Virus record (IMG/VR): IMGVR_UViG_2740892441_000001 | DNA: 64,000 nucleotides | Reading direction: 5' to 3' (one strand) | Origin: a virus | Lineage: Duplodnaviria; Heunggongvirae; Uroviricota; Caudoviricetes | In this document: piece by piece, positions 1 to 64,000 of the stretch | Layout: the number at the start of each line of letters is the position of its first letter | Position numbering within the stretch: position 1 is the first letter of the stretch | Translations under genes and position numbers: made by a program | Notes under the pieces: generated by a model | What the model was told of the DNA's origin: nothing | Seen by the model: only the letters and a program-made list of their open reading frames with translations | Database searches by the model: none

Positions 1-319
1 GAACCTGAATAGCCAACTGGTTGTTGGTGTCGGCCATAGTGGTCGCCAGGAATTTATCAACGTCTACGTCACCAGCCAGAATACGCAGTTTCGCAACGCA
101 TTCTTCGAAGGTTGCTGCACCTTCAGGGATGGTGTCGTTAACGTCGATGAAGGTAGCTTCACTCAGCGTTTTTTCACGGTTGTACAGATATGCCTTTGAA
201 TTAATTTTCATAAAAGGCAGGATGGCAAACAGGTCATCGCGATCGATGATGGTTTCAATCACGCCCTGTTCAAGTTCGTTGTTAGACAGCTTTTCAGCTT
301 CTTCACGCAGTAATGGCAT
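1..319 (-). CDS. Major capsid protein, N-terminal fragment (gene runs off the window start)
   Basis: Minus-strand ATG at 317-319 preceded by AAGGGA RBS; translation MPLLREEAEKLSNNELEQGVIETIIDRDDLFAILPF...; sits directly downstream of scaffold-like gene in terminase-portal-scaffold-capsid order. Plus-strand ORF 21-341 judged antisense artefact. Confidence 0.45.
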   Translation of the reverse strand, partial: MPLLREEAEKLSNNELEQGVIETIIDRDDLFAILPFMKINSKAYLYNREKTLSEATFIDVNDTIPEGAATFEECVAKLRILAGDVDVDKFLATTMADTNNQLAIQV

Positions 320-344
320 CTATCAATTCCCTTTGATTTAGATG

Positions 345-1232
345 TTACTTAAGTCCAATTTTCCCCAGACCGGAGGCCAACTTATCCATAGTCGACTTGT
401 TCTTCGGTTGGGATATTGTGTAGGTCGATTTGGAATGTGAGCCTACACCCTGCTTGGCTTCGCTACGCATCAATGCGTCAGCTTCCGGATCTGCCCGCAC
501 AATGCGTTCAATCGCGGATTCAAACGGCAACGGCTTACCTTCACCGTCAACCAGAACAGCTCGTTCTTTATGACCTGCCGGTTTGTCATAACCCACTACG
601 CTACCGTCTTCACCCACTTCAAAATGAGAACCGTAGATCACGCGGGCTTTTGCCGGAGTCATCAGAACTTTGTCACGTAGGAAGAGAGAGTTACTGAAGG
701 AAGTGCCCACGGTCATCTCGACTAATTGAGATTTCAGTGATGCGTTTTCACTTTCCAGTGCTGTATAACGTTCGTCACGCTGTGCCAGCTCTGCCTGGTG
801 TGCTTCGATCATCTGTTTTTTAACAGCATCGAACTCACCACGACGCTCCAGTTCAGCTTGCTCCGCCTCACGACGTGCATTTTCTGCGGCCTGTTCAGCT
901 TCTAAAAGCTGGCGAGCACGCGCCGGGTCGATATCACCGTACTGAGCAAGCTGATCGGCCAATGTGCGCTCTTTCTCTTTGCGCTTCATGTTCTCTTTCA
1001 GCAGTTCAGCACCAGCTTTCTTGGTTTTGCGAAGTTCGGCCAGTAACTCTTCATGAGTCATGCCAGCGTATTCGTCATCACCCTTCGGCTGCTCTTTTTG
1101 TTCACCCTGTTTGTCAGGATCTTGTGTACTCTGCTCATTATCAGCAGCTACACCGCCAGCGCCTCCACGCTCATGCGCTTCAGCAACATCCATCAGACCA
1201 CGACGGGCCAAAAGCATTTGCCACAGTTTCAT
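345..1232 (-). CDS. Head scaffolding-like protein (charged, coiled-coil rich)
   Basis: 295 aa, highly charged with long E/A/R/Q-rich helical stretch; located between portal-like gene and capsid start. Assignment by position and composition only. Confidence 0.45.
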   Translation of the reverse strand: MKLWQMLLARRGLMDVAEAHERGGAGGVAADNEQSTQDPDKQGEQKEQPKGDDEYAGMTHEELLAELRKTKKAGAELLKENMKRKEKERTLADQLAQYGDIDPARARQLLEAEQAAENARREAEQAELERRGEFDAVKKQMIEAHQAELAQRDERYTALESENASLKSQLVEMTVGTSFSNSLFLRDKVLMTPAKARVIYGSHFEVGEDGSVVGYDKPAGHKERAVLVDGEGKPLPFESAIERIVRADPEADALMRSEAKQGVGSHSKSTYTISQPKNKSTMDKLASGLGKIGLK

Positions 1233-1253
1233 AAAAATTCCCTTTGTTACTTA

Positions 1254-1622
1254 TCACTCGTTCTCTTGAGTAGATGAGTCCCCATTCCCTCGGGGTTGAT
1301 CTTGCCCGCTTTCTTGGGCTGCGTCTTGATCATAAGTAAGTACTGACTTATTTTCAAGGGTATTTAGATCATTTTTTGGCGGAAAATTCAAGAGATCTTT
1401 ATCAAATTCCTTCTTCATCGCCTCAGTGATGTTCGGGAAAATCTTCTCAATCAGCATTTCCATCTGGTGACGACGTACAGAGTCCGGTGCCTGAAGTAAC
1501 GACAGTTTCTCGGCAACAGAAAATTCATCAGTAAGGCCACGAATATCGAAACTTTCTGGATACGCAATTAAAGAGTGGTCTTCGTCCAGATCTACCCCCA
1601 TCCATTTCGCAACCAGTAGCAT
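1254..1622 (-). CDS. Hypothetical acidic head-module protein
   Basis: 122 aa ORF; start overlaps end of upstream portal-like ORF; no recognisable motif. Confidence 0.35.
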   Translation of the reverse strand: MLLVAKWMGVDLDEDHSLIAYPESFDIRGLTDEFSVAEKLSLLQAPDSVRRHQMEMLIEKIFPNITEAMKKEFDKDLLNFPPKNDLNTLENKSVLTYDQDAAQESGQDQPRGNGDSSTQENE

Positions 1623-2827
1623 GATTTGGCGTTCAGCCTTTCCAGACGCTCTGCTTTTGTGACAAGCAAGCTATTTACACGCTGGAAGTCATACATTTTT
1701 GCGGCACCAGATGAGTTATCGATTCCCTGTGCGTTGTCCTGCTTCGTTCGCTCACCAGCTACACCAACTGAATGGTAGATTTCGTTAATCACCGTCTTAA
1801 TCGTAGTGATGATCATCTGAGCTTGTTTCGGGTCTGGTGACAGATAAAACGGCTGGTTTCCACCTTCAGAATCGTAGGTGAAGACTCGCTTTGTGCCCAT
1901 TTCAAGCACTTTAGTGTGGTTTTCATCACCAGGTAAAAGCGACTGTACCGGTATAGCCAACTGGCTAAATGTCTGATCCTGAATAATGGCATCAAGGTTT
2001 GACAGATAGTTTGCAACCGCACGATCAAGATAAGCGATATCATCGATCAACGATGGGCTGAAATACGGTGATTCACTTTCTCCAATACAATCAACAGGAA
2101 ACACAGGAACTACGCCGAGATTATGCTCACCGCTATCCTCTAAAATAACTTTTGCCTGACGGCGACCTGCTCCACCAGCGCCCTTCTTCACTTCCTCACG
2201 GAACAGATACCACTCGTTTTGTGTCCACAGACGATAACGTTGGTATTCCTGACCTGTAGAAGTAAAAGGATCTGCGTCATCACGAGCGACTTCCACAATT
2301 AACGCCCACAACATATTCCCGTCGTCGTCCCATGCCACATCCAGCATTTGCTGAGGTGAAATCCAGTAGGCGTAGGCGCGAGCATCTTTCTTTTTCTCGT
2401 CAGCTACTGACTCAACATCACCACTCATCGTGCTATCGACAACAACCCATATGCGACCGTAAATAGACGACTGCAAATCAATAGCGGCCATAAATGAGTC
2501 AATAGAGGCATTCTGGCGGGTCGCACGTTTCCAGAAATTGCGGATCTGCTCTGGTGCCTCTTCGATATTTCTATGAATGTCTTCTTTAAAGAGATATTTG
2601 TTGATGAGGTTTACCACCTCACGAGTGTGGTTGAAGCGATAAGCACGCTCAACTCGCTCCTTAAACTCCTGATCTCCCTCTTTAAAGTAACGAAAGATAT
2701 TGTCTGTAAACCAACCACGCCCGCCAGCGTAAGTGCTGGCGAGGAAGTCCCAATGTTCTTTTTTCTTTTCGTATTCCGGGTGGCGTCGCGCCACCAGATC
2801 CTTAATTTGTTTGTCGTTCAATTCCAT
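1592..2827 (-). CDS. Putative portal protein
   Basis: 411 aa ORF immediately downstream of large terminase on the same strand; RBS AAGG upstream; assignment by synteny. Confidence 0.5.
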   Translation of the reverse strand: MELNDKQIKDLVARRHPEYEKKKEHWDFLASTYAGGRGWFTDNIFRYFKEGDQEFKERVERAYRFNHTREVVNLINKYLFKEDIHRNIEEAPEQIRNFWKRATRQNASIDSFMAAIDLQSSIYGRIWVVVDSTMSGDVESVADEKKKDARAYAYWISPQQMLDVAWDDDGNMLWALIVEVARDDADPFTSTGQEYQRYRLWTQNEWYLFREEVKKGAGGAGRRQAKVILEDSGEHNLGVVPVFPVDCIGESESPYFSPSLIDDIAYLDRAVANYLSNLDAIIQDQTFSQLAIPVQSLLPGDENHTKVLEMGTKRVFTYDSEGGNQPFYLSPDPKQAQMIITTIKTVINEIYHSVGVAGERTKQDNAQGIDNSSGAAKMYDFQRVNSLLVTKAERLERLNAKSCYWLRNGWG

Positions 2828-2853
2828 TTGAATAACCTTAGATAATTACTTAC

Positions 2854-4110
2854 CTATCGAGAACCACCAAGAATAACACGGTTTTTGACTGGATACCTAC
2901 GATGTACTGGATAGCCCAATGCGTCTGCACTATGCTCAATGCCACCTGTCTTATCCATATCTCGTGTTCCAGGCTTGTAGATGACCTTTTCCAGTGAATC
3001 AATCAAATGCTTGCACTTCGGATCGATATACAGCCGGATATCTCCAGATGCGGTCATCAGCATTCGGTTAACAGCATTAACACGATCCGCAATTGGCGGG
3101 TGCTTTTTCGAATAATCGACACGTAAGAATCCCTTCTCTTTGAATATGTCTACGTCAGACTCCCCGCGAGCATGTTGGCGATAAGCACCTGCCGGATCTG
3201 GAAATACCGTTATCTGTGATTTCCAGCGCCAGAAGCGCCTCTCAAGCTCATCACAAACCTCTGCCGTGTTAGAGGAAAAGAGCACCAATTCATCAATTGC
3301 CCATAGCTCACCATTTGGCTGAGGTTGCAAAATTACGGAAGACATCGGGTCAATGTTGAAGTCCTGTCCTACCCATATAGGCAACCGAGGGTTGAACTGA
3401 AGCGGTTTAACATGCACGTTTCGATCGAACGGGTAGTAAACGCGCCCGGACATATTTTCAAAGCTGGCCAGGTACTCCTGAGCGAACGATTTAGGGTCCA
3501 TATCGTTCTTAGCAGCTTCAATTTCCGCCGTAGGCACAAACGGCGAATCAGCAGTTACAAACTGCCAGCTCTTCCACTGTCCCTTTCTTTGCAGCTCTAC
3601 GTTCTGGCCTATAGTCCACAGTTTGTGAAATTCCGAGAAGCCTTTTGGCGTACCAATGATCAGTGCACCGCCGCGTGTCGATGAAAGAGTAGGTCGTAAC
3701 ACCTTGTACCAGGTGTCAGCCTTCATATCCTGAAATTCATCAAGCACTACAAAATGCAACGCTACGCCGCGCAGAGTGTCAGGTTTATCAGCACCTTTGA
3801 GGGCGATCTCCGAACCGTTCTTCAACACGATTGTCATCGTGGTGTCGTTCTTTTTCCTAACCCACTTACGGGGCAGAACTTCCTGTAGATCGTCCCACAA
3901 AATCTGGCGAGCCATCTGGTAAGTAGGAGCGACATACCAGACCCTTTGCTTTTTTTCCTTTGCCGCCGCACGAATAATAGTGGAGATCGACAACCGGGAT
4001 TTTCCCCAGCGTCGACCAGCACAAACAACTTTAAATCGATGCGGAGACTGGAAGACTTTCATCTGTCCAGAATGCAGTTGCACAAGACTGAGCGAGGACG
4101 GGATTGCCAT
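2854..4110 (-). CDS. terL: Terminase large subunit
   Basis: 418 aa; Walker A-like VVCAGRRWGKS, Walker B-like HFVVLDEFQD, C-terminal nuclease-like region with conserved acidic residues. Confidence 0.9.
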   Translation of the reverse strand: MAIPSSLSLVQLHSGQMKVFQSPHRFKVVCAGRRWGKSRLSISTIIRAAAKEKKQRVWYVAPTYQMARQILWDDLQEVLPRKWVRKKNDTTMTIVLKNGSEIALKGADKPDTLRGVALHFVVLDEFQDMKADTWYKVLRPTLSSTRGGALIIGTPKGFSEFHKLWTIGQNVELQRKGQWKSWQFVTADSPFVPTAEIEAAKNDMDPKSFAQEYLASFENMSGRVYYPFDRNVHVKPLQFNPRLPIWVGQDFNIDPMSSVILQPQPNGELWAIDELVLFSSNTAEVCDELERRFWRWKSQITVFPDPAGAYRQHARGESDVDIFKEKGFLRVDYSKKHPPIADRVNAVNRMLMTASGDIRLYIDPKCKHLIDSLEKVIYKPGTRDMDKTGGIEHSADALGYPVHRRYPVKNRVILGGSR

Positions 4111-4742
4111 TATTCGTCCTCCCCTTCACTTCCATCATCTGTCGCATCAAATTCGCTTAGAGCTTCTTCTTCCAACGTCTCAAGCAATTCGTCATCGATG
4201 ATTTCAGGCTCGTCGTCTTCCTGACGTAATTTCGCCACCTGGGAAGGCGTAAGCTCACCAAATACCAGGTTCGGAATTTCTTCCTCGTCATTTTCCGCAT
4301 GATCCATGCCCAATGCTTTGGACGAAACTTCAAAGCATTTTGCAAGGGTATTACTGGCTCTCTGTAAGCTCTTGAGAGAACCCTCAATCGCCCCTAAAGG
4401 CTTACCCTCACGTTTGGCCGTAGTGACTTCGACCATCACCATCTGCCCCAACGCATACGCCCAGCCGTCATAACGTGTACGACGTTCTTCTATCTTTTCC
4501 GCACGGGCTTTAGCGCGAAGCTCTGCGTCAGATTTAAGAGACTCACGAACCATCTTCCCAACAGAGTCCGCGCCTTTCTCTAATCCTCGCTTTTTGAAAT
4601 GTCTGGAGAGTGTTTCACGACGAATGCCGTACTCTTCCTCCAGCTTTGAGAGTGTATATTCGCCTGACGTCCATTTGGCTTCAGCTTCGGCCCACTCCGC
4701 TGGTGTCAGGCGAGTTTTTACCTCGTCTTTTTCGACAGTCAT
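4110..4742 (-). CDS. Putative terminase small subunit / DNA-binding packaging protein
   Basis: 210 aa immediately upstream of and overlapping terL start; N-terminal HTH-like segment, acidic C-terminus; GAGGGA RBS. Confidence 0.5.
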   Translation of the reverse strand: MTVEKDEVKTRLTPAEWAEAEAKWTSGEYTLSKLEEEYGIRRETLSRHFKKRGLEKGADSVGKMVRESLKSDAELRAKARAEKIEERRTRYDGWAYALGQMVMVEVTTAKREGKPLGAIEGSLKSLQRASNTLAKCFEVSSKALGMDHAENDEEEIPNLVFGELTPSQVAKLRQEDDEPEIIDDELLETLEEEALSEFDATDDGSEGEDE

Positions 4743-4838
4743 AGATCCCTCTAAAACACACAGAGCGCGTCCATGCGCTCTAAAACAACTTGTTTACTGC
4801 ATCTGCTAACCAACTTGTTTTCTGGTGTGTCTAATTAG

Positions 4839-4936
4839 GTCTGGGCATGTCTTACTAAGCCTGCTTCCGTATATATTTAATAAGTTACTTATTATTTATA
4901 TATACGGAAGCAGGTCTTTAAATAACGTCCCAGACC
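4839..4936. repeat. Long near-perfect palindrome (CCTGCTTCCGTATATAT ... ATATATACGGAAGCAGG) with outer GGTCTGGG/CCCAGACC arms
   Basis: Read directly; lies between stop of 4939-5205 gene and the terS promoter region; a second copy of the same arm sequence is at ~35979-36037. Confidence 0.7.
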
Positions 4937-4938
4937 GA

Positions 4939-5205
4939 TTACATCACCAGTAACTTCGCTTTGGCTCGACCTAAAGTGGTTAACCCAAGAGTCCGGCGGT
5001 GATAGCGATTGTCACTGCGTTGGCGCGTATGCCCTTTCTCCACCAGCCCCTTTTTTATCAGAGCGCGAATTGAGAACTGGATACTTTGCTTTGTTGTCTT
5101 GTACGGCAAAACTTCAAGCAATTCGTCCAGATCAAGTAGATGACCTCGCTCATAACCGAGATTGAGCGTTTTGATGATGTCCTTTTGTTTGTCGGTTAAC
5201 GTCAT
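4939..5205 (-). CDS. Small putative DNA-binding protein (winged-helix-like)
   Basis: 88 aa, basic C-terminus; first gene downstream of the 5215-8112 operon. Confidence 0.45.
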   Translation of the reverse strand: MTLTDKQKDIIKTLNLGYERGHLLDLDELLEVLPYKTTKQSIQFSIRALIKKGLVEKGHTRQRSDNRYHRRTLGLTTLGRAKAKLLVM

Positions 5206-5214
5206 GGCAAATCC

Positions 5215-6105
5215 TTATGCCGGTAAAGCAATTTCTAACGGTTTATCCAAAGGTTGTTTGTCGAATGCCAGCAGTGGCAGCGTGTCAGGCAGTCGACGAC
5301 CAAAGTCAGGGTTTCGATACACACCATACAACGGAGACGTAAAGCTCAGGTTGTGAATGTCCTTGAGCAGCTTCACAATGCTGGCCTCGTCCACCAGACT
5401 GTCGGCAATGTCCTGAATCGTCGTGCCACGATTCCGCCCAGCTTTTGCCAGGGAACTGTTCTTGTGGTAGTCCGCCACCAGATCACGCAGTGCACGGCGA
5501 CGACGTGACTCGCTCATTGCGAACAACTCTTTGACGATCGCCTCGTTATCACCCGGGTCGGAGCGGAAATGGCGCTGGAACACACGCAGTGCACTTTCAT
5601 AGCTCTTCGGTCGCTCAGGGCGGATGAACTTGAACCCTGCTTTCATGGCGAAGGGATTGTATTTGCTCATCGAGGATTGGATCTCAATGATTGGCCGGTC
5701 ATGCATCCTGCTAACCAGGTTAATCATTCGATAAGAGACGCCTACGCCACGGTACTGAGTATCCACAACTGAGCGGCTGATCACCGCAAAGTTGTTATTC
5801 ACGTACCGGCCCCAGTACTGGTTAGCCACGGTGGTATTGGTGGTTGGTTTCAACTTAGGAAACATGCGATGGCGAGGTGCCAGCAGAAGTTTCGGGTAAG
5901 CCATAACCACGACGCCCACCAGACGGTCATCCAGTTCGCAGCGATAGTATGTTGGCGCGAAAGGTTTGCCGTCTGTTTTGTAGTGAAGCGACTTAAGAGC
6001 GTGCCAGTCCTCTACAGTTCCCTTTGTGACAGTCATTCGCTCCAGAAAGTCCAGATGACGCGGAAACTCTTCAGGGCGGTAGCGTTTAATGATGATGTCC
6101 GTCAT
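5215..6105 (-). CDS. Hypothetical protein (possible acyltransferase-like fold)
   Basis: 296 aa; stop/start overlap with upstream ATPase gene implies operon; weak GNAT-like segment RCELDDRLVGVVVMAYP. Confidence 0.5.
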   Translation of the reverse strand: MTDIIIKRYRPEEFPRHLDFLERMTVTKGTVEDWHALKSLHYKTDGKPFAPTYYRCELDDRLVGVVVMAYPKLLLAPRHRMFPKLKPTTNTTVANQYWGRYVNNNFAVISRSVVDTQYRGVGVSYRMINLVSRMHDRPIIEIQSSMSKYNPFAMKAGFKFIRPERPKSYESALRVFQRHFRSDPGDNEAIVKELFAMSESRRRRALRDLVADYHKNSSLAKAGRNRGTTIQDIADSLVDEASIVKLLKDIHNLSFTSPLYGVYRNPDFGRRLPDTLPLLAFDKQPLDKPLEIALPA

Positions 6106-6767
6106 GAATGGACCTCATCATAACTACCATTGTGATATTCCACCTTCACGCGTTCTTTGTAGTGCTTGGTGATCTGCATATCCGGGCGCAGCGCGTTCTT
6201 CAGGTCTTCGTGAGTCGTCGCCACCATTACCGTCGCACCAACCTTTCGAGCGGCACGCTGGAGGTTAGATGCCACAACCTGAGCGGTTACACGGTCTAGA
6301 ACAGCACCGAACTCGTCAGCAGCCCACACTTTAGCGCCTGACTCAATCAGTTTGGCAATCTTGAGACGATATTTCTGACCGTCTGACATTTCAGAAGGCT
6401 TGCGAACAAACAGATATGCATCGTTCAGACCTGCCATAGATAACAACCCAAGCGCATCACTGGTAGTTTTGCCCAGTTGGTCAATGACGTTAACCTCATT
6501 ATCGAAGGTAAAGTCATCAATAGAAGCTACAGAAAGCCCTTCATCCTTCATCTGGCGTTGCAACTCGCGCAACACAACGGATTTACCTGAACCGGATTGG
6601 CCGGTGATGTACACCACATCGCCCTGCTTCACTTCCAGCTCCAGATTGTCGTAAAGCGTCCACTCTTTTTCGTCCAGGCCAAGCCCGAACGACTCAGCGA
6701 TTTCCAACGTGCGCGTGGTTTTATTTACGCGTGTCTGAAACGATACGTTGATGATGTATTTGCTCAT
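6102..6767 (-). CDS. ABC-type ATPase domain protein (soluble)
   Basis: Walker A GQSGSGKS, ABC-signature-like MSDGQKYRL, Walker B VWAADEFGAVLD, H-loop-like ATTHED. Confidence 0.65.
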   Translation of the reverse strand: MSKYIINVSFQTRVNKTTRTLEIAESFGLGLDEKEWTLYDNLELEVKQGDVVYITGQSGSGKSVVLRELQRQMKDEGLSVASIDDFTFDNEVNVIDQLGKTTSDALGLLSMAGLNDAYLFVRKPSEMSDGQKYRLKIAKLIESGAKVWAADEFGAVLDRVTAQVVASNLQRAARKVGATVMVATTHEDLKNALRPDMQITKHYKERVKVEYHNGSYDEVHS

Positions 6768-7432
6768 GCAGCCATCTCCCCGGAAGAGATCTTCTCCGCA
6801 TATGCCACAAATGCGTCTACCCCGCTTTCTCCCGTCATTTCTTCCATGTGGGCAAGCAAATCACCAACAACAATGGCAGAGCCAGCAGGGAGCGTTTTAA
6901 AGCCCAATACGTCGATAACACGTACTTCTTCCGCTGCAACTTCACGACTGATCTCGGTGTGTTCATCCTTCTGTCGTTTAGTTTCTTCGCCCAGATCGAT
7001 AACTAGCGAGTCGGTGTCCATTTCTTCTGTCATGCTGCCAACGAGAACATTCAACTCCCGCTCTTCAAAGCCGAAAACCTCGATATCGTCCAGAACAAGC
7101 GACTCAAGTTCTTTCTGTAGCTTAATTGCATCGTAATCAATGCTGGCAAGTCGGTTATCTTCAAGGCGCTTCGCACGAACCTCGTCATCACTGAGATCAT
7201 CGCGAACAATAACCGGTACGCGCTCAAGTCCAGCAAAAATTGCAGCCTCACGGCGGCCGTGGCCAGTAATAATTACGTCGTTCTTATCGACCGTAATTGG
7301 CTGGTCAAATCCGCGCTTTTTAATGGCTGCGGCCAGATCTCGGATCTGCTGTTCATCATGCTTTTTGGCATTCATCTCATAGGGAATAAGATCTGCCGGG
7401 TCGCGATATACGATTTCAAACTTTTTGGTCAT
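6764..7432 (-). CDS. ParB-like nuclease domain protein
   Basis: ParB N-terminal-like motif ITGHGRREAA...VPVIV; start set at MTKKFEIVY (ATG overlapping upstream stop). Confidence 0.6.
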   Translation of the reverse strand: MTKKFEIVYRDPADLIPYEMNAKKHDEQQIRDLAAAIKKRGFDQPITVDKNDVIITGHGRREAAIFAGLERVPVIVRDDLSDDEVRAKRLEDNRLASIDYDAIKLQKELESLVLDDIEVFGFEERELNVLVGSMTEEMDTDSLVIDLGEETKRQKDEHTEISREVAAEEVRVIDVLGFKTLPAGSAIVVGDLLAHMEEMTGESGVDAFVAYAEKISSGEMAA

Positions 7433-8112
7433 TACATACACTCCTTGTAGTAGTCGACCAGCCACACCAGAGCCTCACCAGCGTTCTCCATTTCATTACC
7501 GGTGTTAATAGCCTGCTCTTTGATGATGTTTTTTATGGTTTCTGCAACACGATCTGACGCATCGAAAGTTACTTTGAAGCGCATGGTCTGATGTTCCGCA
7601 CCCACACGTTCGGTTTTCTCTCGTTTGTCGGTATCGACAGGCTCATCACTACCACGAGACAACGCCTCCAGTGCTTCAAGGTCGATTGCCGCCTCTTTTG
7701 CTAAAACCATCGAGATTTCGTCGTCATACGGGGCGATTTCAGACAGTTGATAGTCAAGTTCTGACTGAATTTCTTCAATGAAGCGTTGCAATGCGATTTG
7801 GTCGTCTTCACCGTATCGCTCGTTGTCCACTAGTGACATCTGTTTAGCTACGACATCGCTAATTTTGCCCACAGAAAGCACCGGAACCGTTGAAATTCCT
7901 TGCTCAATAGCAGCACGCCAGCGATGTTCGCCGCCGAGGATTTCAAAAAATCCATCTTCAAGTTCACGAGCCAAAATTGGCTTAAAAAAGCCCAATTTTT
8001 CGATAGAACCTTTCAGTTTTTCAAAATTCTGCGCACCAACCGAATTGGTGTTCCAGGTATTCGGGCGAAGGTTGGCAACATCAACCTGCAAAATCGTGAT
8101 TTTTACATCCAT
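7432..8112 (-). CDS. ParB-like nuclease domain protein
   Basis: ParB/Srx signature FEILGGEHRWRAAIEQGISTVPV; first gene of the operon, divergent from helicase gene. Confidence 0.65.
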   Translation of the reverse strand: MDVKITILQVDVANLRPNTWNTNSVGAQNFEKLKGSIEKLGFFKPILARELEDGFFEILGGEHRWRAAIEQGISTVPVLSVGKISDVVAKQMSLVDNERYGEDDQIALQRFIEEIQSELDYQLSEIAPYDDEISMVLAKEAAIDLEALEALSRGSDEPVDTDKREKTERVGAEHQTMRFKVTFDASDRVAETIKNIIKEQAINTGNEMENAGEALVWLVDYYKECM

Positions 8113-8194
8113 TTTATTGCTACAATCAACTAAGTAATTACTTACTTATTATAATAGCCAAATAACATACAAAAGGCACTAAGGAAAGAGGTTT

Positions 8195-9754
8195 ATGACT
8201 GTTCGGATTGTATCTAACGCAGTAAATGCGCTTATTTCTGGCGCAGATGACAAGGTAAAGCAACTGGTGCAACAGATGTTGAGCTACGAAGTCGAGACTG
8301 GCGACTGGAAAGGCACAAGCACGATGTTCAACTGGAGTAAAAACTCGTTCCCTGCTGGCTTTGCCAAGCCTGTAGCGGCGAACTTGAACAAGGCGGGCAT
8401 CAAATGTGTTCATATCCGCAAAGACAAAGCCCCGGCGCTTGGAAAGCCAAATCCGGCGGTTAACCCATTCCCATACAATCCTGATTATGCGTATCAGGAT
8501 CAGACTGTGGAAACGCTAGTTCGCGAGGGAATGATGATTGCGCAGATCGCTACTGGTGGCGGAAAATCTAATGTTGCCTGCAAAGCAGCTGCACGTATCG
8601 GTCGAATGACATTATTTTTAACAACCCGCTCTGTTCTGATGTTTCAGATGGCCGAAAACTTCCAGAGATCCATCGACTACCGCGCCGAAAATGGCGAACC
8701 GTGGTTAAAAGACCAAAAGGTTGGAGTAATTGGCTCGGGTGAGTTCCAGGTATCGCGACATATCAACGTTGCTACAGTTCAAACTCTTGCAAGTTTCCTC
8801 GAAGAACCACCACGCGATGCAACACCAGATAAGAAAAGCTACCACCTCAAACGTCGGGAGTTGGTGAAACGCTTCCTTTCAAGTGTCTCTCTTCTTATTC
8901 TGGAAGAGGCGCATGAGTCTTCAGGCTCTAATTTCTATGACATTGCCAGATTATGTGCGAACGCAGACTATCGCCTGGCGCTTACGGCAACGCCGTTCAT
9001 GAAGGATTCTACGGAAGCCAACATGCGTCTGATGGCTGTGGCCGGGCGAATTGAAATAAAAGTCACGGAAAAGTACCTGATTGATAAAGGCATTCTGGCA
9101 AAGCCATACTTCCTTTATCATAAAGTTGCCTACAAACCGGACGAGGTCAGAATCAAGGCAGAACTTGCTAACAAACACCTCAATTTTAGAGTAGGTATGA
9201 GCACTGCCTACCAAAAGGCTTATCAGTTGGGGATCGTGTATAATTTGGGACGTAACGAGGCCATTGTGCGCGAAGCATTGCTCTATAAGCAACACTCTCT
9301 CAACTGCATGACTCTGGTTCGTCTTAAACGCCACGGGCAAATCCTGATGGAGATGATGAAGGAGTCCGGTCTTAGAGTTGACTTCATCTATGGGGAATCG
9401 AACCAGGCGACAAGGCAAGCAAAGCTGAACAGTTTAGCGTCTGGTGAAATAGATGTTTTAATAGGCTCGACTATTCTGGATGTCGGTGTTGATGTGCCAA
9501 GCGTTGGTGCGGTCATTCTTGCTGGTGGCGGGAAAGCAGAAGTTGAAATGAGACAACGTGTCGGTCGTGGCTTACGAGCCAAGAAGAATCAGGCAAACGT
9601 GTGTTTTATCACTGATTTCATTGACATTAGCAACAAATACCTGTTGTCTCACTCTTATGAGCGAAAACACATCATCGACACTACACCTGGCTTTGCAGAA
9701 GGTGTATTGCCTATTGATGGCGCATTCGATTTTGGAGTTCTGAAACGAGATTAG
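8195..9754 (+). CDS. Superfamily-2 DEAD/DEAH-box helicase
   Basis: Motif I IATGGGKSN, motif II ILEEAHE, motif III LALTATP, motif VI RQRVGRGLRA; RBS AAGGAAAGAGG. Confidence 0.8.
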   Translation: MTVRIVSNAVNALISGADDKVKQLVQQMLSYEVETGDWKGTSTMFNWSKNSFPAGFAKPVAANLNKAGIKCVHIRKDKAPALGKPNPAVNPFPYNPDYAYQDQTVETLVREGMMIAQIATGGGKSNVACKAAARIGRMTLFLTTRSVLMFQMAENFQRSIDYRAENGEPWLKDQKVGVIGSGEFQVSRHINVATVQTLASFLEEPPRDATPDKKSYHLKRRELVKRFLSSVSLLILEEAHESSGSNFYDIARLCANADYRLALTATPFMKDSTEANMRLMAVAGRIEIKVTEKYLIDKGILAKPYFLYHKVAYKPDEVRIKAELANKHLNFRVGMSTAYQKAYQLGIVYNLGRNEAIVREALLYKQHSLNCMTLVRLKRHGQILMEMMKESGLRVDFIYGESNQATRQAKLNSLASGEIDVLIGSTILDVGVDVPSVGAVILAGGGKAEVEMRQRVGRGLRAKKNQANVCFITDFIDISNKYLLSHSYERKHIIDTTPGFAEGVLPIDGAFDFGVLKRD

Positions 9755-9756
9755 TT

Positions 9757-10035
9757 ATGAGCGAAAAGAAAACAACTTATTGTCAGGTAGCATTGACTGA
9801 TAAGGCCAATGACAAACTGGGAAAATTTCAAATGAAACTAAAAGAAAAAAACATCAAAATGTCCAAGGCTGAAGTTATCAATACCATTCTGGAGACGATG
9901 ACGATGGCTGAATTTGACAAGGTTTCATCTGCCGTTGGCGTCTCTGCTAAGGCTCGTGAAAAAATCATGCGCATCTATGAGAACTCTAATATGACAAAGG
10001 AAGACCTAGAACAAATTCTAAGCAAACTGCCATAA
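9757..10035 (+). CDS. Hypothetical small protein, coupled to helicase
   Basis: 92 aa ORF starting 2 nt after helicase stop. Confidence 0.5.
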   Translation: MSEKKTTYCQVALTDKANDKLGKFQMKLKEKNIKMSKAEVINTILETMTMAEFDKVSSAVGVSAKAREKIMRIYENSNMTKEDLEQILSKLP

Positions 10036-10177
10036 CATTTCACATTCCCTCCATCCGCCAATTCCAAGATGTGCTTACTTGTAAAAGGAGCACATCAATT
10101 GATGTGGCAGAGAATGAATTTAATCAAGACAAACATTGAATGATTAATAGACTACGATAGTGTCCAACAGGGCATTC

Positions 10178-10200
10178 TCATGTGACATTTGTCACATTTT
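10178..10200 (+). terminator. Rho-independent terminator-like hairpin (CATGTGACA..TGTCACATTTTT)
   Basis: Perfect inverted repeat followed by T-run, downstream of 9757-10035. Confidence 0.5.
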
Positions 10201-10287
10201 TAACCGCATAAGTCTCCGGCTGAAAAAAGTTCTTGATTGGCTGAATGATATTTGTAGGCTTATCAATGTTTAGAGCCGGAGGTGTGA

Positions 10288-10830
10288 ATGGGTGTACTTG
10301 ACATTGATAGTAATTACTTAAGTGCAAGGCGAATAAAGGAATGTGTTCATATCTATTGTAAATCAAAGCAGTCTTGTTTAGAAAAGCAGGCGTACCTAAC
10401 ATCTTCTCAAAAAGGAGAGCACAAACTCATCAAATATAAACTAAAGGCTTCGCGCAAAGATCGTTATGAGCACTATATATATGTAAAGGATATTGAAGGC
10501 ACCAAGACAAATTGCGGTATTATCTTTTATCCCTATGATATATCAAGACTGTTCTCCATTATGAAATCCTGTGTCGGCGTAGCTCCAGGTAAATTAGAGT
10601 TGCATTCAAACTTATACGATTACCCAAATGCTCAAAAACAGATAAACGATAGCACTTCGCCCTATGGATTTTCGTTTCTCTTTAAGAATCATCTCGCATT
10701 GAAAGATTTCATCGAAAAATACAATGAAGGAATAATATCAGGCGAATTAAATTTCAACAAAATCTGCGGAGATATAAAAAGGGACGACCTCTTAATAGAT
10801 ATTTACAATAGAATCCAAGTTAACGTGTAA
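10288..10830 (+). CDS. Hypothetical protein (low-GC accessory gene)
   Basis: 180 aa ORF, AT-rich codon usage distinct from neighbours. Confidence 0.5.
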   Translation: MGVLDIDSNYLSARRIKECVHIYCKSKQSCLEKQAYLTSSQKGEHKLIKYKLKASRKDRYEHYIYVKDIEGTKTNCGIIFYPYDISRLFSIMKSCVGVAPGKLELHSNLYDYPNAQKQINDSTSPYGFSFLFKNHLALKDFIEKYNEGIISGELNFNKICGDIKRDDLLIDIYNRIQVNV

Positions 10831-10857
10831 CCATCCATTAATCATAGCCAGACAAAT

Positions 10858-11277
10858 ATGAAAGTAACAAACCTAATTATTCTGACACTAGCCACATCAC
10901 TAATTGGGTGTTCATCTTCATCTATATCTGTTTCAAAGGCAAAGTATGCGCCTCAAAGCAGAATATTTAAATATCAAACACCACATGAGTCTAGTCTAAC
11001 AATAGTTAGAGACAAAGGGCTGGTTGGTTCTGGATGTAACGCTTCCATATTCATCAATGGAGAAACGGCAGCAAAATTGGAACCTGGTGAAAAAGCAACT
11101 TTCTATCTTAATGAAGGAGATTGGATCGTTGGGACATCAATTGAAAGTTCAGGTCTTTGCGCATTTAACCCCTCTAGGATGGAGCGAGAAATAAAACTAA
11201 AGCAAGGCGACGCGAAAACATATCGGGTTTTCACTACCTGGGATGGTACAATGGATATATTGCCAACCACTTTATAA
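10858..11277 (+). CDS. Putative lipoprotein
   Basis: N-terminal signal peptide MKVTNLIILTLATSLIGCSSS with lipobox LIGC. Confidence 0.6.
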   Translation: MKVTNLIILTLATSLIGCSSSSISVSKAKYAPQSRIFKYQTPHESSLTIVRDKGLVGSGCNASIFINGETAAKLEPGEKATFYLNEGDWIVGTSIESSGLCAFNPSRMEREIKLKQGDAKTYRVFTTWDGTMDILPTTL

Positions 11278-11806
11278 TGATATGACGACGAAAGACATCA
11301 CCTACGGTGTGCCAGCAGAAGTCTGGCCTCGAGATTACACTAACGTTGAAAAACTACTGATGTTCTGGCGCAGAGAACAAATTCCTGTAAGGGCCACTCT
11401 AGAAGATGGCCAGGCGTTTTGCATGTACGTTTATGGCCTCATGCCATCTCGTAACAAAGTTGACCTTTGCCCAGCCCCTTTTGACAAAGAAAATCGTATA
11501 AGGCTCCCACTTGAACGCATTAGTACAATTGAATCAGGTGTGGTTGACAGTATCGCTCACGATTTCAAAGGTCGATTAACAGTTCACCCTGATTATGTCG
11601 ATAATCGGCCATCACGCCGCGATTTTTTTGCTATTTGCAACCAAGCCTATAAAGCAAACAAATCTATAAGGGTGTACATGGCGGATGGCCGTGAAATTGA
11701 GGGGGTGTCAGCAGGCGCAGATGCTTGTCAGGTTACACTACGTGTCGAGAACGGTAGAAAAATAGTTATTTTGTTCGATTGGGTTGAACGAATTTTGCCT
11801 TTTTGA
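11243..11806 (+). CDS. Hypothetical protein
   Basis: 187 aa ORF; true start may be the internal Met at ~11281. Confidence 0.45.
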   Translation: MVQWIYCQPLYNDMTTKDITYGVPAEVWPRDYTNVEKLLMFWRREQIPVRATLEDGQAFCMYVYGLMPSRNKVDLCPAPFDKENRIRLPLERISTIESGVVDSIAHDFKGRLTVHPDYVDNRPSRRDFFAICNQAYKANKSIRVYMADGREIEGVSAGADACQVTLRVENGRKIVILFDWVERILPF

Positions 11807-11809
11807 GTT

Positions 11810-12118
11810 ATGAAATCGATATTGTTACCACCATTATTTTTACTTTGCTCAGTTGCAGCAAATGCAATGGACTATAAGCCTGTCATTCAGTCGCTGATGA
11901 ATGACGTGTGCTCAACGTCTCAGAATGTATCAGTTTGCATGTATCAATTTTCGGCAGCCGTAAAAGCAGGAAAAGCGATAGGTGAGAATGTGGAACTGTG
12001 TAAGAAAGTGGCAAATGAAGAACGAGCAATGTTGGATTGCGAATCTAGCGAGTCATCGGCACAGTTCGTTGATGCGCTATTTGACACCAATCGTAAGGCT
12101 GTAGAGTCTGTCCAATAA
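11810..12118 (+). CDS. Small secreted protein
   Basis: Signal peptide MKSILLPPLFLLCSVAANA; 102 aa. Confidence 0.55.
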   Translation: MKSILLPPLFLLCSVAANAMDYKPVIQSLMNDVCSTSQNVSVCMYQFSAAVKAGKAIGENVELCKKVANEERAMLDCESSESSAQFVDALFDTNRKAVESVQ

Positions 12119-12337
12119 ATCTATAAGGTTAATAACCGGCTAAGTCCGGTTATTATTTTTCACATCACTTCTTTATATCTATAAATCAAACAACCTAAAT
12201 ATATAAGGTCGAAAGCCGGAATCGATTATTTATTTAGGGAACACCTTCGACGATCTCGCTTTTATTTCTAGGACTTTCATCCCTGCAAAAAAATTTAAAA
12301 AAACACTTGCAATCTTTTTTCGCGTATCGATAATTGA

Positions 12338-12399
12338 ACTCGTCGAAAGCGAAGATGCTAACGACAATAAATTTTAAATTTACATAAGGAAAAATTATC
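12338..12399 (+). promoter_or_regulatory. Sigma70-like promoter (TTGCAA - 17 nt - GATAAT) for 12400-13050
   Basis: Hexamers read directly upstream of RBS AAGGAAAAA. Confidence 0.5.
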
Positions 12400-13050
12400 A
12401 TGGCTAACATTATCATTTCTAAAAAATCCATCATTGAAGCTGCTTCCATTGTATCCGACGAGCTGCGCGAAAAAGCAGATCTGGCAACTCAAACATATAA
12501 CGAACATTATAAAAATGGTACGCACACTAAAGCAGACAAAGCAAATATGCAAGCTGCGACCACTAAACTTGCTTACTTCATCAACAACGTTGTAAACGCT
12601 GTTGAAGACGAAAAATTATGCTCTGTTTTCTACTATGCGATTAAAGCAAGCAAACAAGCGCCAGAAGTATTTTTCCGTGATGCAATGACTAATAGTTATT
12701 CACTGGAAAAACTGGTTTATCTGGTTAAATCTATTAAAGCTGGTAAATGCGTTTATTCCGTCGCTGATATGTCAGGATCTCGTGTATTCGCTTTAATCGA
12801 TATGATTAACGACGAGATCGACACGTTCACCAATGGCGCTGTTTTCGATTTAATGAATGAAGCTAAAAAAGCGTGTGAGATTAAATTGGACGCTGGCTAT
12901 ACTCAAGCCAACCAGTTGATCAATCTTTGCGAACGTCTCGGACTTGTTGAAAAAGTCAAAGGAGCTGGGAGCGCAAAAGCTGGTACTCAGCAATATCGCT
13001 TTATCAAGAATGATTTCTACAATTATCTAGCTGATGCTTTCAAAGCGTAA
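12400..13050 (+). CDS. Hypothetical protein
   Basis: 216 aa ORF with good RBS and own promoter; hairpin GCGCCCACTATGGGCGC at 13064-13080 downstream. Confidence 0.6.
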   Translation: MANIIISKKSIIEAASIVSDELREKADLATQTYNEHYKNGTHTKADKANMQAATTKLAYFINNVVNAVEDEKLCSVFYYAIKASKQAPEVFFRDAMTNSYSLEKLVYLVKSIKAGKCVYSVADMSGSRVFALIDMINDEIDTFTNGAVFDLMNEAKKACEIKLDAGYTQANQLINLCERLGLVEKVKGAGSAKAGTQQYRFIKNDFYNYLADAFKA

Positions 13051-13097
13051 TTAATGGAATCAAGCGCCCACTATGGGCGCTTTAAAGGAGCTTTAAA

Positions 13098-13301
13098 ATG
13101 GTCAGCTATGACAAGATCCGCGCGGAATATCGCGCAAAGTATCGCGCTTACAAACTGGAATTAATCGATGATTTGATCGCGCAACGCGACCAATTAAATT
13201 TTACGTTTTCTGATTTGCTTAACAGCAAGCGAGATTGCAAGCGCAAACGTGAATATTTACGTTTAAGCGCATTAATCGGAAAACTTCAAAATTCTATTTA
13301 A
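13098..13301 (+). CDS. Hypothetical small protein
   Basis: 67 aa, RBS AAAGGAG upstream. Confidence 0.5.
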   Translation: MVSYDKIRAEYRAKYRAYKLELIDDLIAQRDQLNFTFSDLLNSKRDCKRKREYLRLSALIGKLQNSI

Positions 13302-13321
13302 TTTTTTTAAGGAGCTTAATC

Positions 13322-13549
13322 ATGTTTGTTCTTATCGCTGGCGTTAACGTCCACAATGAATATTGTGTTAATGATATTGCTGGGATCGCTGGTTACGCTG
13401 GATCTGTTGAGCTTATAGATGAAACGACGCGCAAAATTGACTTATTGAGCGACCAGGAGCGAAAAAAAGCAGACGTGAACGACGCTGATATATTTTTAAT
13501 GTTAAAAGCGTTTGTAGAAATGGGATTTGAAATCAGTTTACATAAATAA
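13322..13549 (+). CDS. Hypothetical small protein
   Basis: 75 aa, RBS AAGGAG upstream. Confidence 0.5.
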   Translation: MFVLIAGVNVHNEYCVNDIAGIAGYAGSVELIDETTRKIDLLSDQERKKADVNDADIFLMLKAFVEMGFEISLHK

Positions 13550-13553
13550 AATC

Positions 13554-13578
13554 GAGCGCCCACTATGGGCGCTTTTTT
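13554..13578 (+). terminator. Rho-independent terminator (GAGCGCCCACTATGGGCGC + TTTTTT)
   Basis: GC-rich hairpin followed by T6; same stem as hairpin at 13064-13080. Confidence 0.8.
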
Positions 13579-13601
13579 CGTTTCCAATACTCCCACCATA
13601 A

Positions 13602-13628
13602 CGCGCCATCATTGGCGCGTTTTTTATT
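13602..13628 (+). terminator. Second tandem rho-independent terminator (CGCGCCATCATTGGCGCG + TTTTTTATT)
   Basis: Hairpin plus T-run read directly. Confidence 0.75.
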
Positions 13629-14029
13629 GTCTTTAACTCACTCCAACAACATAAAAATAAGCGCCAAAATAACGCCATAGACGCGATTTTATATCCTCGC
13701 CAGTACATACCCATTACTTAACACATTAACGCGCTTAAAACGCGTTATATTGCGCTATAGAGTATGGTTAATCGTTGGCTTTTAGTCTTGCTTTATGATC
13801 CGCGTTTATTTGTCGGCGCGGATCGGCATTTTGTTTTGTTCCGTATCCGCTCGCGTATTATGTGCGCGTGATTTTTCACATAATCACACCACTTAATCAC
13901 GTATGTGATTATGCTACGAAAGAAATCTGGATGTCTCAGGCGACGAAAGTCATCATAATTTTCCCCGCTCACCTGTCCGACAACCGCTGGTTGGATTCAA
14001 CCAGCTTCCCGATGTTTTTTCTATATAAA

Positions 14030-14160
14030 GGCGAATGCAGCCGTTTCCCGAAAAAATCCTGGCCGTTTCCCGTCGGCTCATGAATGCGTTCCTCGCCGTT
14101 TCTGAAAATTTCCCTGCGGCAGCTGGTGGCTATAGAGAAAGGGCCGTTTCTGGCCCTCTT
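14030..14160. repeat. Array of about 4 direct repeats of (G)CCGTTTCC(C/T)GAAAA-type units
   Basis: GCCGTTTCCCGAAAA, GGCCGTTTCCCGTC, GCCGTTTCTGAAAA, GGCCGTTTCTGGCC read directly; same repeat family recurs at 17640-17800. Confidence 0.65.
14131..14156 (-). terminator. Terminator-like hairpin (GGGCC..GGCCC + T-rich) after gene 14166-14648
   Basis: Minus-strand hairpin followed by TTTCTCTAT. Confidence 0.45.
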
Positions 14161-14165
14161 CTCAG

Positions 14166-14648
14166 TTACACGCCATCAAGGATGTGGATGCGGTTGCTTG
14201 CGTATACATTCAGCATAAAGTTAGCGCAAAACAGTTTCCATGTATCAACGCCAGCGGTATACGTAATGTTTTTGCATTTAATCGCATTGTTGGCGATCCG
14301 CATCCCCTGCGATACTGCTTCATCGTCGGAAAATTTGAACGACGATTGAGTTTTAATCCAGACAGAAATCTGCGTAGCGAACTCAATCAGCTTGGACTGG
14401 CAGAATCGCCCGGAGCGCACCGGAAAGACGAACGTTCCGAATCCAGAATTTACCACATACGCTTTCTCAAATACCCGCGAGTAACGACGATTGCCAATGA
14501 TGTCGCGTGCAATAATGCATTTTTCTTGTGCTGACAGTTCTACCGTCTCATTGTCGCGCCATGCACCAAGTACTCGTTTTTCAATGTCAGAGAACGTTAC
14601 AGCGATATTGCCATGTGCGGGTGCGTTTACAGTAGCGATAAAATTCAT
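14166..14648 (-). CDS. Hypothetical protein
   Basis: 160 aa; preceded by conserved promoter/leader element and RBS AAGGAAA. Confidence 0.55.
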   Translation of the reverse strand: MNFIATVNAPAHGNIAVTFSDIEKRVLGAWRDNETVELSAQEKCIIARDIIGNRRYSRVFEKAYVVNSGFGTFVFPVRSGRFCQSKLIEFATQISVWIKTQSSFKFSDDEAVSQGMRIANNAIKCKNITYTAGVDTWKLFCANFMLNVYASNRIHILDGV

Positions 14649-14725
14649 GATTATTTCCTTATCGTAAATAACAAATTGTTTTCTTGTTGGTGTTAATTAT
14701 CGTTGTACGAATAAGGCGTCAAAGT
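14649..14725 (-). promoter_or_regulatory. Conserved promoter/leader element (TTGACG ... GATAAT ... AACACCAACAAGAAAACAATTTGTT)
   Basis: -35/-10-like hexamers plus the conserved leader motif shared by more than 10 genes in the window. Confidence 0.5.
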
Positions 14726-14823
14726 GGAAAGTTGCGGTAGCCGGACGGGAACAGGTGGGTTTTTCGGTTGCCTGGAGGTAAGAGGTTGGTGTTTTTAGCC
14801 TGCGGGAAACAGGATGGTCATTT

Positions 14824-14847
14824 AAGGCCACCAATGCTGGTGGCCTT
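14824..14847. terminator. Conserved hairpin AAGGCCACCAATGCTGGTGGCCTT (terminator or processing site)
   Basis: Perfect stem-loop; near-identical copy at 15294-15320 and related copy at 16945-16963. Confidence 0.4.
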
Positions 14848-14852
14848 AGTCT

Positions 14853-15134
14853 TTAGTGGAGCAGACCGATGTCGATGGTATCCCCTGAATCCCCCACACG
14901 GATCATCAGCATGGCGAAGGCGTTTAGTGGATAACTGGCGTGCCATTCAGGGAAGCGGTCATCTCGCATGAAGTCGGCAATGTCGTAAACGCAGCCCTCA
15001 AAGTGGAAGAATCGCGTGCTTACCTGCTCGTCATATTCCACATGATCCATTTCTTGCTGTTCTGTTTCCGGCAAGTCCAGCCATGATTCAAGGAATACAT
15101 TTTGTGCTTTAGGGGTAATGGTGAAATCAGTCAT
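14853..15134 (-). CDS. Hypothetical small acidic protein
   Basis: Start reassigned to internal Met (MTDFTITPK...) because the conserved promoter element lies inside the longer ORF; RBS GAGGATA. Confidence 0.5.
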   Translation of the reverse strand: MTDFTITPKAQNVFLESWLDLPETEQQEMDHVEYDEQVSTRFFHFEGCVYDIADFMRDDRFPEWHASYPLNAFAMLMIRVGDSGDTIDIGLLH

Positions 15135-15469
15135 GAGCATATCCTCACTGCGTAAACATATTGTTTTCTTGTTGGTGTAATTATCGCAGTGTAGATAAGG
15201 CATAAAAGAAGTTAATACAGGCTGAATACACAAGAAAGGTTCTGGAAGTTGATAGCCAGGTTTCAAACTAACCTTCGGTTATTAAAAGTCATTTAAGACC
15301 ACCAATGCTGGTGGCCTTAATAATTATCGCCCGATTACGCTAAGGATCTTTTCCTCAACTGATTTGTTGTTGCGACTAAACTGCCTTGCGTATCTGATGA
15401 CAGAAGAGGCGTTTTGCTTTCTGACCATCTCGGCTCTTTCCTTCAGGCGTTTCTTGAAATCGCCCATAT

Positions 15470-15862
15470 TTACCACCAGGCGCAGAACGTCAGTCTGTTA
15501 TTGTGAAAGTCGTAATTATTAATCAGCTCTTCTACAAGTGCTTTCAACTCCCCCACGTCACGCCAGTAATCTTCGTCATAATCCATGCTGCCAAAGTAAA
15601 AACCTCCAGTCGGCTCGAACTCATCCTGAGTAGGCAGAAGGGCTTCGCAATTACTCTCGTTGAGACGAATCAGAGTAGCCTTTAGAGCGCAAAGATCATT
15701 CTTTGTAATTTCTAAAAATTTAAAACTATCAACTTTGCCTACGTTCCGATTCACCCACCCAACAAGCGCATTAAACTTATAAAAATAGCCTACTTCCTTT
15801 CTGGCTGCTTCGTTATTCAGATCGTTTTTTGGCTGCGTCTCGATATAGATATCAAGTCCCAT
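15470..15862 (-). CDS. Hypothetical protein
   Basis: 130 aa; RBS AAGGAAACC; upstream GGCAGAAAACAAATT element. Confidence 0.5.
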   Translation of the reverse strand: MGLDIYIETQPKNDLNNEAARKEVGYFYKFNALVGWVNRNVGKVDSFKFLEITKNDLCALKATLIRLNESNCEALLPTQDEFEPTGGFYFGSMDYDEDYWRDVGELKALVEELINNYDFHNNRLTFCAWW

Positions 15863-15986
15863 GATGGTTTCCTTATTAAGTATTAAGTTGCTTCAGTGAA
15901 AGCATTTTCACAAATCAGATAAGGCAGAAAACAAATTATTATCGGGCATAAGAAAATGGCGCGGTTTACGCGCCATTTAAAGAGGA

Positions 15987-16382
15987 TTAAGCGAATACGC
16001 TTTCAGGGATTAAGGTATCAGCAGGAATGCCGGATGTAATACGCAGACCGTACTGGCCAATCCAGGTGGTGCTGGTGTTCAGGCTGGAGGCGAATACGGA
16101 ATTAACCATATTCATCATGGTTTCAAACACCTCTTCATCAACCTGGCGGAAGTAGTTCTCGATTTTCAGCAGCAGCGGGTCAGTTGCATCGAGAATGGAC
16201 TGGTATTGAGTCGCGTACTCGCCGCCGGAGGCATCACCTTTACGCACGATCGTACTGGCCTGTACTTCGGCACCAGTTTCGGTGTTGTACGTAACAACGG
16301 TGATTTTTGCCACATTCTTACCTTCGGCGGTTTCAGAGGCATAGTAAACATCAACTGTCAGTTTTTCGCGTTTAACGGTCAT
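15987..16382 (-). CDS. Hypothetical protein
   Basis: Start set at MTVKREK; RBS GGAGAGTGAA; upstream palindrome GTAAGTACATACTTAC. Confidence 0.5.
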   Translation of the reverse strand: MTVKREKLTVDVYYASETAEGKNVAKITVVTYNTETGAEVQASTIVRKGDASGGEYATQYQSILDATDPLLLKIENYFRQVDEEVFETMMNMVNSVFASSLNTSTTWIGQYGLRITSGIPADTLIPESVFA

Positions 16383-16508
16383 TTCACTCTCCGTAGTGTA
16401 TTGGTTATTTTTATATTCTATGATCGTAAGTATGTACTTACAAAACAAAAAAGCCCCGTAAGGATGGCGGGGCTGTCGTACTGTCGACTAATTACCACTT
16501 GCACATTA

Positions 16509-16820
16509 TCAGGCTATTGCCATCACTGATGCTCTCTGAATCTCTTGCTGGGCCACGCGGTTAACTTCCATCAAAGCCAGTTCGAGCTGATGTTCCGGCC
16601 ACATTCTTTGAAACGCCATCCAGCCTTTTCCACGCTGGCGGCGAACATTCATTACATAACGAGTAAAGGTGTTTTTATCGAAAGACACCGCTGTTTCACG
16701 GAACAGACGAATAGAGGTTCCATTGGCAACGATGTCCAGCAAAGTTAATTGAGCAACCAGCGCAGGCTTCTCTTTTCTCTTCTGGTCTTTGTCCAGACCA
16801 AGAACCAATGATTTTTTCAT
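16509..16820 (-). CDS. Hypothetical protein
   Basis: Start set at MKKSLVLG (RBS GGAG) downstream of conserved promoter element at 16833-16865. Confidence 0.5.
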   Translation of the reverse strand: MKKSLVLGLDKDQKRKEKPALVAQLTLLDIVANGTSIRLFRETAVSFDKNTFTRYVMNVRRQRGKGWMAFQRMWPEHQLELALMEVNRVAQQEIQRASVMAIA

Positions 16821-16973
16821 CACAACTCCGTAAACAACTTGTTTTCTCAATGGCGTAAATAATACCAGTAAGAAAACGGCTACAAAGCATATTGATCAGG
16901 TGCATGAGCGATATGCAGGTTCTTCCCTGCGGCTATAGAGAAATTAAGCCAGCAATGCTGGCTTTGGTTGGGG

Positions 16974-17303
16974 TTACTCGAATACTTCAAGAAACTCCTG
17001 AACGTCCCAATGCTGGACGAGGTGAAGATAGACCTTAGAAATCACGTCATTTTCGCTATCGCATGTGAAGTAGTACTTCTGGCTGCGGTTGTATGTGTCC
17101 ACACAAAATTCGCTCATATCCATAAAGTCAGCATCTTCACCCATGTCGCAAATCATCAAAGCAGGTGCGTCATCACGAGTCATCAGCTCAAGCACCCACC
17201 GCGAATTGATCAGAGTGGAAGACCAACCTTCTAACTCATAAAACTGATCAAACTCTTTTTGAGTTAATTTCTTGATTTGGTTGATGTCGATATTTGCAAA
17301 CAT
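16974..17303 (-). CDS. Hypothetical acidic protein
   Basis: 109 aa; conserved promoter element at 17318-17350 immediately upstream. Confidence 0.5.
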   Translation of the reverse strand: MFANIDINQIKKLTQKEFDQFYELEGWSSTLINSRWVLELMTRDDAPALMICDMGEDADFMDMSEFCVDTYNRSQKYYFTCDSENDVISKVYLHLVQHWDVQEFLEVFE

Positions 17304-17639
17304 AAATCAATCCTTAAACAACATGTTTTCTTATTGGTGTTATTATCGCAATAACGCATAGGCGAAAAAGGATTTTATTCCGGTGAATGTGGTTTTGGCA
17401 GTGAGTTTTCAGGTTCAGTACCGAGTACACTTTTTACATTATTCTGATTTAGTAGCCGAAGGTGGCTGGTGGGCAGAATAATCATCTCCCCGAAAACCTA
17501 CTGAAATCGATTGTGACCCGCTGACTGTCTGGCACAATTACGCTGTAGTTGGGCATTCAGAGGGAATCCAGCGGTAAGTAAGTTCGCCTGCACGTGAGCG
17601 CCTCTCTTCTTCCCGCACATTACAGGTGGATAGCCGCAA

Positions 17640-17800
17640 CTCTCCCTCTCGCTATACCGGTACGCCGCCGTTCCTGAACCGGCATCGAGCCTTTTCCCGA
17701 AATCCACACAGGCAACTCGACCGTTTCCCTGAAAACCTCCAGCCGTTCCCCGAAGGCAACCCAGCCGTTTCTGTAGCGGGATGCAGCCTTTTCCCTGTAT
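17640..17800. repeat. Array of about 6 direct repeats of the CCGTT(T/C)CC(C/T)GAA family
   Basis: CGCCGTTCCTGAAC, AGCCTTTTCCCGAAA, GACCGTTTCCCTGAAAA, AGCCGTTCCCCGAAGG, AGCCGTTTCTGTAG, AGCCTTTTCCCTGTAT at ~22-30 bp spacing; contains DnaA-box-like AAATCCACACA. Confidence 0.65.
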
Positions 17801-17949
17801 GGACCGAAGGCTGACCGTAGGGGTGTTACGGGGGATAAAATCAGTAGTTGAATAAATACGAAAAAGGAGGCGACACCCCTCCTTCCCTCCCCACTTATAC
17901 ATACCTGGCTTCTTCGCTATGCATGTTGTGTTTTCTTCGTGTTTTATCT

Positions 17950-18500
17950 GTTTCAACCTCTCTATAGGCGTTAATGCTCACTCCTTCCAGAACGTTCTAT
18001 ACGGCAACTATTTCTGTTGGTGAATTGGGTGTGTTGTTTTCTCTGTCGGTGTATGTGGTTTCGTTCGTTTTGCGGTGGTTCTTCTATAGGGTGTTCTCGT
18101 CGTTTTGGTGATTGTTCTTCTCCGTCTATGGAGTAATGGCAGGTGGGCGATTCCTTTCGTTATTGTGTTTGAGTTGTTTGTCTGGAGTGCGTGAAGGGCT
18201 TTTGTAGTTATTCGTGTATTGGGTAATGGCGTTTCCCGTGATTGTTCTGTTTCGTGTCTTTTGGGATTGAAGAATCCTTGCGGTAACAGGCTTCGTTGGG
18301 GTTTCAGTGATTCTGGTGTTTCTTCGCTGTTTGGGTAATGGCGTGTCGTGGGTATCGCGCGTATGAATGTTTTCGGATTGCCTGTGAAAGTTAGGTTGGT
18401 TGTCCGGTAGCCTGGGAAGAAGAGGTGGGTCTTTTCGGTAGCCTGCCATAAAGAGGTTGGTTGTTTTTGGGAATGGCATATGCGTTATTTAGTTGTTTTG
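17950..18500. repeat. Strongly GT-skewed non-coding region built from degenerate tandem repeats
   Basis: Plus strand almost entirely G/T; repeated TTGGGTAATGGCGT units (~18135, ~18220, ~18335) and GGTAGCCTG units; overlapping ORFs have implausible T/P/Q/N-rich composition. Confidence 0.6.
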
Positions 18501-18866
18501 TTATGCCTGAAAATAAGTTGTTTATATGGTTATGTAACGCAACGGGAACGATTTTGAGCGTGTGTTTTTGTTGGTAGTGTGTTGGGTCGTCTGTGGTGAA
18601 AATTGGACGCTGTGGCGCTGTCTGCTGCGTAGGATTGCGGGTATAAGAAGTAATGTGTGAAAACGTCAATTTTTTAGACCAAATCGGGTGAAAGCGTTGA
18701 CGTTTCGTTGATCTGTTATTCAGTTGTTTTCTTGTTTGTATAAACAACTATAACCTATTGATATTTAAGGGTGTGATTGCAGGTATGGAAGGGGAGTAGT
18801 GGCGATCAACGGATTCTTATAGAAAAGAATCAAATTGTGACCGCCATTATCAATAAGTTGCAACCG

Positions 18867-19436
18867 TTAGTTGTTCAGATAAACATTTGGAACACGGACG
18901 TAGAAGTTCCTGTCACCGGTAAGTTCCAGAGTAATGTTAATGTCATTACCATTGTCTAGTGTAGCCGTTGCTCTATAGAACTTATCCGTCACCTTGTCCT
19001 CTATTGTCACCTTCATACATTTTGGTGCAGTCGAACCGTTATTCTCTTTCAGAATAGTTGTCACGAGAGGGCAGGCTGCTTCTTCAAGAGCAACCTCGTC
19101 CTTGTGTGGGATGCCGATGAAGATAATCCAAGCCAGCGACGCAACGATTATGATAAATGGCACTCTGCTGCCTTTTGTAATAGTCGCGCGCTTCCAGAGA
19201 TAGACAGGCAGGAGGAATACCCCCCATAGAATTGAAGGTGGTTCACAGCCAGACTCCGATAGAGCCATTCTGTCAGCTACTAACAAACCGATGGTAGTTA
19301 CACCCCCAATTATAATAGCGTAATTGGTATACTCTTCCGGCAATACTCCAAAGAAGAAAGGCATGAACGCTAGAATCCACGCATAAATGTTATTCAGAGG
19401 TTTTGTTTGTTGGTTCTGGGTTTCCATCACATCCAT
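18867..19436 (-). CDS. Putative membrane protein
   Basis: 189 aa with several hydrophobic helices (e.g. IYAWILAFMPFFFGVL, FIIIVASLAWIIFIGI). Confidence 0.5.
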   Translation of the reverse strand: MDVMETQNQQTKPLNNIYAWILAFMPFFFGVLPEEYTNYAIIIGGVTTIGLLVADRMALSESGCEPPSILWGVFLLPVYLWKRATITKGSRVPFIIIVASLAWIIFIGIPHKDEVALEEAACPLVTTILKENNGSTAPKCMKVTIEDKVTDKFYRATATLDNGNDINITLELTGDRNFYVRVPNVYLNN

Positions 19437-19588
19437 TCCATCACATAAAAATCGCTTTTATATATTATCAATTTTCTCACTTGTATAACCTAAATACGCA
19501 TCCGTTTATCAATCCACCTTCCACAAACATCAGCTTTGGCTATGAAAAATGACAATCTCAAAGTGAAACCATTATCATAGGATAACGA

Positions 19589-19774
19589 TTAGATGAGATG
19601 GTCTAATTCATCATCTATCATCGCTTTAACACTTGAGTCATTAACCCCGTATTGATTTATGAGCCGTTTCAGCTCCGGTGAAAACTGAAGGTAGATATCG
19701 TGGGCGTTTTTCACTGTAGGTTCAACGCCACGCATTTCAAGCGCCTTTAGTAGATATGAGTCTTCTTTAAGCAT
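19589..19774 (-). CDS. Hypothetical small protein
   Basis: 61 aa ORF in operon with 19811-20119. Confidence 0.4.
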   Translation of the reverse strand: MLKEDSYLLKALEMRGVEPTVKNAHDIYLQFSPELKRLINQYGVNDSSVKAMIDDELDHLI

Positions 19775-19810
19775 AAATTCTCCGTTATCTAGTATGAAGC
19801 GATTGCCGGA

Positions 19811-20119
19811 TTACCATTGCCAGCACTCAAGCCCTTCAACGACCGGTGCGCCACAATCAAAATGTACAGAGTCAAAGCCTACATCAAGTACTTTCTGAAT
19901 GTTCGCAATCGCGCCCTCGGATATACCATATCGACGCAACTCATCTTTCCAGTCATCGTCCTGTAACCCGGCGTGGACAATGCAACCGTACTCAATTTGT
20001 GAAACCCAATCCAGCTCATTGCTTGCGATCATGAATCGGCGAGCATCTTCCTCTGATGTATGAGATGAGCTGATCAATGCCACCTGGTAGGCTTGGGTAA
20101 TGTTCAACATTTCAACCAC
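19811..20119 (-). CDS. Hypothetical protein
   Basis: 102 aa; tandem conserved promoter elements at 20120-20195 upstream. Confidence 0.5.
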   Translation of the reverse strand: MVEMLNITQAYQVALISSSHTSEEDARRFMIASNELDWVSQIEYGCIVHAGLQDDDWKDELRRYGISEGAIANIQKVLDVGFDSVHFDCGAPVVEGLECWQW

Positions 20120-20271
20120 TCCGAAACAATTTGTTTTCTTATGTGGCTTATTATCTCAATCAACAAAAGGCAGAAAACAAATTGTTTTAGGGTTTGTTAA
20201 AGTCAGAAGGGATTGTGTCTATATGAAAATGCCCAGCGTATTGCCGGGCATTGTGAAGAATGGTTGCTTAA

Positions 20272-22305
20272 TTACTTAACCTGGTGGCCAGGTTTAGCAC
20301 CAGCATCCGGGCTTAACAGGAAGATGTCTTTCCCGCCGGGGCCAGCAGCCATCACCATGCCTTCGGAGATACCGAAACGCATTTTACGCGGAGCCAGGTT
20401 AGCCACCATAATGGTGTGACGGCCAATCAGTGCCTGTGGGTCTGGATAAGCGGAACGGATGCCTGAGAAGACATTGCGTTTTTCACCGCCGAGATCCAGC
20501 GTCAGGCGCAGCAGTTTGTCAGAACCTTCAACAAAGTCTGCGTTTTCGATCAGCGCCACGCGCAGGTCAACTTTGGCAAAGTCGTCAAAGGTGATGGTTT
20601 CCTGAATCGGGTCGTCTGCCAGCGGGCCAGTAACTGGCGCGGCAGTAGCTTTCACTTCTTCTTTAGACGCTTCCACCAATGCTTCCACCTGTTTCATGTC
20701 GATACGGTTATACAGTGCTTTGAACGGATTCACTTTATGGCCCAGCAGCGGTTGCTGGATACCATCCCAGGTCAGTTCTGTATTCAGGAATGCTTCTGCA
20801 CGTTCAGTCAGTTTCGGCAGTACCGGCTTCAGGTACGTCATCAGCACGCGGAACAGGTTAATGCCCATAGAGCAAATCGCCTGCAGATCGGCATCGCGTC
20901 CTTCCTGCTTCGCCACCACCCACGGAGCCTGTTCATCGACATAGCGGTTAGCCAGGTCAGCCAATGCCATGATTTCACGGATAGCTTTACCAAATTCGCG
21001 GCTTTCCCATGCTTCGCCAATCACTTCAGCGGCATCAGTAAAGGTTTTGTACAGTTGCGAGTCAGCCAGTTCGCTTGCCAGCACGCCGTCAAAACGCTTG
21101 TTGATAAAGCCTGCATTACGGGAGGCCAGGTTAACCACTTTGTTCACGATATCGGCATTCACGCGCTGAACGAAATCCTCCAGGTTGAGATCGATATCAT
21201 CAATGCGCGAAGAGAGTTTCGCAGTGTAGTAGTAACGCAGGCTGTCGGCGTCAAAATGATTCATCCAGGTGCTGGCTTTAATAAAGGTGCCGCGAGACTT
21301 GGACATCTTCGCGCCGTTCACCGTCACATAGCCGTGAACAAACAGGTTGGTCGGCTTGCGGAAGTTGCTGCCTTCCAGCATGGCAGGCCAGAACAGGCTG
21401 TGGAAGTAAACGATATCTTTACCGATGAAGTGGTACAGCTCGGCGGTGGAGTCTTTCTTCCAGTATTCATCGAAGCTGGTAGTGTCGCCGCGCTTGTCGC
21501 ACAGATTCTTGAAGGAACCCATGTAGCCAATCGGTGCGTCCAGCCAGACGTAGAAATATTTACCCGGCGCGTTCGGAATTTCAAAACCGAAGTAAGGTGC
21601 GTCGCGGGAGATATCCCACTGTTGCAGACCAGATTCAAACCACTCCTGCATTTTGTTTGCCACCTGCTCCTGCAACGCACCGCTGCGGGTCCATGCCTGC
21701 AACATTTCGCTGAAAGAGGGCAGATCAAAGAAGAAGTGTTCAGAATCACGCATTACCGGCGTAGCGCCAGAAACTACCGATTTCGGCTCAATCAGTTCAG
21801 TCGGGCTGTAGGTCGCGCCGCAAACTTCACAGTTATCGCCGTATTGATCTGGCGCTTTACATTTCGGACAGGTGCCTTTCACAAAACGATCCGGCAGGAA
21901 CATGCCTTTTTCCGGGTCGTACAACTGAGAGATAGTGCGGTTTTTAATAAAACCGTTCTCTTTCAGGCGAGTATAGATAAGCTCAGACAGCTGGCGGTTC
22001 TCTTCGCTGTGCGTCGAGTGATAGTTGTCATAGCTGATGTTAAAGCCTGCGAAATCAGTCTGGTGTTCCTGGCTCATTTCGCCAATCATCTGTTCCGGTG
22101 TGATACCAAGCTGCTGTGCTTTCAGCATGATCGGCGTACCGTGGGCATCGTCGGCGCAGATGAAGTTGACCTCGTGGCCGCGCATTCGCTGGTAACGGAC
22201 CCAGACATCAGCCTGGATGTGCTCCAGCATATGGCCGAGGTGGATTGAGCCGTTAGCGTACGGCAGCGCGCACGTCACCAGAATTTTCTTCGCGACTTGG
22301 GTCAT
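20272..22305 (-). CDS. metG: Methionine--tRNA ligase (methionyl-tRNA synthetase), enterobacterial type
   Basis: 677 aa from [26 protein letters not shown]... with HIGH (HLGH) and KMSKS motifs; recalled as near-identical to E. coli MetG; start reassigned to 22305. Confidence 0.97.
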
Positions 22306-22462
22306 AGTAGGCATTACTTCTTTGTAGTGAAAAGGGGCTTGATAGTAACAAAATGGCCTTATGTCTGCCATGTGATAACAGCATTTCTCATAAATGATTA
22401 AATGTCGTAGCTGGAGTACACTACAAGGCGACAATTGCGCAAATTAAAATAAAGGAGACGGG

Positions 22463-23563
22463 ATGAGCGAGTCCAAATCGCCGGATGCCCTGAGAGCAAT
22501 GGTAGCCGGTACGCTGGCTAATTTTCAGCACCCAACCCTGAAGCACAACCTGACTACGCTTAAAGCGTTACACCATGTTGCGTTGATGGATGACACACTG
22601 CATGTCGAACTAATCATGCCTTTCGTGTGGAATAAGCCTTTTGAAGACCTGAAAGAGCAATGTAGTGGTGATCTGCTCCGTATCACTGGCGCAAAGGCTA
22701 TCGACTGGAAGCTGTCGTACAACATTGCCACGCTTAAGCGCGTCAAAAACCAACCAGGCATTAATGGCGTTAAGAACATCATCGCCGTCAGCTCAGGCAA
22801 GGGCGGTGTAGGCAAATCGTCCACAGCAGTAAACTTGGCACTGGCGTTGGCTGCTGAAGGTGCGAAAGTTGGTATTTTGGATGCCGATATCTACGGTCCA
22901 TCAATTCCAACCATGCTGGGTGCGGAAAACCAACGTCCAACCTCACCGGACGGTACTCACATGGCACCTATCATGTCTCATGGCCTGGCAACCAACTCTA
23001 TTGGTTATCTGGTCACCGACGACAATGCAATGGTGTGGCGTGGACCGATGGCCAGCAAGGCGTTAATGCAGATGTTGCAGGAAACTCTATGGCCTGATCT
23101 GGACTATCTCGTTCTCGATATGCCGCCGGGCACTGGTGATATTCAATTGACGCTGGCGCAGAACATTCCTGTAACTGGTGCTGTTGTGGTAACTACGCCG
23201 CAAGATATCGCGCTGATCGATGCGAAGAAAGGCATTGTGATGTTCGAAAAAGTCGAAGTGCCGGTACTGGGTATCGTCGAAAACATGAGTGTGCATATTT
23301 GCAGTAACTGCGGTCATCACGAGCCAATTTTTGGCACCGGTGGCGCACAGAAGCTGGCCGAGAAATACAACACGCAGTTGTTAGGCCAAATGCCACTTCA
23401 TATCTCTCTTCGTGAAGATCTGGATAACGGAACACCAACCGTTATTAGTCGTCCAGATAGCGAATTTACGGCTATTTATCGTGACCTCGCAGATCGCGTT
23501 GCTGCCCAAATGTATTGGCAAGGTGAAGTAATACCTGGCGAAATCGCATTCCGCGCAGTGTGA
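22463..23563 (+). CDS. apbC: Iron-sulfur cluster carrier protein ApbC/Mrp (P-loop ATPase)
   Basis: 366 aa; deviant Walker A SGKGGVGKSS and CxxC motif (CSNCGH); divergent from metG with enterobacterial-type intergenic region. Confidence 0.95.
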   Translation: MSESKSPDALRAMVAGTLANFQHPTLKHNLTTLKALHHVALMDDTLHVELIMPFVWNKPFEDLKEQCSGDLLRITGAKAIDWKLSYNIATLKRVKNQPGINGVKNIIAVSSGKGGVGKSSTAVNLALALAAEGAKVGILDADIYGPSIPTMLGAENQRPTSPDGTHMAPIMSHGLATNSIGYLVTDDNAMVWRGPMASKALMQMLQETLWPDLDYLVLDMPPGTGDIQLTLAQNIPVTGAVVVTTPQDIALIDAKKGIVMFEKVEVPVLGIVENMSVHICSNCGHHEPIFGTGGAQKLAEKYNTQLLGQMPLHISLREDLDNGTPTVISRPDSEFTAIYRDLADRVAAQMYWQGEVIPGEIAFRAV

Positions 23564-23565
23564 TA

Positions 23566-23590
23566 AAAAGGTGGTGCAATGCACCACCTA
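23566..23590 (+). terminator. Hairpin GGTGGTGCAATGCACCACC after apbC
   Basis: Perfect inverted repeat immediately after apbC stop. Confidence 0.5.
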
Positions 23591-23600
23591 AACAGTTCTC

Positions 23601-23990
23601 CTACATCACAGGACAATCATCAAACTCGCCACTTCTTGCGTCGTTGATAATGTGAGTGATCACACCAAACACGGCATTGCTGCCCGTGCATCCATCATCA
23701 TCCTTTGGCAATGCTTCCTTCTTACCAGTTCTTAAATCCTCCAGATGCTGACGTGGATACTTCCGGTATCTTTTTACGCGATATTCCCCATCCAGAGCAC
23801 ATACAAGAAGAGATCCATCAACAGGAGTGAGTGAGGAATCGACCACCAGCAATGCACCCTGCAATATTCCCTCACGATGATGACTATCAGCCGCCCTCAT
23901 GAAGTAGGTCGCTGAAGGATGTCTAATTATCTGCTGATCAAGAGAAATACGGCTCTCTGCATAATCCGCCGCAGGAGATGGGAAGCCCAT
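23601..23990 (-). CDS. UmuD'-like S24 peptidase-fold protein (HumD-like, lacks UmuD N-terminal arm)
   Basis: 129 aa starting MGFPSPAADYAESR, matching E. coli UmuD from Gly25 onward; conserved Ser and Lys positions present; LexA box upstream. Confidence 0.85.
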   Translation of the reverse strand: MGFPSPAADYAESRISLDQQIIRHPSATYFMRAADSHHREGILQGALLVVDSSLTPVDGSLLVCALDGEYRVKRYRKYPRQHLEDLRTGKKEALPKDDDGCTGSNAVFGVITHIINDARSGEFDDCPVM

Positions 23991-24008
23991 AGCGTTTTCA
24001 CCTCAAAA

Positions 24009-24028
24009 TACTGTTTATATATACAGTA
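24009..24028. promoter_or_regulatory. LexA (SOS) box TACTGTTTATATATACAGTA
   Basis: Perfect CTGT-N8-ACAG palindrome 19-38 nt upstream of the UmuD'-like start, overlapping a TATACT -10-like hexamer. Confidence 0.8.
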
Positions 24029-24120
24029 TACATGAAAGAAACCCACTTAGTGCAACCGATCGAGACTCTTCACCAAACAAAAATATTTTTCTCAAATAAG
24101 AAAAGGCAGAAAACAAATTG

Positions 24121-24150
24121 TTTAAGGCCACTAGTTGTGGCCTTAATGGG
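24121..24150. terminator. Hairpin AAGGCCACTAGTTGTGGCCTT (terminator-like) after gene 24161-24685
   Basis: Stem-loop read directly; same family as 28300-28325. Confidence 0.4.
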
Positions 24151-24160
24151 GGAGGGGTGC

Positions 24161-24685
24161 TTATTGGCTATGGCTAAAAATCAAATGAGACACTTCATGT
24201 GGTTGTAGCTCGTCAAGATCCGGGGCCACAAAACCTTTTCCGAAAGACTTCACAAGTGATTCACCAGCCGCATCATTGTCACCTATTACGCGAAAGTCAT
24301 ACGGCAGCATTGCCAGTTGACGACGTAATCCTGCTGAGAAAGTCGAACCTAACAGCGCCCACGAATTTCCGCCCGCGTTGTGCACTGCTGCACTTTTAAA
24401 AATCGACTCAGTTATCCATATCGGTCCATCTTTTAAAGGAAGATAGGTTCCCCATAGTAGCTGTCTGCCGTGCGCTCGTGTGAAATACCGGGCCATCTTC
24501 GGATTGCTATGCTGCTTAGGAGCGCCTGGTCTGTATGTCTGATACCCGGCCAACATCCCATCAAACCTGTATAGAGGGAACGTAACAACTCCTTCGCTTT
24601 CATCGATCCACTGTCTATATGGATGCACATCATGGCGGTAGTTGCGAGTTAGCAAATGAGCTTCCAGCTTTCCAAATTTGGTCAT
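24161..24685 (-). CDS. TOPRIM-domain protein (primase-like fold)
   Basis: Start set at MTKFGKLEAH; segments ITESIFKSAAVHNAGGNSWALLG and VIGDNDAAGE resemble TOPRIM E...DxD motifs. Confidence 0.45.
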   Translation of the reverse strand: MTKFGKLEAHLLTRNYRHDVHPYRQWIDESEGVVTFPLYRFDGMLAGYQTYRPGAPKQHSNPKMARYFTRAHGRQLLWGTYLPLKDGPIWITESIFKSAAVHNAGGNSWALLGSTFSAGLRRQLAMLPYDFRVIGDNDAAGESLVKSFGKGFVAPDLDELQPHEVSHLIFSHSQ

Positions 24686-24698
24686 AACTTCGCATCCC

Positions 24699-25553
24699 TC
24701 ATAACACTTCCCATTTATCACCATATTTCTCCATAGCTCTTAGCCAGTAAACATGGCCACTAGGCATAGTGATGTGAGGCTCGCCAAACTCTTCTCCATG
24801 CACATCAAAGATGTCCCCAACAGAGAATTGGGGGATTTCTACGCCGTTTTCACCTATATGCGTAATTCGTATACGTTTCGGTTGAAATTGTCCACCTTTG
24901 AGCGAGTTGTTCACTGCTCTGGCAATTTTCTCCCGCAATTGCTGCGTTACGTGGTACTGAACCGCAATATCCCGCAACTCGTTCACCAGTTCTCTAATCT
25001 GGTGATCTTTAAGCTCATTATTTGGGTGATGGGCAACAACTCTGGTTAATTCACCCTTGTCTTTTGCTCTTACGTATGCAGCTCTTGTGCATTCGACCCA
25101 TGTATTACCGCCTACATTAACTTCGTAGATTAGGCTGGACTTATCTGTCAATTCGGAACAAATACGGGCCGTGGTCTGGCAACTAGAGCATTCGCAGTTA
25201 TCGCGGAAACCGTGGTCTACTGGCTGCGGTTTCACATCATCAACTTTTTCTACCCTATTGGAATTTAAATACTTCGAAGCCTTGCTATGCCAATCGCTGG
25301 TTTTAGGATCTTGTCCATCCATCAAACGCCAGGCTTCAGCGATTAACTCATAACTAGTGACTGTAGCTTCCTGCGCATCACCAATAAGTCGTGTAATCTC
25401 TCTTTCAAGCCGACCGCCTAGCTCTGTTTTAGTGCAATGTTCTGACCAATCGCCAGCCTCAAGCAGCGCGAGAATGCTTAAAATATCGTCCAATAGAACG
25501 GTAGTATTATCGACTTCCTTCTGAAACTCACCGGCTACTGATTTATGCATCAT
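24699..25553 (-). CDS. Hypothetical protein
   Basis: 284 aa ORF in operon with the TOPRIM gene; cysteine cluster CECSSC. Confidence 0.5.
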   Translation of the reverse strand: MMHKSVAGEFQKEVDNTTVLLDDILSILALLEAGDWSEHCTKTELGGRLEREITRLIGDAQEATVTSYELIAEAWRLMDGQDPKTSDWHSKASKYLNSNRVEKVDDVKPQPVDHGFRDNCECSSCQTTARICSELTDKSSLIYEVNVGGNTWVECTRAAYVRAKDKGELTRVVAHHPNNELKDHQIRELVNELRDIAVQYHVTQQLREKIARAVNNSLKGGQFQPKRIRITHIGENGVEIPQFSVGDIFDVHGEEFGEPHITMPSGHVYWLRAMEKYGDKWEVL

Positions 25554-25852
25554 TCGTCATCCTCATCCGAGTCATCCTCATCACAGGATGAGAGTAGTGG
25601 GTTAGTCATTCGCCCTACTTGAGTGGCGTAGCCACGCCGACAGAGATTGCGCAGCACACTGTATATTTCGAACATCTCGGTTCGTTCATCGCCAACATCA
25701 AGCTCAGATGCTATAGCGTGGCATTCAGTCGCGAGAGCCGATATTTTCTGAAATAACTCTGCTTTATTCACTCTTAGACTCCTGCGGAGGTTCTGGTAGC
25801 GGCATCCAGTGAGTTGCTTGCTCAATACCATTACCCGGCTTAATCGTTGCAT
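25550..25852 (-). CDS. Hypothetical protein with acidic C-terminal tail
   Basis: 100 aa ending CDEDDSDEDDE; start uncertain. Confidence 0.35.
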   Translation of the reverse strand: MQRLSRVMVLSKQLTGCRYQNLRRSLRVNKAELFQKISALATECHAIASELDVGDERTEMFEIYSVLRNLCRRGYATQVGRMTNPLLSSCDEDDSDEDDE

Positions 25853-26498
25853 CTCCGCGCCGAAAGGTGCTTCCGGTATAGCGTGCGGAGCATATTAGCG
25901 GTTCAACCAGAGAGCTATCGAAATTCACCGAAATAAGCACGTTCTGGCCCTTTTCAGGCATTCGCTCACTACAGCTTATCCAACCATCCGGAGTTACCGG
26001 ATTGTTGCCAGCCTCATACGCGACCCTTATCCAGTGCATAAGCATTTCAGTACTTACACATCCACAATCAACATCAATTTTGTCATGCTGCTGTTCCAGC
26101 CATTGCTCAAAAGTTAACTTGTAAGTTTGGCTTACAGGTTTGGCTTCCAGTTCTGCTATGTGATTTTTGGCTGATTCCAACTCAATCGACAATTTTTCCA
26201 ACTGCTCTTTATGATTTTTATATTCCTGATATGCGTGCCAAGACTGACCTTTGCGCACACTATCAGTGATATCAGCAACCTGCTCTGGTGTTAGCGTGGT
26301 CAGTGGCTGTGCTGGAAAAATCATCACTTGCCCGGCATCCCAATCAAAACCCGCCTGAATTGACTGAACCTCAACTGATGGTGTTGAACCGATGCGACCA
26401 GGCGAATGAACAACGATCGTTACATCCATATCGCGACGATGGCTGTGGTTGTTGGACAAAATACGATTCACCGACTCAGAAAATTTGGAAAATTTCAT
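25764..26498 (-). CDS. Hypothetical phage protein (DUF551-like C-terminus)
   Basis: Start set at MKFSKF; C-terminal WMPLPEPP segment typical of a common phage domain of unknown function. Confidence 0.5.
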
Positions 26499-26821
26499 GC
26501 TGACCCCTCTTTCTCTCCCCGGATAATTCTGTTGCACACATCCACACACTCGTCGCAGATGAAAACGGCGTCCCCAGCAATTAACTTTTTGACGGCGTAC
26601 TGGGATTTGTTGCAGAAGCTGCAACAAAGTGTTCGCCTGGCTGATAAGGATGGAGCGCCAGATGTCAGCCGCTCCATATCGTTCTTGCGACGCAATATCA
26701 CACGGCTGAACTCAACCAGTTTCTCCGGGGATATCTCCTCCTCCTCCGTAGCGAGCGTCTCTAGTCGTTCGAGTATGTGGAAGGCTTTTTCCTGGGTAAT
26801 TGCAGAATGCGATGTGGTCAT
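26495..26821 (-). CDS. Small protein with ClpX-type C4 zinc finger
   Basis: C-terminal [31 protein letters not shown] closely matches the ClpX N-terminal zinc-binding domain. Confidence 0.55.
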
Positions 26822-26822
26822 C

Positions 26823-27434
26823 TCACTCTCCTTTGATGCGAATGCCAGGGGCGCGTGGCACATTAACTTCCACGATGCGCACTGTTGGTTTGTACATCTC
26901 AATCGCTGTCAGCCAGTCAGCTCCTGTCATGCGCTTTTCCGCATCGCCATTAGTCCACTGAACCGGTACACCAATAGCCTTCATCGCGATTTCTATTTCC
27001 CCGGCAATGGCGCTTTTTCCGCAACCAGTAAAACCAGATACAACGACCAGAACTTCACCTTTGGCTGGTTTTATTTCCCGTGCTTCCAGTTCTGCAATGC
27101 GCTTACTTCCATCCGAGATAACGCCCTCGTAATACTCACGCTGCTCGTTGAGTTTTGATTTTGCCAACTCCAGTTGTTTTGTTAGTTCTGCAATACGACA
27201 AACATCGTTGATACGCGTTTCCTCTAATGCGTTGCTCTCATCCAGTAGCGCCAGCACGGTTTCTGGTCCGGCCAGAAATTTGAAGGCGTTGAGGGCATCA
27301 ATATCAACACCGCTATCTTTAAGTTCCTGTTCGCTTATCAGATCATCATCAACTGGCAACATTAACAGGCGTTCCATTGCCGGAATTGCACGCTCTGCCG
27401 CCTCACGCAGTGCCTGATAGTCAATCTTGCTCAC
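26823..27434 (-). CDS. Hypothetical protein (Ead/Ea22-like coiled-coil protein)
   Basis: 203 aa; coiled-coil N-terminus, resembles lambdoid ea22-type early proteins by composition. Confidence 0.45.
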
Positions 27435-27874
27435 TGGATGACTCCTTTACGAAGCAGTTCAGCAATACTTACGCATATCTCTGCGCCTCTAATCAGCCCC
27501 GGAACGTTCTTGTTTGGCCCAACTTCACCATCAACAAAATCAATCATCGCGTTACGAGCCATATCCACGCCCTGCGCACGTACTTCAGCCAGAAAAGCAT
27601 CGGTAGCTGGAGTTTCGCTGTGGTGCAGGGCATCGTTGATAATCATTGCAGCAACTCCGGCCTGCCCTGCATCCGTGACCGACACATGCTCAAGAGTTAC
27701 GGCCATTGCGTGTTTCAGCCCAGCGTTCTCTGCCACCAGCGCAGCGAGATTAGTCTCAAGCTCTGAAATTCGGCACGTGGCATCAATATTTGTGTCCTCC
27801 AGCCGCTTAATTTCATCCAGTAGTGCCAGCACATCCTGCGGATGCTCTTCGACCTCTTCAAATTCTTCTTCCAT
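27431..27874 (-). CDS. Hypothetical protein (Ead/Ea22-like)
   Basis: 147 aa acidic coiled-coil N-terminus; start overlaps upstream stop. Confidence 0.45.
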   Translation of the reverse strand: MEEEFEEVEEHPQDVLALLDEIKRLEDTNIDATCRISELETNLAALVAENAGLKHAMAVTLEHVSVTDAGQAGVAAMIINDALHHSETPATDAFLAEVRAQGVDMARNAMIDFVDGEVGPNKNVPGLIRGAEICVSIAELLRKGVIQ

Positions 27875-27908
27875 ATATCACCTCAAATAAGTGGTTTGCT
27901 GCCTGAGC

Positions 27909-28238
27909 TTATTTTGCTTTGAGCAACTTCATCGCTTCGTCAATGCGTGATTGTGTCCCTGCGTTTGGCTCCACTACCTGAAGGCGGCGGGCATCTTCAA
28001 GAAGTTTCGCAATCATTTCTTTAAGTACTTCGTTATCGTTATTCATGAGCGTGCTCCTGTCAGTTAGCTTTGAGTAACGCGCCGCGATTTGCATCTCCAC
28101 GGTTCCGTCATGCAATGCAACAATCTCTCGGACAGCAACCGGGTGGTTGATGTAGTCTTCGCCGGTATATTTTCTTTTCTGACCAACGCCACCATGAGCG
28201 CCAGCGGCGAACATATGAGCTTCGGAAATACTAGACAT
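27909..28238 (-). CDS. HD-domain protein resembling the RelA/SpoT (p)ppGpp-hydrolase N-terminal region
   Basis: AHMFAAGAHGGVGQKRKYTGEDYINHPVAV...ALHDG matches the SpoT/Mesh1 hydrolase motif including the HD dyad; only 109 aa so possibly truncated. Confidence 0.5.
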   Translation of the reverse strand: MSSISEAHMFAAGAHGGVGQKRKYTGEDYINHPVAVREIVALHDGTVEMQIAARYSKLTDRSTLMNNDNEVLKEMIAKLLEDARRLQVVEPNAGTQSRIDEAMKLLKAK

Positions 28239-28357
28239 TCTTAACTCCGTTGTTTTCTAGTTGTGGTTATTTTCACAAATAAGAAAAGGCAGAAAACAAT
28301 TTATTCAAGGCCACAACTTATGGCCTTTATTTATTCATGCCGAAGGATTTGTAGCGT

Positions 28358-28738
28358 CTAATTGCCGGATAAAATGGGGTGAGGTGCTTGCCAGTAGGCC
28401 CCACCGTTCCATGTGAACCCCATGCGAATAAGAGTGTTTATTGCGGCTTTGGTAGACTCCGATTCGACACTGGCTTTTCGAAACTCTTGAACCTCTTTCG
28501 CCAACTTGTATGTAATTGTGCAGGGGACGATTGCAGCCCAGCCTTTCTCATGACTGTTAATGACCATCTGGATGTGACCATCCAGAATAGGTTGATCAGG
28601 CATGTTATTGAAAACGTCTGCCTGTTTTTGAATGTGAAGAAAAAGCCTTGCCAGCTCCATTTGCTCACTACGAGACAAGGGATTATCAAGAGGGCTTTTT
28701 GCAAAAGCGGCTATACGCTGTGCGTCAATGCCAAACAT
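28358..28738 (-). CDS. Hypothetical protein
   Basis: 126 aa ORF. Confidence 0.5.
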   Translation of the reverse strand: MFGIDAQRIAAFAKSPLDNPLSRSEQMELARLFLHIQKQADVFNNMPDQPILDGHIQMVINSHEKGWAAIVPCTITYKLAKEVQEFRKASVESESTKAAINTLIRMGFTWNGGAYWQAPHPILSGN

Positions 28739-29442
28739 CAGCGCACCTCACCATCTTTATGGCTGGAGTTAACTTCCGCCATTAAATGTCTGACGTAATC
28801 GACAAGAGAGCCACCTGGTGGAATCTGGCATTCCTCAACTAACTGGAAGTAGATATCAGCAGCATTACGTGTATTGCTACCCGCGCATATTCTTTCTTCC
28901 CGAAGTGCATGAAGCTCGTTGATCAAACGGTCACACTCTCCGTTACGCTGATCCACAACAGCCTCAAGTTCTGCGACGCGTTCACCTGGCGTCTTACCTT
29001 CTTTGCGTTGGATGGTAACGACGAAATCGCCCATTTCAGGGACGTTGTAATCCAGCTCAAGGTAGTTTTTGGCACCGCTGCGGACGAACTCACCCGCGAA
29101 CATGGTGGCGAACATCGCAGAGGCCATTGTGCCGTTGAAAAGTGACTCCAGATCTAACGGAGTCCCGGCAGCCAGAGCCTCTTTTGCTGTATCCATTGCA
29201 TCCATGAACCGATCAAACTCATTGGCGCGCTTTTCCAGGTCTTTCCATTGCTCGCTCCAACGTTTGGCAACGAAGTCTATGAATGTTTTCGCGGATTCAT
29301 CAAAATCCCCCTCAAACTTAACGATGCCTTTATCAATAATGATCTGGCCTACCGCATCCTCTGCATAACCTTTCAATGTAAACTTGAAAGGAAAATCGGA
29401 ATGGCCTGTGACGTTAAAATGCTCTAACTGGAGGTTGCTCAT
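28738..29442 (-). CDS. Hypothetical protein
   Basis: 234 aa ORF, start overlaps downstream gene. Confidence 0.5.
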   Translation of the reverse strand: MSNLQLEHFNVTGHSDFPFKFTLKGYAEDAVGQIIIDKGIVKFEGDFDESAKTFIDFVAKRWSEQWKDLEKRANEFDRFMDAMDTAKEALAAGTPLDLESLFNGTMASAMFATMFAGEFVRSGAKNYLELDYNVPEMGDFVVTIQRKEGKTPGERVAELEAVVDQRNGECDRLINELHALREERICAGSNTRNAADIYFQLVEECQIPPGGSLVDYVRHLMAEVNSSHKDGEVR

Positions 29443-29503
29443 GTGTTTTTCTCTTATCGTTTAGTTACTACATTCTTACACAAATTAAGTAAGTATTTAC
29501 CTA

Positions 29504-31189
29504 TTATTTAACGCGTTTGAAAACGTATACGCTGACTGTGATCCCGGTATCTTCAAACTCGTTGGTAAACGACTTCCCTTTGGCATAAACGTAATTATCC
29601 ATCGTCATCCAGCTCAGGATTGGCGCAGTGCCCGGCAATACTGCTACAAGACGCCCGCCGACTTTCAGATGCCCCAGCGCAGCCAGCGTGTGCTCTCTAT
29701 GACGACCAAGCGAGTACGGCGGGTTCATAACGATTTTGTCGAACTGATAACCTGCGTTGTCCTCAGACCACTTTATGAAGTCACAGCAAATCGTGTTCGT
29801 ATACCCTTTTCCACGCAGGATATCAGCGAAGAGAGGTGCGATTTCTATGCAGGTAACATCTTCCAGATCGGCGTTAATATAGGCCAGAAGATCCCCACGT
29901 CCGGCTTGAGGCTCCAGCAGCTTCTCACCAGGCTTCAATTCAGTGGCTCTGGCAACGTACTCAGCAATCAAGCGTGGGGTAGGGTAGAACTGGTGTGATT
30001 TTGTATCCGGTATTAAACCGGTAGCCACAATCGTATTTAGCGTATGGCCGATGTCATACGGGAACTGCCAGTGCTTTTTCTCCTGCACGCCGCCAATGAA
30101 GCTCAGTGTGCGCTCAAGCTCTTCCACCTGCGACTTCTGGAGAGCTGAATCAGAGAAGTACCATACGCCTTTGTCTTTGCTCAATCGCCCGTCACGAAGC
30201 GCAGTGCGAACCGGCACGGAGATCGTCTTCTGGATTAAACCGAACTGCTTTGGTGCCCGTGTTTTTGGCGCAGTTCGGCATGGCGAGGGGATTGCAGCAG
30301 GCATACTGTAAGCCAGCACCTCATTCAACTTCCAGGCCACGTCAGGATGTATTTCAAAGTGAACGTTGCCGTTCTTGAACATCTTCACGCGCATCAGATT
30401 TCCATCGACGTTCATCCAGTCACCGGTCTGGCAGTCGTTTGCCCTATACGCAGCTGATAGCACCTCAGCAGTGCGGTTGATGGTAATAAATTCTTTGTGC
30501 GCGAAGAAATGAAGCAAGACACGCAGATCGTCGATGTAGTCCTCTTTGCGATAGTTCACGCTAACGCTGTCCCGCCAGAAATCAGAAATGCAGTCAGCGA
30601 TTATCAGACGCTCGCTGAAACCGTTTGTCTTATTTGTCTTGTGCGCAGGACTCAGCGCCTTAAACAAGCCATACACGCGCTCAGAGAGATATTTGTGCCT
30701 GTCATTCAGCAAATTAAGCATCGTGGGTATGACCGTTTCTGCTTTGAACTCCGGTACACCAACGAACTCTTTAACCTTCATCTGGTAGCCGGTTCTGTCG
30801 GTTTTGATGACTTCCTGTTTGCCCTCTATAAACTGCTCGCGCCACTCATCTCGACGGGAAGCTGGCATGATCAGCAAAACGTTAGTCATGTCCGTGACCT
30901 TCCTCCAGTACTCGGCCCAAATATTCTGTTTCACCCATTCCAGATCGACTTTATCCAGCCAAGCTCGATTCAAACGTGAGCGTTCTTCATCTGGTCGGTG
31001 GTTCAGTTGCAGCAGGCGATTAATCATGTTGTGGCGTTCGTCGCCATAAACGAAGTCGTGAACCTGGTACATGAAAGCGATCTCTTTCTCGCACTCGGCC
31101 ACAATTTCGTGGATGACGTTCATTTCCTGCCGATAGTCGATAGCAGTGTTTGAGTTGGCATCGTCGATGATGGAAAGGGCTGTATTCAT
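29504..31189 (-). CDS. DNA N6-adenine methyltransferase (gamma-class C-terminal domain) with large N-terminal domain of unknown function
   Basis: C-terminal motifs in order X-I-IV: YPTP, LEPQAGRGDL, IVMNPPYS; N-terminal ~390 aa unassigned. Confidence 0.8.
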   Translation of the reverse strand: MNTALSIIDDANSNTAIDYRQEMNVIHEIVAECEKEIAFMYQVHDFVYGDERHNMINRLLQLNHRPDEERSRLNRAWLDKVDLEWVKQNIWAEYWRKVTDMTNVLLIMPASRRDEWREQFIEGKQEVIKTDRTGYQMKVKEFVGVPEFKAETVIPTMLNLLNDRHKYLSERVYGLFKALSPAHKTNKTNGFSERLIIADCISDFWRDSVSVNYRKEDYIDDLRVLLHFFAHKEFITINRTAEVLSAAYRANDCQTGDWMNVDGNLMRVKMFKNGNVHFEIHPDVAWKLNEVLAYSMPAAIPSPCRTAPKTRAPKQFGLIQKTISVPVRTALRDGRLSKDKGVWYFSDSALQKSQVEELERTLSFIGGVQEKKHWQFPYDIGHTLNTIVATGLIPDTKSHQFYPTPRLIAEYVARATELKPGEKLLEPQAGRGDLLAYINADLEDVTCIEIAPLFADILRGKGYTNTICCDFIKWSEDNAGYQFDKIVMNPPYSLGRHREHTLAALGHLKVGGRLVAVLPGTAPILSWMTMDNYVYAKGKSFTNEFEDTGITVSVYVFKRVK

Positions 31190-31292
31190 AATTGCACCAT
31201 TAAGAAGTGATTTGTTTAATGGTGCAATTATTTCAAAAATGAAAAGGTACTAAATAGAAATAAACAGGCAATCCTTCAAATAAAGGCATTGG

Positions 31293-32191
31293 CTAATCAT
31301 ACTTGGAGGTATTTATCACCAGAATTTTGTTTGTATAAATCTTCTTAATATCCCATGTGACATTACCGGAATACCATTGACCGTTATATACTTGGTTTCC
31401 AGTTGCACCTGTCATTGTTACATAGACAGGTCTGTCGTAATCGGTTCGTCTATAGTTATATACCCCAACCATAGCAGGCATTACCGCACATGGATACCCC
31501 ATATCTATTGTAAATTGAGGGTCAGAAATAGTGATAAGTTTCGCATCAAGGGGCATCATCTCACCGTGATACACCATTGCGCCTGCGCTGTTATACATGG
31601 CAATGCCATAGCCAGAATGTGGTAACACCATATCAGAAAAAGCATAAACTGTTATTGTTCCGGGGCTACCATTTACCTGATGCAATCTGAGAGCATTGTA
31701 TCCGTTACTATGCTCATGAATAAACATCATGTTCGCCTTATTACTGCTTTTTATGAAAAAAAAACATGATTTGTTTGATGGGATTGATGTTTGAAAAACA
31801 GAACCTTTAGATGTAGACATTGTCCCTTTATTAATCAGATTTTGCGGAGTAAATTCTGGACTCATCCACAAACTTCCATCTGATTGAGTAATTGACATCC
31901 CGAACATAATTATCCCCAGTATGTGTATATGTAAGAACCAAGCCCTGTATATAAATTTGACCAACTAACCGTATTTCCATTAATTGTCACTGTTGGAATA
32001 GGTAAATCGATATAGTTGTCGTTGTTAAGAGGCATCAGTGACCATACAGCATGTAGCGATTTACCCGGTGGTGGATTGGAGTACGTCTTAGAGCCTGATG
32101 ACGCCGTAAATCGATCAAGAAAAAAAATAGGTGTAAGGAAGCCTGTAACGTTAATTCCTTTATTGTTGTAAATCCCTGTACCGTATGCCAT
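31293..32191 (-). CDS. Hypothetical protein(s); two overlapping ORFs (31910-32191 and 31293-31964) possibly one frameshifted gene
   Basis: Low-GC region; ORFs overlap by ~55 nt in different frames. Confidence 0.35.
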
Positions 32192-32245
32192 TTTTCATCC
32201 TTGTTTTTATCAACATAATATGGCCGATCATGCGGCCATATCAGA

Positions 32246-32815
32246 TCAATTAGAGCTTTGAAAGGCTTTGTGTGGCTGTGTTGCGAGGTTATGTCGATGA
32301 CTTAACTCACGCATCATGTCTTCAAGGCGACTCTTTGTGTCGTCGAGTTGATCAGCCATTGCTCCCAAAAGCTGACGAACGGCCATCGGATCGTCGCTGT
32401 TTAGTGATGGCATTTTATAACCCGCCTGAGAAGACATCAGATTGAACGCAGACATCAACATCGTTAGAGAGGATTTAAGCCCGGCAATTTCACGATCTTT
32501 GCTGGCAATAATCGTCTCACTTTTGTTACCGTCATGAGTTCCTTGAGTCTCGCTCACCATATCCAAAGTCGCTTGCAACTTATCAGCTCTCTCTTTTTCA
32601 GCAAGGTAATGAACACCGAAATGATGTGCTAAAGCTACAACCTGAGTTGGTTCTTCAAAGGTGGAATTAAAATTAAGTACTGTAAACAGTCTCTCAAATA
32701 TGGAAACGTCTTCTGTTCCCCGAACAATGCCTAACATTTTGACAAGTTCATTAGCATCCATTTCTTCGAATAGGGCGTTTTGTTCATCAGCTATTGCTTT
32801 GCATTTCTCGCACAT
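32246..32815 (-). CDS. Hypothetical protein
   Basis: 189 aa; conserved promoter element at 32828-32860 upstream. Confidence 0.5.
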   Translation of the reverse strand: MCEKCKAIADEQNALFEEMDANELVKMLGIVRGTEDVSIFERLFTVLNFNSTFEEPTQVVALAHHFGVHYLAEKERADKLQATLDMVSETQGTHDGNKSETIIASKDREIAGLKSSLTMLMSAFNLMSSQAGYKMPSLNSDDPMAVRQLLGAMADQLDDTKSRLEDMMRELSHRHNLATQPHKAFQSSN

Positions 32816-32954
32816 GTGTTTTCCTTAATGCTTAAACAAGTTGTTTTCTTATTGGCTTTATTGTGATGTGACATAAAAGGGGAGCAAGCTAAACGTAAAG
32901 GTGCAAACTCTCTATTTCGGTCAACGAAACACAAGGGCCAAATGGCCCTTGTCA

Positions 32955-33113
32955 TTAACACGTTGCTTTACGGACTAGCGGATAAGCGAAGTAGATCGCC
33001 AGACCAATGAGGACGCCATCAGAAATGACAGACATCATCTTTCCCGTAAAATCCACCAACACCGCCATCACCAGAAGAGCAATGACGGTCACAAGCCGGA
33101 ATCTCTCAAGCAT
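32955..33113 (-). CDS. Small hydrophobic protein (52 aa), translationally coupled to the TerB-like gene
   Basis: Hand-translated MLERFRLVTVIALLVMAVLVDFTGKMMSVISDGVLIGLAIYFAYPLVRKATC; ATG overlaps upstream stop; below the 60 aa ORF cutoff. Confidence 0.3.
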   Translation of the reverse strand: MLERFRLVTVIALLVMAVLVDFTGKMMSVISDGVLIGLAIYFAYPLVRKATC

Positions 33114-33538
33114 TAGAGATAAGCATCCAGTGACAACTGAAGCGCCTGGGCGATCTTTTTCAGCGCCAGCTCTTCTGGTTCATCAATGCCGTCTTGGTCG
33201 GCAATATCAAGGCACAGACACAGTACATCTACTGCATCATCAGTCCCGGCCACATCCGCCAGCTCACGTAAAGCCTGGGCATTAGCACGGCGCGGTGAGG
33301 CTTCGTATTGAGCGCGGATATTGGCGCTCATCTGGGCAATCTCACCAGCAAAAGGAGAAAATGCAGGCAGAGCTGCAATTGTTTTCTCAAGAATGGAAAT
33401 TTCTTTTGCGTCACATGTACCGTTGGCATAGGAGATCATGTACCCGCCCCACACGGTGGCTTCAACCGCATCACGGTTCTCCATTTTTTTGACTTCGATA
33501 ACTGCTTTACGAGTTTTCTTTTTGAAGAAACCTAACAT
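33113..33538 (-). CDS. TerB-like domain protein
   Basis: 141 aa; C-terminal DIADQDGIDEPEELALKKIAQAL resembles TerB-type repeats. Confidence 0.45.
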   Translation of the reverse strand: MLGFFKKKTRKAVIEVKKMENRDAVEATVWGGYMISYANGTCDAKEISILEKTIAALPAFSPFAGEIAQMSANIRAQYEASPRRANAQALRELADVAGTDDAVDVLCLCLDIADQDGIDEPEELALKKIAQALQLSLDAYL

Positions 33539-33631
33539 GTGTTTTCCTTTTGTTATTTGTCAAAACAAGTTGTTTTCTAGTTAAATAAATTGCTTACGCA
33601 AAGACGGTCAATGCATAGGCACTAACAGCCG

Positions 33632-33823
33632 TCAGAAATAACCAAGTACCGAACCAACTGGAAAAACAAAAATCCCAACTACACGAGCCAAGGTCATGCC
33701 AGCCTGAAACTGGAGATCACCAGAGCAAACAAGTTTTATAATGTTCGATACCCAACCGGCGGCCATGAGGCCAGAATTGCCAGCCAAATTTTTCCAAAGT
33801 GATTTGAAAACCAGTTCATACAA
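33632..33823 (-). CDS. Small putative membrane protein
   Basis: 63 aa, hydrophobic. Confidence 0.35.
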   Translation of the reverse strand: MYELVFKSLWKNLAGNSGLMAAGWVSNIIKLVCSGDLQFQAGMTLARVVGIFVFPVGSVLGYF

Positions 33824-33828
33824 CCGCC

Positions 33829-34323
33829 TTAGTCACAGCATGATCCTGAGTAACTGGATGAACTTGAGGTATCGCATCCACCGCCATCCCATCCAGAGTG
33901 ACAGGACGCTCCACTGGAGTGGTGGTAATTGTCGTCGACGAAGGTGTGGTGATGGATGAATCCGGCATCAAAAGGCTCTGACCGGCTGGAACGGCTACCG
34001 TCGCCAGTGAAACTATAATGAGAACGTAGGCCATTGGTTTCAGCCTCTTTCTTTGAAAATTTTCCATCCGAACGGTCCTTGTTATTTTTCTCCTTCACTA
34101 AAGGCCGTGCATTTTTCGCTTCACATGAAGAACTGGAGGTTACAATCGCCCCCACGTTCGCAACAACTGACGCTTGCTTATCTAAACGTGCCTTCAGCAC
34201 CAGAACGGTAGTTTCCAATTCATCAAGACGTGACAGAAGGCGACCGCTAAATAATTCGGCCAAAATTTGACGTAAAGAACGAGGGCGTTTAGTTGCAGGA
34301 GTTAAAAAAAATTGACGTGCCAT
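33829..34323 (-). CDS. Hypothetical protein (C-terminal part doubtful; alternative embedded ORF 33816-34067 has a signal-peptide-like N-terminus)
   Basis: N-terminal 80 aa coiled-coil-like; C-terminal Ser/Gly/Cys-rich tail looks non-native. Confidence 0.3.
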   Translation of the reverse strand: MARQFFLTPATKRPRSLRQILAELFSGRLLSRLDELETTVLVLKARLDKQASVVANVGAIVTSSSSCEAKNARPLVKEKNNKDRSDGKFSKKEAETNGLRSHYSFTGDGSRSSRSEPFDAGFIHHHTFVDDNYHHSSGASCHSGWDGGGCDTSSSSSYSGSCCD

Positions 34324-34468
34324 ATGGACTCCATCCAGTGTCAGAAAGAGTTGCGGCTGGCGATTGCCAGCCGCCTTTCTCGTTCCATCCTGGAACTGTG
34401 TCTTACCGACACATTGTCATCCTGACGCCGATAAGATACATGATTTAAAATGATAGGTAAACACTTAC

Positions 34469-35062
34469 TTACTGCTTGTTATAAACAAAACCAATATCTT
34501 TCTTGTGAGGCATATCTGCTGCGGAAAAAGCTGCGATCTTCGCGAGTCGATCACATATTTCATTTTCACGATGCCCGGCGTGACCTTTAACCCACTTCCA
34601 GCGAACATTATGTCGACTTGCGGCCTCATCCAGACGCTTCCACAGATCAACATTCTTTACCGGTTTTTTGTCAGAAGTCATCCATCCATTGCGTTTCCAG
34701 AATTTCATCCACTGTGTCATGCCGTTTTTCAGATACTGGCTATCAGAGTGCATAATAACGTTGCATGGATATTTCAAACGCTCCAGCCCGATAAGTGCCC
34801 CCATCATCTCCATGCGGTTATTGGTGGTGCTATGAAAACCATCTGAGAACTCGCGTTCCTCACCACGATACTGGAGAACTATACCGTAACCGCCCGGGCC
34901 ACCCGGATTTTTAAGGCAAGAGCCATCACTGAAGATTTTCACGGTTTTAAGCTGGGGATTGAACTCTACGACAGGCGTTGTGGGATTGGTGCGGGGAGAA
35001 TTTTTGTTTTTGTCTTTTTTGCGAGTTTTTGCTTGCGACCGGGCTGGTGTCTTCGACGTCAT
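34469..35062 (-). CDS. rnhA: Ribonuclease HI with basic N-terminal extension
   Basis: Core [18 protein letters not shown]...[11 protein letters not shown]...DSQY...[15 protein letters not shown] closely parallels E. coli RNase HI; start set at MTSKTPARS (RBS GGAG). Confidence 0.9.
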
Positions 35063-35119
35063 ATAAACTCCTGAATCAAGCGCCGCGCCGTTTTTTCCTC
35101 GCGCGTGCGCACACACGTG

Positions 35120-35640
35120 CGTGTAATAATTATTAAAATAAACAAATTACTTCCCAGTACAGGTTTTTATAAACCTGAACTGAACGAACGAAGTGAGTGA
35201 AGTTCACCTCGAACGAAGTGAGAGGTTGTCTTTTCAGGTAATACTCTCCCAGGGAGGTGAGTATAAAATTCCTCACCAACCTGGTCGTTTCATAACCTGA
35301 AAAGCTATGGTCTAAGTCTACTGCCAGCTTAGACTTGGGAAGTTATGGATGACAGCACCCCAGAACCGAGATCTTCCCACACTTTATGAAGGGGAGTACT
35401 GGATTCAACCTCTCGAAACACCCCAGACTCGACAATCATAAAGTGACCCTTGTCTCCGCTCACTTTGGTTCCCCCTTCCCCGACACCTAAACGGCACCGG
35501 TTCTACGCTGGTAGTGAGCTTTTTTAAACCTGACGCCAGTGACGCTTACCCCCACCCATCAGGTCGAGTCTCCAGTCTACGACTGGAAACTATCAGATCT
35601 TAGCACTTACAATTCATCTTATGAATAGTTTGTACTTATC
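35120..35640. other. ~520 bp ORF-free region with multiple hairpins and a 12 bp direct repeat (GAACGAAGTGAG x2)
   Basis: No ORF of 60 aa or more on either strand; hairpins CAGGTTTttataAAACCTG, GGTGAG..CTCACC, GTCTAAG..CTTAGAC; AGTGAGC + TTTTTT at ~35511-35526. Confidence 0.5.
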
Positions 35641-35642
35641 TA

Positions 35643-35897
35643 TCATTTCGATTGATTATTTTCTCGACCATGTAGTTGAACATTCAAGGCAAACACCTCG
35701 TTAATCAACTCACCTAAAAGCTGTTCAACAAGTTCGCGATGCTCCCCAAGATGCAAGCACTTAATTGCCCATTCGTACAAGTTGAAAGCCTGCTCGCGAT
35801 CTTTCATCATTTCACGGGCCTGGGCCAGAAAATCGCTCTCTACGAGCGCAACGACATTAGTCGGGTATGACATGTTAGTTTCCTTAAAGTGATTCAT
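35643..35897 (-). CDS. Hypothetical small protein
   Basis: 84 aa; start may be the internal MSYPTNVV. Confidence 0.4.
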   Translation of the reverse strand: MNHFKETNMSYPTNVVALVESDFLAQAREMMKDREQAFNLYEWAIKCLHLGEHRELVEQLLGELINEVFALNVQLHGRENNQSK

Positions 35898-35953
35898 AAA
35901 ATCGATTTTAAAGCGTCTGGGAAGGGGTTCTAGTGGATTCTGTAGTGATGTTC

Positions 35954-36045
35954 AGGTCTGGAGTCTCTGATACAAAACAGCCTGCTTCCGTATATTAATA
36001 ATTAATATGTAGTTATTTATATATACAGAAGCAGGCTAATTACAG
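35954..36045. repeat. Second copy of the long palindrome (AGCCTGCTTCCGTATAT...ATATATACAGAAGCAGGCT)
   Basis: Shares the CCTGCTTCCGTATAT arm with the 4839-4936 palindrome. Confidence 0.7.
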
Positions 36046-36058
36046 ACGCCAGAACAAA

Positions 36059-36652
36059 CTAAGCAGCCTTCTTTGATGGTCTTTTTTTCCTGATCACATT
36101 CGCAGGATCATACCCTCCCAGACTTTTCATGACGTCCAAAGGGATCTTGCTTATAGAGTGCCCAGCGTCCTGACAGAATCCTCGAAAAACAACGAGCATA
36201 CTGCCACCTGGGTTGATGTTTACTTCTACCTGACCCAGATTGACGTCAGGCTCGACAAACGCTACGCGGCCACCAGACAGAATAATCGTCTCATTCGCAC
36301 ACTCTGTTGCACGCTCATACCACTTTGTATCTAGGGATTGAGGAATTAGCATCACTGTTGTAACTCCGCGAGCCTGCTCACGTATAGCCGCATCAATCCA
36401 GGGGGAGATTTTGGAGTAGGGTGGATTGAGGAAGGCAATTGTACCTGGCTGTCCCCATTCAGATTTCAAAGCATCACGCTCAACGCCTATGAAATTAGGC
36501 AGCTTTGCATTGTCCTTGTTGCAGGCAACGTCAACATCAAATGTCACTCCAAGATAACGTTGAATGGCAGAAAACAGCCAGTCAGGTGTTCTCCAGAGGT
36601 CACGAAGAGAGTTGTCGCGCTTTCGCTGTTTGATTTTTTCGGCTGCAATCAT
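36059..36652 (-). CDS. Phage Dam-type DNA N6-adenine methyltransferase
   Basis: DLWRTPDWLF and AFLNPPYS motifs characteristic of the phage Dam family. Confidence 0.8.
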   Translation of the reverse strand: MIAAEKIKQRKRDNSLRDLWRTPDWLFSAIQRYLGVTFDVDVACNKDNAKLPNFIGVERDALKSEWGQPGTIAFLNPPYSKISPWIDAAIREQARGVTTVMLIPQSLDTKWYERATECANETIILSGGRVAFVEPDVNLGQVEVNINPGGSMLVVFRGFCQDAGHSISKIPLDVMKSLGGYDPANVIRKKRPSKKAA

Positions 36653-36835
36653 CTTCTTTCTCGATAGGTAAGTAAATACCTATTTTTGCATTTGATTTTA
36701 TGTCTGGCAATCAAATAAAACGCGCCAGAAATGCAAACGAGAAGCTCTCTGGCGCGTTTTTGTGGTGCTGGGTATGTGATTGGCTTACCCAGCACTATAA
36801 AGCTCTCTATGGGCTTTATTTTCAGTAGGGGAACG

Positions 36836-37645
36836 TCATCCAATAGTGTACTCCGCGACAAACTTCTTAACGATCGGTGATTCTTCGTTCAATGTTAGAT
36901 TTCCACCGCCTCTAACGGCAATTCCTGTCGCTGGAAATACAGCCATCATTTGCCCAGCCTGAGTTGACGCAGTGTTAAGCGGATACGGTTTTTCTGGATT
37001 GCTCATTAAAGCAATCTTAATACTATTACTTGTAGCCTTCTTTTCTGTGAGAAGGTGTCTCATGGAAATTACCGTGTAAACACTAATATCTGGACCTCCG
37101 CTAAACCAATTAAGAAGGTTTAATATCTTATCCTTTGCTTTGACAGGCGCGTTATCGTAAGCGTCTAAGAAAATATCTTTTTCTAAGCCCGCTTTATTGA
37201 AAAACGAATCATCTTTATCACTTAAAGTAAAACGAGGACCTCTTGCAGTACGAGCTTTTTTATTTGTATTGCTATCATTTGACTGTTGAACTTTTAATTC
37301 ATCATTAACCTCAACACACTCTTCAACCTCAATAAATCCCAATTGTTCTGGCTCGTTTTCGGCAGCTTCAACACTTTCAGCGTTAATTACGTTTATAGGC
37401 TCATGCGCTAACTCCAACTCATTTAAAGCAGAGCTGAAATCACCTGCTTTTTCTTCATTGAACAGTTCTTCGGCAACATCATCAGAACTCATGGCTACGC
37501 CAGCATCTAGGCCGAGCAGCAGATCGTCAATATCATCAGTATTTTCAACCTGTGCAGCTTTTTTTACTGGTTCATCAAGTGATTGCAACATGGCTGTCAG
37601 CTCGTCCAGATCATCATTTGTCATTACATTTTCAACCGAACTCAT
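36836..37645 (-). CDS. Hypothetical protein with highly acidic N-terminal half
   Basis: 269 aa; N-terminal ~110 aa extremely D/E-rich; terminator hairpin at ~36720-36755 downstream. Confidence 0.5.
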   Translation of the reverse strand: MSSVENVMTNDDLDELTAMLQSLDEPVKKAAQVENTDDIDDLLLGLDAGVAMSSDDVAEELFNEEKAGDFSSALNELELAHEPINVINAESVEAAENEPEQLGFIEVEECVEVNDELKVQQSNDSNTNKKARTARGPRFTLSDKDDSFFNKAGLEKDIFLDAYDNAPVKAKDKILNLLNWFSGGPDISVYTVISMRHLLTEKKATSNSIKIALMSNPEKPYPLNTASTQAGQMMAVFPATGIAVRGGGNLTLNEESPIVKKFVAEYTIG

Positions 37646-37803
37646 GTAAGTCTCCTTCTGTTTGGTTACATTTGCGTTTCGATGGCTACATTTTGACTAA
37701 ACCTATCAGGCGGAAAAGTATTAAATACAGGCAGGAAATGATTGAAAGGCGACTGTTCTTTAAAAGAAAGCCTACTTTAAACTTTTTAAAGTAGGCTTTT
37801 GTT

Positions 37804-38352
37804 TTACACAATTTCAGAGGGTAATTTAAAAAATCCGTACTTATTACGTGCCTTAAAGAAGCATTGCATCATTAAGTTTGTGTCATATAAGGCACTATGT
37901 GCTTTGGCATGATCGTATATAAAGCCAAGAGAGAAGGCCAACTCTTCAAGGCGGGGACGTTTACCGTCTTCTGTGGCCCACAGGGAAAATAGAGTGTCAA
38001 TCAATGGGATGTCTGGAAGCGAAAAACCGTAACTTTTCAGCTCATGCCTAATAAACGGAATATCGAACGCTTCGCCGTTGTGGGCTATCCAAATATCGGA
38101 AGAAGAGAGATACGAAGCGACAGATGAAGCGTGATCGGCTAGTAACGGCTCGGCGGCTAAATCTTCAAGACTGATGCCGTGTACCGCTTGCGCTTTCGGA
38201 TCGATACTGCGACGCGGGTTGAACCGCATTGCAAAACTATCAACCATTGTCTGTGTCTCAATTTCGTACTTCACCATTGCGATTTCAATGATTTTATGGC
38301 CTGAGAGGAAATCAAGACCTGTTGATTCGATGTCCACCCCTGTAGCAATCAC
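37804..38352 (-). CDS. DnaQ-like (DEDD) 3'-5' exonuclease
   Basis: Exo I VDIESTGL, Exo II IAHNGEAFDIPF, Exo III HSALYDT motifs. Confidence 0.8.
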   Translation of the reverse strand: MIATGVDIESTGLDFLSGHKIIEIAMVKYEIETQTMVDSFAMRFNPRRSIDPKAQAVHGISLEDLAAEPLLADHASSVASYLSSSDIWIAHNGEAFDIPFIRHELKSYGFSLPDIPLIDTLFSLWATEDGKRPRLEELAFSLGFIYDHAKAHSALYDTNLMMQCFFKARNKYGFFKLPSEIV

Positions 38353-39143
38353 TTTTTATCTCCTTTTACTGGTCGTTTGGACGGTGTGAAGATGGCAGCT
38401 TCAACATCCCACCCCCTCAAAATTCGCTGCGAGATAATGGTCGCAGTCAAGCCAACCTCTCTAGCCCATTCGGTAATTCGCTGAGTTCTGCCGCGACACT
38501 CGATCAGACGCTTACTATCTCGGTTGGCATACGTGTCGACGCTGGCGTTAAGCGCGCGATCTAATGGCCACCCTTTCTTGATTCGATAGTGAAGAGTTGA
38601 TGTCTGAATCCCGGCTCTTTTAGCCCATTGTGAGAGAGTCAGCTTTTCCCCCTTATGCTCCAAAATTAAGTTTGAACGCGTGTTATTGGCCTGTTCTTCA
38701 AAAGTCGCCCATCTGCAATTTTCAGGTTCGTAGTCACCATTCACATCTTTGCGATCAAGAGACATCCCCTCTGGTCGCTCTCCCATGTCAGCATAAAAGT
38801 TTTCAAATATTTGCCACCGCTCGCAGACTTTGATACCTCGGCCGCCATACCACTTATAGGCGTGATGGGTTGGTTTTTCACATCGTTCCCGCATACCCAG
38901 CCATATACGATAAATTGGCGTTTTACTCATACCATGAGGCTTTACGCTACGGCGATGTGCGTTGTAGACACAGCCACACGATATTGTCGCCCCGTGATTT
39001 AGCTTCCCGTAACTAACCAGGCAGGTGTTGCCGCAATCGCAGATGCAATCCCAAAGTCGCCCTTGTTTGTTTGAAATACCGGAATATTTAAGTGCAACCA
39101 ACTTTCCAAAACGTTTACCTGTTATGTCTACCGGTTGTCCCAT
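38349..39143 (-). CDS. HNH/AP2-type homing-endonuclease-like protein
   Basis: Cys cluster CICDCGN...CGC plus IYRIWLGMRERC...YGGRGIKVCERW...F.NFYADMG typical of phage free-standing HNH endonucleases. Confidence 0.65.
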   Translation of the reverse strand: MGQPVDITGKRFGKLVALKYSGISNKQGRLWDCICDCGNTCLVSYGKLNHGATISCGCVYNAHRRSVKPHGMSKTPIYRIWLGMRERCEKPTHHAYKWYGGRGIKVCERWQIFENFYADMGERPEGMSLDRKDVNGDYEPENCRWATFEEQANNTRSNLILEHKGEKLTLSQWAKRAGIQTSTLHYRIKKGWPLDRALNASVDTYANRDSKRLIECRGRTQRITEWAREVGLTATIISQRILRGWDVEAAIFTPSKRPVKGDKK

Positions 39144-39152
39144 TACTACTCC

Positions 39153-39571
39153 TTACAACTTCTTAGCGCCCTTAAGTAGTGCGCTACGTACAAATTGAGC
39201 CGCTTTTTTCAAAGTTTCTTCACTGGTTTCACAGACAACCGGATCTTTCCACTTACCTGACGCCGTGTTGAGAATGTTGATTTGGTTGCTATCCAGACAA
39301 ACAGAGACGTAAAGCACCGTGCCACCAGCCAGCATCAAATGCATAGGAAACAGAGGCTTTTTACTGCCTTCACTGAACTGAGACATGGCGATGTTAATGC
39401 TTCACCTACTTGTGCGCCAACAAGCCCTTGCGCAATTTCGAATACGGTACGAATAGCCAGACGAGCCTCTCGATCGCTCATAAGCGACCGGGAATGTTCG
39501 TCCGCTACACGAATCAAAGCCTCTGTTGTTTTCCGATCCAGTTCATCTTCAAGTAACATTTCACTAAACAT
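39153..39571 (-). CDS. Hypothetical protein; two overlapping ORFs (39335-39571 and 39153-39386), possible frameshift
   Basis: ORFs overlap in different frames; no motif recognised. Confidence 0.3.
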
Positions 39572-39632
39572 TTTTTATCCTTAACCCATTTTGAGAGTTT
39601 TATTGTCGCAATGTCGAAGAGGCGAACAATTT

Positions 39633-40277
39633 CTAATGAACGGTCACTCGGCCACAGAACCGGTTTTCTATCTTTTCTACAGCGTTATCTAGCATTCTCA
39701 TCACTGATCTGGCTCTTGCTTCAACCGTGCGATATCGGTTGGAAACGACGAAGGTTTGCAGATCCCCCCTTTGCGGATGCAGGTGAATTTTTGTCAGTTC
39801 CCCGCACATCAACGCATCAATACGAGCGACATACAGACGGTCTAATGATGCTCGTTGTGATCGCAAGTAATCTCGCTCTGAGAGAGCGACTCCCGGGCGT
39901 AAGCCAGCAATGGCGTTAAAGTTTGAAATAGCAGTTTTGTGGCAAAACTTTTCGATATCGAGGGCTAACTCAATACATCGATCTTCATTGGTATGGCCGA
40001 CCAAATCCAACGTGTAGGCCATAACATCAGCAGGTGTGCGATCGATAACAAAGCCTTCAACACCACGCGTAAGTAGCTCTATATGCTTTGCTATTTCCAT
40101 TTGAATCTGAAGCCGCTCATATAGAGGCATAGACTCACCTACTCGAACACCGAGTCGGCTCATCAAACTTCCGACACCAGCATCCACGTAAGGGATTCCG
40201 TAATGTTTGTCGATATATTTTGCCAGGGTTGTTTTCCCACTGCCCTGAGCACCAGTGATCCCAATCCGGTAATCCAT
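39633..40277 (-). CDS. P-loop NTPase, probable (deoxy)nucleotide kinase
   Basis: Walker A GITGAQGSGKTT at N-terminus; small size and position within the nucleotide-metabolism cluster. Confidence 0.55.
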   Translation of the reverse strand: MDYRIGITGAQGSGKTTLAKYIDKHYGIPYVDAGVGSLMSRLGVRVGESMPLYERLQIQMEIAKHIELLTRGVEGFVIDRTPADVMAYTLDLVGHTNEDRCIELALDIEKFCHKTAISNFNAIAGLRPGVALSERDYLRSQRASLDRLYVARIDALMCGELTKIHLHPQRGDLQTFVVSNRYRTVEARARSVMRMLDNAVEKIENRFCGRVTVH

Positions 40278-40752
40278 TACGACCTTCTGTATACGATCTG
40301 CGAAAAGCCAGGCTCTTCCTCGCTGGCTCGTTGGGTATAAGCTGTTTCAACAGGCACAAAGCCTAAGTTACGCATCATGCTTGCCGGGAAGAATGCATCG
40401 GCGTTTGGTACATCAACGCCGATGTGGGAGAGCCAAATCTCTTCAACATGCGGCATGAATAGCGAGTAAATTTGTTCCCCGCCAATCACCCACACAGGCT
40501 CTGGTAATCGCAACACATCATCCACACCAGCAGGTAGAATCCATTTGGTACAAAGCCATGAGAGCGCGTCAAAACGAGGTTATGACGCTCTGGAAGAGGG
40601 CGTTTGAGACTTTCCATCGTTTTACGCCCCATAACGACAGTGGCGTTTTTGGTGAGTCTCTTAAATAGCTTCAGATCGGTAGAACAACGCCAGGGGAGTT
40701 CATTCGCTATGCCGATCTCATAGTTACGGCCAACAGCAGCGATCATCTTCAT
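40277..40752 (-). pseudogene. Dihydrofolate reductase, interrupted by a frameshift (or sequencing error)
   Basis: N-terminal [25 protein letters not shown]...[11 protein letters not shown] and C-terminal ORF ...[10 protein letters not shown]... are DHFR halves in different frames; junction ~40525-40565. Confidence 0.75.
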
Positions 40753-41162
40753 TTGCTCACCTCATAGATGACCGGTCGATGGTGAGAGTCGGCTAAAGCG
40801 GCACGGAGTCGAGGATCGTGCACCAGCGCAGCGATAAGCAGATCGCCTTTATGCTCCGCTAATGTGCGCTTAATATGCTTCTCATAACTGGTGCCATTCG
40901 GTACGAGATGAAGCCAGTCATAATCAACGCCAAAATCTTTCAGCCATCGTTTAGTTGGCGCTTCAAGAGTTTCAGAGCGGCTACTGATAAGCACCACTTC
41001 AGCCCCTGAGCGAGCAAAACCACGCAACATACGGCTGGTGGGGAAAATGAGTTCATCACCGGCAATGAGCTGGCCTGCATCCGCGTCAGATACTGATTTA
41101 CGATGGCTGGCATTTGCCAGCACACCTTCAATTTCGCATAAGACATACATACCTCTTGCCAT
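40749..41162 (-). CDS. Hypothetical protein (possible degenerate HAD-like nucleotidase)
   Basis: Start set at [17 protein letters not shown]; weak resemblance to HAD motif I. Confidence 0.35.
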
Positions 41163-41163
41163 A

Positions 41164-42267
41164 TCACACCGCCACTGGAACCTTGATCCACGGTAGAGGG
41201 TCATAGCCAAGAATTAAAACCTCGTCCCATTTGAAATCATCCAACTCTGACCATTCATGAGGGAAAATAACGACCGGATCTGAATGCTCTGGAGCCTGTC
41301 GTTTCATTAGCTCACACACACCTTCCATGTGGTTGTTGTACAAATGCACGTCAAAGCCAAAATGCACAAATGCACCGGCCATGTGACCCGTAATCTTCGC
41401 GAGAAAATGAGTGAGAATGCCATAGCCAGCAATATTGAATGGCATACCAACAAAAGTGTCTACGCTACGCTGTACGAGGCAGGAGTTGAGGATGCGTTTG
41501 GGGATTCCAAGTTCATCCAGTTCAGCTTCAGTAACACTGCCGTCCATCTCCAGATCGTATAGCATCTTGGTGTAGATAGACTCGTAACCGAGGCGACTGT
41601 GTTGAAGACCAATGTCAGTTGCCATCGTTAAACGGGTTTCAAAATCCAGCTCACGACTCCACAAAGAGAAGACAAAGTGGCAAGGTGGCAGTTTCATATC
41701 CTCAAGCTCGCCTACGTTCCATGCGTTAAGCATGATGCGACGATCGGTGGGGTTCGTGCGCAGTGTATCGACAATACGCTGTAGCTGATCGATTTCACGG
41801 GACAGCACTACGCGATCTTCACTGATACCCAGGTATCCCTCGACTTTGTACCCGCGTTCACGGAAAGTATCGATCTTGCTCAGATATTCACTATGGCTCA
41901 CGATGCGGGTATCTTCCCATCGACGCCACTGCTTACCGTAAACCGGCCCCAAATCGCCATTCTCATCGGCCCATGCATCCCAAATCTTAACGCCGTTATC
42001 CTTGAGAAATTGGATGTTGCCCGTGCCTTTCAGATACCACTCAAGTTCGACAAGTAGTGGCTTAAGATTTACCGCCTTTCCAGAAATAAGCGGCACAGTC
42101 CCACCAGTAAGCATGTAGTAAGAGGGAACATAGCAGGTGCTTAAAGTACCAGTGCCTGTGCGATCATCAGCCTGCACGCCGCTTTTAAGCACCGTCTCAA
42201 TAACTTTTGCATACGATGCGTTTGTTACCTGACCGTTCGTATGCTCTCGATTCAAAAGGAGTGACAC
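41164..42267 (-). CDS. thyA: Thymidylate synthase (ThyA family, with insertions)
   Basis: DRTGTGTLS, WDAWADENGDLGPVYGKQWRRW, NAWNVGELEDMKLPPCH (catalytic Cys), GMPFNIAGY, GYDPLPWIKVPVAV parallel E. coli ThyA; 367 aa versus ~264 aa. Confidence 0.88.
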   Translation of the reverse strand: MSLLLNREHTNGQVTNASYAKVIETVLKSGVQADDRTGTGTLSTCYVPSYYMLTGGTVPLISGKAVNLKPLLVELEWYLKGTGNIQFLKDNGVKIWDAWADENGDLGPVYGKQWRRWEDTRIVSHSEYLSKIDTFRERGYKVEGYLGISEDRVVLSREIDQLQRIVDTLRTNPTDRRIMLNAWNVGELEDMKLPPCHFVFSLWSRELDFETRLTMATDIGLQHSRLGYESIYTKMLYDLEMDGSVTEAELDELGIPKRILNSCLVQRSVDTFVGMPFNIAGYGILTHFLAKITGHMAGAFVHFGFDVHLYNNHMEGVCELMKRQAPEHSDPVVIFPHEWSELDDFKWDEVLILGYDPLPWIKVPVAV

Positions 42268-42437
42268 AAAAACCTCACAAAGATAAGTAATTACTTATTC
42301 ATCGTGTGAGTTTACATTCATTGAGAGAACAAGACCAGACAGATAAAAAAATGGTGGCCATAGGCCACCAAAACGAATAGTCATTCCAGAGTTTTATTAC
42401 GCATGTTAAATATACACAGATAGATAACTACCTACAA

Positions 42438-43307
42438 TTATTTTTTGATCATTCCGTACATTGCTGAGGCTTTAGCTTGCTCAACAAAGGAGGATAAATC
42501 GACATCACTATAGGTTGGAGACTTCAGAATCTTTCCATCGGAAATTCGAAAACCGATCATCTTATCGGTGCCATCAGCATGGCGGAATCCCAGATCTGAA
42601 GAGTCGTATTTGCAGTTGGCCACAGCCTGGCGACGTTCCTCAACATCAGCAGGCCATAATTTTGTCATGTTAGACCGATGAATTTCGCCAACCAGCTCGA
42701 CGACATTGATACCGAGGAAATCAGCCAGTCGATAAGTCATCATGCACGCCACATAGATTTTGTTCATTACACGGCGCAGTTCCTGAATCAGCTCAGAATC
42801 CTTAACAGTCTTCTTCTCAAGTTTATCTGCCAGCTCTTCGAGCATACATGACGCCTCACGAGCTTCCTGAAATGGCATTGCCATATCATCGAAAACAGTG
42901 TTACCGGGCACAAAAATTGTCTGCATAAAGCGATCAATGCTCTGTTCCTGCGTGTAATAGGTCATGCCGGTAGAAATACCACCTTTGATGGAGACCATCG
43001 TACCAACACCAACGTATAAAAAGTCGGCCATTGCATCCAGCAGTTGCTCAATATCCCCATTCATTGCGGCTGGAATACCTTCCACTACAGCTTCTTCATG
43101 AATCAGGCTTGCACGGAGACGAAGCAGCTCTGGTGTCGGCATAACGCGTCTCGGATGCTGGAAGAGTTCATGAAACTGATCGACCATCTTGTAAATACTT
43201 TCAGTGGCTACACCATGGCCTTCATGCAACTCATATGGTTCTGGCTTAAATCCAATGAGTCGATCGGTGGCAAGTTTCAGGTGGTCAGTCAGTTTGGTAA
43301 AGTTCAT
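42438..43307 (-). CDS. Hypothetical protein, possibly MazG-like all-alpha nucleotide pyrophosphohydrolase
   Basis: Start set at MNFTKLTDHL; segment LIHEEAVVEGI...DIEQLLDAMADFLYV resembles the MazG/HisE EExxE motif region. Confidence 0.4.
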   Translation of the reverse strand: MNFTKLTDHLKLATDRLIGFKPEPYELHEGHGVATESIYKMVDQFHELFQHPRRVMPTPELLRLRASLIHEEAVVEGIPAAMNGDIEQLLDAMADFLYVGVGTMVSIKGGISTGMTYYTQEQSIDRFMQTIFVPGNTVFDDMAMPFQEAREASCMLEELADKLEKKTVKDSELIQELRRVMNKIYVACMMTYRLADFLGINVVELVGEIHRSNMTKLWPADVEERRQAVANCKYDSSDLGFRHADGTDKMIGFRISDGKILKSPTYSDVDLSSFVEQAKASAMYGMIKK

Positions 43308-43384
43308 GCTAGTTTTGTTCCTTCTTAATTCTTGTGATCCATTGTGGCCCAGCGTTGCCAGGCCACATAATGCTTTGTATCGGT

Positions 43385-44527
43385 TTACAGGTCTGCAAAC
43401 TGGCTTAGAGAAGCCTTGTCCACGGTAGAATCGATCTGACCTACCAGATATGTGCTTTGCTCTGCCTCTTGTGGTGCAATTTGCAGTGTGTCGGTTAACA
43501 ACCACTTGTTCATCCAGACCAGCGGATCTGTGGTAACTTCTGGAAATAAAGCCTTCAGGCCAAGACGATTCATAGCCAGATTGGTGCGGTATTTTACATA
43601 GGTCTTCAGAATATCCGCGTTTAAACCAATCATCGAACCGTCTTTGAAGAGATAGTCTGCCCAGTTCATTTCTTGTTCGGCGACTGATTTCATGGTGTCG
43701 TAAATGACGTTTTCTTCATCAGCAGCAATCTCTTTCCACAATAAACCTTCGCGACCGGTACGCATGAAGCGGATCATGCGTTCAGTTCCTTCGCAATGCA
43801 GAGCTTCATCACGGGCAATAAAGCGCATAATTTTGGTGTTACCCTCAAGCAACTTCCGTTCGCCAAAGGCAAACGTACATGCAAAACTTACATAGAAACG
43901 GATCGCCTCAAGCGCATTAATGGACACCAACGTGCGGAAAAGCTGACGGTGCAAAGGGTATGGCTCCCAGCCATATTCATTTACGTACAGACGTTCAAAC
44001 TCTTTCTCACCTAACGACTGGCGCTCGCAGGTCATCCCATAAAGCCTGTCATATTCAGCAGAGATACTGATCGCTCGGTTGATGATTTCTTCATCCGTAA
44101 CAATACCGTCAAAAACAATACTCGGATCGTCCACCATGCCACGAATAATGTGGGTGTAGCTGCGGCTATGGATAGTCTCAGAGAAAGACCACGTTTCAAC
44201 CCACGTTTCCAGTTCAGGAATAGAGATAAGCGGCAGCAGAGTTGCGTTTGGGCTACGTCCCTGAACTGAATCGAGCAACGTTTGATAACGGAGATTACTC
44301 AGGAAAATGTGGCGTTCGTGGTCCCGCAGCTTCGTATTGAAGTCGATGCGATCGCTCGAAATATCAACTTCTTCCGGCCGCCAGAAGAAAGACAATTGAC
44401 GTTCAATCAACTTTTCAAAATCACGGTATTTTTGTTGATCGTAACGAGCCACGTTGACAGATTGTCCGAGGAACATAGGCTCTTTGGTTGCATCATTAGC
44501 ACCCAAACGGAACGTTGAATATGACAT
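43385..44527 (-). CDS. nrdB: Ribonucleotide reductase class Ia beta subunit
   Basis: 380 aa closely paralleling E. coli NrdB ([43 protein letters not shown]). Confidence 0.95.
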
Positions 44528-44627
44528 GTGTTTTTCCTTTTTTGATGTGTTTAAACAAGTTGTTATCTTATGTGTTTAAACAAGGCTTACAAATCAAAGA
44601 TAAGGTGGGGATATACCCCACCATATG

Positions 44628-46942
44628 TCAGATTTTGCAGGCTCCGTCGCACTCATCTTCTGGCTCGACGGCTACAGCTTGCGTAAGTGGATTCTGCGCT
44701 TCGTCGTCATCACGCTTTCCTGCACCATCTCTGGTGTTGTGGTAGTAAAGCGTTTTAACTCCCATCTTGTAGGCGAGAAGCAAATCTGACAGTAGCGTCA
44801 TCATTGGGACTTTATCGCCTTCAAAGCGAGAAGGGTCATAGTTGGTATTGGCTGAAATAGCCTGGTCAAAGAACTTCTGGATGATCGCCACCTTTGTCAG
44901 ATAGCCGCGGTTGTCCGGCATATCCCACAGGTATTCATACTGTTCCTTCAGTTTTTCAAACTCAGGCACGACCATCTTGACGATGCCGTCCTTAGAAGAT
45001 TTCACTGACACCGGGCCACGAGGCGGTTCGATGCCGTTGGTGGAATTAGTGATCTGGCTGGAAGTCTCGCATGGCATTTGTGCCGTCAGTGTGGAGTTGC
45101 GAAGGCCGTATTTTGCAATACGTTCACGCAGTTCTTCCCACGGCATCTTTAACTCAAAGTTGGTTTCGCCGCTTTCGTCTAATGAAGAACGGTAATGGTC
45201 GATCGGCAACTGACCAATTGCGTATTTGGTCTGCTCAAACCAGTCACACTCACCTTTTGCTTCAGCAAGTCGGCAGCTGGCGTCAAGAAGGTAATACTGG
45301 ATAGCTTCGAACGTTTCATGCACCAGTTTATTGCCAGCGGTATCAGAATAACGAACGCCATTCTTTGCCAGGTAATAAGCAAAGTTGGTTACACCAATTC
45401 CCAGGCTACGACGAGCTTTGGCAGGCACTTCGGCTGCCTCCATCGGATAGTCTTGATAATCCAGTAACGAATCCAGTGCAGCAACGGCATAGAACGCCAC
45501 CTCTTTAAGAGACTCCAGTGAACGGATGGCTCCGAGGTTAAAAGCGGATAAAGTGCATAGCGCGATCTCACCGTTCGGGTCGTCGGTAAATGCCAGTGGA
45601 CGGGTGGGTAGAGTGATCTCCATGCACAGGTTTGACTGGCGAACAGGTGCAAGAGCAGGAATGAAAGCGCCATGCTCGTTAATATGATCGACGTTCGCAA
45701 TATAAATTCGGCCCGTGGACGCTCGTTCCTGCATCAGAGATGAGAACAGCTCAATGGCAGGTACTGACTTCTTGCGAATTGAATCATCGGCTTCGTATTT
45801 ATGGTACAGCTTTTCAAACAGATCCTGGTCTGTGAAGAAGGCTTCGTACATATCAGGCACATCATGCGGCTGAACAGAGTGATGTTCTCGCTTCTGACGA
45901 GTCGACGGTACATTAGACGGTTACTCATGACGCCGTAATCAAGATGGCGAACGCGGTTTTCATCAATACCACGGTTATTTTTCACCACCAGCAGACTTTC
46001 AACCTCAAGATGCCAAATCGGGTAAAACGCTGTTGCTGCGCCACCACGAACACCACCTTGCGAACAAGATTTAACAGCCGTCTGGAAATGCTTCAGGAAT
46101 GGAATAACTCCGGTATGGGTGGCTTCACCATTGCGGATCTCACTGCCCAGCGCACGGATACGGCCAAAACCAATACCAATTCCAGCACGACGTGAAACGT
46201 AGTCGATAATTGCGGCTGAAGCTGCACTAATCCCTTTCAGACTATCGCCAGACTCAATCAGCACACAACTGGAGAACTGACGGGTTGGAGTACGGACGCC
46301 GGCCATGATTGGTGTGGGCAGAGACAGCTTGAACGTACTTGTAACGTCATAGAAACCTTTGACCATCTCCATACGTGTTTTGCCCGCGCAGTCGTCTTCC
46401 CAATTCTGGAACAGACACATGCCCACCAGCATATAGATATGTTGCGGGCCTTCGTGAATCTCACCAGTAACACGGTTTTGAACGAGGTATTTGCTTTGCA
46501 ACTGCACCGTAGCTGCATAGCCAAAAAGATCGTCACGTTTCGGCTTAATGTAATTGCCGAGTTCTTCGATCTCTTCAAATGAATAATGTGTCAGCAAATC
46601 CTTGTCATAAACGCCCTTGTTAACGTTCTTGACAATGTGTTGGTAGAAGTTCGGATAGTCGTAACGACCGAAGGCATCTTTGCGGATTTTAAAAATGTTC
46701 AGGCGGGCAGCCACCTGCGAGTAATTTGGTGCATCTGGTGAGATCAAATCAGCGGCAGATTTAACCAAAGCCTCATGCAACTGGCTGGTGGTAATCCCAT
46801 CAAAAATGCTGGTCGCAGCTCCCATTGCTACAGCGGATGCGCTTACACCACGAATGCCTTCTACGCCATACATTACGACGCGGTTGTATTTTTCTTCGGA
46901 TAACGGCTCTGTTTGGCCGTTACGTTTTACGATGCTTATCAT
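44628..46942 (-). pseudogene. nrdA: Ribonucleotide reductase class Ia alpha subunit, split by a frameshift near 45860-45900
   Basis: N-terminal ORF 45734-46942 and C-terminal ORF 44628-45860 (ending ...ECDGACKI) together are about the length of E. coli NrdA but in different frames. Confidence 0.88.
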
Positions 46943-47015
46943 GTATCACCAAATAAAGAGGGCCACTATATTTAGTGGCCCATGTTAATAGATAAGCACT
47001 CACCTATCAATGAGA

Positions 47016-47585
47016 TCAAATGAGAGACTTGAGAACATCGCGCACCTGGCGAAACTGATCTGTTTGCATACCGGTATGGATGGCAGCCACCGCATCAGCC
47101 AAATGTTCGTTTTTGTTCACGAGAACATCCTGTCCAGATTGCTTACGACGCAGCCACGGTGCTTTAGGGTGTTTTTTCGTAGCCCACTGGATAATCTCTT
47201 CTTTCGATGTTGTAAGTTTATTGCCGACAAAATGTTTAATTTCGTTTGGAGTAACCTGGATCAATGGCTTATCTACGCACGCAAGTACACCGATGCAAAT
47301 ACCGTAAGACGTCTGCGAACGAGAGTTTTGGCTCCCAACCGGTAGCTCACAAAAAACCATATTTGCCTTATCAATGATTGGCTTCGCAACACGCCATATT
47401 TCACTGGCACGGCGCAGATCGTCACTGTTCACACGAACGGTCTTTTTGTTACTCCCCGCTTTAGTCTCAACAAGAGTAAGGCCGTGAATCTCAAGTTCGT
47501 CCGTTTCAAGGTCTAAAGTGCCCACAGCAAGCCCAAAGTTGCTCATAGAGGGATCAACACCAACTACGCTGATTTTTTTACTCAT
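47016..47585 (-). CDS. RuvC-like Holliday junction resolvase
   Basis: 189 aa; ISVVGVDPS (Asp), FCELP (Glu), HLADAVAA motifs of the RuvC/RNase H-like fold. Confidence 0.55.
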   Translation of the reverse strand: MSKKISVVGVDPSMSNFGLAVGTLDLETDELEIHGLTLVETKAGSNKKTVRVNSDDLRRASEIWRVAKPIIDKANMVFCELPVGSQNSRSQTSYGICIGVLACVDKPLIQVTPNEIKHFVGNKLTTSKEEIIQWATKKHPKAPWLRRKQSGQDVLVNKNEHLADAVAAIHTGMQTDQFRQVRDVLKSLI

Positions 47586-47594
47586 ATAGTCTCC

Positions 47595-48337
47595 TTACCA
47601 TGTTCCCCATAGAGGGTTTTCCAATAATCTCGCCTCCAACGAATTGGCTACTATTGCCGTTTGCAACGTTGGTTGGGGATAGTTTGCAAAGTCTGAATAC
47701 TCATTTTCCTGCGTGACACGTTTATCTACGGCATGTTTAACGCCACTTGCTATGAAATGACGCATGATACCCAACAGCCTCCGACTGTCTGCACTATCGT
47801 TTGCTAAAACATGAGGGAGCTGAAGTTCGATTTCTACCATTTCTCCATACTTACCAACAAACTGTAGTTTGTCCGCACTGTACTTTTTATCCCTCCTTTG
47901 GATAAGGAAACCAGTAAAAGCATCACCTGGCGATGCCAAACTATCCACCCGCTTATTGGCAAGTCGAATAAGGTTCGTGAAAGCCATACAGTGATGCGCC
48001 CCCATTCCCCCAAAGAATCCTTCGCTATTAATGTTAAGATCTTCAGTTTCATGGGATGCAATAAACCCAGGCCCGACGTTGGGAGATATCCCCCCTCAAC
48101 AAAAGGATTAATCAGGATCGGCGCAATACATCCAGGTGGTAGTGATTTCAAACTTTGCATCAATGGTGTCTCGGATATTAGACCAAGCAACGCGGCGAAT
48201 TGTACTCCGTCAATATTGTTGCTGCCCCACAGAATACGTGGAGCCGCACCATTGGAAGTATGCCCATTGATCAGTTTTATCGACTGCATCACTGCAAATA
48301 CCTGCAAAAACTGCGAGCGGCTTAATTTAAACGACAT
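47595..48337 (-). CDS. Hypothetical protein, apparently split into two overlapping frames (47834-48337 and 47595-48005)
   Basis: Two ORFs overlap by ~170 nt in different frames between recombination genes. Confidence 0.35.
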
Positions 48338-50243
48338 AGCTGCGCCCCTCTTTAACTTCCAGCGTAATAGTTTCCCGGAACCATGACTTCATCTCTTTAT
48401 GGGAGATAATCAGCACAGTACCTCGCTCGCGAGCTTTGGACTCCAGAATACCCATGAGGCGTTCAAGACCGGCTGTATCGAGTGCATCGTCAATTTCGTC
48501 GCCGATAAACAAATCGATGTTTTTACTCGCCCGGTTACTAACCAGATCCTGCAATGCCAAAGAACACGCAATGCGAACCTTCCGCTTCTCACCACCAGAG
48601 AGGGTTTGGAACGACTTACTTGAACCTTTCTTCTGCACACTAATGTTGAATTTGTCGCGATACTCACCTTTTTTAGTGACATCCATCGTCGACCACTCAG
48701 CAGTAATGTTCCCGTCAGACAACGTATTGAGATATTCTGCTGTGCGTGTATTCAGGAAAGGCGTAACAGACGTCAAAATATGAGAACGCACCCCGGCAGG
48801 AGAGTAGACCTGACGAGCTTTTTCCAATAGCAACGTTTGTTCCTGAATAGCCTTCAACTCATCTTTTAAGGACTTGAAGGTAGACTTACTGGATACCAGG
48901 TTATCTTCGTGTCTGGCGATAAGAGCAATAAACGGATTAATCTCTTTTGATATACGATCGACCTCAGTACGAGCACGAGTCACAAGAGACTCAATAGCAA
49001 CAACCTCCTTCTCACGATGACGCAAAGATGAGAGTTGTTTCGTAAGCTCTTCAATCCGGGCAATGATAGCCGTTACATCAGGTGTCGTTTTAACAAGGGC
49101 AGACTCAATGCTTAACGCTTTCTCAAGATTCGTTTTGTGTTTAGCCATTGCCTCTGCAAGTGTCTTCGCCTGACCAATTTCCTGACGTGCTTGTTCAATG
49201 AAATTCTCCTTCACCGTTGATAGATCTTCTTCGCAGTAGGCTTTGCCACAAGTAGGGCATGGTGATCCCACTTTAGTACCAACCTCTTCTGCTTTGGTCT
49301 TAAAATTACGCGCACGGTTCATTGCATCAGCCTGACTATTTTCTGTAGCTTTGATGCTTGCCCGAATATCAGTTATCGCACCACGAACTTTGAGCAACTT
49401 GGCGTCATGTTCTTCTTTTGAGGCTAACTTTTTGCGCTCACTTTCGATTGCCTTCTCGGTATCACGTATCTGTTCGGGAAGAGTGCGGATCTCAAGTTCA
49501 ACTTCCGTTAACTCAACTTCGGCACTGGCCAGCCCAGCCAGGGCATCGTCATAACGTTTAGAACGCTCTTGCTCCCATGATTCAGAGGAGGCTTTCGCTG
49601 ACTCAATTTCTGACTGTGTTGCCTCAATGGTCGAGATTGTCGACTCCAATTTGGTTTTAACCACATCCATACGTGCGGCAGCTGCATTAGCTCGCTCACG
49701 AGCAATAGCGTAGGCGCGTGTCAGTCTGTCAACGCCAGCGGCTTCTTCTACGATGGTTTTGAGGTTTTTGTCGGACATTCCAGGTAAATCTGGCATAGCT
49801 TCTTGGCTCGCATAGATGGAAGCCATGAAAACCTCTTTAGATGCACCAATCAGGCGTTCAACGAACTCCTGCGTCAGCGTGTCCTTGCCTTTGGTCATGT
49901 CACCGTCTTCACCGCGGACGATCAGCCGGTTCTTGAACTCTTTGTGTTTACGGTGACGAATGATCGCGTATCTCTTGCCTTCATCCTCAACAGTCACCAT
50001 TACACGACAGTTTTTCTCGTAGCCTGTAGACAGCACGTCGTCACCTTTGACTCCATGCGCAGTTTCGCCATACAGACACCACATCAGGCTGTTCATCAAA
50101 GTAGATTTACCAGCGCCATTACTTGATGCGGAACTATCATCACTATTAACACCCTGAATGAGCACTAAACCACGCTGATCTAACTCGACCTCCGCGCTGG
50201 CGATAGCCATAAAATTCTCAACCTGGAGCTTTAAAAACTTCAT
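48327..50243 (-). CDS. SbcC/Rad50-like recombination ATPase
   Basis: N-terminal Walker A GVNSDDSSASSNGAGKST, long central coiled coil with CPTCGK zinc hook, C-terminal signature/Walker B (LSGGEKRKV, DLFIGDEIDD). Confidence 0.88.
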   Translation of the reverse strand: MKFLKLQVENFMAIASAEVELDQRGLVLIQGVNSDDSSASSNGAGKSTLMNSLMWCLYGETAHGVKGDDVLSTGYEKNCRVMVTVEDEGKRYAIIRHRKHKEFKNRLIVRGEDGDMTKGKDTLTQEFVERLIGASKEVFMASIYASQEAMPDLPGMSDKNLKTIVEEAAGVDRLTRAYAIARERANAAAARMDVVKTKLESTISTIEATQSEIESAKASSESWEQERSKRYDDALAGLASAEVELTEVELEIRTLPEQIRDTEKAIESERKKLASKEEHDAKLLKVRGAITDIRASIKATENSQADAMNRARNFKTKAEEVGTKVGSPCPTCGKAYCEEDLSTVKENFIEQARQEIGQAKTLAEAMAKHKTNLEKALSIESALVKTTPDVTAIIARIEELTKQLSSLRHREKEVVAIESLVTRARTEVDRISKEINPFIALIARHEDNLVSSKSTFKSLKDELKAIQEQTLLLEKARQVYSPAGVRSHILTSVTPFLNTRTAEYLNTLSDGNITAEWSTMDVTKKGEYRDKFNISVQKKGSSKSFQTLSGGEKRKVRIACSLALQDLVSNRASKNIDLFIGDEIDDALDTAGLERLMGILESKARERGTVLIISHKEMKSWFRETITLEVKEGRSYVV

Positions 50244-50518
50244 ATAACACCTCTGATATCGTGTGTTAGCTTTTGGCCTTCTTTCAATCTGAACTCCGTA
50301 TGCGCCGGGAAGGATCTGCGCCTCAATACGCCTTTTCTTGTTAACCTTCCAAGATAAAACGCTACGGGATTTCCTTGTGGCGGGTAGGGCTTGTGAAACA
50401 TCACCGTCTGGCCTCGTTCAAGTCTTTTCATCGTGATGGCAAAGTCTCGAAAGCTCCCATAACGACTTTGCTTCACACAGCCTCCGAACTCTCCGCTTCG
50501 GTGAGGATTTCCTGACAC
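50240..50518 (-). CDS. Hypothetical small protein
   Basis: 92 aa between SbcD-like and SbcC-like genes; overlaps both ends. Confidence 0.3.
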   Translation of the reverse strand: MSGNPHRSGEFGGCVKQSRYGSFRDFAITMKRLERGQTVMFHKPYPPQGNPVAFYLGRLTRKGVLRRRSFPAHTEFRLKEGQKLTHDIRGVI

Positions 50519-51558
50519 AAAATATCCAATTTGCTCAGATCAAATCCGCCGTCAGTATCGTGGACAATCTTGCAATAAGCAGATACCGACTCTCCCAGGC
50601 TATCGATTTTGCTGGTTTCAGTTGTGCTGGCTGTCCCTTCCATCATTGATGACTTACGGATGAAGTTGCACACGACACCTTTTGCACCCATTGTTTTGAG
50701 GATGTTCTGGTACTTAATGCCTTCTTCATCGTTCTCAATTACGGCGCGGAAACGCACGTAGTTGCCGCGAATTTGGTCATCAGCAACATCATCTTCCAGG
50801 TTAATGAATTTAGGCGCACTGGTTTCGTAGTGACTGAAACTGCCGTCCGGGTTTACGATCATGTAGCCAGCCAGAGATCCAACATCTCCCCAATTTTGAT
50901 GAGTCAGTGCACCGACACTGATAACTCCAGGAATGACCTCTTTGTGGTTGTGGTAATGCCCACTAAGCACGAGACGAAAGCCGATATCCTTTAACTCCTG
51001 CGCATCGATACCGACGTCAGGCATTGTTGGAATGGCTTTGTTAATGGATGTATGGATAACAACGTCATGATTATCACCTTCTACGCTCTTACGTAATGCT
51101 TTCAGATCGCTGATAAGCTCCGCATGATTGTTACGCCAGCTAATCAGGTGGACAGTGACATCACCAATTTTTATTGAGTGTGGGCGTTTTCCACATACGA
51201 TTACCACGCCGATAGAACTCAGCGATGCTGCTGCGTTGGCGCTATATACTGAATCGTTGGTTTCAAGATCGTGATTACCGGCCAGCATTACTACTGTCAG
51301 ATCAAGCTCGTTGATAATCCACTTGTACGTTTCAGTTACGTAATGCAGAACAGAAGGGGACACAGTTCCTCGGACGTGAAATGTATCACCGGCAACCAAC
51401 ATGTACTTACAACCAGCCTTCTTCATGGCGATGGCGGCTTCTTTCGTTGCTTCCAACTGTATTTCAAGTCTGGAGTTAAGCCCCTCAGCGTTCGTCGTGG
51501 AGAACGCATCCCATTTGTGGTAGTGGCAGTCAGAAATGACGCCGTATGGCAAAGTCAT
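50473..51558 (-). CDS. SbcD/Mre11-like nuclease
   Basis: Start set at MTLPYGV; calcineurin-like phosphoesterase motifs (VAGDTFH, LAGNHD, GHYH). Confidence 0.85.
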   Translation of the reverse strand: MTLPYGVISDCHYHKWDAFSTTNAEGLNSRLEIQLEATKEAAIAMKKAGCKYMLVAGDTFHVRGTVSPSVLHYVTETYKWIINELDLTVVMLAGNHDLETNDSVYSANAAASLSSIGVVIVCGKRPHSIKIGDVTVHLISWRNNHAELISDLKALRKSVEGDNHDVVIHTSINKAIPTMPDVGIDAQELKDIGFRLVLSGHYHNHKEVIPGVISVGALTHQNWGDVGSLAGYMIVNPDGSFSHYETSAPKFINLEDDVADDQIRGNYVRFRAVIENDEEGIKYQNILKTMGAKGVVCNFIRKSSMMEGTASTTETSKIDSLGESVSAYCKIVHDTDGGFDLSKLDILCQEILTEAESSEAV

Positions 51559-51784
51559 GTGTTTTTCCTTTGTGGTTATTTTGATACAGATATTAAGTGT
51601 GTTTGAGAGGCGAACAATCCAGATAACACGGCCATTAAGAATGTTCACAGACACATGATTATGGCAAATTCATAGGTAAGTGAATACCTATTTTTATGGG
51701 CAACAAAGATTTCTAGATGTTACAAGCCACTCTATAATCGCAGTCACTTAATGATGACAACCAAACGAAAAAGGAGAACTGACG

Positions 51785-52288
51785 GTGAAACGCGTAATTA
51801 TAGGGACGATGGCCATTGCTCTGATCGGATGCGTACCAAAACCACCTCAAGATGAAAAGTCAGCTGGCGGGTACGTTGATATTTACTCCACTTCAAGCGT
51901 AGCAATTGCCCAAGACAGAGCCGACAAATTGTGTGGAAGCCATGCCTATTATGTCTCTAACGACAATGATTTAACCAAAGTCATGGGTAGATACGCGCCT
52001 TCATTCCCAAAAATCAGGTTCAACTGTGATCTTGAAATGGCCGCTTATCTGGGCAGCAAAGAGGCAAAGGAGATCAAAATGAAACGCATAGAGGAAGCCT
52101 ACAAGGAGATGTACAAGGCCCAATATGAGCTGAAAGAAGTGCGCCGTAAGAACGCTGATCCGAAGAAGCTGGAGTCTTACACAGAACGCGATCCGGACGG
52201 TACTATTCGCAGCTACAGCTTCTTGAATGGCAAGTCGTGCGAATCAATCGTGTACCCAGACGGCACGGGCAAAACGACTTGTGATTAA
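51785..52288 (+). CDS. Putative lipoprotein
   Basis: Signal peptide MKRVIIGTMAIALIGC with lipobox; RBS AAGGAGAA; terminator downstream. Confidence 0.6.
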   Translation: MKRVIIGTMAIALIGCVPKPPQDEKSAGGYVDIYSTSSVAIAQDRADKLCGSHAYYVSNDNDLTKVMGRYAPSFPKIRFNCDLEMAAYLGSKEAKEIKMKRIEEAYKEMYKAQYELKEVRRKNADPKKLESYTERDPDGTIRSYSFLNGKSCESIVYPDGTGKTTCD

Positions 52289-52290
52289 TT

Positions 52291-52325
52291 CTTCAGGAGC
52301 ACCTCGTATGGGGTGCTTTTTATTT
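52291..52325 (+). terminator. Rho-independent terminator (GCACCTCGTATGGGGTGC + TTTTTATTTT)
   Basis: Hairpin and T-run read directly. Confidence 0.7.
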
Positions 52326-52760
52326 TGGGTCGCGAAACAGCATGTCGGCCATTTGCGAGGATTTGACGTAGCACTTTGCCATCATCGGCTGACTAGGGTT
52401 TGATGCGATCATGTCGGACACCAGCATTGACCCATAGCCTTTTCCGCGAAGCTCTTTGACAATACTGACGGCACGGAGTTCAAGTCAAGGTGCGCCAGTC
52501 GGATCGAGTGCGGCACAGAACCAGATTAGTCCTACTTTTTGTCATCAGAACGATGCAGCAGGATGTAGATAAAATGCCCGGAGTATTGGCCCCGCTCGTT
52601 CGTCTTGATTGCCAGTCTGGTCTGCTGCTCAAAGGTTTTACCCCCCCTTTGATGTGAGGATCTCTTCGTAGAAGTGACCTTTGCGTGCGCCGTCCTCGAA
52701 CTCAGCCATGATAAAAGGCATGTCTGTCACAGTTGCTGCCCTTGAATAAAATTCACTCAT
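52326..52760 (-). pseudogene. GNAT-family acetyltransferase remnant with multiple frameshifts (one at a C9/G9 homopolymer)
   Basis: Hand translation gives MSEFYSRAATVTDMPFIMAEFEDG..., then in other frames ...VSIVKELRGKGYGSMLVSDMIASNPSQPMMAKCYVK... (GNAT motif A); homopolymer at ~52644-52652. Confidence 0.5.
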
Positions 52761-52816
52761 GTATTAATCCTAAAAGCCCTCAGTGTCTTTCTAATGCACC
52801 ATATTTTATGCCTCGG

Positions 52817-53479
52817 TTAAACCCTGAGATTACGTTTAAAACGTCTCAGTGGCTTTTTACGCGCTGCGTTTATGCTTATGACGCCAGCTTTTGGACGTGG
52901 GTCAACAAGGTTAAGCTCTTCTTCGCTGTGGTATTCGAGGTCGAACTCACGTTTTACATGTCTGATGTAGATTGCGGTGAGCAGGCTATCTTTGGTCAGA
53001 AAGTGTCCGTAGGATTTGCGGATCACTTCTTCTACCTTCTCGATTTTCTCACCACCCATACAGAGATGATTAAACCGGCTGTGTTTCCGCAACATTTCGT
53101 CTACTGGGCCTGAGTAAACCTTGTCTACTTTCCCAAAACGGATGATTTTCCCTGTGTCTGCGGATACGAGGCAAATCAGCTTGTCTGGTGATAAACGATC
53201 TCGCCACGTCACACCTGAACGGAGTGTGTTGAAGTAGGGCGCATCCAATCCGATGATCGGTTTACGAAATGCGAGCAATGGAACGTACCTGATACAACTA
53301 TTCAAATGAAAGTTCACACCAGCCTTATCAAGTTTAATTCTGGTTTCGTAGATCGGGCACTTCGCCGCTATACCGCAGATATCACAAAGTAACTTCTGCT
53401 TATTCAGGTTGGAATTTGATTCGATAGTGTAGGAGCCGTCCTCAAGACGACGAACCCAGCGCGTGCGTTTTAGATCCAT
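52817..53479 (-). CDS. Hypothetical protein
   Basis: 220 aa ORF with Cys pair CDICG; no family recognised. Confidence 0.5.
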   Translation of the reverse strand: MDLKRTRWVRRLEDGSYTIESNSNLNKQKLLCDICGIAAKCPIYETRIKLDKAGVNFHLNSCIRYVPLLAFRKPIIGLDAPYFNTLRSGVTWRDRLSPDKLICLVSADTGKIIRFGKVDKVYSGPVDEMLRKHSRFNHLCMGGEKIEKVEEVIRKSYGHFLTKDSLLTAIYIRHVKREFDLEYHSEEELNLVDPRPKAGVISINAARKKPLRRFKRNLRV

Positions 53480-53539
53480 AATCGTTTTTTCAGTAGTTAT
53501 TGGCCGATGCTACGATAACTCATTAGGCATACCTTAATC

Positions 53540-54220
53540 TGCATTTGCCTGTTTTACTTATCCCAGTTATCCACTGGATAGATCCAAATAAGAGATCCCA
53601 AGTAAGATCAAATAGAAGATCCAAAGAGATCCCCGATCGCCTCTAGCCGTTGCGGTTACTGGTCTGAAAGGGTGTTGCCATCCACTATGGAGAGCAAAGA
53701 AACCTCTGTAGAGAGCTGAATAACCGCTATGAAGAGTAAAACAACCACTCTGGAGAGCTGTATATATCCACTGTAGAGAGTAGAGCACATTGTCTTTTAT
53801 GGATAACTTAATGACTTAATTCTTCATTAACATACTGATATACATAGATATATTTTAAACTCTACTCTTAGTCATGATTCTTATGTCCTTAAATATCCAC
53901 AGAAGAGTAGAGTTACCTGTTCTTGAAATCCTCTGATTTTTATCCACAGGCCCGATCCAGTAATTCAGATCACAAAGAGAACCAAAGAGACCCATAAAGA
54001 CCCAATAAGATCCCCGCCCACCTCAAACCGTTGTGCCATCTGCCTTCAGACATGATCGATATCCACTATAGAGAGCGAATAATCCACTATAGGGAGCAAA
54101 GCAACCACTATAGAGAGGAGAAAAACCACTATAGACGGTAGGATAACCGCTGTGATGAGTGCTACTATCCACTGTAATCAGCAAAGGCCACCAAAGCCGT
54201 CGAATAACAAGAGACATTTG
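53540..54220. promoter_or_regulatory. Plasmid-type replication origin region: two arrays of 22 bp-spaced iterons, DnaA boxes, GATC clusters and an AT-rich segment
   Basis: Iterons (A/T)TCCACTATAGAGAGC-like at ~53681-53780 (5 copies) and 54061-54182 (6 copies); perfect DnaA box TTATCCACA at 53940-53948 plus near-matches at 53566-53574 and 53893-53901; 6 GATC in 53570-53640, 4 in 53960-54060. Confidence 0.75.
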
Positions 54221-54222
54221 GA

Positions 54223-55278
54223 ATGAGCGAAAACGGCAATAAAAACATAGCGATCGTTGAAGCATTTTCAGAAACAGATAAAAAGACAGGCGAAGTTGTT
54301 ACGTTGGTTCCTAACACTAATAACACTGTTCAGCCTGTTGCTTTGATGCGTCTGGGCCTCTTCGTTCCGACGCTGAAATCGACATCCAGAGGAAGAAAGG
54401 GGCAAATGGTCTCTATGGATGCCTCTGCTGAACTCAAACAGCTGTCTCTGGCAAAAGCCGAAGGGTACGAAGACATAAGGATCTCTGGCCTTCGGCTTGA
54501 TATGGATAACGACTTTAAAACGTGGGTGGGAATAATCCACGCGTTTGCCAAACACAAGGTCGTTGGCGATACTGTCACGTTGCCGTTCGTTGAGTTTGTA
54601 AGGCTGTGTGGCATTCCGACCGCCAGGTCATCAGCGAAGTTACGCAAACGCCTGGACAGTTCGCTAAGCCGTATTGCCACAAATACCATCTCGTTCCGTA
54701 GCAAAGGCTCTGATGAGTTTTACGTAACGCATCTTGTGCAAACGGCAAAATATAGTGTCAAGCACGATACGGTCGAACTGAAAGCAGATCCCAAGATTTT
54801 CGAACTCTACCAGTTCGACAAAAAGGTTCTTCTGCAACTCCGGGCTATAAACGAACTCTCAAGAAAAGAATCCGCTCAGGCGCTTTATACTTTTATTGAA
54901 AGTTTGCCGCCTGATCCGGCACCAATATCACTAGCCCGTTTACGCGCCAGACTTAATCTGACAAGTCGCACTATTACTCAGAATGCGACGGTAAGAAAGG
55001 CTATGGAACAGCTGCGAGAGATAGGATATCTCGATTACACGGAAGTTAAGCGCGGAAACTCGGTCTACTTCGTCATCCACTATAGGCGGCCAAAGTTACG
55101 CCAGGCACAAATATCAACAAAAATCGATAATGATGAGACGGAATATAGCCTCCCAGATGAGAATCAAGATGACATTATCGACGTTGTGCCTGACGAAAAA
55201 GAAGGCAAAATGGTCATGTTGAGTAAAGAAGAACTGGCGCTTCTCGAAGAGTTGCGCAAGGCAAAGACTCGCAAATAG
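54223..55278 (+). CDS. Putative iteron-binding replication initiator (RepA-like)
   Basis: 351 aa gene flanked upstream and downstream by iteron arrays; assignment rests on context, not a recognised sequence match. Confidence 0.65.
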
Positions 55279-55282
55279 CCCA

Positions 55283-55762
55283 ACCACTGTAGTTAGTAGT
55301 AAGGCTCACTATCCACTGTAGTGAGCCTTACTTATATCTGTAATTCGCTATCCACTATAGTGAGTATCGTTATCTGTTGATAACCACTGTAGGCAGTAGA
55401 ATGCAAATACTGAATCAAATGTTAGTGATCACTAACACTGATGAAACAAGGGCTGCGAGGTTAGTGGTCACTGGGTATCTTGGAAAATTTACTGTCTATA
55501 GTGGTTGTTGTCGCCCTCATCTTTGAGCGTATCCACTGTGGCGAGTGGATATCCACTGAAAACAGCAAAGGCTTACTCACCATAGTGGATACCCGCTGGA
55601 CATCTCACTCCAATACTCACCATAGTGGTTGTTTGATGCGAATGAAAGGCTGTCTACTCGCTACAGTGGTTAGCAGATATGTAGGAAGAGAGGACTGCAG
55701 ACCACAGTGGATAATGAGCTGATACGAATGCGGTGAGCTGGCTACTCACCGCAGTGGTTGGT
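55283..55762. repeat. Downstream iteron array in both orientations (incA-like control locus)
   Basis: ACCACTGTAG, ATCCACTGTAGTGAGC, ATCCACTATAGTGAGT, then inverted copies (CACCATAGTGGAT, CTACAGTGGTT, CACCGCAGTGGTT). Confidence 0.7.
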
Positions 55763-55766
55763 GCTA

Positions 55767-55979
55767 TTAGTGTATTTTCTTCAACAGGCCCCAAAGTGTT
55801 CCGGCTTTTGTAGTCAGTTTTCCTGTTTCTGGATCGTACATACGCCATTCACGCCGCTGGTGGACGATATACCCATCTTCACGTTCCAGACGCTCAAGAA
55901 TGCCAGGCTGCTTGAAACCCTTAGCACGCCAGTATCCGCTTGTTTTCTCGATTTCCAGACCTGCCAGTGTTAATGCCAT
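55767..55979 (-). CDS. Hypothetical small protein
   Basis: 70 aa ORF overlapping the next gene's stop. Confidence 0.4.
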   Translation of the reverse strand: MALTLAGLEIEKTSGYWRAKGFKQPGILERLEREDGYIVHQRREWRMYDPETGKLTTKAGTLWGLLKKIH

Positions 55980-56314
55980 TATCCAACCTCCTTGCAGTCA
56001 TCGAAAAGGTAGCTTTGCTGAGAAGCGTGCACGCCATAGAAGCCCTTGTATTTGTTGTATACGAAGTGGTCTTCTCCGACGCCGGTTAATTTGCCATTAC
56101 GGTTTGTGAGATATGGGGATGACAATACTCGATCGTCACGCACAACATAGAACTGGTCGCCGCTGTCTACGACCATCGCTCCATATGGTGCTTTTATGAC
56201 GTCGGTAAGAGCGCCATTCTTAACGTCGGCTACAGACATTTCACACTGATAAACAGTGGTGTCGGCCACAACGATCGAGGAAAGGAACAACAGAGCGAAT
56301 GGGATGGCCTTCAT
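55979..56314 (-). CDS. Small secreted protein
   Basis: Signal peptide MKAIPFALLFLSSIVVA. Confidence 0.5.
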   Translation of the reverse strand: MKAIPFALLFLSSIVVADTTVYQCEMSVADVKNGALTDVIKAPYGAMVVDSGDQFYVVRDDRVLSSPYLTNRNGKLTGVGEDHFVYNKYKGFYGVHASQQSYLFDDCKEVG

Positions 56315-56490
56315 GCTGCCACCTCTTTGATTACATCAAATGCTGAATTAAATACGAGCACGATAGCCAAAGCGTTTATGACTACATCGTTCACCGGGGA
56401 AAAGACTTTACGAATGACACCAGTGAAAATGCAGTCGATGACAAAAGCTATTGACACGATGAGTAACAAGTATTCAATAAAAATCTTCAT
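56314..56490 (-). CDS. Small membrane protein (58 aa), translationally coupled
   Basis: Hand-translated MKIFIEYLLLIVSIAFVIDCIFTGVIRKVF...; stop overlaps start of 55979-56314. Confidence 0.3.
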
Positions 56491-56529
56491 GATAGGTAGA
56501 TACTAACTTATATAAATTTTACTGTAAAC

Positions 56530-56805
56530 TCACTCAAAAGTGCTGATGCTTAAAATACGCTCAAGATGTGCGGCATCTTCATCACTGATTTGTTGAGTCT
56601 CTTCTACGTACCAACAGTTGCCGTTATGCCAACAAACACCATCATCATCAACCATCACTGAATCAGCGTCATAACCTGTATATCCAACGAGAATACGCTG
56701 GATCAGCGCGTCAGTTTCTTCGTCGTTAAGGCCATCGGCTTTGACCATAAAAAGCGGAAACACGTCATAGACAGTGCTGGTAACGATTCGAACTAAAACT
56801 CTCAT
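56530..56805 (-). CDS. Hypothetical small acidic protein
   Basis: 91 aa ORF. Confidence 0.45.
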   Translation of the reverse strand: MRVLVRIVTSTVYDVFPLFMVKADGLNDEETDALIQRILVGYTGYDADSVMVDDDGVCWHNGNCWYVEETQQISDEDAAHLERILSISTFE

Positions 56806-56860
56806 GTGTTTTTCCTTTTGTGGTTAGTGTTTACTTATTTTGTTAGTTATGAATAGGCGA

Positions 56861-57286
56861 TCAATCTTCTTGTTTAGGGAAAAACTGTTCAATAACTCTG
56901 TCAACGGCTGTGTCTATATGGAGTAGATGCCACACAACCATATCTTTGCTTCCCATGCCTTGTGTGAATATCACGTCATACTTACGCCATGCGCAGTGGA
57001 ACCAATATGCTGAGTCATCAATTGGTAAATCCTCTCCCGCCTCTTTGAAGTATTTCAGCAGCATTGCTTGCTCTGCCGTTGGCGTTGGGCCTATTTCCTG
57101 AGCGTACATACGGATAAATCGCTGCCAGTCTGTCTCGTCGGGGGTTGGATCTGGTGGGGTCATTTCTGCGATAGCGTTTCGTAGCTGATGTGCCCAATCA
57201 GGTTCAGGAAAGCCTTTTGATACTTCATCATCAATAACATCCAGAGCCACGTTTGCGGCATCGTAGAGTTTCTTAATAGCTGTCAT
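56861..57286 (-). CDS. Hypothetical protein
   Basis: 141 aa; conserved promoter element at 57302-57335 upstream. Confidence 0.5.
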   Translation of the reverse strand: MTAIKKLYDAANVALDVIDDEVSKGFPEPDWAHQLRNAIAEMTPPDPTPDETDWQRFIRMYAQEIGPTPTAEQAMLLKYFKEAGEDLPIDDSAYWFHCAWRKYDVIFTQGMGSKDMVVWHLLHIDTAVDRVIEQFFPKQED

Positions 57287-57333
57287 GTTTTCTTATCCTT
57301 TTAAACAAATTGTTTTCTTAATAAGATAATTGC

Positions 57334-57361
57334 GATAAAAAAGGCGTCCAACTGGACGCCT
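57334..57361 (-). terminator. Rho-independent terminator (AGGCGTCCAGTTGGACGCCT + TTTTTT)
   Basis: Hairpin plus T-run on minus strand after SPFH gene; same stem family at 58481-58500 and 62081-62098. Confidence 0.75.
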
Positions 57362-57377
57362 GAACTTTTTAGGGGAG

Positions 57378-58208
57378 TTATTTCACTGTAATGAAAGGAG
57401 TGTTAGCCCCTTGAGTCATGTACTGCGGTAACTGGCCATTCCATTTATTGATGGCTTCCAGTTCCATAACGTTCGGGTTTTGACGCAGAGCTTCACCGCG
57501 CAGACGAATGGCGTCTGCTTCTGCTTGCGCACGAGCACGGATAGCATCAGCTTCACCATTAGCCTGTTCACGTAGCATATTCGCCTCAGCTTTACGTTGT
57601 TCAACTTCCTGCTGACGTTGCAGAGTACGCTGGTTAGCCGTTACTTTGGCGTTAATAGATTCAATGACAGTTTTTGGGTAATCAGGCTTTCCAACCCATG
57701 ACAGGCTCAGTACCTCAATACCAACCGGAGACATCTCTTTCTGAATATCTTTCAGTGCGTTGTCCAGCAATTGTGCCTTACCACCGTCGATAAATGAGTC
57801 AGTGGTCATACGGCTGGCCAAACGGTTTAGAGAGTCGGCAATTTTCTGACGCAGATCTGATTCGGTGATATCGTCTACGCCTTTGCGATAGGTCTGGAAC
57901 ACCGTAGTTACCTTGTCACGATTAACCAGATACGCAACGCCAATTTTGTGACCAATAGCAGTACCGTCACTCATCTGGAATGTGAACGGCTCGTCGTAGG
58001 TCTTCATTTGTTTGAAGGTCGGGAATACGTAAAGTTCGGTGTTAAGACCTGTCCATTGGCGACCAACGCCAACCACTTCACCAATCCCTTTGTCTTCACC
58101 TAATTTGTTTACTTTGATGCCAACGTATCCAGGCTCAACGCGATCGCAGCCAGTAAGACCCATTGTGCAAATAGCCGCCAGAGCAACTGCAAGTAAACCT
58201 TTCTTCAT
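57378..58208 (-). CDS. SPFH/band-7 (stomatin/prohibitin-like) lipoprotein
   Basis: Lipobox LTGC after signal peptide; SPFH-like core and C-terminal Ala/Arg/Glu/Gln-rich coiled coil. Confidence 0.75.
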   Translation of the reverse strand: MKKGLLAVALAAICTMGLTGCDRVEPGYVGIKVNKLGEDKGIGEVVGVGRQWTGLNTELYVFPTFKQMKTYDEPFTFQMSDGTAIGHKIGVAYLVNRDKVTTVFQTYRKGVDDITESDLRQKIADSLNRLASRMTTDSFIDGGKAQLLDNALKDIQKEMSPVGIEVLSLSWVGKPDYPKTVIESINAKVTANQRTLQRQQEVEQRKAEANMLREQANGEADAIRARAQAEADAIRLRGEALRQNPNVMELEAINKWNGQLPQYMTQGANTPFITVK

Positions 58209-58211
58209 TAC

Positions 58212-58412
58212 TTACTTCTCCTTCGAATTGATGAGTGACTTTAGAAACTTACGACCTGCAATAAACCCGATCACAGGAGCACCAAAAGCAACGATGATTC
58301 CAAGCATTACGGCAATGTCGCTTTTAGCAGAGATCAGCGACGGAACCAGCAAACAGTAGATGAAAACTACAGATAGACCTGTAACTACTGCCATAAGATA
58401 GAGTTTGATCAT
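58212..58412 (-). CDS. Small two-helix membrane protein upstream of the SPFH gene
   Basis: 66 aa hydrophobic; 4 nt upstream of the SPFH gene. Confidence 0.5.
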   Translation of the reverse strand: MIKLYLMAVVTGLSVVFIYCLLVPSLISAKSDIAVMLGIIVAFGAPVIGFIAGRKFLKSLINSKEK

Positions 58413-58471
58413 GTGTTTTCCTATGTGGTTATTGTGTGCTAATGATAAGTAAGTACTTATACATTTTCAAC

Positions 58472-58500
58472 ATACAATAAAGGCGTCCGTTTGGACGCCT
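58472..58500 (-). terminator. Rho-independent terminator (AGGCGTCCAAACGGACGCCT + TTTATTGTAT)
   Basis: Hairpin plus T-rich tail after recombinase gene. Confidence 0.7.
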
Positions 58501-58505
58501 GATAA

Positions 58506-60845
58506 TTAATCTTCTAGTTCTTCTGTTGGTGATGTCTTCTCTCGTCGGTCATCTATCGCCTGTAACGCAGCAATGATTTCAGCCAGTGGCTTCTCCCGAT
58601 ACATCTCGACGATCTGCGATTTGGTGTATTTCTTGTCACCAATTTCAACTCTCCCGCTGGCGTTCTTTGGCAGGTATCCTTCTTCCAGCATGTACTCGAC
58701 GAGCGATTCGATAACGTCGAGGCCACGAGTAGGATCGAAGTAGAATTTCCAGGTGCATTTGCCATACGGTGGTGCAACTTTGTTTTTGATGCACTCTGCG
58801 CCTACGTCCTGACCGATCTTCTCTTTCCCATCCTTCATCACCGATGCACCGAGACGGATGCGCACAGAAGCGTAAAACTTCGGTGAATCGCCGCCTGGAG
58901 ACGTAGTAGGGTCGCCAAACATTACACCGATTTTTGTGCGAACCTGATTCAAGAAGATGATGCAGGCGTTGTATTTGCGTGCCCACAAAGCCAGAGTAGG
59001 GAAGTTCGCACTCGTCGCACGCGCCAGTGCCGTATTGTCGTTCATGTTTAGCTGATCTTTGTCTTTGGCTGTGCCTTCAGCCATCTTTTCGAACTTCTCG
59101 GCTTTGGAGTTCGGAACCATAGACGCAAGAGAGTCAGCCACGATACAGATAGGTGCTGATTCGGGGATAAGCTCTTCATCACGAACCAATTTAAGTATTG
59201 TGCCGATCAACTCTACAGAGTCTTCGAAGGTATCTGGCTGCTTGTATACCCACTGACCGTCATCCTCATCTGCATTCAAACCATTGGCTACAGCCAGGCC
59301 AACGTCAAAACTGTTTTCATGATCGAGGAATACCGCCAGACCATCTTGTTTTTGAGCGGAGATCATCGCTGCTGTTGCAAGGAATGTGTTGTGGCTGATA
59401 ATCCCGTTAGACCAGAAAGAGTGTGTTTCCGGCATCGCTACGTCGAACGTTGGTGCTTCACCTTCCTCAATAGCCACGACTTCGTCGTAGAACAAGTTAG
59501 AGCCAATTACCGCTGCCAGTTGTGCAAACAGATGCTCGTTAAAACGATTCTTTCTGCCAATGAAGGAGACATAGATTTCTCGCAGTTTGTCTATTCCGAC
59601 ACGATCGCCGCGGCCAATAACGTGGTCTACCAGAGCGTAGTCTTCACGGGTGGTCTTGGTGAGCGACTCGTAGAGTGATTTCACTAAGCCGCTGATGTGC
59701 GGAACATAGCCTGAGTAAGTGCGGTCAAAACCAATGTCCCGTTTGGTTGCCACTGATAAACGTGCCGGAGATTCGAAACCAATCGTTGACAGAAAAAGGT
59801 CGTAATTAGAGCCACTGAATGACAGCCGGTAATATGTATTTTCATAACCCGCGACGTGTTTTTCAGAGATAGTTGACGTAATCCCCAGATTCAGGAGCAT
59901 GAGGCGAATTTGCTGTAGCAGCAGCCCACTCGCGCTCACAACCTCAATGCAGCGACCATCATTGACGTGGCATTCCAGCTCAAAGTAGCCGCGAAGGAAT
60001 GCAATTTGAGCCTCGCTATTGGCGCGACGCACACTCAACGGAACCTGCTTGCCAGCAGCTTTCTCATACTCCAGACCATATTCTTTAAAAAGCAGCGAAC
60101 GCACCTCTTTGCTAAACAGCACATGGTCTTCCGAGCCGTTATGTTTTCTCGTAACTGGCATCTTGTCTGATACCAGCGAAATGAGGCGGTAGTACTCATC
60201 CTTGATGAAAGGATCTGTGTTAGAAAAATTCACTGAATTTTCAGAGGCCACGTATCCGTCAGCAATTAAATAGCCCATCAGTTTTGCGATATTGGCATCC
60301 AGGTGCTGATCGCCGAATTGATGTGTGCCAACCATTGAAGGAATCGTGTCGCCTACACTGATTTTTTCAGCATGTCGCCAGACGACATTACCTAAGTCGT
60401 CAACCACACGGATTGGGTGACGGAACGTAGCCTCGATATAACCGCCTGATGCCAGCTTAATACGCTTGAATTTGCGACGGTTGTTCCATGTCAGGTGTGA
60501 GGTCTTCTCTATCACGCCATTTTCATTGATGAGTCCAACGTTATGCTCTACATCGCGAGTAGTGCATGTCGCTTTGTACCCTTCAATCTCAAACAACTCT
60601 TTCACTGTTACCATTCCACGCTCCGTCAGCAGCATGGTGTCTGCGGTAACACATTTCCCCGCACTTGGAGGACCGAATACTTCGACGATACGACCACATG
60701 GGAAACCGCCATCGTAACGACCGGAAATCGCTTTGTTTAACGGAGGAAAGCCTGTGTCAATCCAATGAGTTACTTTCTGAATTTCGTCGTTGCTACCGAT
60801 TTTCTTTTTCAGAGCAAGTGCCAGTGCGGATTTTCCTTTTGCCAT
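58506..60845 (-). CDS. RecA/UvsX-like recombinase containing an intein in the Walker A P-loop
   Basis: 779 aa; extein reads FGPPSAGK | C...(422 aa)...SHN | TFLATAAM; removing residues 65-486 leaves ~357 aa, RecA-sized. Confidence 0.88.
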   Translation of the reverse strand: MAKGKSALALALKKKIGSNDEIQKVTHWIDTGFPPLNKAISGRYDGGFPCGRIVEVFGPPSAGKCVTADTMLLTERGMVTVKELFEIEGYKATCTTRDVEHNVGLINENGVIEKTSHLTWNNRRKFKRIKLASGGYIEATFRHPIRVVDDLGNVVWRHAEKISVGDTIPSMVGTHQFGDQHLDANIAKLMGYLIADGYVASENSVNFSNTDPFIKDEYYRLISLVSDKMPVTRKHNGSEDHVLFSKEVRSLLFKEYGLEYEKAAGKQVPLSVRRANSEAQIAFLRGYFELECHVNDGRCIEVVSASGLLLQQIRLMLLNLGITSTISEKHVAGYENTYYRLSFSGSNYDLFLSTIGFESPARLSVATKRDIGFDRTYSGYVPHISGLVKSLYESLTKTTREDYALVDHVIGRGDRVGIDKLREIYVSFIGRKNRFNEHLFAQLAAVIGSNLFYDEVVAIEEGEAPTFDVAMPETHSFWSNGIISHNTFLATAAMISAQKQDGLAVFLDHENSFDVGLAVANGLNADEDDGQWVYKQPDTFEDSVELIGTILKLVRDEELIPESAPICIVADSLASMVPNSKAEKFEKMAEGTAKDKDQLNMNDNTALARATSANFPTLALWARKYNACIIFLNQVRTKIGVMFGDPTTSPGGDSPKFYASVRIRLGASVMKDGKEKIGQDVGAECIKNKVAPPYGKCTWKFYFDPTRGLDVIESLVEYMLEEGYLPKNASGRVEIGDKKYTKSQIVEMYREKPLAEIIAALQAIDDRREKTSPTEELED
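59388..60653 (-). mobile_element. Intein (422 aa) with LAGLIDADG homing-endonuclease domain inside the recombinase gene
   Basis: N-terminal Cys after GPPSAGK, C-terminal His-Asn followed by Thr; LAGLIDADG-type motifs LMGYLIADGYV and IAFLRGYFELE. Confidence 0.8.
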
Positions 60846-60847
60846 GA

Positions 60848-61120
60848 TCAGGCTCCTTTTGTTTCGTTGATTCGTTTTAAAGCGGCGGATTCGTCGAATA
60901 CAATCGCATCGTGGTTAAGGAGTCTGGATACACGAGCGAGGATTTTTACGACCTGCTCGCTGACTAATCCAAACTCGCGATCTGTCGCTTTCATTCCGGC
61001 AGCGCCTAGAATTGACGGCAGTGCGATGACAGCGTACTCACCGTGATAAAAGACAATCTCTTTTGCCAGTTGGGCAGGGGTGGTTGTAGCGCCATTAATA
61101 ATCGATTTAAGCATTAGCAA
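60848..61120 (-). CDS. Hypothetical small protein
   Basis: 90 aa ORF between flap endonuclease and recombinase. Confidence 0.4.
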   Translation of the reverse strand: MLMLKSIINGATTTPAQLAKEIVFYHGEYAVIALPSILGAAGMKATDREFGLVSEQVVKILARVSRLLNHDAIVFDESAALKRINETKGA

Positions 61121-62108
61121 TACCTTTCGAATGGAAGAACAAACACTTCAAGGTCTTCAAGGAACGAACGGAAATTCAGCTCGTAGCACAGTTGCTCGAA
61201 TGCTTTCACGTCACGATTGCCTTTGATTGTTTCGATTTCGGTAGGCGGAAACTTCGTCTCAATCAGGTTCATTAGCGTGATGTTTCTCTTGAACGCTTCG
61301 AGCATTCGACAGCCTGTTTTCTCGTTGAAGGCATTCTTCGCTAGTTTGTTGAAGGCGGTCTTATGGCGTCCTTTGTCAACCACGATTGAGCCGTCGTTGA
61401 TGCCGCGTACCATCGTTGCGACACTTCCCCATTCATGCAGCAGCTCTTTCGCACCGCCAGCACCAATGCCACCAACACCGCTAATGTTGTCCGATTTATC
61501 GCCTTGTAATGCTTTTGCTTCCAAAAATGCGCGAGGAGTAGCGAATCCTGTCAGCTCCGCAAATTGCTCAAAATTAACCTGCTTGTTTTTGGCGTCTTCG
61601 CGCAGGCTTACCCAGCTTACGTTTTCGCGAACTAACTGAAGCCAGTCGCTATCGCCTGTTAACAGATAGATGTGTTCAACGGTTGGCTGCGCTGCCATGC
61701 GGGATACCAGCAGCCCGGCCAGATCATCCGCTTCTGCATCTTTTGCAATGAGTTGGGTAACTCCAAGCGCGGTCATCATTTTGAGGATGTATGGCTTCTG
61801 GATAGCAAAGCCTTCCTTCATCTTTTTCATATCAGGATCGTCGTCGCGATTTGCTTTGTAGTCCGGGTAAAAGTCGCGACGCTTGTCACTAAATCCATCC
61901 CAAAGAATCATAGGTCGGGCATGGAGGATGGAGGCATAACGACGGACGTTCTTAACAAAGCCGAAAGCAGCCTGTACTTCCATTTCGCCGTTGTGCAATT
62001 TGTCAGATTGTTGGTGGTAATAACCCAGCTATTGCCATCTACGAAGAGATAATTCACCGGTACATTCCTTCCAAAAAGTAAGGCGTCCGTAGACGCCTTA
62101 CTGGTCAC
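61114..62108 (-). pseudogene. 5'-3' exonuclease / flap endonuclease (FEN), N-terminus in a different frame (frameshift near 61990-62000)
   Basis: ORF 61908-62108 encodes ...YLFVDGNSWVI (FEN N-terminal motif); ORF 61114-61998 carries KDAEADDLAG and GDKSDNISGVGGIG (helix-hairpin-helix). Confidence 0.75.
62072..62098 (-). terminator. Rho-independent terminator (AGGCGTCTACGGACGCCT + TACTTTTT)
   Basis: Hairpin plus T-run after SSB gene. Confidence 0.7.
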
Positions 62109-62117
62109 GTAATGGGA

Positions 62118-63146
62118 TTACAGAGAGTCCAGCTCTCTCAGTAGGTCATCCAGACCTTCATCTTCCGTCGCAGATGCGGCTGCTACAGATGTCGCTGCGA
62201 CTGCTTCAGACTCTTTGACTGATACTGCAACGGCAGCGGAACTTGCTTCTGGTTTAAATTCAGTTTCAACGGCACGGAGGATTTCTTCATCAACCAGACT
62301 GGTTGGTTCAGAAGCCGGTGTGTGCGCGGTTGCTACAGCCGTCGCTCCTTCTGTATGACCAGTGACAGAGCCAAATCCAGGTAGTGCCGCAGCCGATGTT
62401 TTCGCGGTTGAGGAAATTGCTGGTGCAGATGCTGCGGCAGTTGGTGCAGCGATGCCAATCAGACGACCCATAGTGCGAACTGTCGACAGAAGACGAGTTT
62501 CATCAGCCTGATTTGCGTATGCGATCAGATCATGCTGGGTGTTCCAGAATTTATCTTCGATATCGCCTTTGTAGACTTTACGCTTAGGCGAGACGTCATA
62601 TTTGGTATCGCGACCAGAGCCAGTACGTTTAATCAGGAATGCGTAGCCTTCCTCTTTGCTCAGTGGATTGCCGATATCATCAGCGATGTCTTCGGTGATT
62701 GCTTTGCAGATATCATCGAATACAGTAGACGGCAGCTCGATTAACTGGCATTTCTCAGCATCTGCGAAATCCTCACGAGCAGAAAGAATGCCGTTGACCA
62801 GGTAGCGAGGAGTGGCACGCATTTGACCGATGCGTTCTTCCATTGCTTTGTTACCCTTGTGACGAGCGCGACCTTCCATCACCATTTCGCATAGCTGACA
62901 AGCGCGACCGTGAGTATGTTGCTCACAAATATAAGCGTTGGTTGCTTCTTTACCTTCCTCGTTCTGATACTTAACGTAGTGCATACCGAAAGTCTGGAAG
63001 AACTTACCGTTTGGGTCGTCTTTATTCGGGAAGATGCGGATATAGTTGACGCCGTCTTTTAAGCGAGTCAGATCAACGTTGTTGCCACGTTTGGCGGCAA
63101 TGTCTTCACGAGTTTTGTTAAGCAAATCAAGTAATGTCTTAGACAT
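62118..63146 (-). CDS. Single-stranded DNA-binding protein, T4 gp32-like
   Basis: His/Cys cluster YICEQHTHGRACQLCE consistent with gp32 zinc site; Ala/Ser-rich linker; acidic C-terminal tail EDEGLDDLLRELDSL. Confidence 0.65.
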   Translation of the reverse strand: MSKTLLDLLNKTREDIAAKRGNNVDLTRLKDGVNYIRIFPNKDDPNGKFFQTFGMHYVKYQNEEGKEATNAYICEQHTHGRACQLCEMVMEGRARHKGNKAMEERIGQMRATPRYLVNGILSAREDFADAEKCQLIELPSTVFDDICKAITEDIADDIGNPLSKEEGYAFLIKRTGSGRDTKYDVSPKRKVYKGDIEDKFWNTQHDLIAYANQADETRLLSTVRTMGRLIGIAAPTAAASAPAISSTAKTSAAALPGFGSVTGHTEGATAVATAHTPASEPTSLVDEEILRAVETEFKPEASSAAVAVSVKESEAVAATSVAAASATEDEGLDDLLRELDSL

Positions 63147-63263
63147 GTGTTTCTCCTTGTTGTGATTTGGCCGATGGCGCTATGCGCGTTGGGCTTTCGT
63201 TCATTCGTGGCTCTTTCGAGCTGTTAAATGATAGATCAGTACTTACTTATTATCTATCAAAAA

Positions 63264-63695
63264 TCAACGGGGAGTAATAAAGCGTTCAGAGCCTAATCGC
63301 TCTAATTCAACGATGGCCATCTTTGACGCCTGAACGATCATGTCTCGGCGATGCGAAAAGGCGGCGACAGCATGTTTGTATATGTCTGCGATGTGCCGTG
63401 CTTCATCCAACTTCTGCCGTTTAGACAGATACTGTGGGTTTGTTTTAACCTTAGCGTCCAGTACAGACTCGTTGAACTTAATGCCGTTCATACTCAAGTT
63501 CTTACGCTCTGTGTCGTATAGCTTTGCTTCAACAGCTTCAAGGTTAAGTTTTGCCTCTGCGACATCTCGATCTGCCTGCGCTAGTTTTGACCCATACTCC
63601 ATTAAAAGCCGTGGCTGTTTACGCCATACTTCCTCAAGGTTGTCGCGGTCGAACTCCAGATCGGCCATGATTTTAGAAAAAATATCAGTGTTCAC
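63264..63695 (-). CDS. Hypothetical protein
   Basis: 143 aa coiled-coil-like ORF. Confidence 0.5.
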   Translation of the reverse strand: MNTDIFSKIMADLEFDRDNLEEVWRKQPRLLMEYGSKLAQADRDVAEAKLNLEAVEAKLYDTERKNLSMNGIKFNESVLDAKVKTNPQYLSKRQKLDEARHIADIYKHAVAAFSHRRDMIVQASKMAIVELERLGSERFITPR

Positions 63696-64000
63696 TCTAA
63701 TAGGTTCCTACTTATAAAATCTGTATCAATTATATCAAACAGAGAACGGGTTTATGGCGTCATGTCAACTTTGTTCAGGGGAAGATATTGAGATCACCGA
63801 AGATAATTAGTTGTCTTATTTTGGTAAGCTGTGCTGACCATCTTTAGGTCACATACATGAGATGGATGGGGGTGTGGCATGAACGGATGAAATTCAGTCG
63901 CCGTTGACAGATGTCAACACTGTGAATAGAATACTATTATCGGAGGCGAATGAAGCAACATCCGAATAAGCATATTCAAGCAGCCATTGACTATGCATTA

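Follow-up and report, generated by a model that had tools for sequence, protein, structure and literature searches.

In TmcA and NAT10 a GNAT domain is coupled to an ATPase and acetylates cytosine, yielding N4-acetylcytidine in RNA. Mom of phage Mu, likewise a GNAT, acylates adenine of dsDNA at N6 in a reaction that depends on glycyl-tRNA (PMC13219725, PDB 8bv8). ParB domains have also been linked to the modification of phage DNA: fusions of ParB-CTPase with N6_N4_Mtase domains have been surveyed (PMC12704722), and phage ParB proteins activate the DNA thymine dioxygenases 5mYOX, post-replicative enzymes that require a stand-alone ParB homologue encoded alongside, in clusters often located near terminase genes (PMC13229309). 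The operon analyzed here lies in an SSU5-type phage-plasmid and, as in the ParB-methyltransferase and ParB-5mYOX modules, encodes ParB_N proteins together with a putative modifying enzyme. The module is unstudied yet widespread; a literature search for studies of this five-gene operon retrieved no paper.

In the window, by which we mean the whole stretch of 64,000 nucleotides analyzed, the five genes occupy positions 4939-8112, all on the minus strand, as the earlier note had placed them. They encode ParB-1 (8112..7432, 226 aa), its paralogue ParB-2 (7432..6764, 222 aa from the ATG), a soluble ABC-type ATPase consisting of the nucleotide-binding domain only (6767..6102, 221 aa), a GNAT-fold acyltransferase (6105..5215, 296 aa) and a probable winged-helix DNA-binding protein (5205..4939, 88 aa; PHROG 900, E = 2e-45). 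The location beside the terminase genes held as well: directly downstream and in the same orientation are the genes for a TerS-like HTH protein (4742..4110, minus strand; PHROG 867) and for the large terminase, TerL (4110..2854, minus strand; Terminase_6N, 37 bits against a cut-off of 22, and also Terminase_6C and PHROG 10250 and 2). For ParB-2 the open reading frame listing extends to a GTG at 7465; the ATG was preferred because of the RefSeq annotation and of a PHROG match beginning at residue 12. PHROG profiles matched the five ORFs with E values from 1e-45 to 1e-165 and the operon stretch was matched in 793 plasmids and 12 phage records, thus indicating real genes and not chance reading frames. 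Translational coupling through stop/start overlaps, claimed for all five genes, was found at three of the four junctions (TAATG with a 1-nt overlap between ParB-1 and ParB-2, and ATGA with a 4-nt overlap both at ParB-2/ABC and at ABC/GNAT); the last one is a 9-nt gap with an AAGGA Shine-Dalgarno sequence, and some relatives carry extra genes inserted between ABC and GNAT.

Both ParB-like proteins are assigned by their profile matches to the ParB/Srx fold, in agreement with the earlier reading. Pfam ParB_N (PF02195, cut-off 26.3 bits) matched ParB-1 with 50 bits (E = 3e-13, from residue 9) and ParB-2 with 35 bits (E = 1.5e-8, from about residue 23). ParB-1 (PHROG 723, E = 1e-78) keeps the Glu of box II (GEHRWRAA) and has DNER as box III, and its residues 7-154, comprising the N domain and part of the helical DNA-binding domain, align to Spo0J (PDB 1vz0, E = 3e-9). 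ParB-2 (PHROG 930, E = 8e-113) shares 33% identity with ParB-1 in the N domain (BLASTP E = 4e-10) and shows His in place of Glu in box II (GHGRREAA). In profile searches it comes closest to the ParB domains found in ParB-methyltransferase fusions, with matches to PHROG 498 'DNA methyltransferase' (E = 5e-32, profile positions 29-179) and to PADLOC MTase_II (E = 3e-17). The N-terminal ParA-stimulating peptide of the LG(R/K)GL type was sought in ParB-1 and ParB-2 and was absent. Compared with the ParB-methyltransferase fusions and pairs (PHROG 498; PMC12704722), the operon shares the ParB_N subfamily and the position directly upstream of the terminase genes, but it has an ABC ATPase with a GNAT where those have a SAM-dependent methyltransferase, and it includes a winged-helix protein and two paralogous ParB proteins. 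As for 5mYOX, a ParB protein is encoded beside an enzyme in both cases, near the terminase here and often so there, although the dependence on ParB is in our operon deduced from fusion and synteny and the enzyme is an ATPase-coupled GNAT instead of an Fe/2OG dioxygenase.

The ATPase matched Pfam ABC_tran (PF00005) with 50.1 bits against a cut-off of 25 and contains a Walker A (GQSGSGKS), a signature SDGQ (MSDGQKYR), a Walker B AADE (VWAADEF) and an H-loop His (TTHED). On these grounds it is ABC-type and not ParA-type, as had been proposed. A family-specific N-terminal motif, SFxT..T.R...AE.FGLG, is kept across the relatives in the alignment. The 296-aa protein is a GNAT-fold acyltransferase, an identity that the earlier note had missed; a helical insertion of approximately 90 aa separates its helix alpha4 from strand beta6. 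Its motif A is R119-G-V-G-V-S124, with Ser where this motif has Gly/Ala, and invariant residues include W34, H41-Y42, R78, R111 and E141. None of the Pfam GNAT models passed with the window protein; the small GNAT of one IMG/VR locus (L203) clears Pfam cut-offs, and fused ABC-GNAT relatives carry R-G-I-G-L-G and match Acetyltransf_1/7/10 in 14-16 of 20 cases, mostly below the cut-off.

In a profile search with the 296-aa family, all 63 GNAT relatives of at least 400 aa had an ABC domain N-terminal to the GNAT. The motifs FGLG, HY(K/R) and NPF are common to the window proteins and to these fusions, and the ABC ATPase and the GNAT are, as judged from their sequences, a split form of the COG2401-type ABC-GNAT fusion, an assignment also carried by JGI and GenBank protein names. 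They belong to the same family as COG2401 'ABC-type ATPase fused to a predicted acetyltransferase domain' (MK0520 type), differing in that two genes overlapping at ATGA replace one fused protein; no paper was found in a literature search on the term 'COG2401'. Five cluster representatives contain ParB_N, a Zn ribbon, ABC and GNAT in a single chain, and such triple-fusion proteins are encoded at three IMG/VR loci. Residues G61, R64 and N97 do not vary among the ParB proteins or in the ParB portion of these fusions, whose domain order is the gene order of the window operon. This indicated that ParB, ABC and GNAT work together and that ParB belongs to the ABC-GNAT unit. The GNAT identity and the unity of this protein with the ABC ATPase change the picture of the operon; also new with respect to the earlier note are the linkage to TerL across lineages, the exchange with methyltransferases and the silence in lysogeny described below.

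Mom, TmcA and NAT10 all appeared near the top of the structural matches of the 296-aa GNAT (TmcA and NAT10 within the top 14 of Foldseek PDB), where the best matches were agmatine/polyamine N-acetyltransferases. Nucleic-acid GNATs were not separable from small-molecule or protein GNATs by these searches: the N-acetyltransferases just named and Naa10 scored on a par with Mom. Mom and the window GNAT have in common the fold, an extra late helical insertion, a conserved W...HY motif and the Arg with which strand beta4 begins, and by eye H41/Y42/R111/S124 correspond to H58/Y59/R111/S124 of Mom. Both are also encoded at the end of the virion genome, with a late action that is known for Mom and proposed for the window operon. 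In contrast, no significant sequence-profile link was obtained: hhalign of the family against Mom gave a best E of 0.0018 at 15% probability, not significant with the profile that had found the 63 fusions (A1), and Pfam Mom (PF25680) matched neither the window GNAT nor 20 fused relatives. Moreover, Mom has lost the CoA-binding loop and acts alone, whereas R-x-x-G-x-G/S is retained in the window family, which is linked to an ABC ATPase and to ParB. With TmcA/NAT10 the likeness would be an ATPase and a GNAT jointly acylating an exocyclic base amine of low nucleophilicity; the differences are the helicase-like ATPase of those enzymes, their RNA substrate and the lack of a ParB partner and of a viral context.

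In viruses of proteobacteria, planctomycetes and archaea alike, the ABC-GNAT unit adjoins the large terminase. At the archaeal loci TerL is upstream of ABC-GNAT, separated by at most a few small ORFs and mostly abutting, in at least 18 of about 34; most of these loci have no detectable ParB and some have no adjacent TerL. The order in Planctomycetota is ABC, GNAT, ParB, TerS-like, TerL. The gene-neighbourhood search recommended earlier showed that the full gene order is retained in relatives just 40-45% identical, and the module is a conserved core beside structural genes in a clade of Enterobacterales, Pseudomonas, Rhizobium and Stenotrophomonas phages. Accessory genes are inserted within it in some relatives, including in phage RHEph10 one for a protein of DUF2829, the family to which the anti-Thoeris protein Tad2 belongs. 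The place expected for the small terminase is taken by ParB, ABC and GNAT in many IMG/VR contigs; SSU5-like, planctomycete and several IMG/VR loci have a TerS-like HTH gene of its own, which lies between the module and TerL. In IMG/VR contigs TerL is preceded by one ParB subfamily, whose members are mostly 47-84% identical (range 35-88%). At 20 or more loci ABC comes after this ParB, with the small GNAT where detected; at 10 loci the partner is a DNA methylase, either of the C5 type and encoded after the ParB or of the N6_N4 type and fused to it. By this comparison, ABC-GNAT and DNA methyltransferases occupy an equivalent slot behind the same ParB subfamily.

Expression was read from S1 Table of PMC9928086, which covers the plasmid state of Cyrano, a 98%-identical phage-plasmid. 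In the RNA-seq of the Cyrano lysogen the operon genes (CYRAN_119-123) gave values of 5.0-9.5, against a prophage median of 9.8 and 91.7 for a ParA-family gene elsewhere on the same element. The operon is therefore silent in the plasmid (lysogenic) state, at or below background, as read in Cyrano, which argues that it serves no maintenance function. No ParA gene adjoins the ParB genes, the neighbouring ATPase being an ABC_tran protein with SDGQ, and around 30 kb away the plasmid encodes a ParA/MipZ-type ATPase together with a small partner. In comparison with Type I ParABS (P1, F, chromosomal Spo0J/Soj), the likeness consists of ParB_N with box II/III and the alignment of ParB-1 to Spo0J over some 150 residues, but the operon has neither an adjacent ParA nor a ParA-contact peptide, is tied to an acyltransferase and the terminase, and is unexpressed in the plasmid state of Cyrano. 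A classical partition role is effectively excluded, and the earlier statement that these genes are no classical ParAB pair was confirmed by the ABC type of the adjacent ATPase.

Between the operon and terS there is an imperfect palindrome with an AT-rich centre (4838..4936, 99 nt), formed by 39-nt arms and an inner 16-nt palindrome, which folds as DNA at -28 kcal/mol (z = -8.8). The GenBank records of SSU5 and Cyrano break inside it, at window position about 4877/4878, and analogous palindromes are found at the equivalent position in RHEph10, nickie and two further loci (L001 and L002). It is probably a cos site or a protein-loading site. The 10-mer TAATAAGTAA is placed at its centre (4885-4894) and again at 8142-8151, 30 nt ahead of the ParB-1 ATG and within a short palindrome, in the divergent control region (8113..8194) between ParB-1 and a UvsW-like helicase gene, where a consensus scan found no sigma-70 promoter. 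The window contains three copies of this 10-mer against 0.13 expected, and copies with one mismatch occur at both equivalent places in SSU5.

Our preferred reading, put forward tentatively and with somewhat less than even confidence, is that in the lytic cycle the operon serves to acylate phage DNA ahead of its packaging, in an ATP-dependent reaction assisted by ParB. The ABC ATPase and the GNAT would form one ATP-dependent acyltransferase, a split COG2401-type enzyme, and the two ParB/Srx-fold proteins would act as NTP-dependent DNA clamps or activators recruiting it to phage DNA, with the small winged-helix protein contributing site recognition or regulation. The ParB proteins, possibly as a heterodimer, might load near the cos-like palindrome and travel along replicated phage DNA; closure of the ABC dimer on ATP would offer the DNA to the GNAT domain, and this would move an acyl group onto a base. 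Donor and acceptor are unreadable from sequence, as the authors say for Mom (PMC13219725); acetyl-CoA or another acyl-CoA would be the most likely donor since motif A is retained. The DNA would be marked just ahead of its packaging by the neighbouring terminase and could thus be shielded from restriction in the next host. A narrower form, in which an ABC-driven GNAT acylates (e.g., acetylates) dsDNA bases as a hypermodification pathway and ParB clamps starting from or near cos mark only the DNA to be packaged, is doubtful. If true, it would add to Mom a second family of GNAT DNA acyltransferases with a mechanism of its own, and would be the first case of a DNA-modifying enzyme coupled to an ABC ATPase, present in SSU5-type phage-plasmids (those of Yersinia, Salmonella, Klebsiella and E. 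coli included) and across a wide range of tailed viruses of bacteria and archaea. Several results count against DNA modification: the weak profile link to Mom, the Ser in motif A, the failure of Pfam GNAT models to match and of structure searches to single out nucleic-acid GNATs, and the archaeal ABC-GNAT loci, mostly without ParB and some without adjacent TerL. The literature contained no report that we could find of a modified base in SSU5-type virion DNA, which also counts against this reading, and terminase adjacency suits a packaging role equally well.

It is unlikely, though it deserves consideration, that the module is an accessory of packaging initiation, in which concatemers would be organised or marked for the terminase by ParB-like proteins bound at cos or close to it. 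ABC-GNAT would regulate this step through acetylation of a protein partner (TerS, ParB, the portal or a host nucleoid protein), and the DNA would stay unmodified. The adjacency to TerS/TerL in three distant virus lineages, the frequent location in the expected small-terminase position, the conserved cos-like palindrome at the operon end and the presence of TAATAAGTAA both in its centre and in the control region are consistent with such a role, as is the fact that proteins or small amines are the substrates of most GNATs. However, SSU5-like, planctomycete and several IMG/VR loci also have the separate TerS-like gene, some archaeal ABC-GNAT loci have no neighbouring TerL, and bona fide DNA methyltransferases accompany this ParB subfamily in the equivalent position, which points to DNA chemistry over a structural role in packaging. 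DNA modification and packaging initiation are, of the roles offered in the earlier note, those favoured by the new evidence, and non-canonical partition was dropped.

A host-takeover or anti-defence enzyme is a less probable explanation still. ABC-GNAT would here acetylate a host protein, a polyamine or a signalling molecule, as the agmatine/polyamine N-acetyltransferases heading the Foldseek PDB matches would suggest, and the ParB/Srx proteins would be nucleases or NTPases directed against host DNA or defence, activities that these domains can have and that are common in conflict systems (PMC12704722). The accessory genes within the module of relatives, including DUF2829 in RHEph10, and the tolerance of insertions between ABC and GNAT fit this possibility; nevertheless, a PADLOC system-level search of the module gave no match, the module forms part of the conserved core by the structural genes and not of a variable accessory island, and the fusion to a DNA-clamp domain together with the exchange with DNA methyltransferases argues for a DNA-directed activity. 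Non-canonical plasmid partition, with the two ParB proteins binding a centromere and the ABC ATPase as motor, is very improbable and was dropped in spite of the conserved box II/III residues of ParB_N, the low-copy phage-plasmid nature of the element and the use of SSU5 'parB' as a typing marker in one preprint, because plasmid-state transcripts are at background, the ParA-contact peptide is missing, a ParA/MipZ-type ATPase with its partner is encoded elsewhere and the module also occurs in a chromosomally integrated relative (3.27-Mb contig), in linear-deposited phage genomes and in archaeal proviruses, to which is added that relatives fuse the ATPase to an acyltransferase.

The 88-aa product, described earlier as a small DNA-binding protein, is a probable winged helix, as suggested by weak wHTH matches (NCBIfam Sta1/Lrs14, E about 3e-3; PADLOC CARF wHTH, 4.5e-5) and a MarR-like pattern, 'GLVEK...R...LT..G'. 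It is kept at the same position in distant relatives, with orthologues in L001 and L002. Regarding candidate parS motifs, TAATAAGTAA flanks the operon at both ends and AACAANTTGTT is over-represented, neither of them being linked to the ParB proteins. Just upstream of terS, on the minus strand, a repeat pair and a hairpin were found (4761..4821): two copies of AACAAGTTG(T/G)T at 4784-4794 and 4809-4819 are followed by a terminator-like G+C hairpin at 4782-4761, and a related ACAAGTTGTT pair is present at the equivalent place in phage nickie.

The five genes of the operon lay at 8112..4939 on the minus strand beside the terminase genes, as the earlier note had observed, and all five matched PHROG families (E = 1e-45 to 1e-165). 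ParB-1 (8112..7432) and ParB-2 (7432..6764, with an ATG start backed by RefSeq and by the PHROG alignment) both scored above the curated Pfam cut-off for ParB_N, as did the ABC ATPase (6767..6102) for ABC_tran; they are followed by a 296-aa protein (6105..5215), to which structure prediction gave a GNAT fold, and by an 88-aa, probably winged-helix (wHTH), protein (5205..4939). The junctions were, in order, TAATG, ATGA, ATGA and a 9-nt spacer carrying an AAGGA ribosome-binding site. A TerS-like HTH protein, the large terminase (TerL) and the portal protein are encoded 3' of the operon, and a divergent UvsW-like helicase is encoded 5' of it. The box II Glu was kept in ParB-1 whereas ParB-2 has His instead, and the closest profile relatives of ParB-2 were the ParB domains of ParB-methyltransferase fusions.

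Positions 4000-9000 of the window were 100% identical to the Escherichia coli plasmid pEC00678_4 (NZ_OP378623.1), 97-98% identical to the phage-plasmids Cyrano, CMS-2020a and PhiR41_1, 84.5% identical to Salmonella phage SSU5 and around 80% identical to Klebsiella phage-plasmids, and the module stretch matched 793 plasmid records (Klebsiella 307, Escherichia 237, Enterobacter 92, Yersinia 62, Salmonella 49). On account of these matches the window belongs to an SSU5-type phage-plasmid. The module belongs to the conserved core of this very common family, with related units in planctomycete and archaeal viruses. Its genes are already known and widespread, yet unstudied and mislabelled: our literature search on the module found neither a study nor a published function, and database labels on its genes such as 'ABC transporter', 'partition protein' and 'DNA methyltransferase' are misleading.

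The 296-aa protein had no match in the Pfam, NCBIfam, PADLOC and PDB sequence libraries, and its identity came solely from structure prediction. Aligning 32 homologues, the most distant at 41% identity, yielded an AlphaFold2 model with a mean pLDDT of 86.6. In the sequence, motif A corresponds to R119-G-V-G-V-S124 and a motif-B-like stretch reads NPFAMKAGF; a helical insertion of around 90 residues precedes the last strands. TmcA, NAT10 and Mom, the GNAT of phage Mu, were among the top 14 matches of the model to solved structures, likewise polyamine and protein acetyltransferases; TmcA and NAT10 are ATPase-coupled cytosine acetyltransferases. Mom was also the best match among predicted viral structures (E = 2e-5). 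Membership of the Mom family was rejected on profile comparisons. By eye, the W...HY motif and the beta4 Arg of Mom, in which H58, Y59 and R111 are functionally important, resemble those of the 296-aa protein, a likeness that may serve as a lead at most.

Only relatives at least 85% identical were returned when the ABC protein was used as query. A profile search for the GNAT protein over 1.84 billion cluster representatives gave 892 relatives. All 63 relatives of at least 400 aa carried an ABC domain N-terminal to the GNAT domain, and the family-specific motifs of both window proteins were present in these fusions. This is the architecture of COG2401 (an ABC-type ATPase fused to a predicted acetyltransferase domain), by which several databases already name such genes. 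Classical GNAT Pfam models matched 14-16 of 20 fusions, mostly below cut-off, and, therefore, an acyl-CoA donor is the default expectation. Five representatives were triple fusions, in which ParB_N, a zinc ribbon, ABC and GNAT follow one another in the gene order of the window, with the Gly/Arg of ParB box II and the Asn of box III invariant. To judge from these fused sequences, the ABC and GNAT proteins form one enzyme, and ParB belongs to the same unit. Unusual architectures also occurred among the ABC-GNAT relatives (P0282, P0302, P0327 and P0274; loci L180-L182). In some, the ABC domain was interrupted by an intein bearing a LAGLIDADG domain, and others had a C-terminal TFIIB repeat. Further ones, on viral contigs, formed the C-terminal part of a predicted family B DNA polymerase of 1260-1310 aa, either as a real fusion or as a gene-calling run-through.

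Linkage to the packaging genes extended well beyond the SSU5 type. The order helicase, ParB, ParB, ABC, (inserts), GNAT, wHTH, TerS-like, TerL, portal was intact in relatives of only 40-45% identity, among them an Ectothiorhodospira element, Pseudomonas phage nickie, Rhizobium phage RHEph10 and one integrated element, which lies beside flagellar motor genes on a 3.27-Mb contig. In Bathyarchaeia and other Thermoproteota, at least 18 of about 34 loci had TerL (Terminase_6N+6C) upstream of the ABC-GNAT fusion; the two abut or overlap in most of these, and one to a few small ORFs separate them in L096, L119 and L131. Planctomycetota presented the order sigma-70-region-4/Q-like HTH, ABC, GNAT, ParB, TerS-like, TerL. 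Some planctomycete loci (L122, L115, L116, L121-L125) displayed the cassette HTH, ABC, GNAT, ParB, TerS-like followed by cellular genes (e.g., sulfatase) in place of TerL; such loci may represent degenerate prophages or a terminase-free cassette. In relatives, the boundary where the ABC gene meets the GNAT gene was an insertion hotspot, occupied by small ORFs, a DUF2829 protein, Phage_gp49_66 or RyR-domain proteins (locus positions 1235-1489 in SSU5, L168; 2294-2845 in pJN2-26, L214; 5893-6395 in RHEph10, L167; 8961-9999 in L002; 7730-10480 in L130), and a 916-aa insert at one planctomycete junction resembles, by eye, a type IIG restriction-modification enzyme.

A first scan of viral contigs with the profile of the 296-aa family kept only near-identical SSU5-like loci; distant fusions used as queries reached further, and the triple fusion recovered 43 IMG/VR loci. 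At least 20 of these encoded a ParB (around 180 aa), an ABC protein (around 227 aa), a small GNAT where detected (108-144 aa), sometimes a TerS-like protein, TerL and portal; in L203, this small GNAT exceeded the Pfam cut-offs for both Acetyltransf_7 and Acetyltransf_1. In 10 loci the same ParB subfamily stood just before TerL, and then came a C5 cytosine DNA methylase or a fused N6_N4 DNA methylase; ParB identity across those loci was mostly 47-84% (range 35-88%). From the IMG/VR loci, the position behind this one kind of ParB can be filled either by ABC-GNAT or by a DNA methyltransferase, in agreement with the best profile relatives of ParB-2. This exchange is the strongest argument that ABC-GNAT would act on DNA.

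Expression was examined in Cyrano, a phage-plasmid 98% identical to the window. In LF82 lysogen transcriptomes (S1 Table of PMC9928086), the orthologues of the five genes (CYRAN_119-123) had values of 5.0, 9.5, 9.2, 8.0, and 7.8, with a prophage median of 9.8, whereas the UvsW helicase reached 46, a ParA-family gene 92 and an S24 peptidase 148. As measured in Cyrano, the module is silent in lysogeny.

A 99-nt imperfect palindrome (4838-4936), with 39-nt arms and an inner AT-rich 16-nt palindrome, separates the 88-aa gene from terS and forms a much more stable fold than its shuffles do (z = -8.8). In GenBank, the SSU5 and Cyrano records both terminate inside it, and palindromes unrelated in sequence occupy the equivalent place in RHEph10, L001, L002 and nickie. 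It is probably the cos region; if so, the operon would sit at a terminus of the packaged DNA, with terS immediately on the other side of cos. The ParB or winged-helix proteins may also load at this palindrome. The 10-mer TAATAAGTAA had three copies in the window (0.13 expected), one in the palindrome centre (4885-4894), one 30 nt upstream of the ParB-1 ATG (8142-8151) and one around 100 nt upstream of a 342-aa 'regulator' gene (63243-63252). In SSU5, the first two of these places hold copies with one mismatch, and one such copy forms the last bases of its record.

The reading that we favor is a lytic-cycle, ParB-assisted acyl modification of phage DNA by ABC-GNAT before packaging. During lytic growth, ParB-1 and ParB-2 would load on phage DNA and either bring in the ABC-GNAT enzyme or switch it on; the ABC dimer, as it closes on ATP, would offer DNA to the GNAT site, where a base would receive an acyl group from acyl-CoA before packaging. 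By analogy, three precedents make these steps plausible, namely TmcA/NAT10, the phage thymine dioxygenases, which are ParB-activated (PMC13229309), and Mom, a GNAT acylating adenine in dsDNA (PMC13219725). Because the acceptors of GNAT enzymes cannot be read from structure, we hold acyl modification tentatively, at somewhat below an even chance.

The linkage to TerL, the probable cos site and the protein acetyltransferases among the structural matches would also suit a packaging-initiation accessory working by protein acetylation, which we consider unlikely in view of the exchange with DNA methyltransferases. An acetyltransferase for host takeover or anti-defence is more doubtful still, given that the exchange points to DNA. 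As to known defence or anti-defence systems, PADLOC gave generic P-loop and MTase-ParB matches alone, including mad3 and mad8, which were uninformative. The interpretation in the earlier note is supported in part. Partition, which it had listed together with packaging initiation, DNA modification and anti-defence, is the one role that we reject as highly improbable in spite of the two ParB domains, on expression (lysogenic silence), distribution (the module also occurs in integrated and archaeal viruses) and architecture (a separate MipZ/ParA-type ATPase with a small downstream gene lies about 30 kb away on the plasmid, outside the window; an N-terminal extension able to contact ParA is absent from the ParB-1 and ParB-2 sequences; and the ATPase of the module is covalently joined to the acyltransferase in relatives).

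On the reading that we favor, the module architecture would be a further type of ParB-assisted phage DNA-modification module, a class that is only now emerging, and, to our knowledge, the ABC-coupled GNAT enzyme type has not previously been linked to DNA. If DNA modification is true, phage anti-restriction would gain a chemistry (ATP-dependent acyl transfer) and an enzyme architecture that are both new, ParB-fold proteins would take their recently discovered partnership with DNA-modifying enzymes further, and the host range of these resistance-spreading elements would be accounted for in part; a packaging role would reveal an unknown enzyme-regulated step in terminase action. The fusion and replacement patterns provide a concrete, testable hypothesis, and SSU5, Cyrano and nickie are cultivable phages.

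Other features of the element were recorded. The palindromic 11-mer AACAANTTGTT had 10 exact copies in the window (4784, 14670, 16833, 20125, 20176, 24112, 32835, 33564, 44554, and 57304; 0.2 expected), most of which precede the start of a minus-strand ORF, terS and nrdB among them, by around 6-45 nt; the copy at 24112 lies 122 nt upstream and that at 16833 overlaps a called TTG start. A pair of similar ACAAGTTGTT occurs upstream of terS in nickie. AACAANTTGTT may function as an operator or promoter element specific to the phage.

Around 20272-23563, the window has a host-like gene pair in divergent orientation, metG for methionyl-tRNA synthetase and apbC/mrp for an Fe-S carrier ATPase of the ParA family. 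The two genes are laid out in the same way on the E. coli chromosome, and the pair resembles a captured copy of those adjacent genes. Cyrano has the same pair, with lysogenic values of 16 for metG (CYRAN_100) and 92 for apbC/mrp (CYRAN_99) against the prophage median of 9.8; as these orthologues are transcribed in lysogeny, metG as a source of an aminoacyl-tRNA donor was set aside. The window differs from the otherwise identical pEC00678_4 by around 1 kb, somewhere in 9-19 kb. Between 10000 and 14000, where G+C falls to 0.39 compared with around 0.47 elsewhere, a block of plus-strand ORFs without recognised function looks like recently acquired cargo.

Follow-up and report, generated by a model that had tools for sequence, protein, structure and literature searches.

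Described helicases of the UvsW type

The UvsW helicase of phage T4 and the D10 helicase of phage T5 are branch-migration and fork-remodelling enzymes of recombination-dependent replication and repair (PMC5180179; PMC7824862). UvsW (503 aa; PDB 2OCA) joins a junction-binding N-terminal domain (PF21241) to an SF2 core of two RecA-like lobes, and its gene is directly followed by that of a small helical protein, UvsW.1, which has been proposed in the literature to be a DNA-binding partner of UvsW (PMC7824862). D10 catalyses branch migration, and its closest characterised homologs are UvsW and the XPB helicase of Archaeoglobus (PMC5180179). In archaeal XPB the N-terminal domain is one for damage recognition, and the helicase gene likewise has a partner-encoding neighbour, the partner in this case being the nuclease Bax1.

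We compared these systems with a pair of adjacent genes, for a helicase and a small protein, at positions 8195-10035 of a 64,000-nucleotide stretch of DNA (hereafter the window). The comparison leads us to propose, with a probability of about 0.7, that the helicase is a recombination/repair helicase of an SSU5-like phage-plasmid and that a small, probably DNA-binding partner is encoded after it.

The gene pair and its host element

The pair consists of two plus-strand ORFs, the first coding for the 519-aa helicase (8195-9754) and the second for a protein of 92 aa (9757-10035; PHROG 1466). The junction reads TAG-TT-ATG, leaving a gap of 2 nt between the helicase stop and the start of the small ORF, so that the tight coupling described in the first-pass annotation of the locus is confirmed at the level of the coordinates. 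Before the helicase ATG there is a good match to a Shine-Dalgarno sequence, AAGGAAAGAGG (8181-8191, plus strand), which is kept in relatives. Further upstream (8140-8155, plus strand) lies a promoter-like element made up of a perfect -10 hexamer, TATAAT (8150-8155), and a preceding ACTTACTTA motif, with no good -35 box. The ACTTACTTA motif is kept upstream of the helicase in relatives from Salmonella, Yersinia, Klebsiella, Xenorhabdus and Morganella and does not recur significantly in the rest of the window, and judging from its sequence the element may act as the promoter of the pair.

Two readings of upstream sequences were examined and rejected. The conserved motif ACTTACTTAnTATAAT, considered as a repeated element-specific promoter, shows no significant excess over shuffles, the window containing one exact site and four with 3 mismatches, a result equalled in 2 of 100 shuffles. 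The 12-bp palindrome AAGTAATTACTT of the intergenic region, considered as an operator, is not kept in SSU5, nor in further relatives.

Over the 7.3 kb that surround the gene pair, the sequence is 100% identical to the Escherichia coli plasmid pEC00678_4 (109 kb). It has counterparts in 785 plasmid records, for the most part non-mobilizable ones of Klebsiella, Escherichia, Enterobacter, Yersinia and Salmonella, and in phage SSU5 and further SSU5-like phages. On the strength of these nucleotide matches we assign the window to a phage-plasmid of the SSU5/pHCM2 type, a well-described supergroup (PMC7969092). Within it the helicase and the small gene form a core pair that is kept in hundreds of SSU5-type elements and in distant relatives. 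The ortholog in the record of phage Cyrano already bears the name "UvsW helicase", and among the matches listed most plasmid records label the protein merely "DEAD/DEAH box helicase".

A UvsW-family helicase

The initial call of an SF2 helicase is supported by Pfam, which places ResIII/DEAD at residues 99-270 and Helicase_C at residues 364-462, both above the cut-off, and by membership in PHROG 16 ("DNA helicase", E 2.6e-93). The two RecA-like lobes that make up the motor follow an N-terminal domain and carry motif I (ATGGGKS, residues 119-125), motif II (EEAH, residues 237-240; window 8903-8914, plus strand), motif III (TATP, residues 264-267) and motif VI (QRVGRGLR, residues 454-461). The residues GGGKS, EEAH, TATP and QRxGRxxR are invariant across 54 homologs, and the ATPase/helicase motifs (I, II, III, V and VI) are intact. 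Motif II of most SF2 enzymes is DExH/D and begins with an aspartate, as in the DECH of T4 UvsW; the EEAH form, equally invariant in the 54 homologs, has a glutamate in place of this Walker B aspartate.

The first-pass annotation saw no recognisable accessory domain in the protein. This stands for a direct Pfam scan only, in which residues 1-102 gave no match to UvsW_N and the first 98 residues were left without an assignment; it does not stand once profiles and structures are compared, since these show the first ~95 residues (nt 8195-8479, plus strand) to be of the UvsW_N type. Full-length homologs about 50% identical to the window helicase (P0063, P0068 and P0094) pass the gathering score of Pfam UvsW_N (PF21241). 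A profile of the 54 sequences aligns with T4 UvsW at an hhalign probability of 99.6% (E 1.9e-24), and the alignment runs colinearly from residues 15-491 of the helicase against 15-485 of UvsW, taking in the N-terminal-domain loop with the invariant W38 and G40. The UvsW_N feature is thus recovered from the family profile and the homologs, and the single sequence by itself does not reveal it. We attribute the missing direct Pfam match to the Arg/aromatic loop of this domain, which is shorter in the window helicase than in T4 UvsW.

The AF2 model agrees with this assignment: it has a mean pLDDT of 91.3 and a mixed alpha/beta N-terminal domain predicted with high confidence, and its best Foldseek match in the PDB is 2OCA, i.e., T4 UvsW itself (E 5e-23), with archaeal and eukaryotic XPB entries close behind (E 1.2e-22). 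A plain PDB sequence search had XPB, Rad25 and UvsW as its best matches. By profile comparison and by model, then, the 519-aa protein is a UvsW-family SF2 DNA helicase over its whole length, close to the 503 aa of T4 UvsW in size and alike in architecture, with pairwise identity of only ~17-24%. Archaeal XPB comes second by sequence and fold, and it too has a partner-encoding neighbour; its damage-recognition N-terminal domain differs from the UvsW_N type found here. T5 D10 can be placed in the same SF2 clade and has a similar proposed role; this placement follows from the description in PMC5180179, where UvsW and Archaeoglobus XPB are its closest characterised homologs and branch migration is its activity. 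The genomic context of D10 differs from that of the window helicase, and a ribbon-helix-helix-like (RHH-like) partner has not been described for it.

Recombination context and proposed role

Searches with SSU5 proteins (tblastn) showed that the window encodes a RecA/UvsX-like recombinase, an SSB, an exonuclease, a Mre11/Rad50-like pair, an RNase H and RepA; elsewhere on the same plasmid there is a DnaB-like helicase that has a primase homolog, a ligase and DnaE as its neighbours, in agreement with the SSU5 annotation. The T4 genome shares with the window a RecA-type recombinase, an SSB and a Mre11/Rad50-like nuclease, although the hosts of the two helicases are unlike, a temperate siphovirus-type phage-plasmid in our case and a virulent myovirus in that of T4. 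Because a separate DnaB-like helicase is present, together with genes for the RecA/UvsX-like recombinase, SSB and Mre11/Rad50-like nuclease, we favor a role in branch migration and fork remodelling. SSU5-type phage-plasmids therewith carry a T4-like recombination toolkit, comprising a UvsW-type helicase, a RecA/UvsX-type recombinase, an SSB and a Mre11/Rad50-like nuclease.

By analogy with T4 UvsW and T5 D10, the helicase most likely binds branched DNA such as forks, D-loops, R-loops and Holliday junctions, and most likely powers branch migration and fork regression with ATP. In such a scheme the UvsW-type N-terminal domain would be the junction-binding part and the two-lobed part the ATPase motor; the enzyme would support recombination-dependent replication and repair alongside the element's own recombinase, SSB, exonuclease and Mre11/Rad50-like nuclease, and replicative unwinding would be left to the separate DnaB-like helicase. 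The small gene would be translated from the helicase mRNA, starting 2 nt past the helicase stop, and its product would serve either as a DNA-binding cofactor of the helicase or as a regulator of the divergent promoter region. This proposal would give a concrete role to a gene present in plasmids of E. coli, Klebsiella, Salmonella and Yersinia, hosts that are all of clinical importance.

The recombinase itself is encoded in a single 779-aa ORF (58506-60845, minus strand) that contains an intein of ~421 aa (about 59391-60653) inside the Walker A loop (GPPSAGK/C...SHN/T), with the LAGLIDADG-type motif LIADGY. In SSU5 the ortholog has 358 aa and lacks an intein.

The small partner protein

The small ORF is a real gene: it is under purifying selection, with a dN/dS of 0.064 against phage Cyrano. 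Its place directly after the helicase gene is the same in elements from Salmonella, Yersinia, Kluyvera, Klebsiella, Xenorhabdus, Morganella and Photobacterium. Compared with SSU5 it has a pN of 0.25 and a pS of 0.84; since the pN of the helicase in the same comparison is 0.048, the small gene evolves faster than its neighbour. Its family, PHROG 1466, is listed as "function unknown", and direct scans of the protein with Pfam, NCBIfam and PADLOC yielded nothing meaningful, the best being a match to SRP_SPB (E 0.008) below the cut-off.

Beyond these genera, the ORFs that come after the helicase gene in more remote elements (those of Magnetospirillum, Sphingomonas, Novosphingobium, Acinetobacter and others) align with the small protein at an hhalign probability of 94% (E 1.4e-7), a score weakened by the fact that this group of ORFs was picked by eye. 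A profile search independent of that group recovers the same distant proteins with E-values from 1e-10 to 1e-18. Reciprocal look-ups placed all three distant members examined immediately downstream of a helicase, two with a 4-nt overlap; the helicase call at the third locus is split in two. An exhaustive search for the small protein returned 81 representatives only, nearly all of 90-105 aa and matching from end to end. As far as these comparisons reach, the small protein belongs to a compact family dedicated to the helicase, which it accompanies across the Alpha-, Beta- and Gammaproteobacteria.

We consider it fairly likely that this family is of the ribbon-helix-helix (RHH) type, a prediction that is weak and yet consistent. 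The RHH-like half would span residues ~6-47 and be followed by a two-helix C-terminal tail. In the AF2 model of the monomer, residues 1-14 form an extended segment and residues 15-30 and 37-47 form helices; the strand of an RHH fold pairs only in the dimer. Comparisons with the RHH proteins CopG, the NikR N-terminal domain and F-plasmid TraM all gave marginal scores, no RHH family of Pfam matches the protein, and a Foldseek search of the PDB with its model returned no significant match. The family also stands apart from CopG, the NikR domain and TraM as a separate, compact group that is always helicase-linked. The product is most likely a dimeric RHH DNA-binding protein with a helical C-terminal tail, and as such would dimerise and bind operator DNA. 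This would be a first, tentative fold assignment for PHROG 1466, as a helicase-linked RHH-like protein.

The small gene occupies the same genomic slot as that of T4 UvsW.1, in that a small helical protein is encoded directly after a UvsW-type helicase in both. UvsW.1 is, however, described as trihelical with an acidic tail and has no RHH-type strand. Homology between the two was rejected, given an hhalign probability of 0.1% and no UvsW.1 match in the PDB sequence search, and the arrangement in T4 is a positional parallel only. A pair of the XPB-Bax1 type was likewise rejected: unlike the nuclease Bax1, the downstream 92-aa helical protein has no nuclease domain or features in the Pfam scan or the AF2 model.

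Two variations were noted at this position. In a Morganella psychrotolerans locus (L092, 6686-6941) the small gene appears to be frameshifted into pieces of 49 and 75 aa, both of which fit the family profile, so that one has to do either with a pseudogene or with an error in the sequence. At five alphaproteobacterial loci (L102, L107, L113, L116 and L121) another small ORF, 58-76 aa long, comes after the helicase and overlaps it by 4 nt at the last three. Its product opens with a conserved "DPIHFF", contains a leucine-zipper-like coiled coil and shows no relationship to the RHH-like family. The place of a small partner after the helicase is retained, with a change of occupant.

Defence and replicative alternatives

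The first-pass annotation suggested that the pair might be a replication helicase or a two-gene defence or anti-defence module. What we find instead is homology to a phage recombination helicase, T4 UvsW, combined with conserved synteny, and neither suggestion is upheld. As a defence module, the helicase would be the sensor or effector and the small protein its regulator or inhibitor. PADLOC does give partial matches of the helicase core to PbeA (E 2e-23), to a type IV restriction helicase (mREase_IV) and to DpdF, and NCBIfam matches the core to its "dnd restriction" model; these hits, however, are limited to the generic helicase core and lie far under the curated cut-offs (60.8 vs 600 bits for NCBIfam), and the small protein has no PADLOC match at all. 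The pair does border a variable, low-GC cargo region, but it belongs to the conserved core and is not itself a variable cargo locus. One SSU5-like Klebsiella plasmid lowers foreign DNA uptake, an effect observed for the plasmid as a whole (PMC8969562). The search for a nuclease or sensor domain that the first-pass annotation had suggested turned up neither in the Pfam scan nor in the AF2 model of the helicase, and the full-length match is to a recombination helicase. The defence reading is therefore largely refuted and in our judgement very improbable, and the UvsW assignment strikes a candidate defence module off the list. The idea of a Dnd- or Dpd-type DNA-modification cluster, prompted by the ParB-like and ABC-like genes nearby and by the weak matches to DpdF and the dnd-restriction model, was set aside, as these matches are to the generic helicase core only; no enzyme of the DndC or DpdA type was named when the genes around the pair were scanned with Pfam, PHROG and NCBIfam.

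That the protein is instead the element's replicative helicase, with the small protein as a loader or origin-binding factor, might be supposed because it is encoded on a self-replicating element and because the small protein may bind DNA. The same plasmid, like SSU5, nevertheless has its DnaB-like replicative helicase beside the primase homolog, as well as DnaE and a ligase, and RepA is encoded elsewhere in the window. By Pfam, moreover, the window helicase is of the SF2 type and not a hexameric enzyme of the DnaB/RecA fold, and no UvsW/XPB-type SF2 enzyme is known to act as a ring-shaped replicative helicase. We accordingly give this alternative next to no credence and retain the assignment to recombination and repair.

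A conserved block with a divergent ParB/ABC operon

The first-pass annotation also described the pair as divergent from a ParB-like operon, and this proved correct. At a distance of 82 bp begins a minus-strand operon of five genes (4939-8112), which is kept along with the helicase pair. Its first two genes encode ParB_N proteins, a ParB_N protein proper (7432-8112) and a ParB/Srx protein (6764-7432). These are followed on the same strand by an ABC-type ATPase (6102-6767), a PHROG 886 protein (5215-6105), annotated in phage Cyrano as a relative of an ABC ATPase/acetyltransferase fusion (MK0520), and, last, a winged-helix-like small protein of PHROG 900 (4939-5205). The operon leads on to the genes for terminase, portal and capsid and is distinct from the ParA-type partition locus of the element.

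In nearly all of the 39 genome loci with enough flanking sequence, the five genes adjoin the helicase in the same order and orientation. This synteny holds down to 39% helicase identity and across the Alpha-, Beta- and Gammaproteobacteria, and searches that started independently from the small protein led to loci with the same block. One may ask whether the helicase and its RHH-like partner are two components of an undescribed seven-gene DNA-handling system, together with the ParB-ParB-ABC ATPase-PHROG 886-PHROG 900 operon, which would head the packaging/morphogenesis operon. Such a system might process or condense DNA before packaging, act in a partition-like manner, or modify or protect DNA. 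In favor of this are the constancy of the block, the 82-bp control region that both transcription units have in common, and its position directly upstream of the terminase and head genes. On the other side, all elements with the block belong to one broad lineage of ~100-kb phage-plasmids in which genome order is generally conserved (PMC7969092), and for that reason the synteny may just as well mean descent within one old lineage and not function. Furthermore, the UvsW-family helicases of T4 and T5 operate without ParB/ABC partners, and no known system of this composition emerged from PADLOC, NCBIfam or the literature. Neither this helicase, nor an RHH protein that partners UvsW, nor any combination of ParB, ABC ATPase, acetyltransferase and helicase in one system came up in the literature searches. 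We regard the seven-gene system as a rather unlikely option; if it were true, the RHH protein would confer site specificity on the helicase or control the 82-bp divergent promoter region.

Irrespective of its interpretation, the presence of the block in three proteobacterial classes makes it a target for studies of replication, the lytic switch and packaging. The new points that emerge from this locus are modest, namely a partner family that is linked to the helicase and probably of the RHH type, and the deep conservation of a block of seven genes; the rest is ordinary.

Downstream hairpins and the cargo border

A strong terminator had been placed after the small gene, but a consensus scan found no plus-strand terminator after 10035. 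Folding instead points to two hairpins on this strand. The first, at 10068-10096, is stable (12 bp, -14.8 kcal/mol), is not followed by a U-tract and overlaps the palindrome CACATCAATTGATGTG (10091-10106); it is a candidate terminator or a candidate protein-binding site. The second, a weak terminator-like hairpin (10180-10201), has a 7-bp stem, ATGTGAC-ATTT-GTCACAT (10180-10197; -8.1 kcal/mol), followed by TTTT, and is too weak to pass the cut-off used in the consensus scan.

DNA homology with phage Cyrano stops at ~10097, and that with relatives breaks at about 10097-10264, i.e., at these hairpins and palindromes; the GC content is ~39% at about 10100-14000, compared with ~47% elsewhere. Given this break in homology and the fall in GC, the gene pair lies where the conserved core gives way to a variable cargo region. 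From the small ORF on, the segment at about 10100-14000 is a cargo hotspot in which a PHROG 31250 protein, a lipoprotein and a FljA-like gene vary among relatives. The last of these (11243-11806, plus strand) matches Pfam Flag1_repress, a repressor of phase-1 flagellin, with an E-value of 1e-83, and is also found in SSU5.

By the RefSeq annotation of the identical plasmid (NZ_OP378623.1, 75607-77640), the window further contains a full-length gene for methionine--tRNA ligase (metG) at about 19313-21346 on the minus strand.

Follow-up and report, generated by a model that had tools for sequence, protein, structure and literature searches.

Phage morons are accessory genes of lambdoid prophages that carry their own promoter and terminator, and Cor and Llp are small lipoproteins involved in exclusion. 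In Salmonella, the recombinase Hin, which is the partner of FljA, is related to phage invertases. FljA proteins block the translation of fliC mRNA (PMC2652032).

In this work we focused on four adjacent genes, here called A to D, of an SSU5-like phage-plasmid. Phage-plasmids of this type, of which about 800 plasmid records were encountered here, occur frequently in clinical E. coli, Klebsiella, Salmonella and Yersinia, and the slot occupied by the four genes is the region in which they differ most in their envelope-directed cargo, which makes it a sensible site to seek exclusion or host-interaction functions. A previous, sequence-only reading had taken the whole block for a horizontally acquired, moron-like unit. 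We consider it probable that the block is instead a variable cargo slot of the phage-plasmid, arranged around one conserved gene of the FljA family, gene C.

Organisation and base composition of the locus

The window, i.e. the complete stretch of 64,000 nucleotides that was analysed, is an SSU5-like phage-plasmid, and its positions 8000 to 14000 are identical (100%) to the E. coli plasmid pEC00678_4. Four plus-strand ORFs were confirmed within positions 10288 to 12118. They are closely spaced, with 27 nt between A and B, 4 nt between B and C and 3 nt between C and D. For gene C the RefSeq start (11282) was used in place of a longer ORF from 11243.

10288..10830, plus strand: gene A, cytoplasmic accessory protein with a YgaC-like predicted fold (180 aa)
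10858..11277, plus strand: gene B, accessory lipoprotein with lipobox LIGC, Cys18 and Ser at +2 (139 aa)
11282..11806, plus strand: gene C, FljA-family protein, core gene of the element (174 aa)
11810..12118, plus strand: gene D, accessory periplasmic protein with signal peptide 1-19 (102 aa, four Cys in the mature part)

Export features were found in B and D only, A and C being cytoplasmic. The lipobox lipoprotein and the signal-peptide protein announced by the sequence-only reading are thus both present. The lipobox of B (L15-I16-G17-C18) contains a cysteine that is invariant in alignments of 13 and of 42 members, and the Sec-type signal peptide of D ends with A17-N18-A19. The neighbours of C comprise a helicase, ParB-like genes and hypothetical proteins.

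The block is AT-rich, as had been reported, with a GC content of 39.9% compared to a window mean of 46.1%, and only 4.8% of equal-sized segments have a GC content as low. Among the 74 ORFs of at least 90 aa, ranked from the lowest GC content, A is 1st, B 5th, D 9th and C 15th. The lowest GC3 was found for B (28.6%), that of C being 38.9%, and each of the four genes lies within the lowest quarter for GC and GC3 alike. The supposed contrast with the neighbouring genes was not found, however. The small flanking genes are equally AT-rich (9757-10035, 38.0%; 12400-13050, 38.9%; 13098-13301, 39.2%; 13322-13549, 37.7%), only the upstream helicase gene differs (47.2% GC), and the low-GC tract extends from about 9757 to 13550, beyond the block. 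The block departs from the composition of the window, as expected of a moron, though flanking core genes share its low GC content, so that composition alone cannot set its limits. Marked deviation of codon usage, which had been attributed to all four genes, was seen for B and D and was absent from A and C.

Four sequence features were located around the genes.

10068..10096, plus strand: conserved hairpin just 3' of the stop codon of the upstream 92-aa gene (-14.8 kcal/mol, z -4.2)
10180..10201, plus strand: weak terminator-like hairpin ATGTGAC-ATTT-GTCACAT followed by TTTT, 5' of A (-8.1 kcal/mol, z -4.2)
10233..10260, plus strand: candidate sigma-70 promoter for A-D, read from the sequence (TTGATT, 16 nt, TAGGCT)
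12130..12160, plus strand: conserved intrinsic terminator closing the unit (10-bp stem at 12130-12155 plus T-run, -12.6 kcal/mol)

The hairpin at 10068..10096 is the left boundary of the variable slot. Its GATGTGCTy...GAGCACATC arms are kept in most slot variants, and in those with a 199-aa gene here it overlaps the Shine-Dalgarno sequence and the ATG of that gene. Termination on both sides of the block had been proposed. It was confirmed after D (12130-12155 plus T-run) but not upstream, where the weak hairpin (10180-10197 plus TTTT) was not called by the consensus terminator scan; a hairpin plus T-run is likewise present at the equivalent position in two relatives, L075 and L079. The same two relatives keep both hexamers of the candidate promoter, with a different spacer. 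This promoter, which scored under the threshold of the promoter scan, may serve A-D and is a weak candidate. An Rfam scan of positions 9500 to 13800 gave nothing near the gathering score. The close packing of the genes suggests that A-D would be transcribed as one unit ending at the conserved terminator. D is located between the stop codon of C and this terminator, and in relatives without D the same terminator sequence lies directly 3' of the C stop codon. The terminator goes with the core gene C and not with a cassette. With regard to the own promoter and terminator of a moron, the locus thus has a clear terminator shared with C and a weak, conserved promoter candidate.

Distribution among related elements

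We compared 74 related loci, anchored on the gene downstream of the block. All 74 contain C; 42 also have B, 23 have D and 4 have A, and in 10 of the 42 loci with B this gene is inverted and about 30% identical. Seven different combinations of the four genes occur in this set; the A-B-C-D arrangement recurs in few relatives (L053, L075, L079 and L080). When 73 distinct slots and that of the window were surveyed, six additional gene families were encountered at this place, and four of these are lipoproteins or signal-peptide proteins. A total of 834 plasmid records contain a homologue of C, which is near full length in 825 of them. These records include 344 Klebsiella and 62 Yersinia plasmids (mostly Y. 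pestis), the hosts of which are non-motile, and a divergent Klebsiella lineage bears a C homologue with 35% identity in the same position.

Both C (dN/dS 0.08-0.17) and B (dN/dS 0.05-0.09) are under purifying selection. When the window was compared with Cyrano, the related element of E. coli LF82, identity amounted to 99% for the helicase and 98% for the downstream gene, whereas it was only 78% for C, with a dS of 1.3 against 0.12-0.32. The divergence of C between near-identical flanks indicates mosaicism.

C belongs to the core of these elements, whereas A, B and D make up a mosaic cargo. The latter three are absent from otherwise syntenic relatives, as morons are, and C is not. These data support the view that A, B and D act like accessory moron-type cargo, being optional, AT-rich and replaced by unrelated lipoprotein or signal-peptide families; they may be optional modules swapped by recombination at the slot. 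The proposal of horizontally acquired cargo is thus supported for A, B and D, which are accessory and replaced in relatives. It is not supported for the block as one unit, since one of its four genes, C, is conserved as a core gene in relatives.

Gene C and the FljA family

C matches the PF03614 family (Flag1_repress) over the entire profile (positions 1-170 of 170), with 279.6 bits for a cut-off of 24 (E 1.1e-83), and the same family was detected in all 77 C homologues found. A profile search of genome contigs with the alignment of the C family gave only six loci, all of the phage-plasmid type. The sequence-only reading had missed this family membership. No paper linking FljA to SSU5-type elements was found in the literature.

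The structural model of C, with a pTM of only 0.52, comprises two tandem Sm/Hfq-like domains, and the predicted N-terminal helix followed by five bent strands is similar to that of Hfq and Sm proteins. Sequence identity with Sm-like structures is 12-20%, and WYL domains are similar in score, so that RNA is a candidate ligand. The Pfam Hfq match to C is weak and under threshold (E 0.006). An alignment of the two halves of C with hhalign gave no significant internal repeat (probability 3%), and searches of PDB sequences with B and C gave no match. C is most likely an RNA-binding translational repressor, which fits the predicted Sm-like fold and the analogy with FljA. By this analogy it would prevent the translation of a specific mRNA by binding to its leader, and the tandem Sm-like predicted fold gives a concrete idea of how RNA may be recognised.

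No flagellin partner of C is annotated on the identical plasmid pEC00678_4, and the best hit of E. coli FliC in the window by tblastn had an E value of 0.25. No recombinase or invertase of the hin or pinR type was found within 12 kb around C. When the window was screened for the fliC leader, only chance matches of 8-12 nt were obtained. The leader hairpin of the downstream gene (about 12342-12365), considered as a possible target of C, is the same with C alleles that are 61-82% identical to that of the window; with no specific co-variation, this idea was rejected.

In the Cyrano element of E. coli LF82, the C homologue has a log2(fpkm+5) of 7-8 and the neighbouring lipoprotein, which differs from B, of 8-9 in four out of five conditions, against mostly about 3-4 for the structural genes from capsid to tail, CYRAN_1-14 (PMC9928086 Table S1). 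In LB stationary phase these homologues were under the 5-fold 'moron' cut-off of the authors (PMC9928086). Expression of A-D from the resident plasmid-prophage is probable, in which case B and D would alter the envelope of the carrier cell.

Accessory proteins, alternative explanations and known systems

The predicted fold of A is similar to that of YgaC (DUF2002; PDB 2g7j), with 18% identity and no Pfam match, and a fold search with A among viral predicted structures (BFVD) gave nothing at E<=0.001. A may be a small cytoplasmic YgaC-fold domain, the same domain being fused to an HNH nuclease in a sister element. B matches phrog_890 'lipoprotein' (E 9e-51), and C18, C60 and C101 are conserved in its family. 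B itself did not match DUF2846 (PF11008) at E<=0.1; weak matches were obtained for 6 of 13 and 9 of 42 relatives (best E 2e-5), and B is likely a DUF2846-like lipoprotein with a predicted location in the outer membrane. Its family comprises 899 cluster representatives at E<=1e-3, including chromosomal proteins of Pseudomonas. Since the family is common in bacterial chromosomes, a phage-specific role is not required. D matches phrog_9536 (E 5.8e-55), with a profile match from residue 20, and no Pfam family; it is probably a small cysteine-containing periplasmic protein. None of the four proteins matched the PADLOC defence models at E<=0.1, and their PHROG matches are 'lipoprotein', 'transcriptional repressor' and families of unknown function, none annotated as exclusion. 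The functions of A and B proposed here are those that we infer from such comparisons. Phage exclusion or host interaction would be the most likely purpose of B and D, and a role in superinfection exclusion is plausible.

Other explanations can be envisaged. The view of the sequence-only reading, in which all four genes arrived together by horizontal transfer as one moron cassette that is foreign to the backbone and serves superinfection exclusion or host interaction, can draw on the low GC content of the block, its lipoprotein and periplasmic protein, its terminal terminator and the recurrence of the A-B-C-D order in four relatives. C was found in every relative examined, however, irrespective of A, B and D, and the seven gene combinations, the equally AT-rich flanking core genes and the assignment of the terminator to C all speak against a cassette. 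This view is largely refuted by the distribution data, and we regard it as very improbable. More credit, though still with clear doubt, can be given to the idea that A derives from a nuclease-based gene, defensive or selfish, either as a remnant or as a version that stands alone. Its YgaC-like domain would be the module that directs an HNH endonuclease, present in intact form in sister elements, to its target. A protein such as A, without HNH, would then either act by binding only (e.g. as decoy or regulator) or be decaying. In line with this idea, an HNH domain (Pfam HNH E 3e-6) is added at the C-terminus both in P0102, a protein of 348 aa with 58% identity over 97% of A, and in a 377-aa ORF of the L077 locus, and A has the lowest GC content in the window and a sporadic distribution. 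Yet HNH-less forms are the majority of the family and are 58-98% identical, with dN well below a saturated dS, which argues for function rather than decay; nor did A match PADLOC models or viral predicted structures, and the function of YgaC is itself unknown.

It is rather unlikely that C is a working flagellin repressor, by which the phage-plasmid would convert its E. coli host through a block of fliC mRNA translation, with B and D as unrelated passengers. Aflagellate carriers might be protected from flagellum-dependent phages, save energy or hide flagellin from host immunity. Such a role would be consistent with the full-length match of C to the FljA family, with the name 'repressor of fliC' given to a pHCM2-type homologue in one source and with transcription of a C homologue in the lysogen of a related element. 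Moreover, fljA without a working partner flagellin results in non-motile cells, and a plasmid with fljA turns motile E. coli non-motile (PMC2652032). However, neither the window nor the identical plasmid has a flagellin gene, and the element bears no copy of the fliC leader. The gene is also kept on the plasmids of non-motile Klebsiella and Yersinia. E. coli LF82, which transcribes its 78%-identical homologue, nevertheless has 'very active motility' and makes flagellin (PMC5961443). Blanket silencing of fliC by C is unlikely, because homologues lie on so many Klebsiella plasmids and motile LF82 transcribes one; C probably acts on something other than host fliC, or not on host fliC alone. A broader and unlikely possibility is that FljA-family proteins are primarily core post-transcriptional regulators of SSU5-type phage-plasmids, of which the Salmonella phase-variation repressor would be a domesticated offshoot. 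As tandem Sm-like RNA binders they would target an mRNA different from that of fliC, of phage-plasmid or host origin, and the changing exported proteins beside C might be under its translational control.

The preferred reading, a variable cargo slot around a conserved C, can be compared with the known systems. A, B and D resemble phage morons in being optional and AT-rich and in lying between conserved genes, and B is a small lipoprotein, as are Cor and Llp. In contrast to these systems, A-D showed no sequence relationship to an annotated exclusion or defence family, the B family is widespread in chromosomes, the slot lies away from tail-fibre genes and its terminator is shared with a core gene. 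YgaC is an enterobacterial cytoplasmic protein of unknown function; A is about 70 residues longer, and relatives of A, unlike YgaC, include proteins with an HNH nuclease domain. Hfq and Sm proteins form rings of single-domain subunits, whereas C is predicted to hold two domains in one chain. Finally, C belongs to the same family as FljA, the phase-1 flagellin repressor of Salmonella enterica, and as the products of fljA of plasmid pBSSB1 and of the E. coli alternative-flagellin fljA, all being alike at about 175 aa. C differs from them in that it has neither a partner flagellin gene nor an adjacent recombinase for an invertible promoter, is a core gene of phage-plasmids present also in non-flagellate hosts, and has an expressed homologue that is tolerated by a motile host. 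The missing partner, the persistence in non-flagellate hosts and the tolerance by a motile host suggest that the FljA family has a role beyond flagellar phase variation.

Composition and identity of the element

Four plus-strand genes, here called A to D, occupy positions 10288 to 12118, as the sequence-only reading had proposed, with gaps of 27, 4 and 3 nt between successive genes.

Genes of the block
10288-10830, +, gene A, 180 aa, GC/GC3 34.6/36.5
10858-11277, +, gene B, 139 aa, GC/GC3 39.0/28.6
11282-11806, +, gene C, 174 aa with the RefSeq start, GC/GC3 45.0/38.9
11810-12118, +, gene D, 102 aa, GC/GC3 42.1/39.8

The block is indeed AT-rich (39.9% GC versus a window mean of 46.1%), and a GC this low is reached by just 4.8% of equally long segments. 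When 74 non-overlapping ORFs of 90 aa or more are ranked from the lowest GC upwards, A comes first, B fifth, D ninth and C fifteenth; B also has the lowest GC3. The supposed contrast with the neighbours did not hold: GC is 38.0% in the upstream 92-aa gene and 38.9, 39.2 and 37.7% in the downstream genes of 216, 67 and 75 aa, which makes them just as AT-rich, and the low-GC tract therefore spans approximately 9757-13550. Deviant codon usage applies to B and D, the only two of the four with a high codon-bias index, and not to A and C. Each of the four can be assigned to a phage protein family in PHROG (A, phrog_31250; B, phrog_890 'lipoprotein'; C, phrog_1444 'transcriptional repressor'; D, phrog_9536), and none matched the PADLOC defence models. 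Public records already contain these genes, annotated 'hypothetical protein' or 'transcriptional regulator'.

Over positions 8000-14000 the sequence matches the E. coli plasmid pEC00678_4 (NZ_OP378623.1, 109 kb, non-mobilizable) at 100% identity and several further plasmids of ~110 kb from E. coli and E. albertii at 97-98%; this stretch also matches the Escherichia phages CMS-2020a, PhiR41_1 and Cyrano and the Salmonella phage SSU5. Together with these matches, the annotation of pEC00678_4, which combines capsid, portal, terminase and tail genes with ParB-like and replication genes, identifies the element as an SSU5-like phage-plasmid. Elsewhere in the window, ~650 unannotated bp at 18000-18650 show extreme strand asymmetry (GC skew +0.42 and AT skew -0.51 over 18001-18500) and are G+T-rich, with GGTAATGGC-like motifs that recur; no array was detected there with Tandem Repeats Finder, and the region may be an origin or iteron-like. 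At ~19313-22604, the annotation of the identical plasmid places metG (methionine--tRNA ligase) and apbC as divergent neighbours, in a stretch of higher GC (0.50-0.53) that resembles a fragment captured from the host chromosome.

Core and accessory genes of the slot

We collected 79 IMG/VR loci, anchoring on the downstream 216-aa gene (12400-13050) so that the sample was unbiased towards the block, and counted gene presence in the 74 loci spanning from the 92-aa gene (9757-10035) to the 216-aa gene. Gene C was present in 74/74, always on the same strand, with identities down to 27%. B-family genes occurred in 42 loci. Of these, 32 had the gene in the same orientation, with identities of 57-98% (35% for a single truncated copy), and 10 had an inverted copy at ~30%. 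D was found in 23 loci and close homologues of A in 4. Seven gene combinations were seen, in slots of 944 bp (C alone) to 4050 bp. All loci were then pooled.

Gene families in the pooled census (73 distinct slots plus the window)
Gene C family, 74 slots
B family, 42 slots
D family, 24 slots
199-aa cytoplasmic protein, 22 slots
A family, including divergent 162-377-aa members, 19 slots, mean GC 32%
Second lipoprotein family, 16 slots
174-199-aa signal-peptide protein, 13 slots

With C as tblastn query, 834 plasmid records matched, the hits in 825 being near full length (Klebsiella 344, Escherichia 229, Enterobacter 92, Yersinia 62, among them Y. pestis CO92 pMT1, and Salmonella 60). A divergent Klebsiella lineage carries a 35%-identical homologue in the same place, flanked by the helicase module and the 216-aa gene, and dN/dS values of 0.08-0.17 for C and 0.05-0.09 for B indicate purifying selection on both. 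Because of these presence counts, plasmid distribution, divergent homologue and purifying selection, C belongs to the core of the element, and A, B and D are accessory; the moron reading is thus supported for A, B and D but not for C, nor for the block as a unit. Compared with Cyrano, the helicase shows 99% identity and the 216-aa protein 98%, but C only 78% (dS 1.3, versus 0.12-0.32); for the related locus L057 the values are 99, 100 and 67%. C is constantly present, yet its alleles are exchanged.

Both predicted exported products were recovered. B has a classical lipobox (LIGC, Cys18), and its Ser at +2 suggests sorting to the outer membrane, following the general rule for lipoproteins with this residue. 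Its family is large (135-150-aa lipoproteins; 899 representatives at E<=1e-3, 201 at E<=1e-10), includes chromosomal Pseudomonas proteins, and shows two further conserved cysteines and weak DUF2846 matches. D has a signal peptide ending in ANA at residue 19, the phrog_9536 profile starting at residue 20, and a mature part of 83 aa with four cysteines; no family other than PHROGs was found for it. Relatives of A with 348-377 aa and a C-terminal zinc-finger HNH nuclease domain occupy the same slot in other phage-plasmids (the 348-aa P0102; 776-1909 of the related locus L077). In Cyrano the slot is occupied by a different lipoprotein, CYRAN_115, which is among the better-transcribed lysogen genes (log2 7.9-9.4 outside LB); in LB, the 5-fold cut-off set by the authors was reached neither by it nor by the C homologue CYRAN_114 (PMC9928086). 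Since exported families repeatedly replace each other at this one locus, a cell-surface role would fit, with exclusion of other phages as the obvious, putative candidate.

Boundaries and signals

The block lies in a short plus-strand island, from the helicase gene (8195-9754) through 13549, which diverges from minus-strand ParB-like genes.

Signals in the island
10068-10096, conserved hairpin directly 3' of the 92-aa gene, -14.8 kcal/mol, kept in most slot variants
10180-10201, +, weak hairpin and TTTT upstream of A, from folding
12130-12155 plus T-run, +, terminator after D, from terminator scan and folding
12307-12334, +, the 216-aa gene's own conserved promoter, TTGCAA-17-GATAAT
13554-13621, two strong back-to-back terminators closing the island, pair -31 kcal/mol

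Of the terminators said to bound the block, the downstream one was borne out; upstream, the weak hairpin was not called by the terminator scan. The right boundary is sharp: TAAATCTATAAGG-TAATAACCGGCTAAGTCCGGTTATTATTTT, terminator included, follows directly after the stop codon of D where D is present. Because it adjoins the C stop in relatives lacking D, the terminator belongs to C, and D is inserted in front of it. A candidate promoter, TTGATT-16-TAGGCT, lies upstream of A-type genes, 3' of the weak hairpin and T-run, with conserved hexamers and a variable spacer.

The hairpin at 10068-10096, on the left of the slot, encloses the ribosome-binding site and start codon of the 199-aa gene in relatives that carry that gene here, and could be a translational control element. 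The leader of the 216-aa gene contains a small conserved hairpin, (G/A)TCG-AA-AGC...GCT-AA-CGA(C/T) (~12342-12365, -8.0 kcal/mol), with one apparent compensatory change, G-C to A-U, between clades, and three copies of TATAAGG lie between the terminator and the start codon (12307-12399 region). One of the closing terminators is palindromic and was called on the minus strand too. The 92-aa gene is AT-rich and kept in all relatives; its Cyrano homologue CYRAN_117 was listed as a lysogeny-expressed 'moron', 12-fold over background in E. coli LF82 (PMC9928086).

Gene C and host flagellin

The sequence-only reading had overlooked that C belongs, over its full length, to the FljA family ('repressor of phase-1 flagellin'; Pfam PF03614, E 1.1e-83). 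One source gives a homologue with 61% identity, encoded on a contig of 106.7 kb, the name 'flagellar synthesis: repressor of fliC [Salmonella Typhi]'. The AlphaFold2 model of C (62 homologues; mean pLDDT 80.9, pTM 0.52) comprises two consecutive units of one helix and five strands each (residues 20-85 and 112-173), the second with a weak Pfam Hfq match; sequence similarity between the two halves was non-significant. The most conserved stretch, N-terminal DITYG-PAEVWPRDY, is modelled at low confidence. FljA prevents translation of fliC mRNA (PMC2652032), an activity that the predicted tandem Sm-like architecture would fit, and we infer that C may bind RNA.

As an FljA-family member, C might act as a blanket repressor of host fliC, since FljA without a working partner flagellin leaves cells non-motile and flagellin-less, and a plasmid with fljA turns motile E. 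coli non-motile (PMC2652032). We consider this improbable, because no flagellin gene was found in the window or on pEC00678_4, nor an invertase adjoining C. In addition, hundreds of plasmids from Klebsiella and Y. pestis, which are non-motile organisms, retain C. Moreover, LF82, which carries Cyrano, transcribes CYRAN_114 (78% identical to C), with log2(fpkm+5) at 4.2 for stationary phase in LB and at 6.9-8.1 across the four remaining conditions, which include the inside of macrophages; the structural genes read from that table, CYRAN_1-14, are mostly near 3-4 (PMC9928086 Table S1). Yet the strain is described as having 'very active motility', and it produces flagellin (PMC5961443). We therefore favour a conserved target of C other than fliC, or in addition to it. 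Among the papers searched, none linked FljA with SSU5-type elements.

The sequence features first noticed in the block are real, the observation as a whole being confirmed in part, and their reading as one imported unit holds only partly: the locus is a cargo slot, prone to recombination, that surrounds a conserved regulator of the FljA family which probably binds RNA. Such mosaic cargo is an ordinary sort of phage feature; the one mildly surprising element is an FljA homologue conserved as an orphan, independent of the host.

Follow-up and report, generated by a model that had tools for sequence, protein, structure and literature searches.

Two arrays of direct repeats bracketing a small-gene block in an SSU5/pHCM2-like phage-plasmid are possible docking sites for a protein acting in the phage mode

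The 64-kb window analyzed here, that is, the whole stretch of DNA under study, is an E. coli SSU5/pHCM2-like phage-plasmid. It contains two arrays of a short direct repeat (A1 and A2), which are phased and oriented, confined to the family, and, as judged by sequence comparison, maintained by purifying selection. The arrays look like docking sites at which a DNA-binding protein acts in the phage mode, and a lytic replication origin is their possible setting. Phage-plasmids of the SSU5/pHCM2 type are frequently found in clinical Escherichia, Klebsiella, Enterobacter, and Salmonella and carry resistance genes, and the backbone of Yersinia pestis pMT1 belongs to them. A family-specific, strongly conserved pair of cis-elements may serve as a direct experimental handle on the switch from plasmid to phage replication. 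Because the arrays bracket an exchange hot spot of small early genes, they are also landmarks for comparative mining and engineering.

Results

Structure of the arrays

The array unit is approximately 13 bp long (cAGCCGTTTCCc), and all array units are on the plus strand, mostly in 22-bp steps.

14040..14108, plus strand: array A1, three units with spacings of 22 and 33 bp
14040-14053 (GCCGTTTCCCGAAA), 14062-14075 (GCCGTTTCCCGTCG), and 14095-14108 (GCCGTTTCTGAAAA), plus strand: units of A1
17667..17799, plus strand: array A2, six units at 17667, 17689, 17720, 17742, 17764, and 17786

The unit spacings in A2 are 22, 31, 22, 22, and 22 bp, and the two arrays are 3.6 kb apart. The pattern GCCKTTYCYS has 12 matches in the 64-kb window versus 1.8 expected from shuffles, and 12 matches were reached in none of 100 shuffles; as the pattern was taken from the arrays themselves, this enrichment test is not independent. 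Nine matches are inside the two arrays, the tenth is ACCGTTTCCC at 17720, and all 10 are on the plus strand. With a position weight matrix made from the nine units, the units score 16–24 bits, and nothing outside them exceeded 13.2 bits in a scan of the window and the complete relative pHXH-2 (111,915 bp). The unit is asymmetric, and its second half (GAAA) contributes only 0.2–0.3 bits at variable spacing.

The first-pass annotation had described two same-orientation arrays with a common repeat unit in ORF-free DNA. The arrays are real; the nine scored units are all on the plus strand, and the PGAP records of four genera have no annotated genes there. The copy number given for A2 (about six) was borne out, but that for A1 (about four) has to be lowered to three clear units. 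A putative fourth unit at 14143 was rejected: it sits in the terminator stem-loop of the minus-strand gene 14166-14648, and relatives read GGCGTTTCC at this position.

Folding energies of the arrays on both strands gave no structure signal relative to shuffled controls (z of −0.53 and 0.02, the latter for the plus strand). No Rfam family matched at the gathering score, and even at E ≤ 1 nothing fell within or close to the arrays; across 13500-19500, only a weak sRNA match, at 13555-13629, was obtained. An RNA-level element was considered, in which the C-rich and G-poor plus strand is a rut region that stops antisense or convergent plus-strand transcription before the leftward units. The GC skew across A2 (−0.31), a plus-strand RNA no more structured than shuffles, and the position of A1 downstream of a convergent plus-strand operon agree with Rho loading. 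However, the unit is strictly conserved and has G and T positions that do not vary, which is more than Rho requires; rut sites are normally not conserved as discrete 10-mers, and no plus-strand promoter is evident upstream of A2. This explanation is very improbable.

Conservation and distribution

Both arrays are present in approximately 70 family loci from Escherichia, Klebsiella, Enterobacter, Salmonella, Citrobacter, Cronobacter, and Yersinia, with a common unit and orientation; most spacings approximate multiples of 11 bp (22, 31–34, 44, and 53–55 bp in most members). The distance between the arrays varies from 1.5 to 4.5 kb around variable small genes, and A1 is nearly invariant in five genera. 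In the most divergent family member, the pattern scan gave spacings of 36 in A1 and 26/10 in A2; when a weaker unit recognized by eye is included, the former is divided into 22 and 14, and A2 gains a spacing of 24. Strict helical phasing is therefore not universal. The tandem motif was found only in the SSU5/pHCM2 family among 2.9 million viral contigs, and within 185k species genomes its occurrence in Enterobacterales was confined to pMT1 and one Buttiauxella contig; none was found in host chromosomes.

Column identities in A1 (68 distinct family sequences) are 0.93 for the core, 0.83 for the spacers, and 0.69 for the flank, and those in A2 (62 distinct family sequences) are 0.85, 0.67, and 0.61, respectively. 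The arrays are located exactly on the border between conserved and variable sequences (homology breakpoints), and their copy number ranges from 2 to 6 in relatives, as would be the case if they had no function and were scars left by recombination, or tandem duplications drifting where modules join. Such an origin is extremely unlikely, because the unit cores are more conserved than spacers and flanks in ~60 distinct sequences and the two-array layout is kept in genera where the homologous surroundings of the arrays share only ~67–78% identity with the window.

A2 is deleted from the Y. pestis plasmid pMT1, a plasmid-only derivative of the family. In a Serratia plasmid, A2 is decayed, with one good unit left in the sequenced parts examined; this plasmid retains the family ParA/RHH pair, and its RHH core is nearly identical. 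A2 is thus not needed for plasmid maintenance, and its deletion and decay, the latter in the presence of ParA/RHH, are evidence against a role in plasmid partition or replication.

Relationship to plasmid replication and partition

The RepA iterons (ATCCACTATAGAGAG, 21-bp period) are at 53680-54180 and 55280-55760 on either side of repA (54223-55278), and the only perfect TTATCCACA DnaA box is at 53940. Assignment of A1 and A2 as RepA (IncFIB/pHCM2) iterons was rejected because the sequences differ (GCCGTTTCC versus ATCCACTATAGAGAG), and assignment as the RepA plasmid origin was rejected because neither a DnaA box nor a rep gene adjoins them. The iterons are 36–40 kb away. A DnaA-box-like sequence had been pointed out in A2; this sequence, AAATCCACA (17700-17708), has two mismatches to TTATCCACA, and the spacer holding it is not conserved in relatives. 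No DnaA box with at most one mismatch was found within or beside A1 or A2.

The centromere- or origin-type character originally assigned to the arrays fits insofar as they resemble cis-acting protein-binding sites, but the DnaA, ParB, and parS arguments for it fail. In the ParB-like proteins of 6764-8112, Pfam finds the ParB_N domain only, the C-terminal halves are acidic, and and the alignment with Spo0J is poor over the HTH stretch; no supported HTH was detected. The core of the array unit, GTTTCCC(G), resembles the half-sites of ParB parS (TGTTTCAC) and Noc NBS (ATTTCCCG), but these are 16-bp palindromes, whereas the units here are asymmetric direct repeats.

In the phage-plasmid N15, the centromere sites are dispersed, and partition sites can lie far from the par operon within phage gene regions. 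A1 and A2 could be such dispersed sites, bound by the type Ib ParA and the 117-aa RHH protein or by another partner. The ParA/RHH genes are encoded outside the window, and no repeat array was found upstream or downstream of them in pHXH-2 or pHCM2. The lack of an adjoining array in this operon favors the centromere explanation, as does the fact that, besides the RepA iterons, the plasmid as a whole has no noncoding arrays other than A1, A2, and the B repeats (see below). It is nevertheless unlikely. Type Ib centromere-binding proteins normally autoregulate at the parA promoter region, where no A-like site is present, and RHH proteins are not typically associated with asymmetric 13-bp units at 22-bp intervals. 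The state of A2 in pMT1 and in the Serratia plasmid also argues against it. A type Ib centromere would be expected as an array beside the par operon that also serves as operator, and would be expected to persist together with its binding protein; A1 and A2 depart from both expectations, from the second as far as the sequenced parts of the Serratia plasmid show. In contrast to the N15, parS, and NBS systems, the ParB_N proteins have no detectable HTH, and plasmid-only relatives have lost the arrays or carry them in a decayed state.

Surroundings of A1 and the bracketed genes

12400..13050, plus strand: 216-aa protein with a C-terminal winged-helix domain, family-restricted
14109..14129, plus strand: conserved A1 tail TTTCCCTGCGGCAGCTGGTGG, including a Chi octamer at 14122
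14130..14160, minus strand: terminator hairpin of gene 14166-14648, read from sequence, holding the doubtful unit at 14143
14166..14648, minus strand: 160-aa gene, phrog_1641, conserved, 3′ end abutting A1 in every case
14738..14823, plus strand: three B repeats (TAGCCTG-N5-AAgAGGTgGGT), preceding the promoter from which the 160-aa gene is read
14853..17303, minus strand: small-gene block, gene content differing among relatives

A stretch of 67% A+T, shorter than the AT-rich element at A2, flanks A1 on the left. The hairpin at 14130..14160 was not among the terminators listed by a consensus terminator scan of the window; in relatives, the terminator on the A1 side is canonical on the minus strand, with a T-run after the GC stem. 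Two further B copies are at 18408-18466, and the B repeat of K. quasipneumoniae is a 36-bp unit in four copies. The gene of the winged-helix protein sits 1 kb from A1, and its product is one candidate for the array binder.

Most genes of the block have their own sigma-70-like promoter, a conserved leader (ACACCAACAAGAAAACAA-N-TTGTT), and their own terminator. The block is near the floor in lysogen RNA-seq. These small early genes are probably host-takeover or anti-defense genes.

Surroundings of A2

17646..17660, plus strand: conserved element of the CTCTCTATACCGG type, bordering A2 on the left
17835..17866, no strand assigned: conserved AT-rich element, 78% A+T with invariant TTGAAT, between A2 and the terminator
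17861..17887, minus strand: intrinsic terminator, GGAGGGGTGTCGCCTCC then TTTTT, conserved in relatives
17900..18750, minus strand: extremely strand-asymmetric gene-free region of ~850 bp, no PGAP gene in four genera

The element at 17646..17660 has CTCTCTATA in common with the reverse of the RepA iteron. The AT-rich element is 32 bp long and lies 36 bp past the right-hand end of the last A2 unit, taken as a 14-bp span; it is part of ~300 bp of highly conserved noncoding DNA into which A2 runs on. The plus strand of 17900..18750 reaches 76% G+T in 200-bp windows, the minus strand is A+C-rich, and internal repeats (GGGTAATGGC in three copies, plus B units) are present. Lysogen RNA-seq puts the region at the floor. 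Its probable product is an untranslated RNA with almost no structure that starts at a leader copy (18744-18724), and the terminator at 17861..17887 closes this transcript just ahead of A2. Each array is just 3′ of a minus-strand terminator and starts 20–70 bp after it.

Discussion

Transcription barriers and genome ends

The position behind the terminators, in one orientation relative to transcription, raises the question of whether a repressor-like protein on the arrays blocks read-through from two transcription units or insulates the early block. The location of both arrays exactly on the conserved/variable border, the silence of the block in lysogens, and the winged-helix protein gene next door are compatible with such a boundary. 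Mycobacteriophage L5, also a temperate phage, has stoperators, which are likewise asymmetric 13-bp intergenic sites in a fixed orientation relative to transcription, but they are ~30 single sites across the genome. Membership in the L5 class was rejected since it requires dispersed single sites and only two strong unit clusters are present in the complete 112-kb pHXH-2, although their orientation is uniform. The same distribution, instead of sites in many intergenic gaps, makes a barrier rather unlikely; a roadblock needs fewer than three to six phased copies, and strong intrinsic terminators are present already.

The arrays may instead delimit an early-gene block that is terminally repeated or injected first. 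In T7, the SRL and SRR arrays are beside the terminal repeat. In T5-like phages, two untranslated repeat regions with a common repeat have a poorly conserved small-gene block of variable length (1.85–4.26 kb) between them, and in T5, one repeat region adjoins a noncoding, repeat-filled region of >1 kb (Davison, bioRxiv 10.1101/866236). The layout of T5 repeat regions 2 and 3 around the pre-early genes parallels the 1.5–4.5-kb block here: conserved untranslated repeats bracket variable small genes at a variable distance, and one repeat region adjoins noncoding DNA with further repeats. Each of the small genes here also tends to carry a strong promoter and a terminator of its own. However, the 131-bp common element of the T5 injection-stop region is inverted with paired DnaA boxes and T5 has long terminal repeats, whereas the common elements here are direct with no DnaA boxes, and the arrays were therefore not assigned to this class. 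The ends of public phage records and of metagenomic contigs are off the arrays, the contig ends clustering near 20.1–20.9 kb, and the SSU5 virion termini are not described in the literature found. A genome-end role is quite unlikely.

A possible lytic origin

Here, we tentatively propose that A1 and A2 are iteron-like arrays for a family-encoded protein at a lytic origin; that a protein binds them, which protein this is, and that they act in replication are inferred from sequence. The asymmetric ~13-bp sites would lie on one helix face and be bound by the presumed family-encoded protein. Since the arrays are outside the RepA replicon and dispensable for plasmid life, they would act in the phage mode, nucleating a wrapped nucleoprotein complex at the lytic origin region. 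A2 and the conserved AT-rich element would make up this origin region together with the untranslated, strand-asymmetric stretch, whose transcription runs toward A2, with A1 as a second or auxiliary array in the style of P4 ori/crr or SPP1 oriL/oriR.

The clustering of the units and their conservation footprint relative to the spacers support protein-binding sites. The iteron-like proposal is further supported by the common unit, orientation, and spacing pattern in the ~70 family loci, the restriction of the tandem motif to the family, the negative RNA structure and Rfam results, the loss or decay of A2 in the two plasmids, the family-restricted winged-helix protein encoded near A1, the continuity of A2 with the conserved noncoding DNA, and the placement of both arrays directly after minus-strand terminators. 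With six units and its AT-rich neighbor, A2 has the features of origin-type arrays (at least three phased direct repeats beside an AT-rich element). A separate lytic origin is expected because the element encodes its own replisome genes, RNase H, and a UvsW-like helicase. Against a lytic origin, no initiator gene is adjacent to the arrays and the replication genes are tens of kb away, DnaA boxes are lacking, the AT-rich element is short, and the cumulative skew has no inflection at the arrays. The off-phase spacings of the most divergent member and the presence of a winged-helix homolog without an intact array in the Serratia plasmid also speak against the proposal.

The 3–6 direct repeats with ~22-bp spacing on one helical face and an AT-rich neighbor resemble the iterons of theta plasmids and lambda ori, but no rep gene flanks A1 or A2, and the element's own RepA iterons are different and distant. 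In P4 (ori/crr) and SPP1 (oriL/oriR), one phage initiator binds two separated arrays, and P4 ori and crr are bound by a winged-helix origin-binding domain. The likeness lies in two clusters of one short direct repeat, kilobases apart in noncoding or lightly used DNA; the arrays here differ in having no linked initiator gene and an unrelated unit.

A2 and its neighbors could also form a transcript-primed (R-loop) lytic origin, which is improbable. The untranslated, A+C-rich, and almost structure-free RNA of ~870 nt would run toward A2, end at the AT-rich element, and prime or open the origin, with the arrays binding an organizer protein. RNase H and the UvsW-like helicase, both encoded by the element, would act on the hybrid to process it or take it apart, in a manner similar to phage T4 oriF/oriG and ColE1.

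Two oriented arrays of one repeat unit

Two repeat arrays, A1 and A2, are built from an asymmetric motif of ~13 bp (cAGCCGTTTCCc), and all their units lie on the plus strand.

14040, 14062, 14095, plus strand: three units of A1 (spacings 22 and 33 bp)
17667, 17689, 17720, 17742, 17764, 17786, plus strand: six units of A2 (spacings 22, 31, 22, 22, and 22 bp)

Most of the spacings are near whole helical turns. The paired arrays reported in the first-pass annotation are thus real, and their presence was extended to the whole family; the count of about six copies for A2, in the same orientation as A1, was also correct. Of the about four copies assigned to A1, three stand, but the fourth (14143) is the terminator stem-loop of the neighboring 160-aa gene (14166-14648, minus strand), and relatives have no unit there. 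A degenerate pattern matched the window 12 times against 1.8 expected, an enrichment that is not independent because the pattern was taken from the arrays themselves. A weight matrix from the nine clear units, which score 16-24 bits, found no further site above 13.2 bits across the window and all 111,915 bp of the complete plasmid pHXH-2, giving exactly two arrays per genome.

The tandem GCCGTTTCCC-N12-GCCGTTTCCC occurred in 57 IMG/VR contigs, nearly all of them already recognized SSU5/pHCM2-family members. Among 185,579 species genomes there were 29 matches; the enterobacterial ones were Yersinia pestis pMT1 and a Buttiauxella contig only, and the others were scattered over unrelated taxa. 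A host transcription-factor regulon was rejected, since the enterobacterial chromosomes in these 185k species genomes contain no tandem units. A literature search found no description of these arrays, of an SSU5 lytic origin, or of SSU5 termini.

Conservation in SSU5/pHCM2-type phage-plasmids

The 5-kb stretch around the arrays shares 92-96% identity with Escherichia coli plasmids, among them pHXH-2 (NZ_MH257954), and with Escherichia phage Cyrano (pLF82). Partial matches of ~70-80% identity link it to elements of Klebsiella, Enterobacter, Salmonella (pHCM2, SSU5), Citrobacter, and Cronobacter, as well as to pMT1. Because of these identities, the window is assigned by sequence to an SSU5/pHCM2-type phage-plasmid. 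In the annotated relatives, genes for head, tail, and terminase occur together with an IncFIB-type repA and a full set for replication and nucleotide metabolism (DnaE, DnaB-like helicase, ligase, RNase H, NrdAB, and UvsW-like helicase). A homolog of FljA, a post-transcriptional repressor of phase-1 flagellin, is encoded at 11243-11806 on the plus strand (Pfam PF03614, E 1e-83, plus a weak Hfq-like match). Since it is kept across the family, the element may silence host flagellin.

A1 was present downstream of the 160-aa gene in all 68 distinct IMG/VR sequences, its units set 22 and 33/34 bp apart; units 1 and 2 with their spacer are almost invariant in five genera. Among 77 loci with longer flanks, ~65 have both arrays, in the same orientation, 1.5 to 4.5 kb apart, and with spacings of 22, 31, 33/34, 44, and 53/55 bp. 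Conservation decreases from the unit cores to the spacers and flanks, both in A1 (0.93, 0.83, and 0.69) and in A2 (0.85, 0.67, and 0.61). The DNA to the left of each array varies between lineages, and that to the right is conserved. The most divergent member, from Klebsiella quasipneumoniae, keeps the unit, with spacings by pattern scan of 36 (A1) and 26 and 10 (A2); weaker units recognized by eye would add 22, 14, and 24. Because of these deviations, helical phasing is typical of the family, not absolute. The arrays belong to a known kind, iteron-like arrays, here in variant form. The sequence data support phased, oriented, family-specific arrays that are putatively protein-binding and would act at the DNA level in phage mode.

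Genes and signals around the arrays

Every gene from 14166 to 17303 is on the minus strand, and most are individually equipped with a promoter, a conserved leader rich in A/C, and a terminator. All of them belong to PHROG families without assigned function. The leader contains a small palindrome, AAACA-N-TGTTT (also written AAGAAAACAA-N-TTGTTT). The promoter-leader element, probably an operator or leader that these units have in common, precedes most small early genes, the ParA-like gene, and the RNA of the asymmetric region to the right of A2; a Serratia Rep3 plasmid has it too.

14670-14724, 15154-15208, 16833-16887, 17317-17371, 18724-18744: promoter and A/C-rich leader
3560-3600 of L163 (pHXH-2); 9480-9530 of L254 (Serratia quinivorans): the same element

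A1 lies in a convergent gap: on one side is a plus-strand operon (UvsW-like helicase, FljA-like protein, and a 216-aa protein), and on the other the long leftward gene run comes to its end. The array starts ~20 bp past the 160-aa gene's terminator. For A2, the distance from a clean minus-strand terminator (17887-17861) is ~60 bp, and a conserved 32-bp element of 78% A+T is located to its right. Arrays so placed might act as a transcription barrier or boundary, an unlikely reading that we rank second.

The DNA to the right of A2 (17,900-18,750) is the most compositionally skewed in the window: the plus strand reaches 76% G+T in 200-bp windows, with AT skew down to -0.6 and GC skew up to +0.5. 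PGAP records from four genera place no genes there, and the ORFs differ from one relative to another. The region is 850-1100 bp long, and its skewed composition is conserved across genera.

L005 5100-6100; L006 6500-7300; L007 6300-7200; L252 (K. quasipneumoniae) 15260-16360: asymmetric region in relatives

Its minus-strand limits are a copy of the promoter-leader element (18744-18724) and the terminator at 17887-17861. The A+C-rich RNA predicted from it has almost no structure (-137 kcal/mol for 881 nt). In lysogen RNA-seq, an ORF called inside the region was at floor and the small genes were low (PMC9928086 supplement). Possible roles for the region are those of R-loop, Rho target, and protein sponge, and such an unusual non-coding region attached to A2 adds to the interest of the arrays.

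A separate repeat family, the B repeats (TAGCCTG-N5-AAgAGGTgGGT, ~30-bp period), is found at two places in the same region.

14738-14823: B repeats upstream of the promoter of the 160-aa gene
18408-18466: B repeats inside the asymmetric region

The K. quasipneumoniae counterpart (L252 12160-12290) consists of four copies of a 36-bp unit that contains GGCGGTAGCCGG, a sequence resembling the RfaH ops element GGCGGTAGCGTG. To the left of A1, in the convergent gap, perfect 9-bp inverted repeats (CATAATCAC and GTGATTATG, 17 bp apart, 13868-13915) are accompanied by further AATCAC copies and, by their sequence, look operator-like. Chi octamers (GCTGGTGG) number 15 in the window against about 1.4 expected. 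Four of them fall within 3.4 kb (14122, 14836, 15307, and 17465), all on the plus strand, and two of these are inside terminator stem-loops. An oriented Chi cluster protecting the array region was rejected because relatives carry Chi on both strands in inconsistent orientation.

Relation to the plasmid origin

The arrays are not RepA iterons, from which they differ in sequence and period. The iterons (ATCCACTATAGAGAG, 21-bp period) form two sets upstream of repA and one incA-like set downstream of it, in both orientations, and this region is the plasmid origin proper.

53680-54180 and 55280-55760: RepA iterons
54223-55278: repA

The only perfect DnaA box in the window is beside them, at 53940; the DnaA-box-like sequence that the first-pass annotation noted in A2, AAATCCACA, mismatches the box at two positions and falls in a spacer that is not conserved. 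The iteron core, the 8-mer CTATAGAG, has six copies outside the origin, five of them within 13.7-19 kb.

13755, 14130, 16933, plus strand: CTATAGAG
17967, 18978, minus strand: CTATAGAG
18084, plus strand: one-mismatch copy CTATAGGG

A conserved sequence related to this core, CTCTCTATACCGG, is at 17646-17660, and such an element flanks A2 in all lineages. Judged by sequence, these copies may be isolated RepA half-sites (perhaps for handcuffing) or coincidence. On either strand, folding of A2 was no better than that of shuffled controls, which argues against a structured RNA, and the arrays gave no Rfam match to a known RNA family. Cumulative GC and AT skew was discarded as an origin signal because it tracks gene orientation only.

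Candidate binding proteins and partition

Three neighboring proteins were considered as binders, of which two were rejected. For the FljA-like protein, the lead was a 12-mer, TGAGCCGACGGG, common to unit 2 of A1 and the E. coli fliC 5' UTR. It was judged to be chance: relatives lack it, and elsewhere in the window there are matches to two further 12-mers of the same 105-nt stretch. The structural model of the 160-aa protein gives no fold match. The 216-aa winged-helix protein (12400-13050, plus strand) is a candidate binder, not a proven one: its fold is generic, without significant viral matches, and a homolog occurs without intact arrays.

The ParB-like pair earlier invoked for a parS role has a ParB_N domain with a GxxRxxA box, no supported HTH, and acidic C-terminal halves. 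By these sequence features, the two do not look like classical ParB and were not favored as parS binders. Their operon is kept in pMT1 and in K. quasipneumoniae relatives.

5215-8112, minus strand: two ParB_N proteins, ABC-type ATPase, and 296-aa protein, beside the terminase genes
pHXH-2 32515-33542 (L163 2516-3543) and pHCM2 38130-39154: type Ib ParA (222 aa) and 117-aa RHH partner, family-conserved and outside the window

No recognizable centromere or repeat array lies beside the ParA/RHH operon, and apart from the RepA iterons the plasmid has only A1, A2, and the B repeats as non-coding arrays, which leaves room for the arrays as its centromere. However, the plasmid-only pMT1 lacks both A2 and the asymmetric region, lost by an IS1541-associated deletion. 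In addition, a Rep3-type plasmid of S. quinivorans (L253/L254) is a mosaic of SSU5-family modules (winged-helix protein, DEAD helicase, ParB_N protein, ParA/RHH, leader elements, asymmetric region, and decayed A2); its RHH core is nearly identical to that of the family, yet only one good unit is left in the parts of its contigs covered. We rank the centromere third and regard it as doubtful. Judging from these two cases, the loss in pMT1 and the decay in Serratia, plasmid life apparently does not need the arrays, which are kept where the phage is intact.

Possible role of the arrays

Here, we tentatively rank first a role as lytic origin or replication enhancer, with a chance well short of even. 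This reading draws on the iteron-like arrays, the AT-rich element next to them, the end of transcription at the site, an autonomous replisome without a mapped origin, and the two-array origins of P4 and SPP1 as precedents. The centromere- or origin-type reading of the first-pass annotation named the right general class of element, but its specific supports, the DnaA-like box and the ParB-like proteins, were wrong. A genome-end or entry-related boundary, analogous to T5 repeat regions 2 and 3, is ranked fourth and seems the least probable of these readings. Physical genome ends at the arrays themselves were rejected because phage record starts and contig ends fall elsewhere. Several IMG/VR contigs of the family end at about 20110-20930 (L089, L091, L092, L099, L103, L104, and L111), four at 20270-20271; the probable cause is a break in assembly where a junction varies, although a physical end is conceivable.
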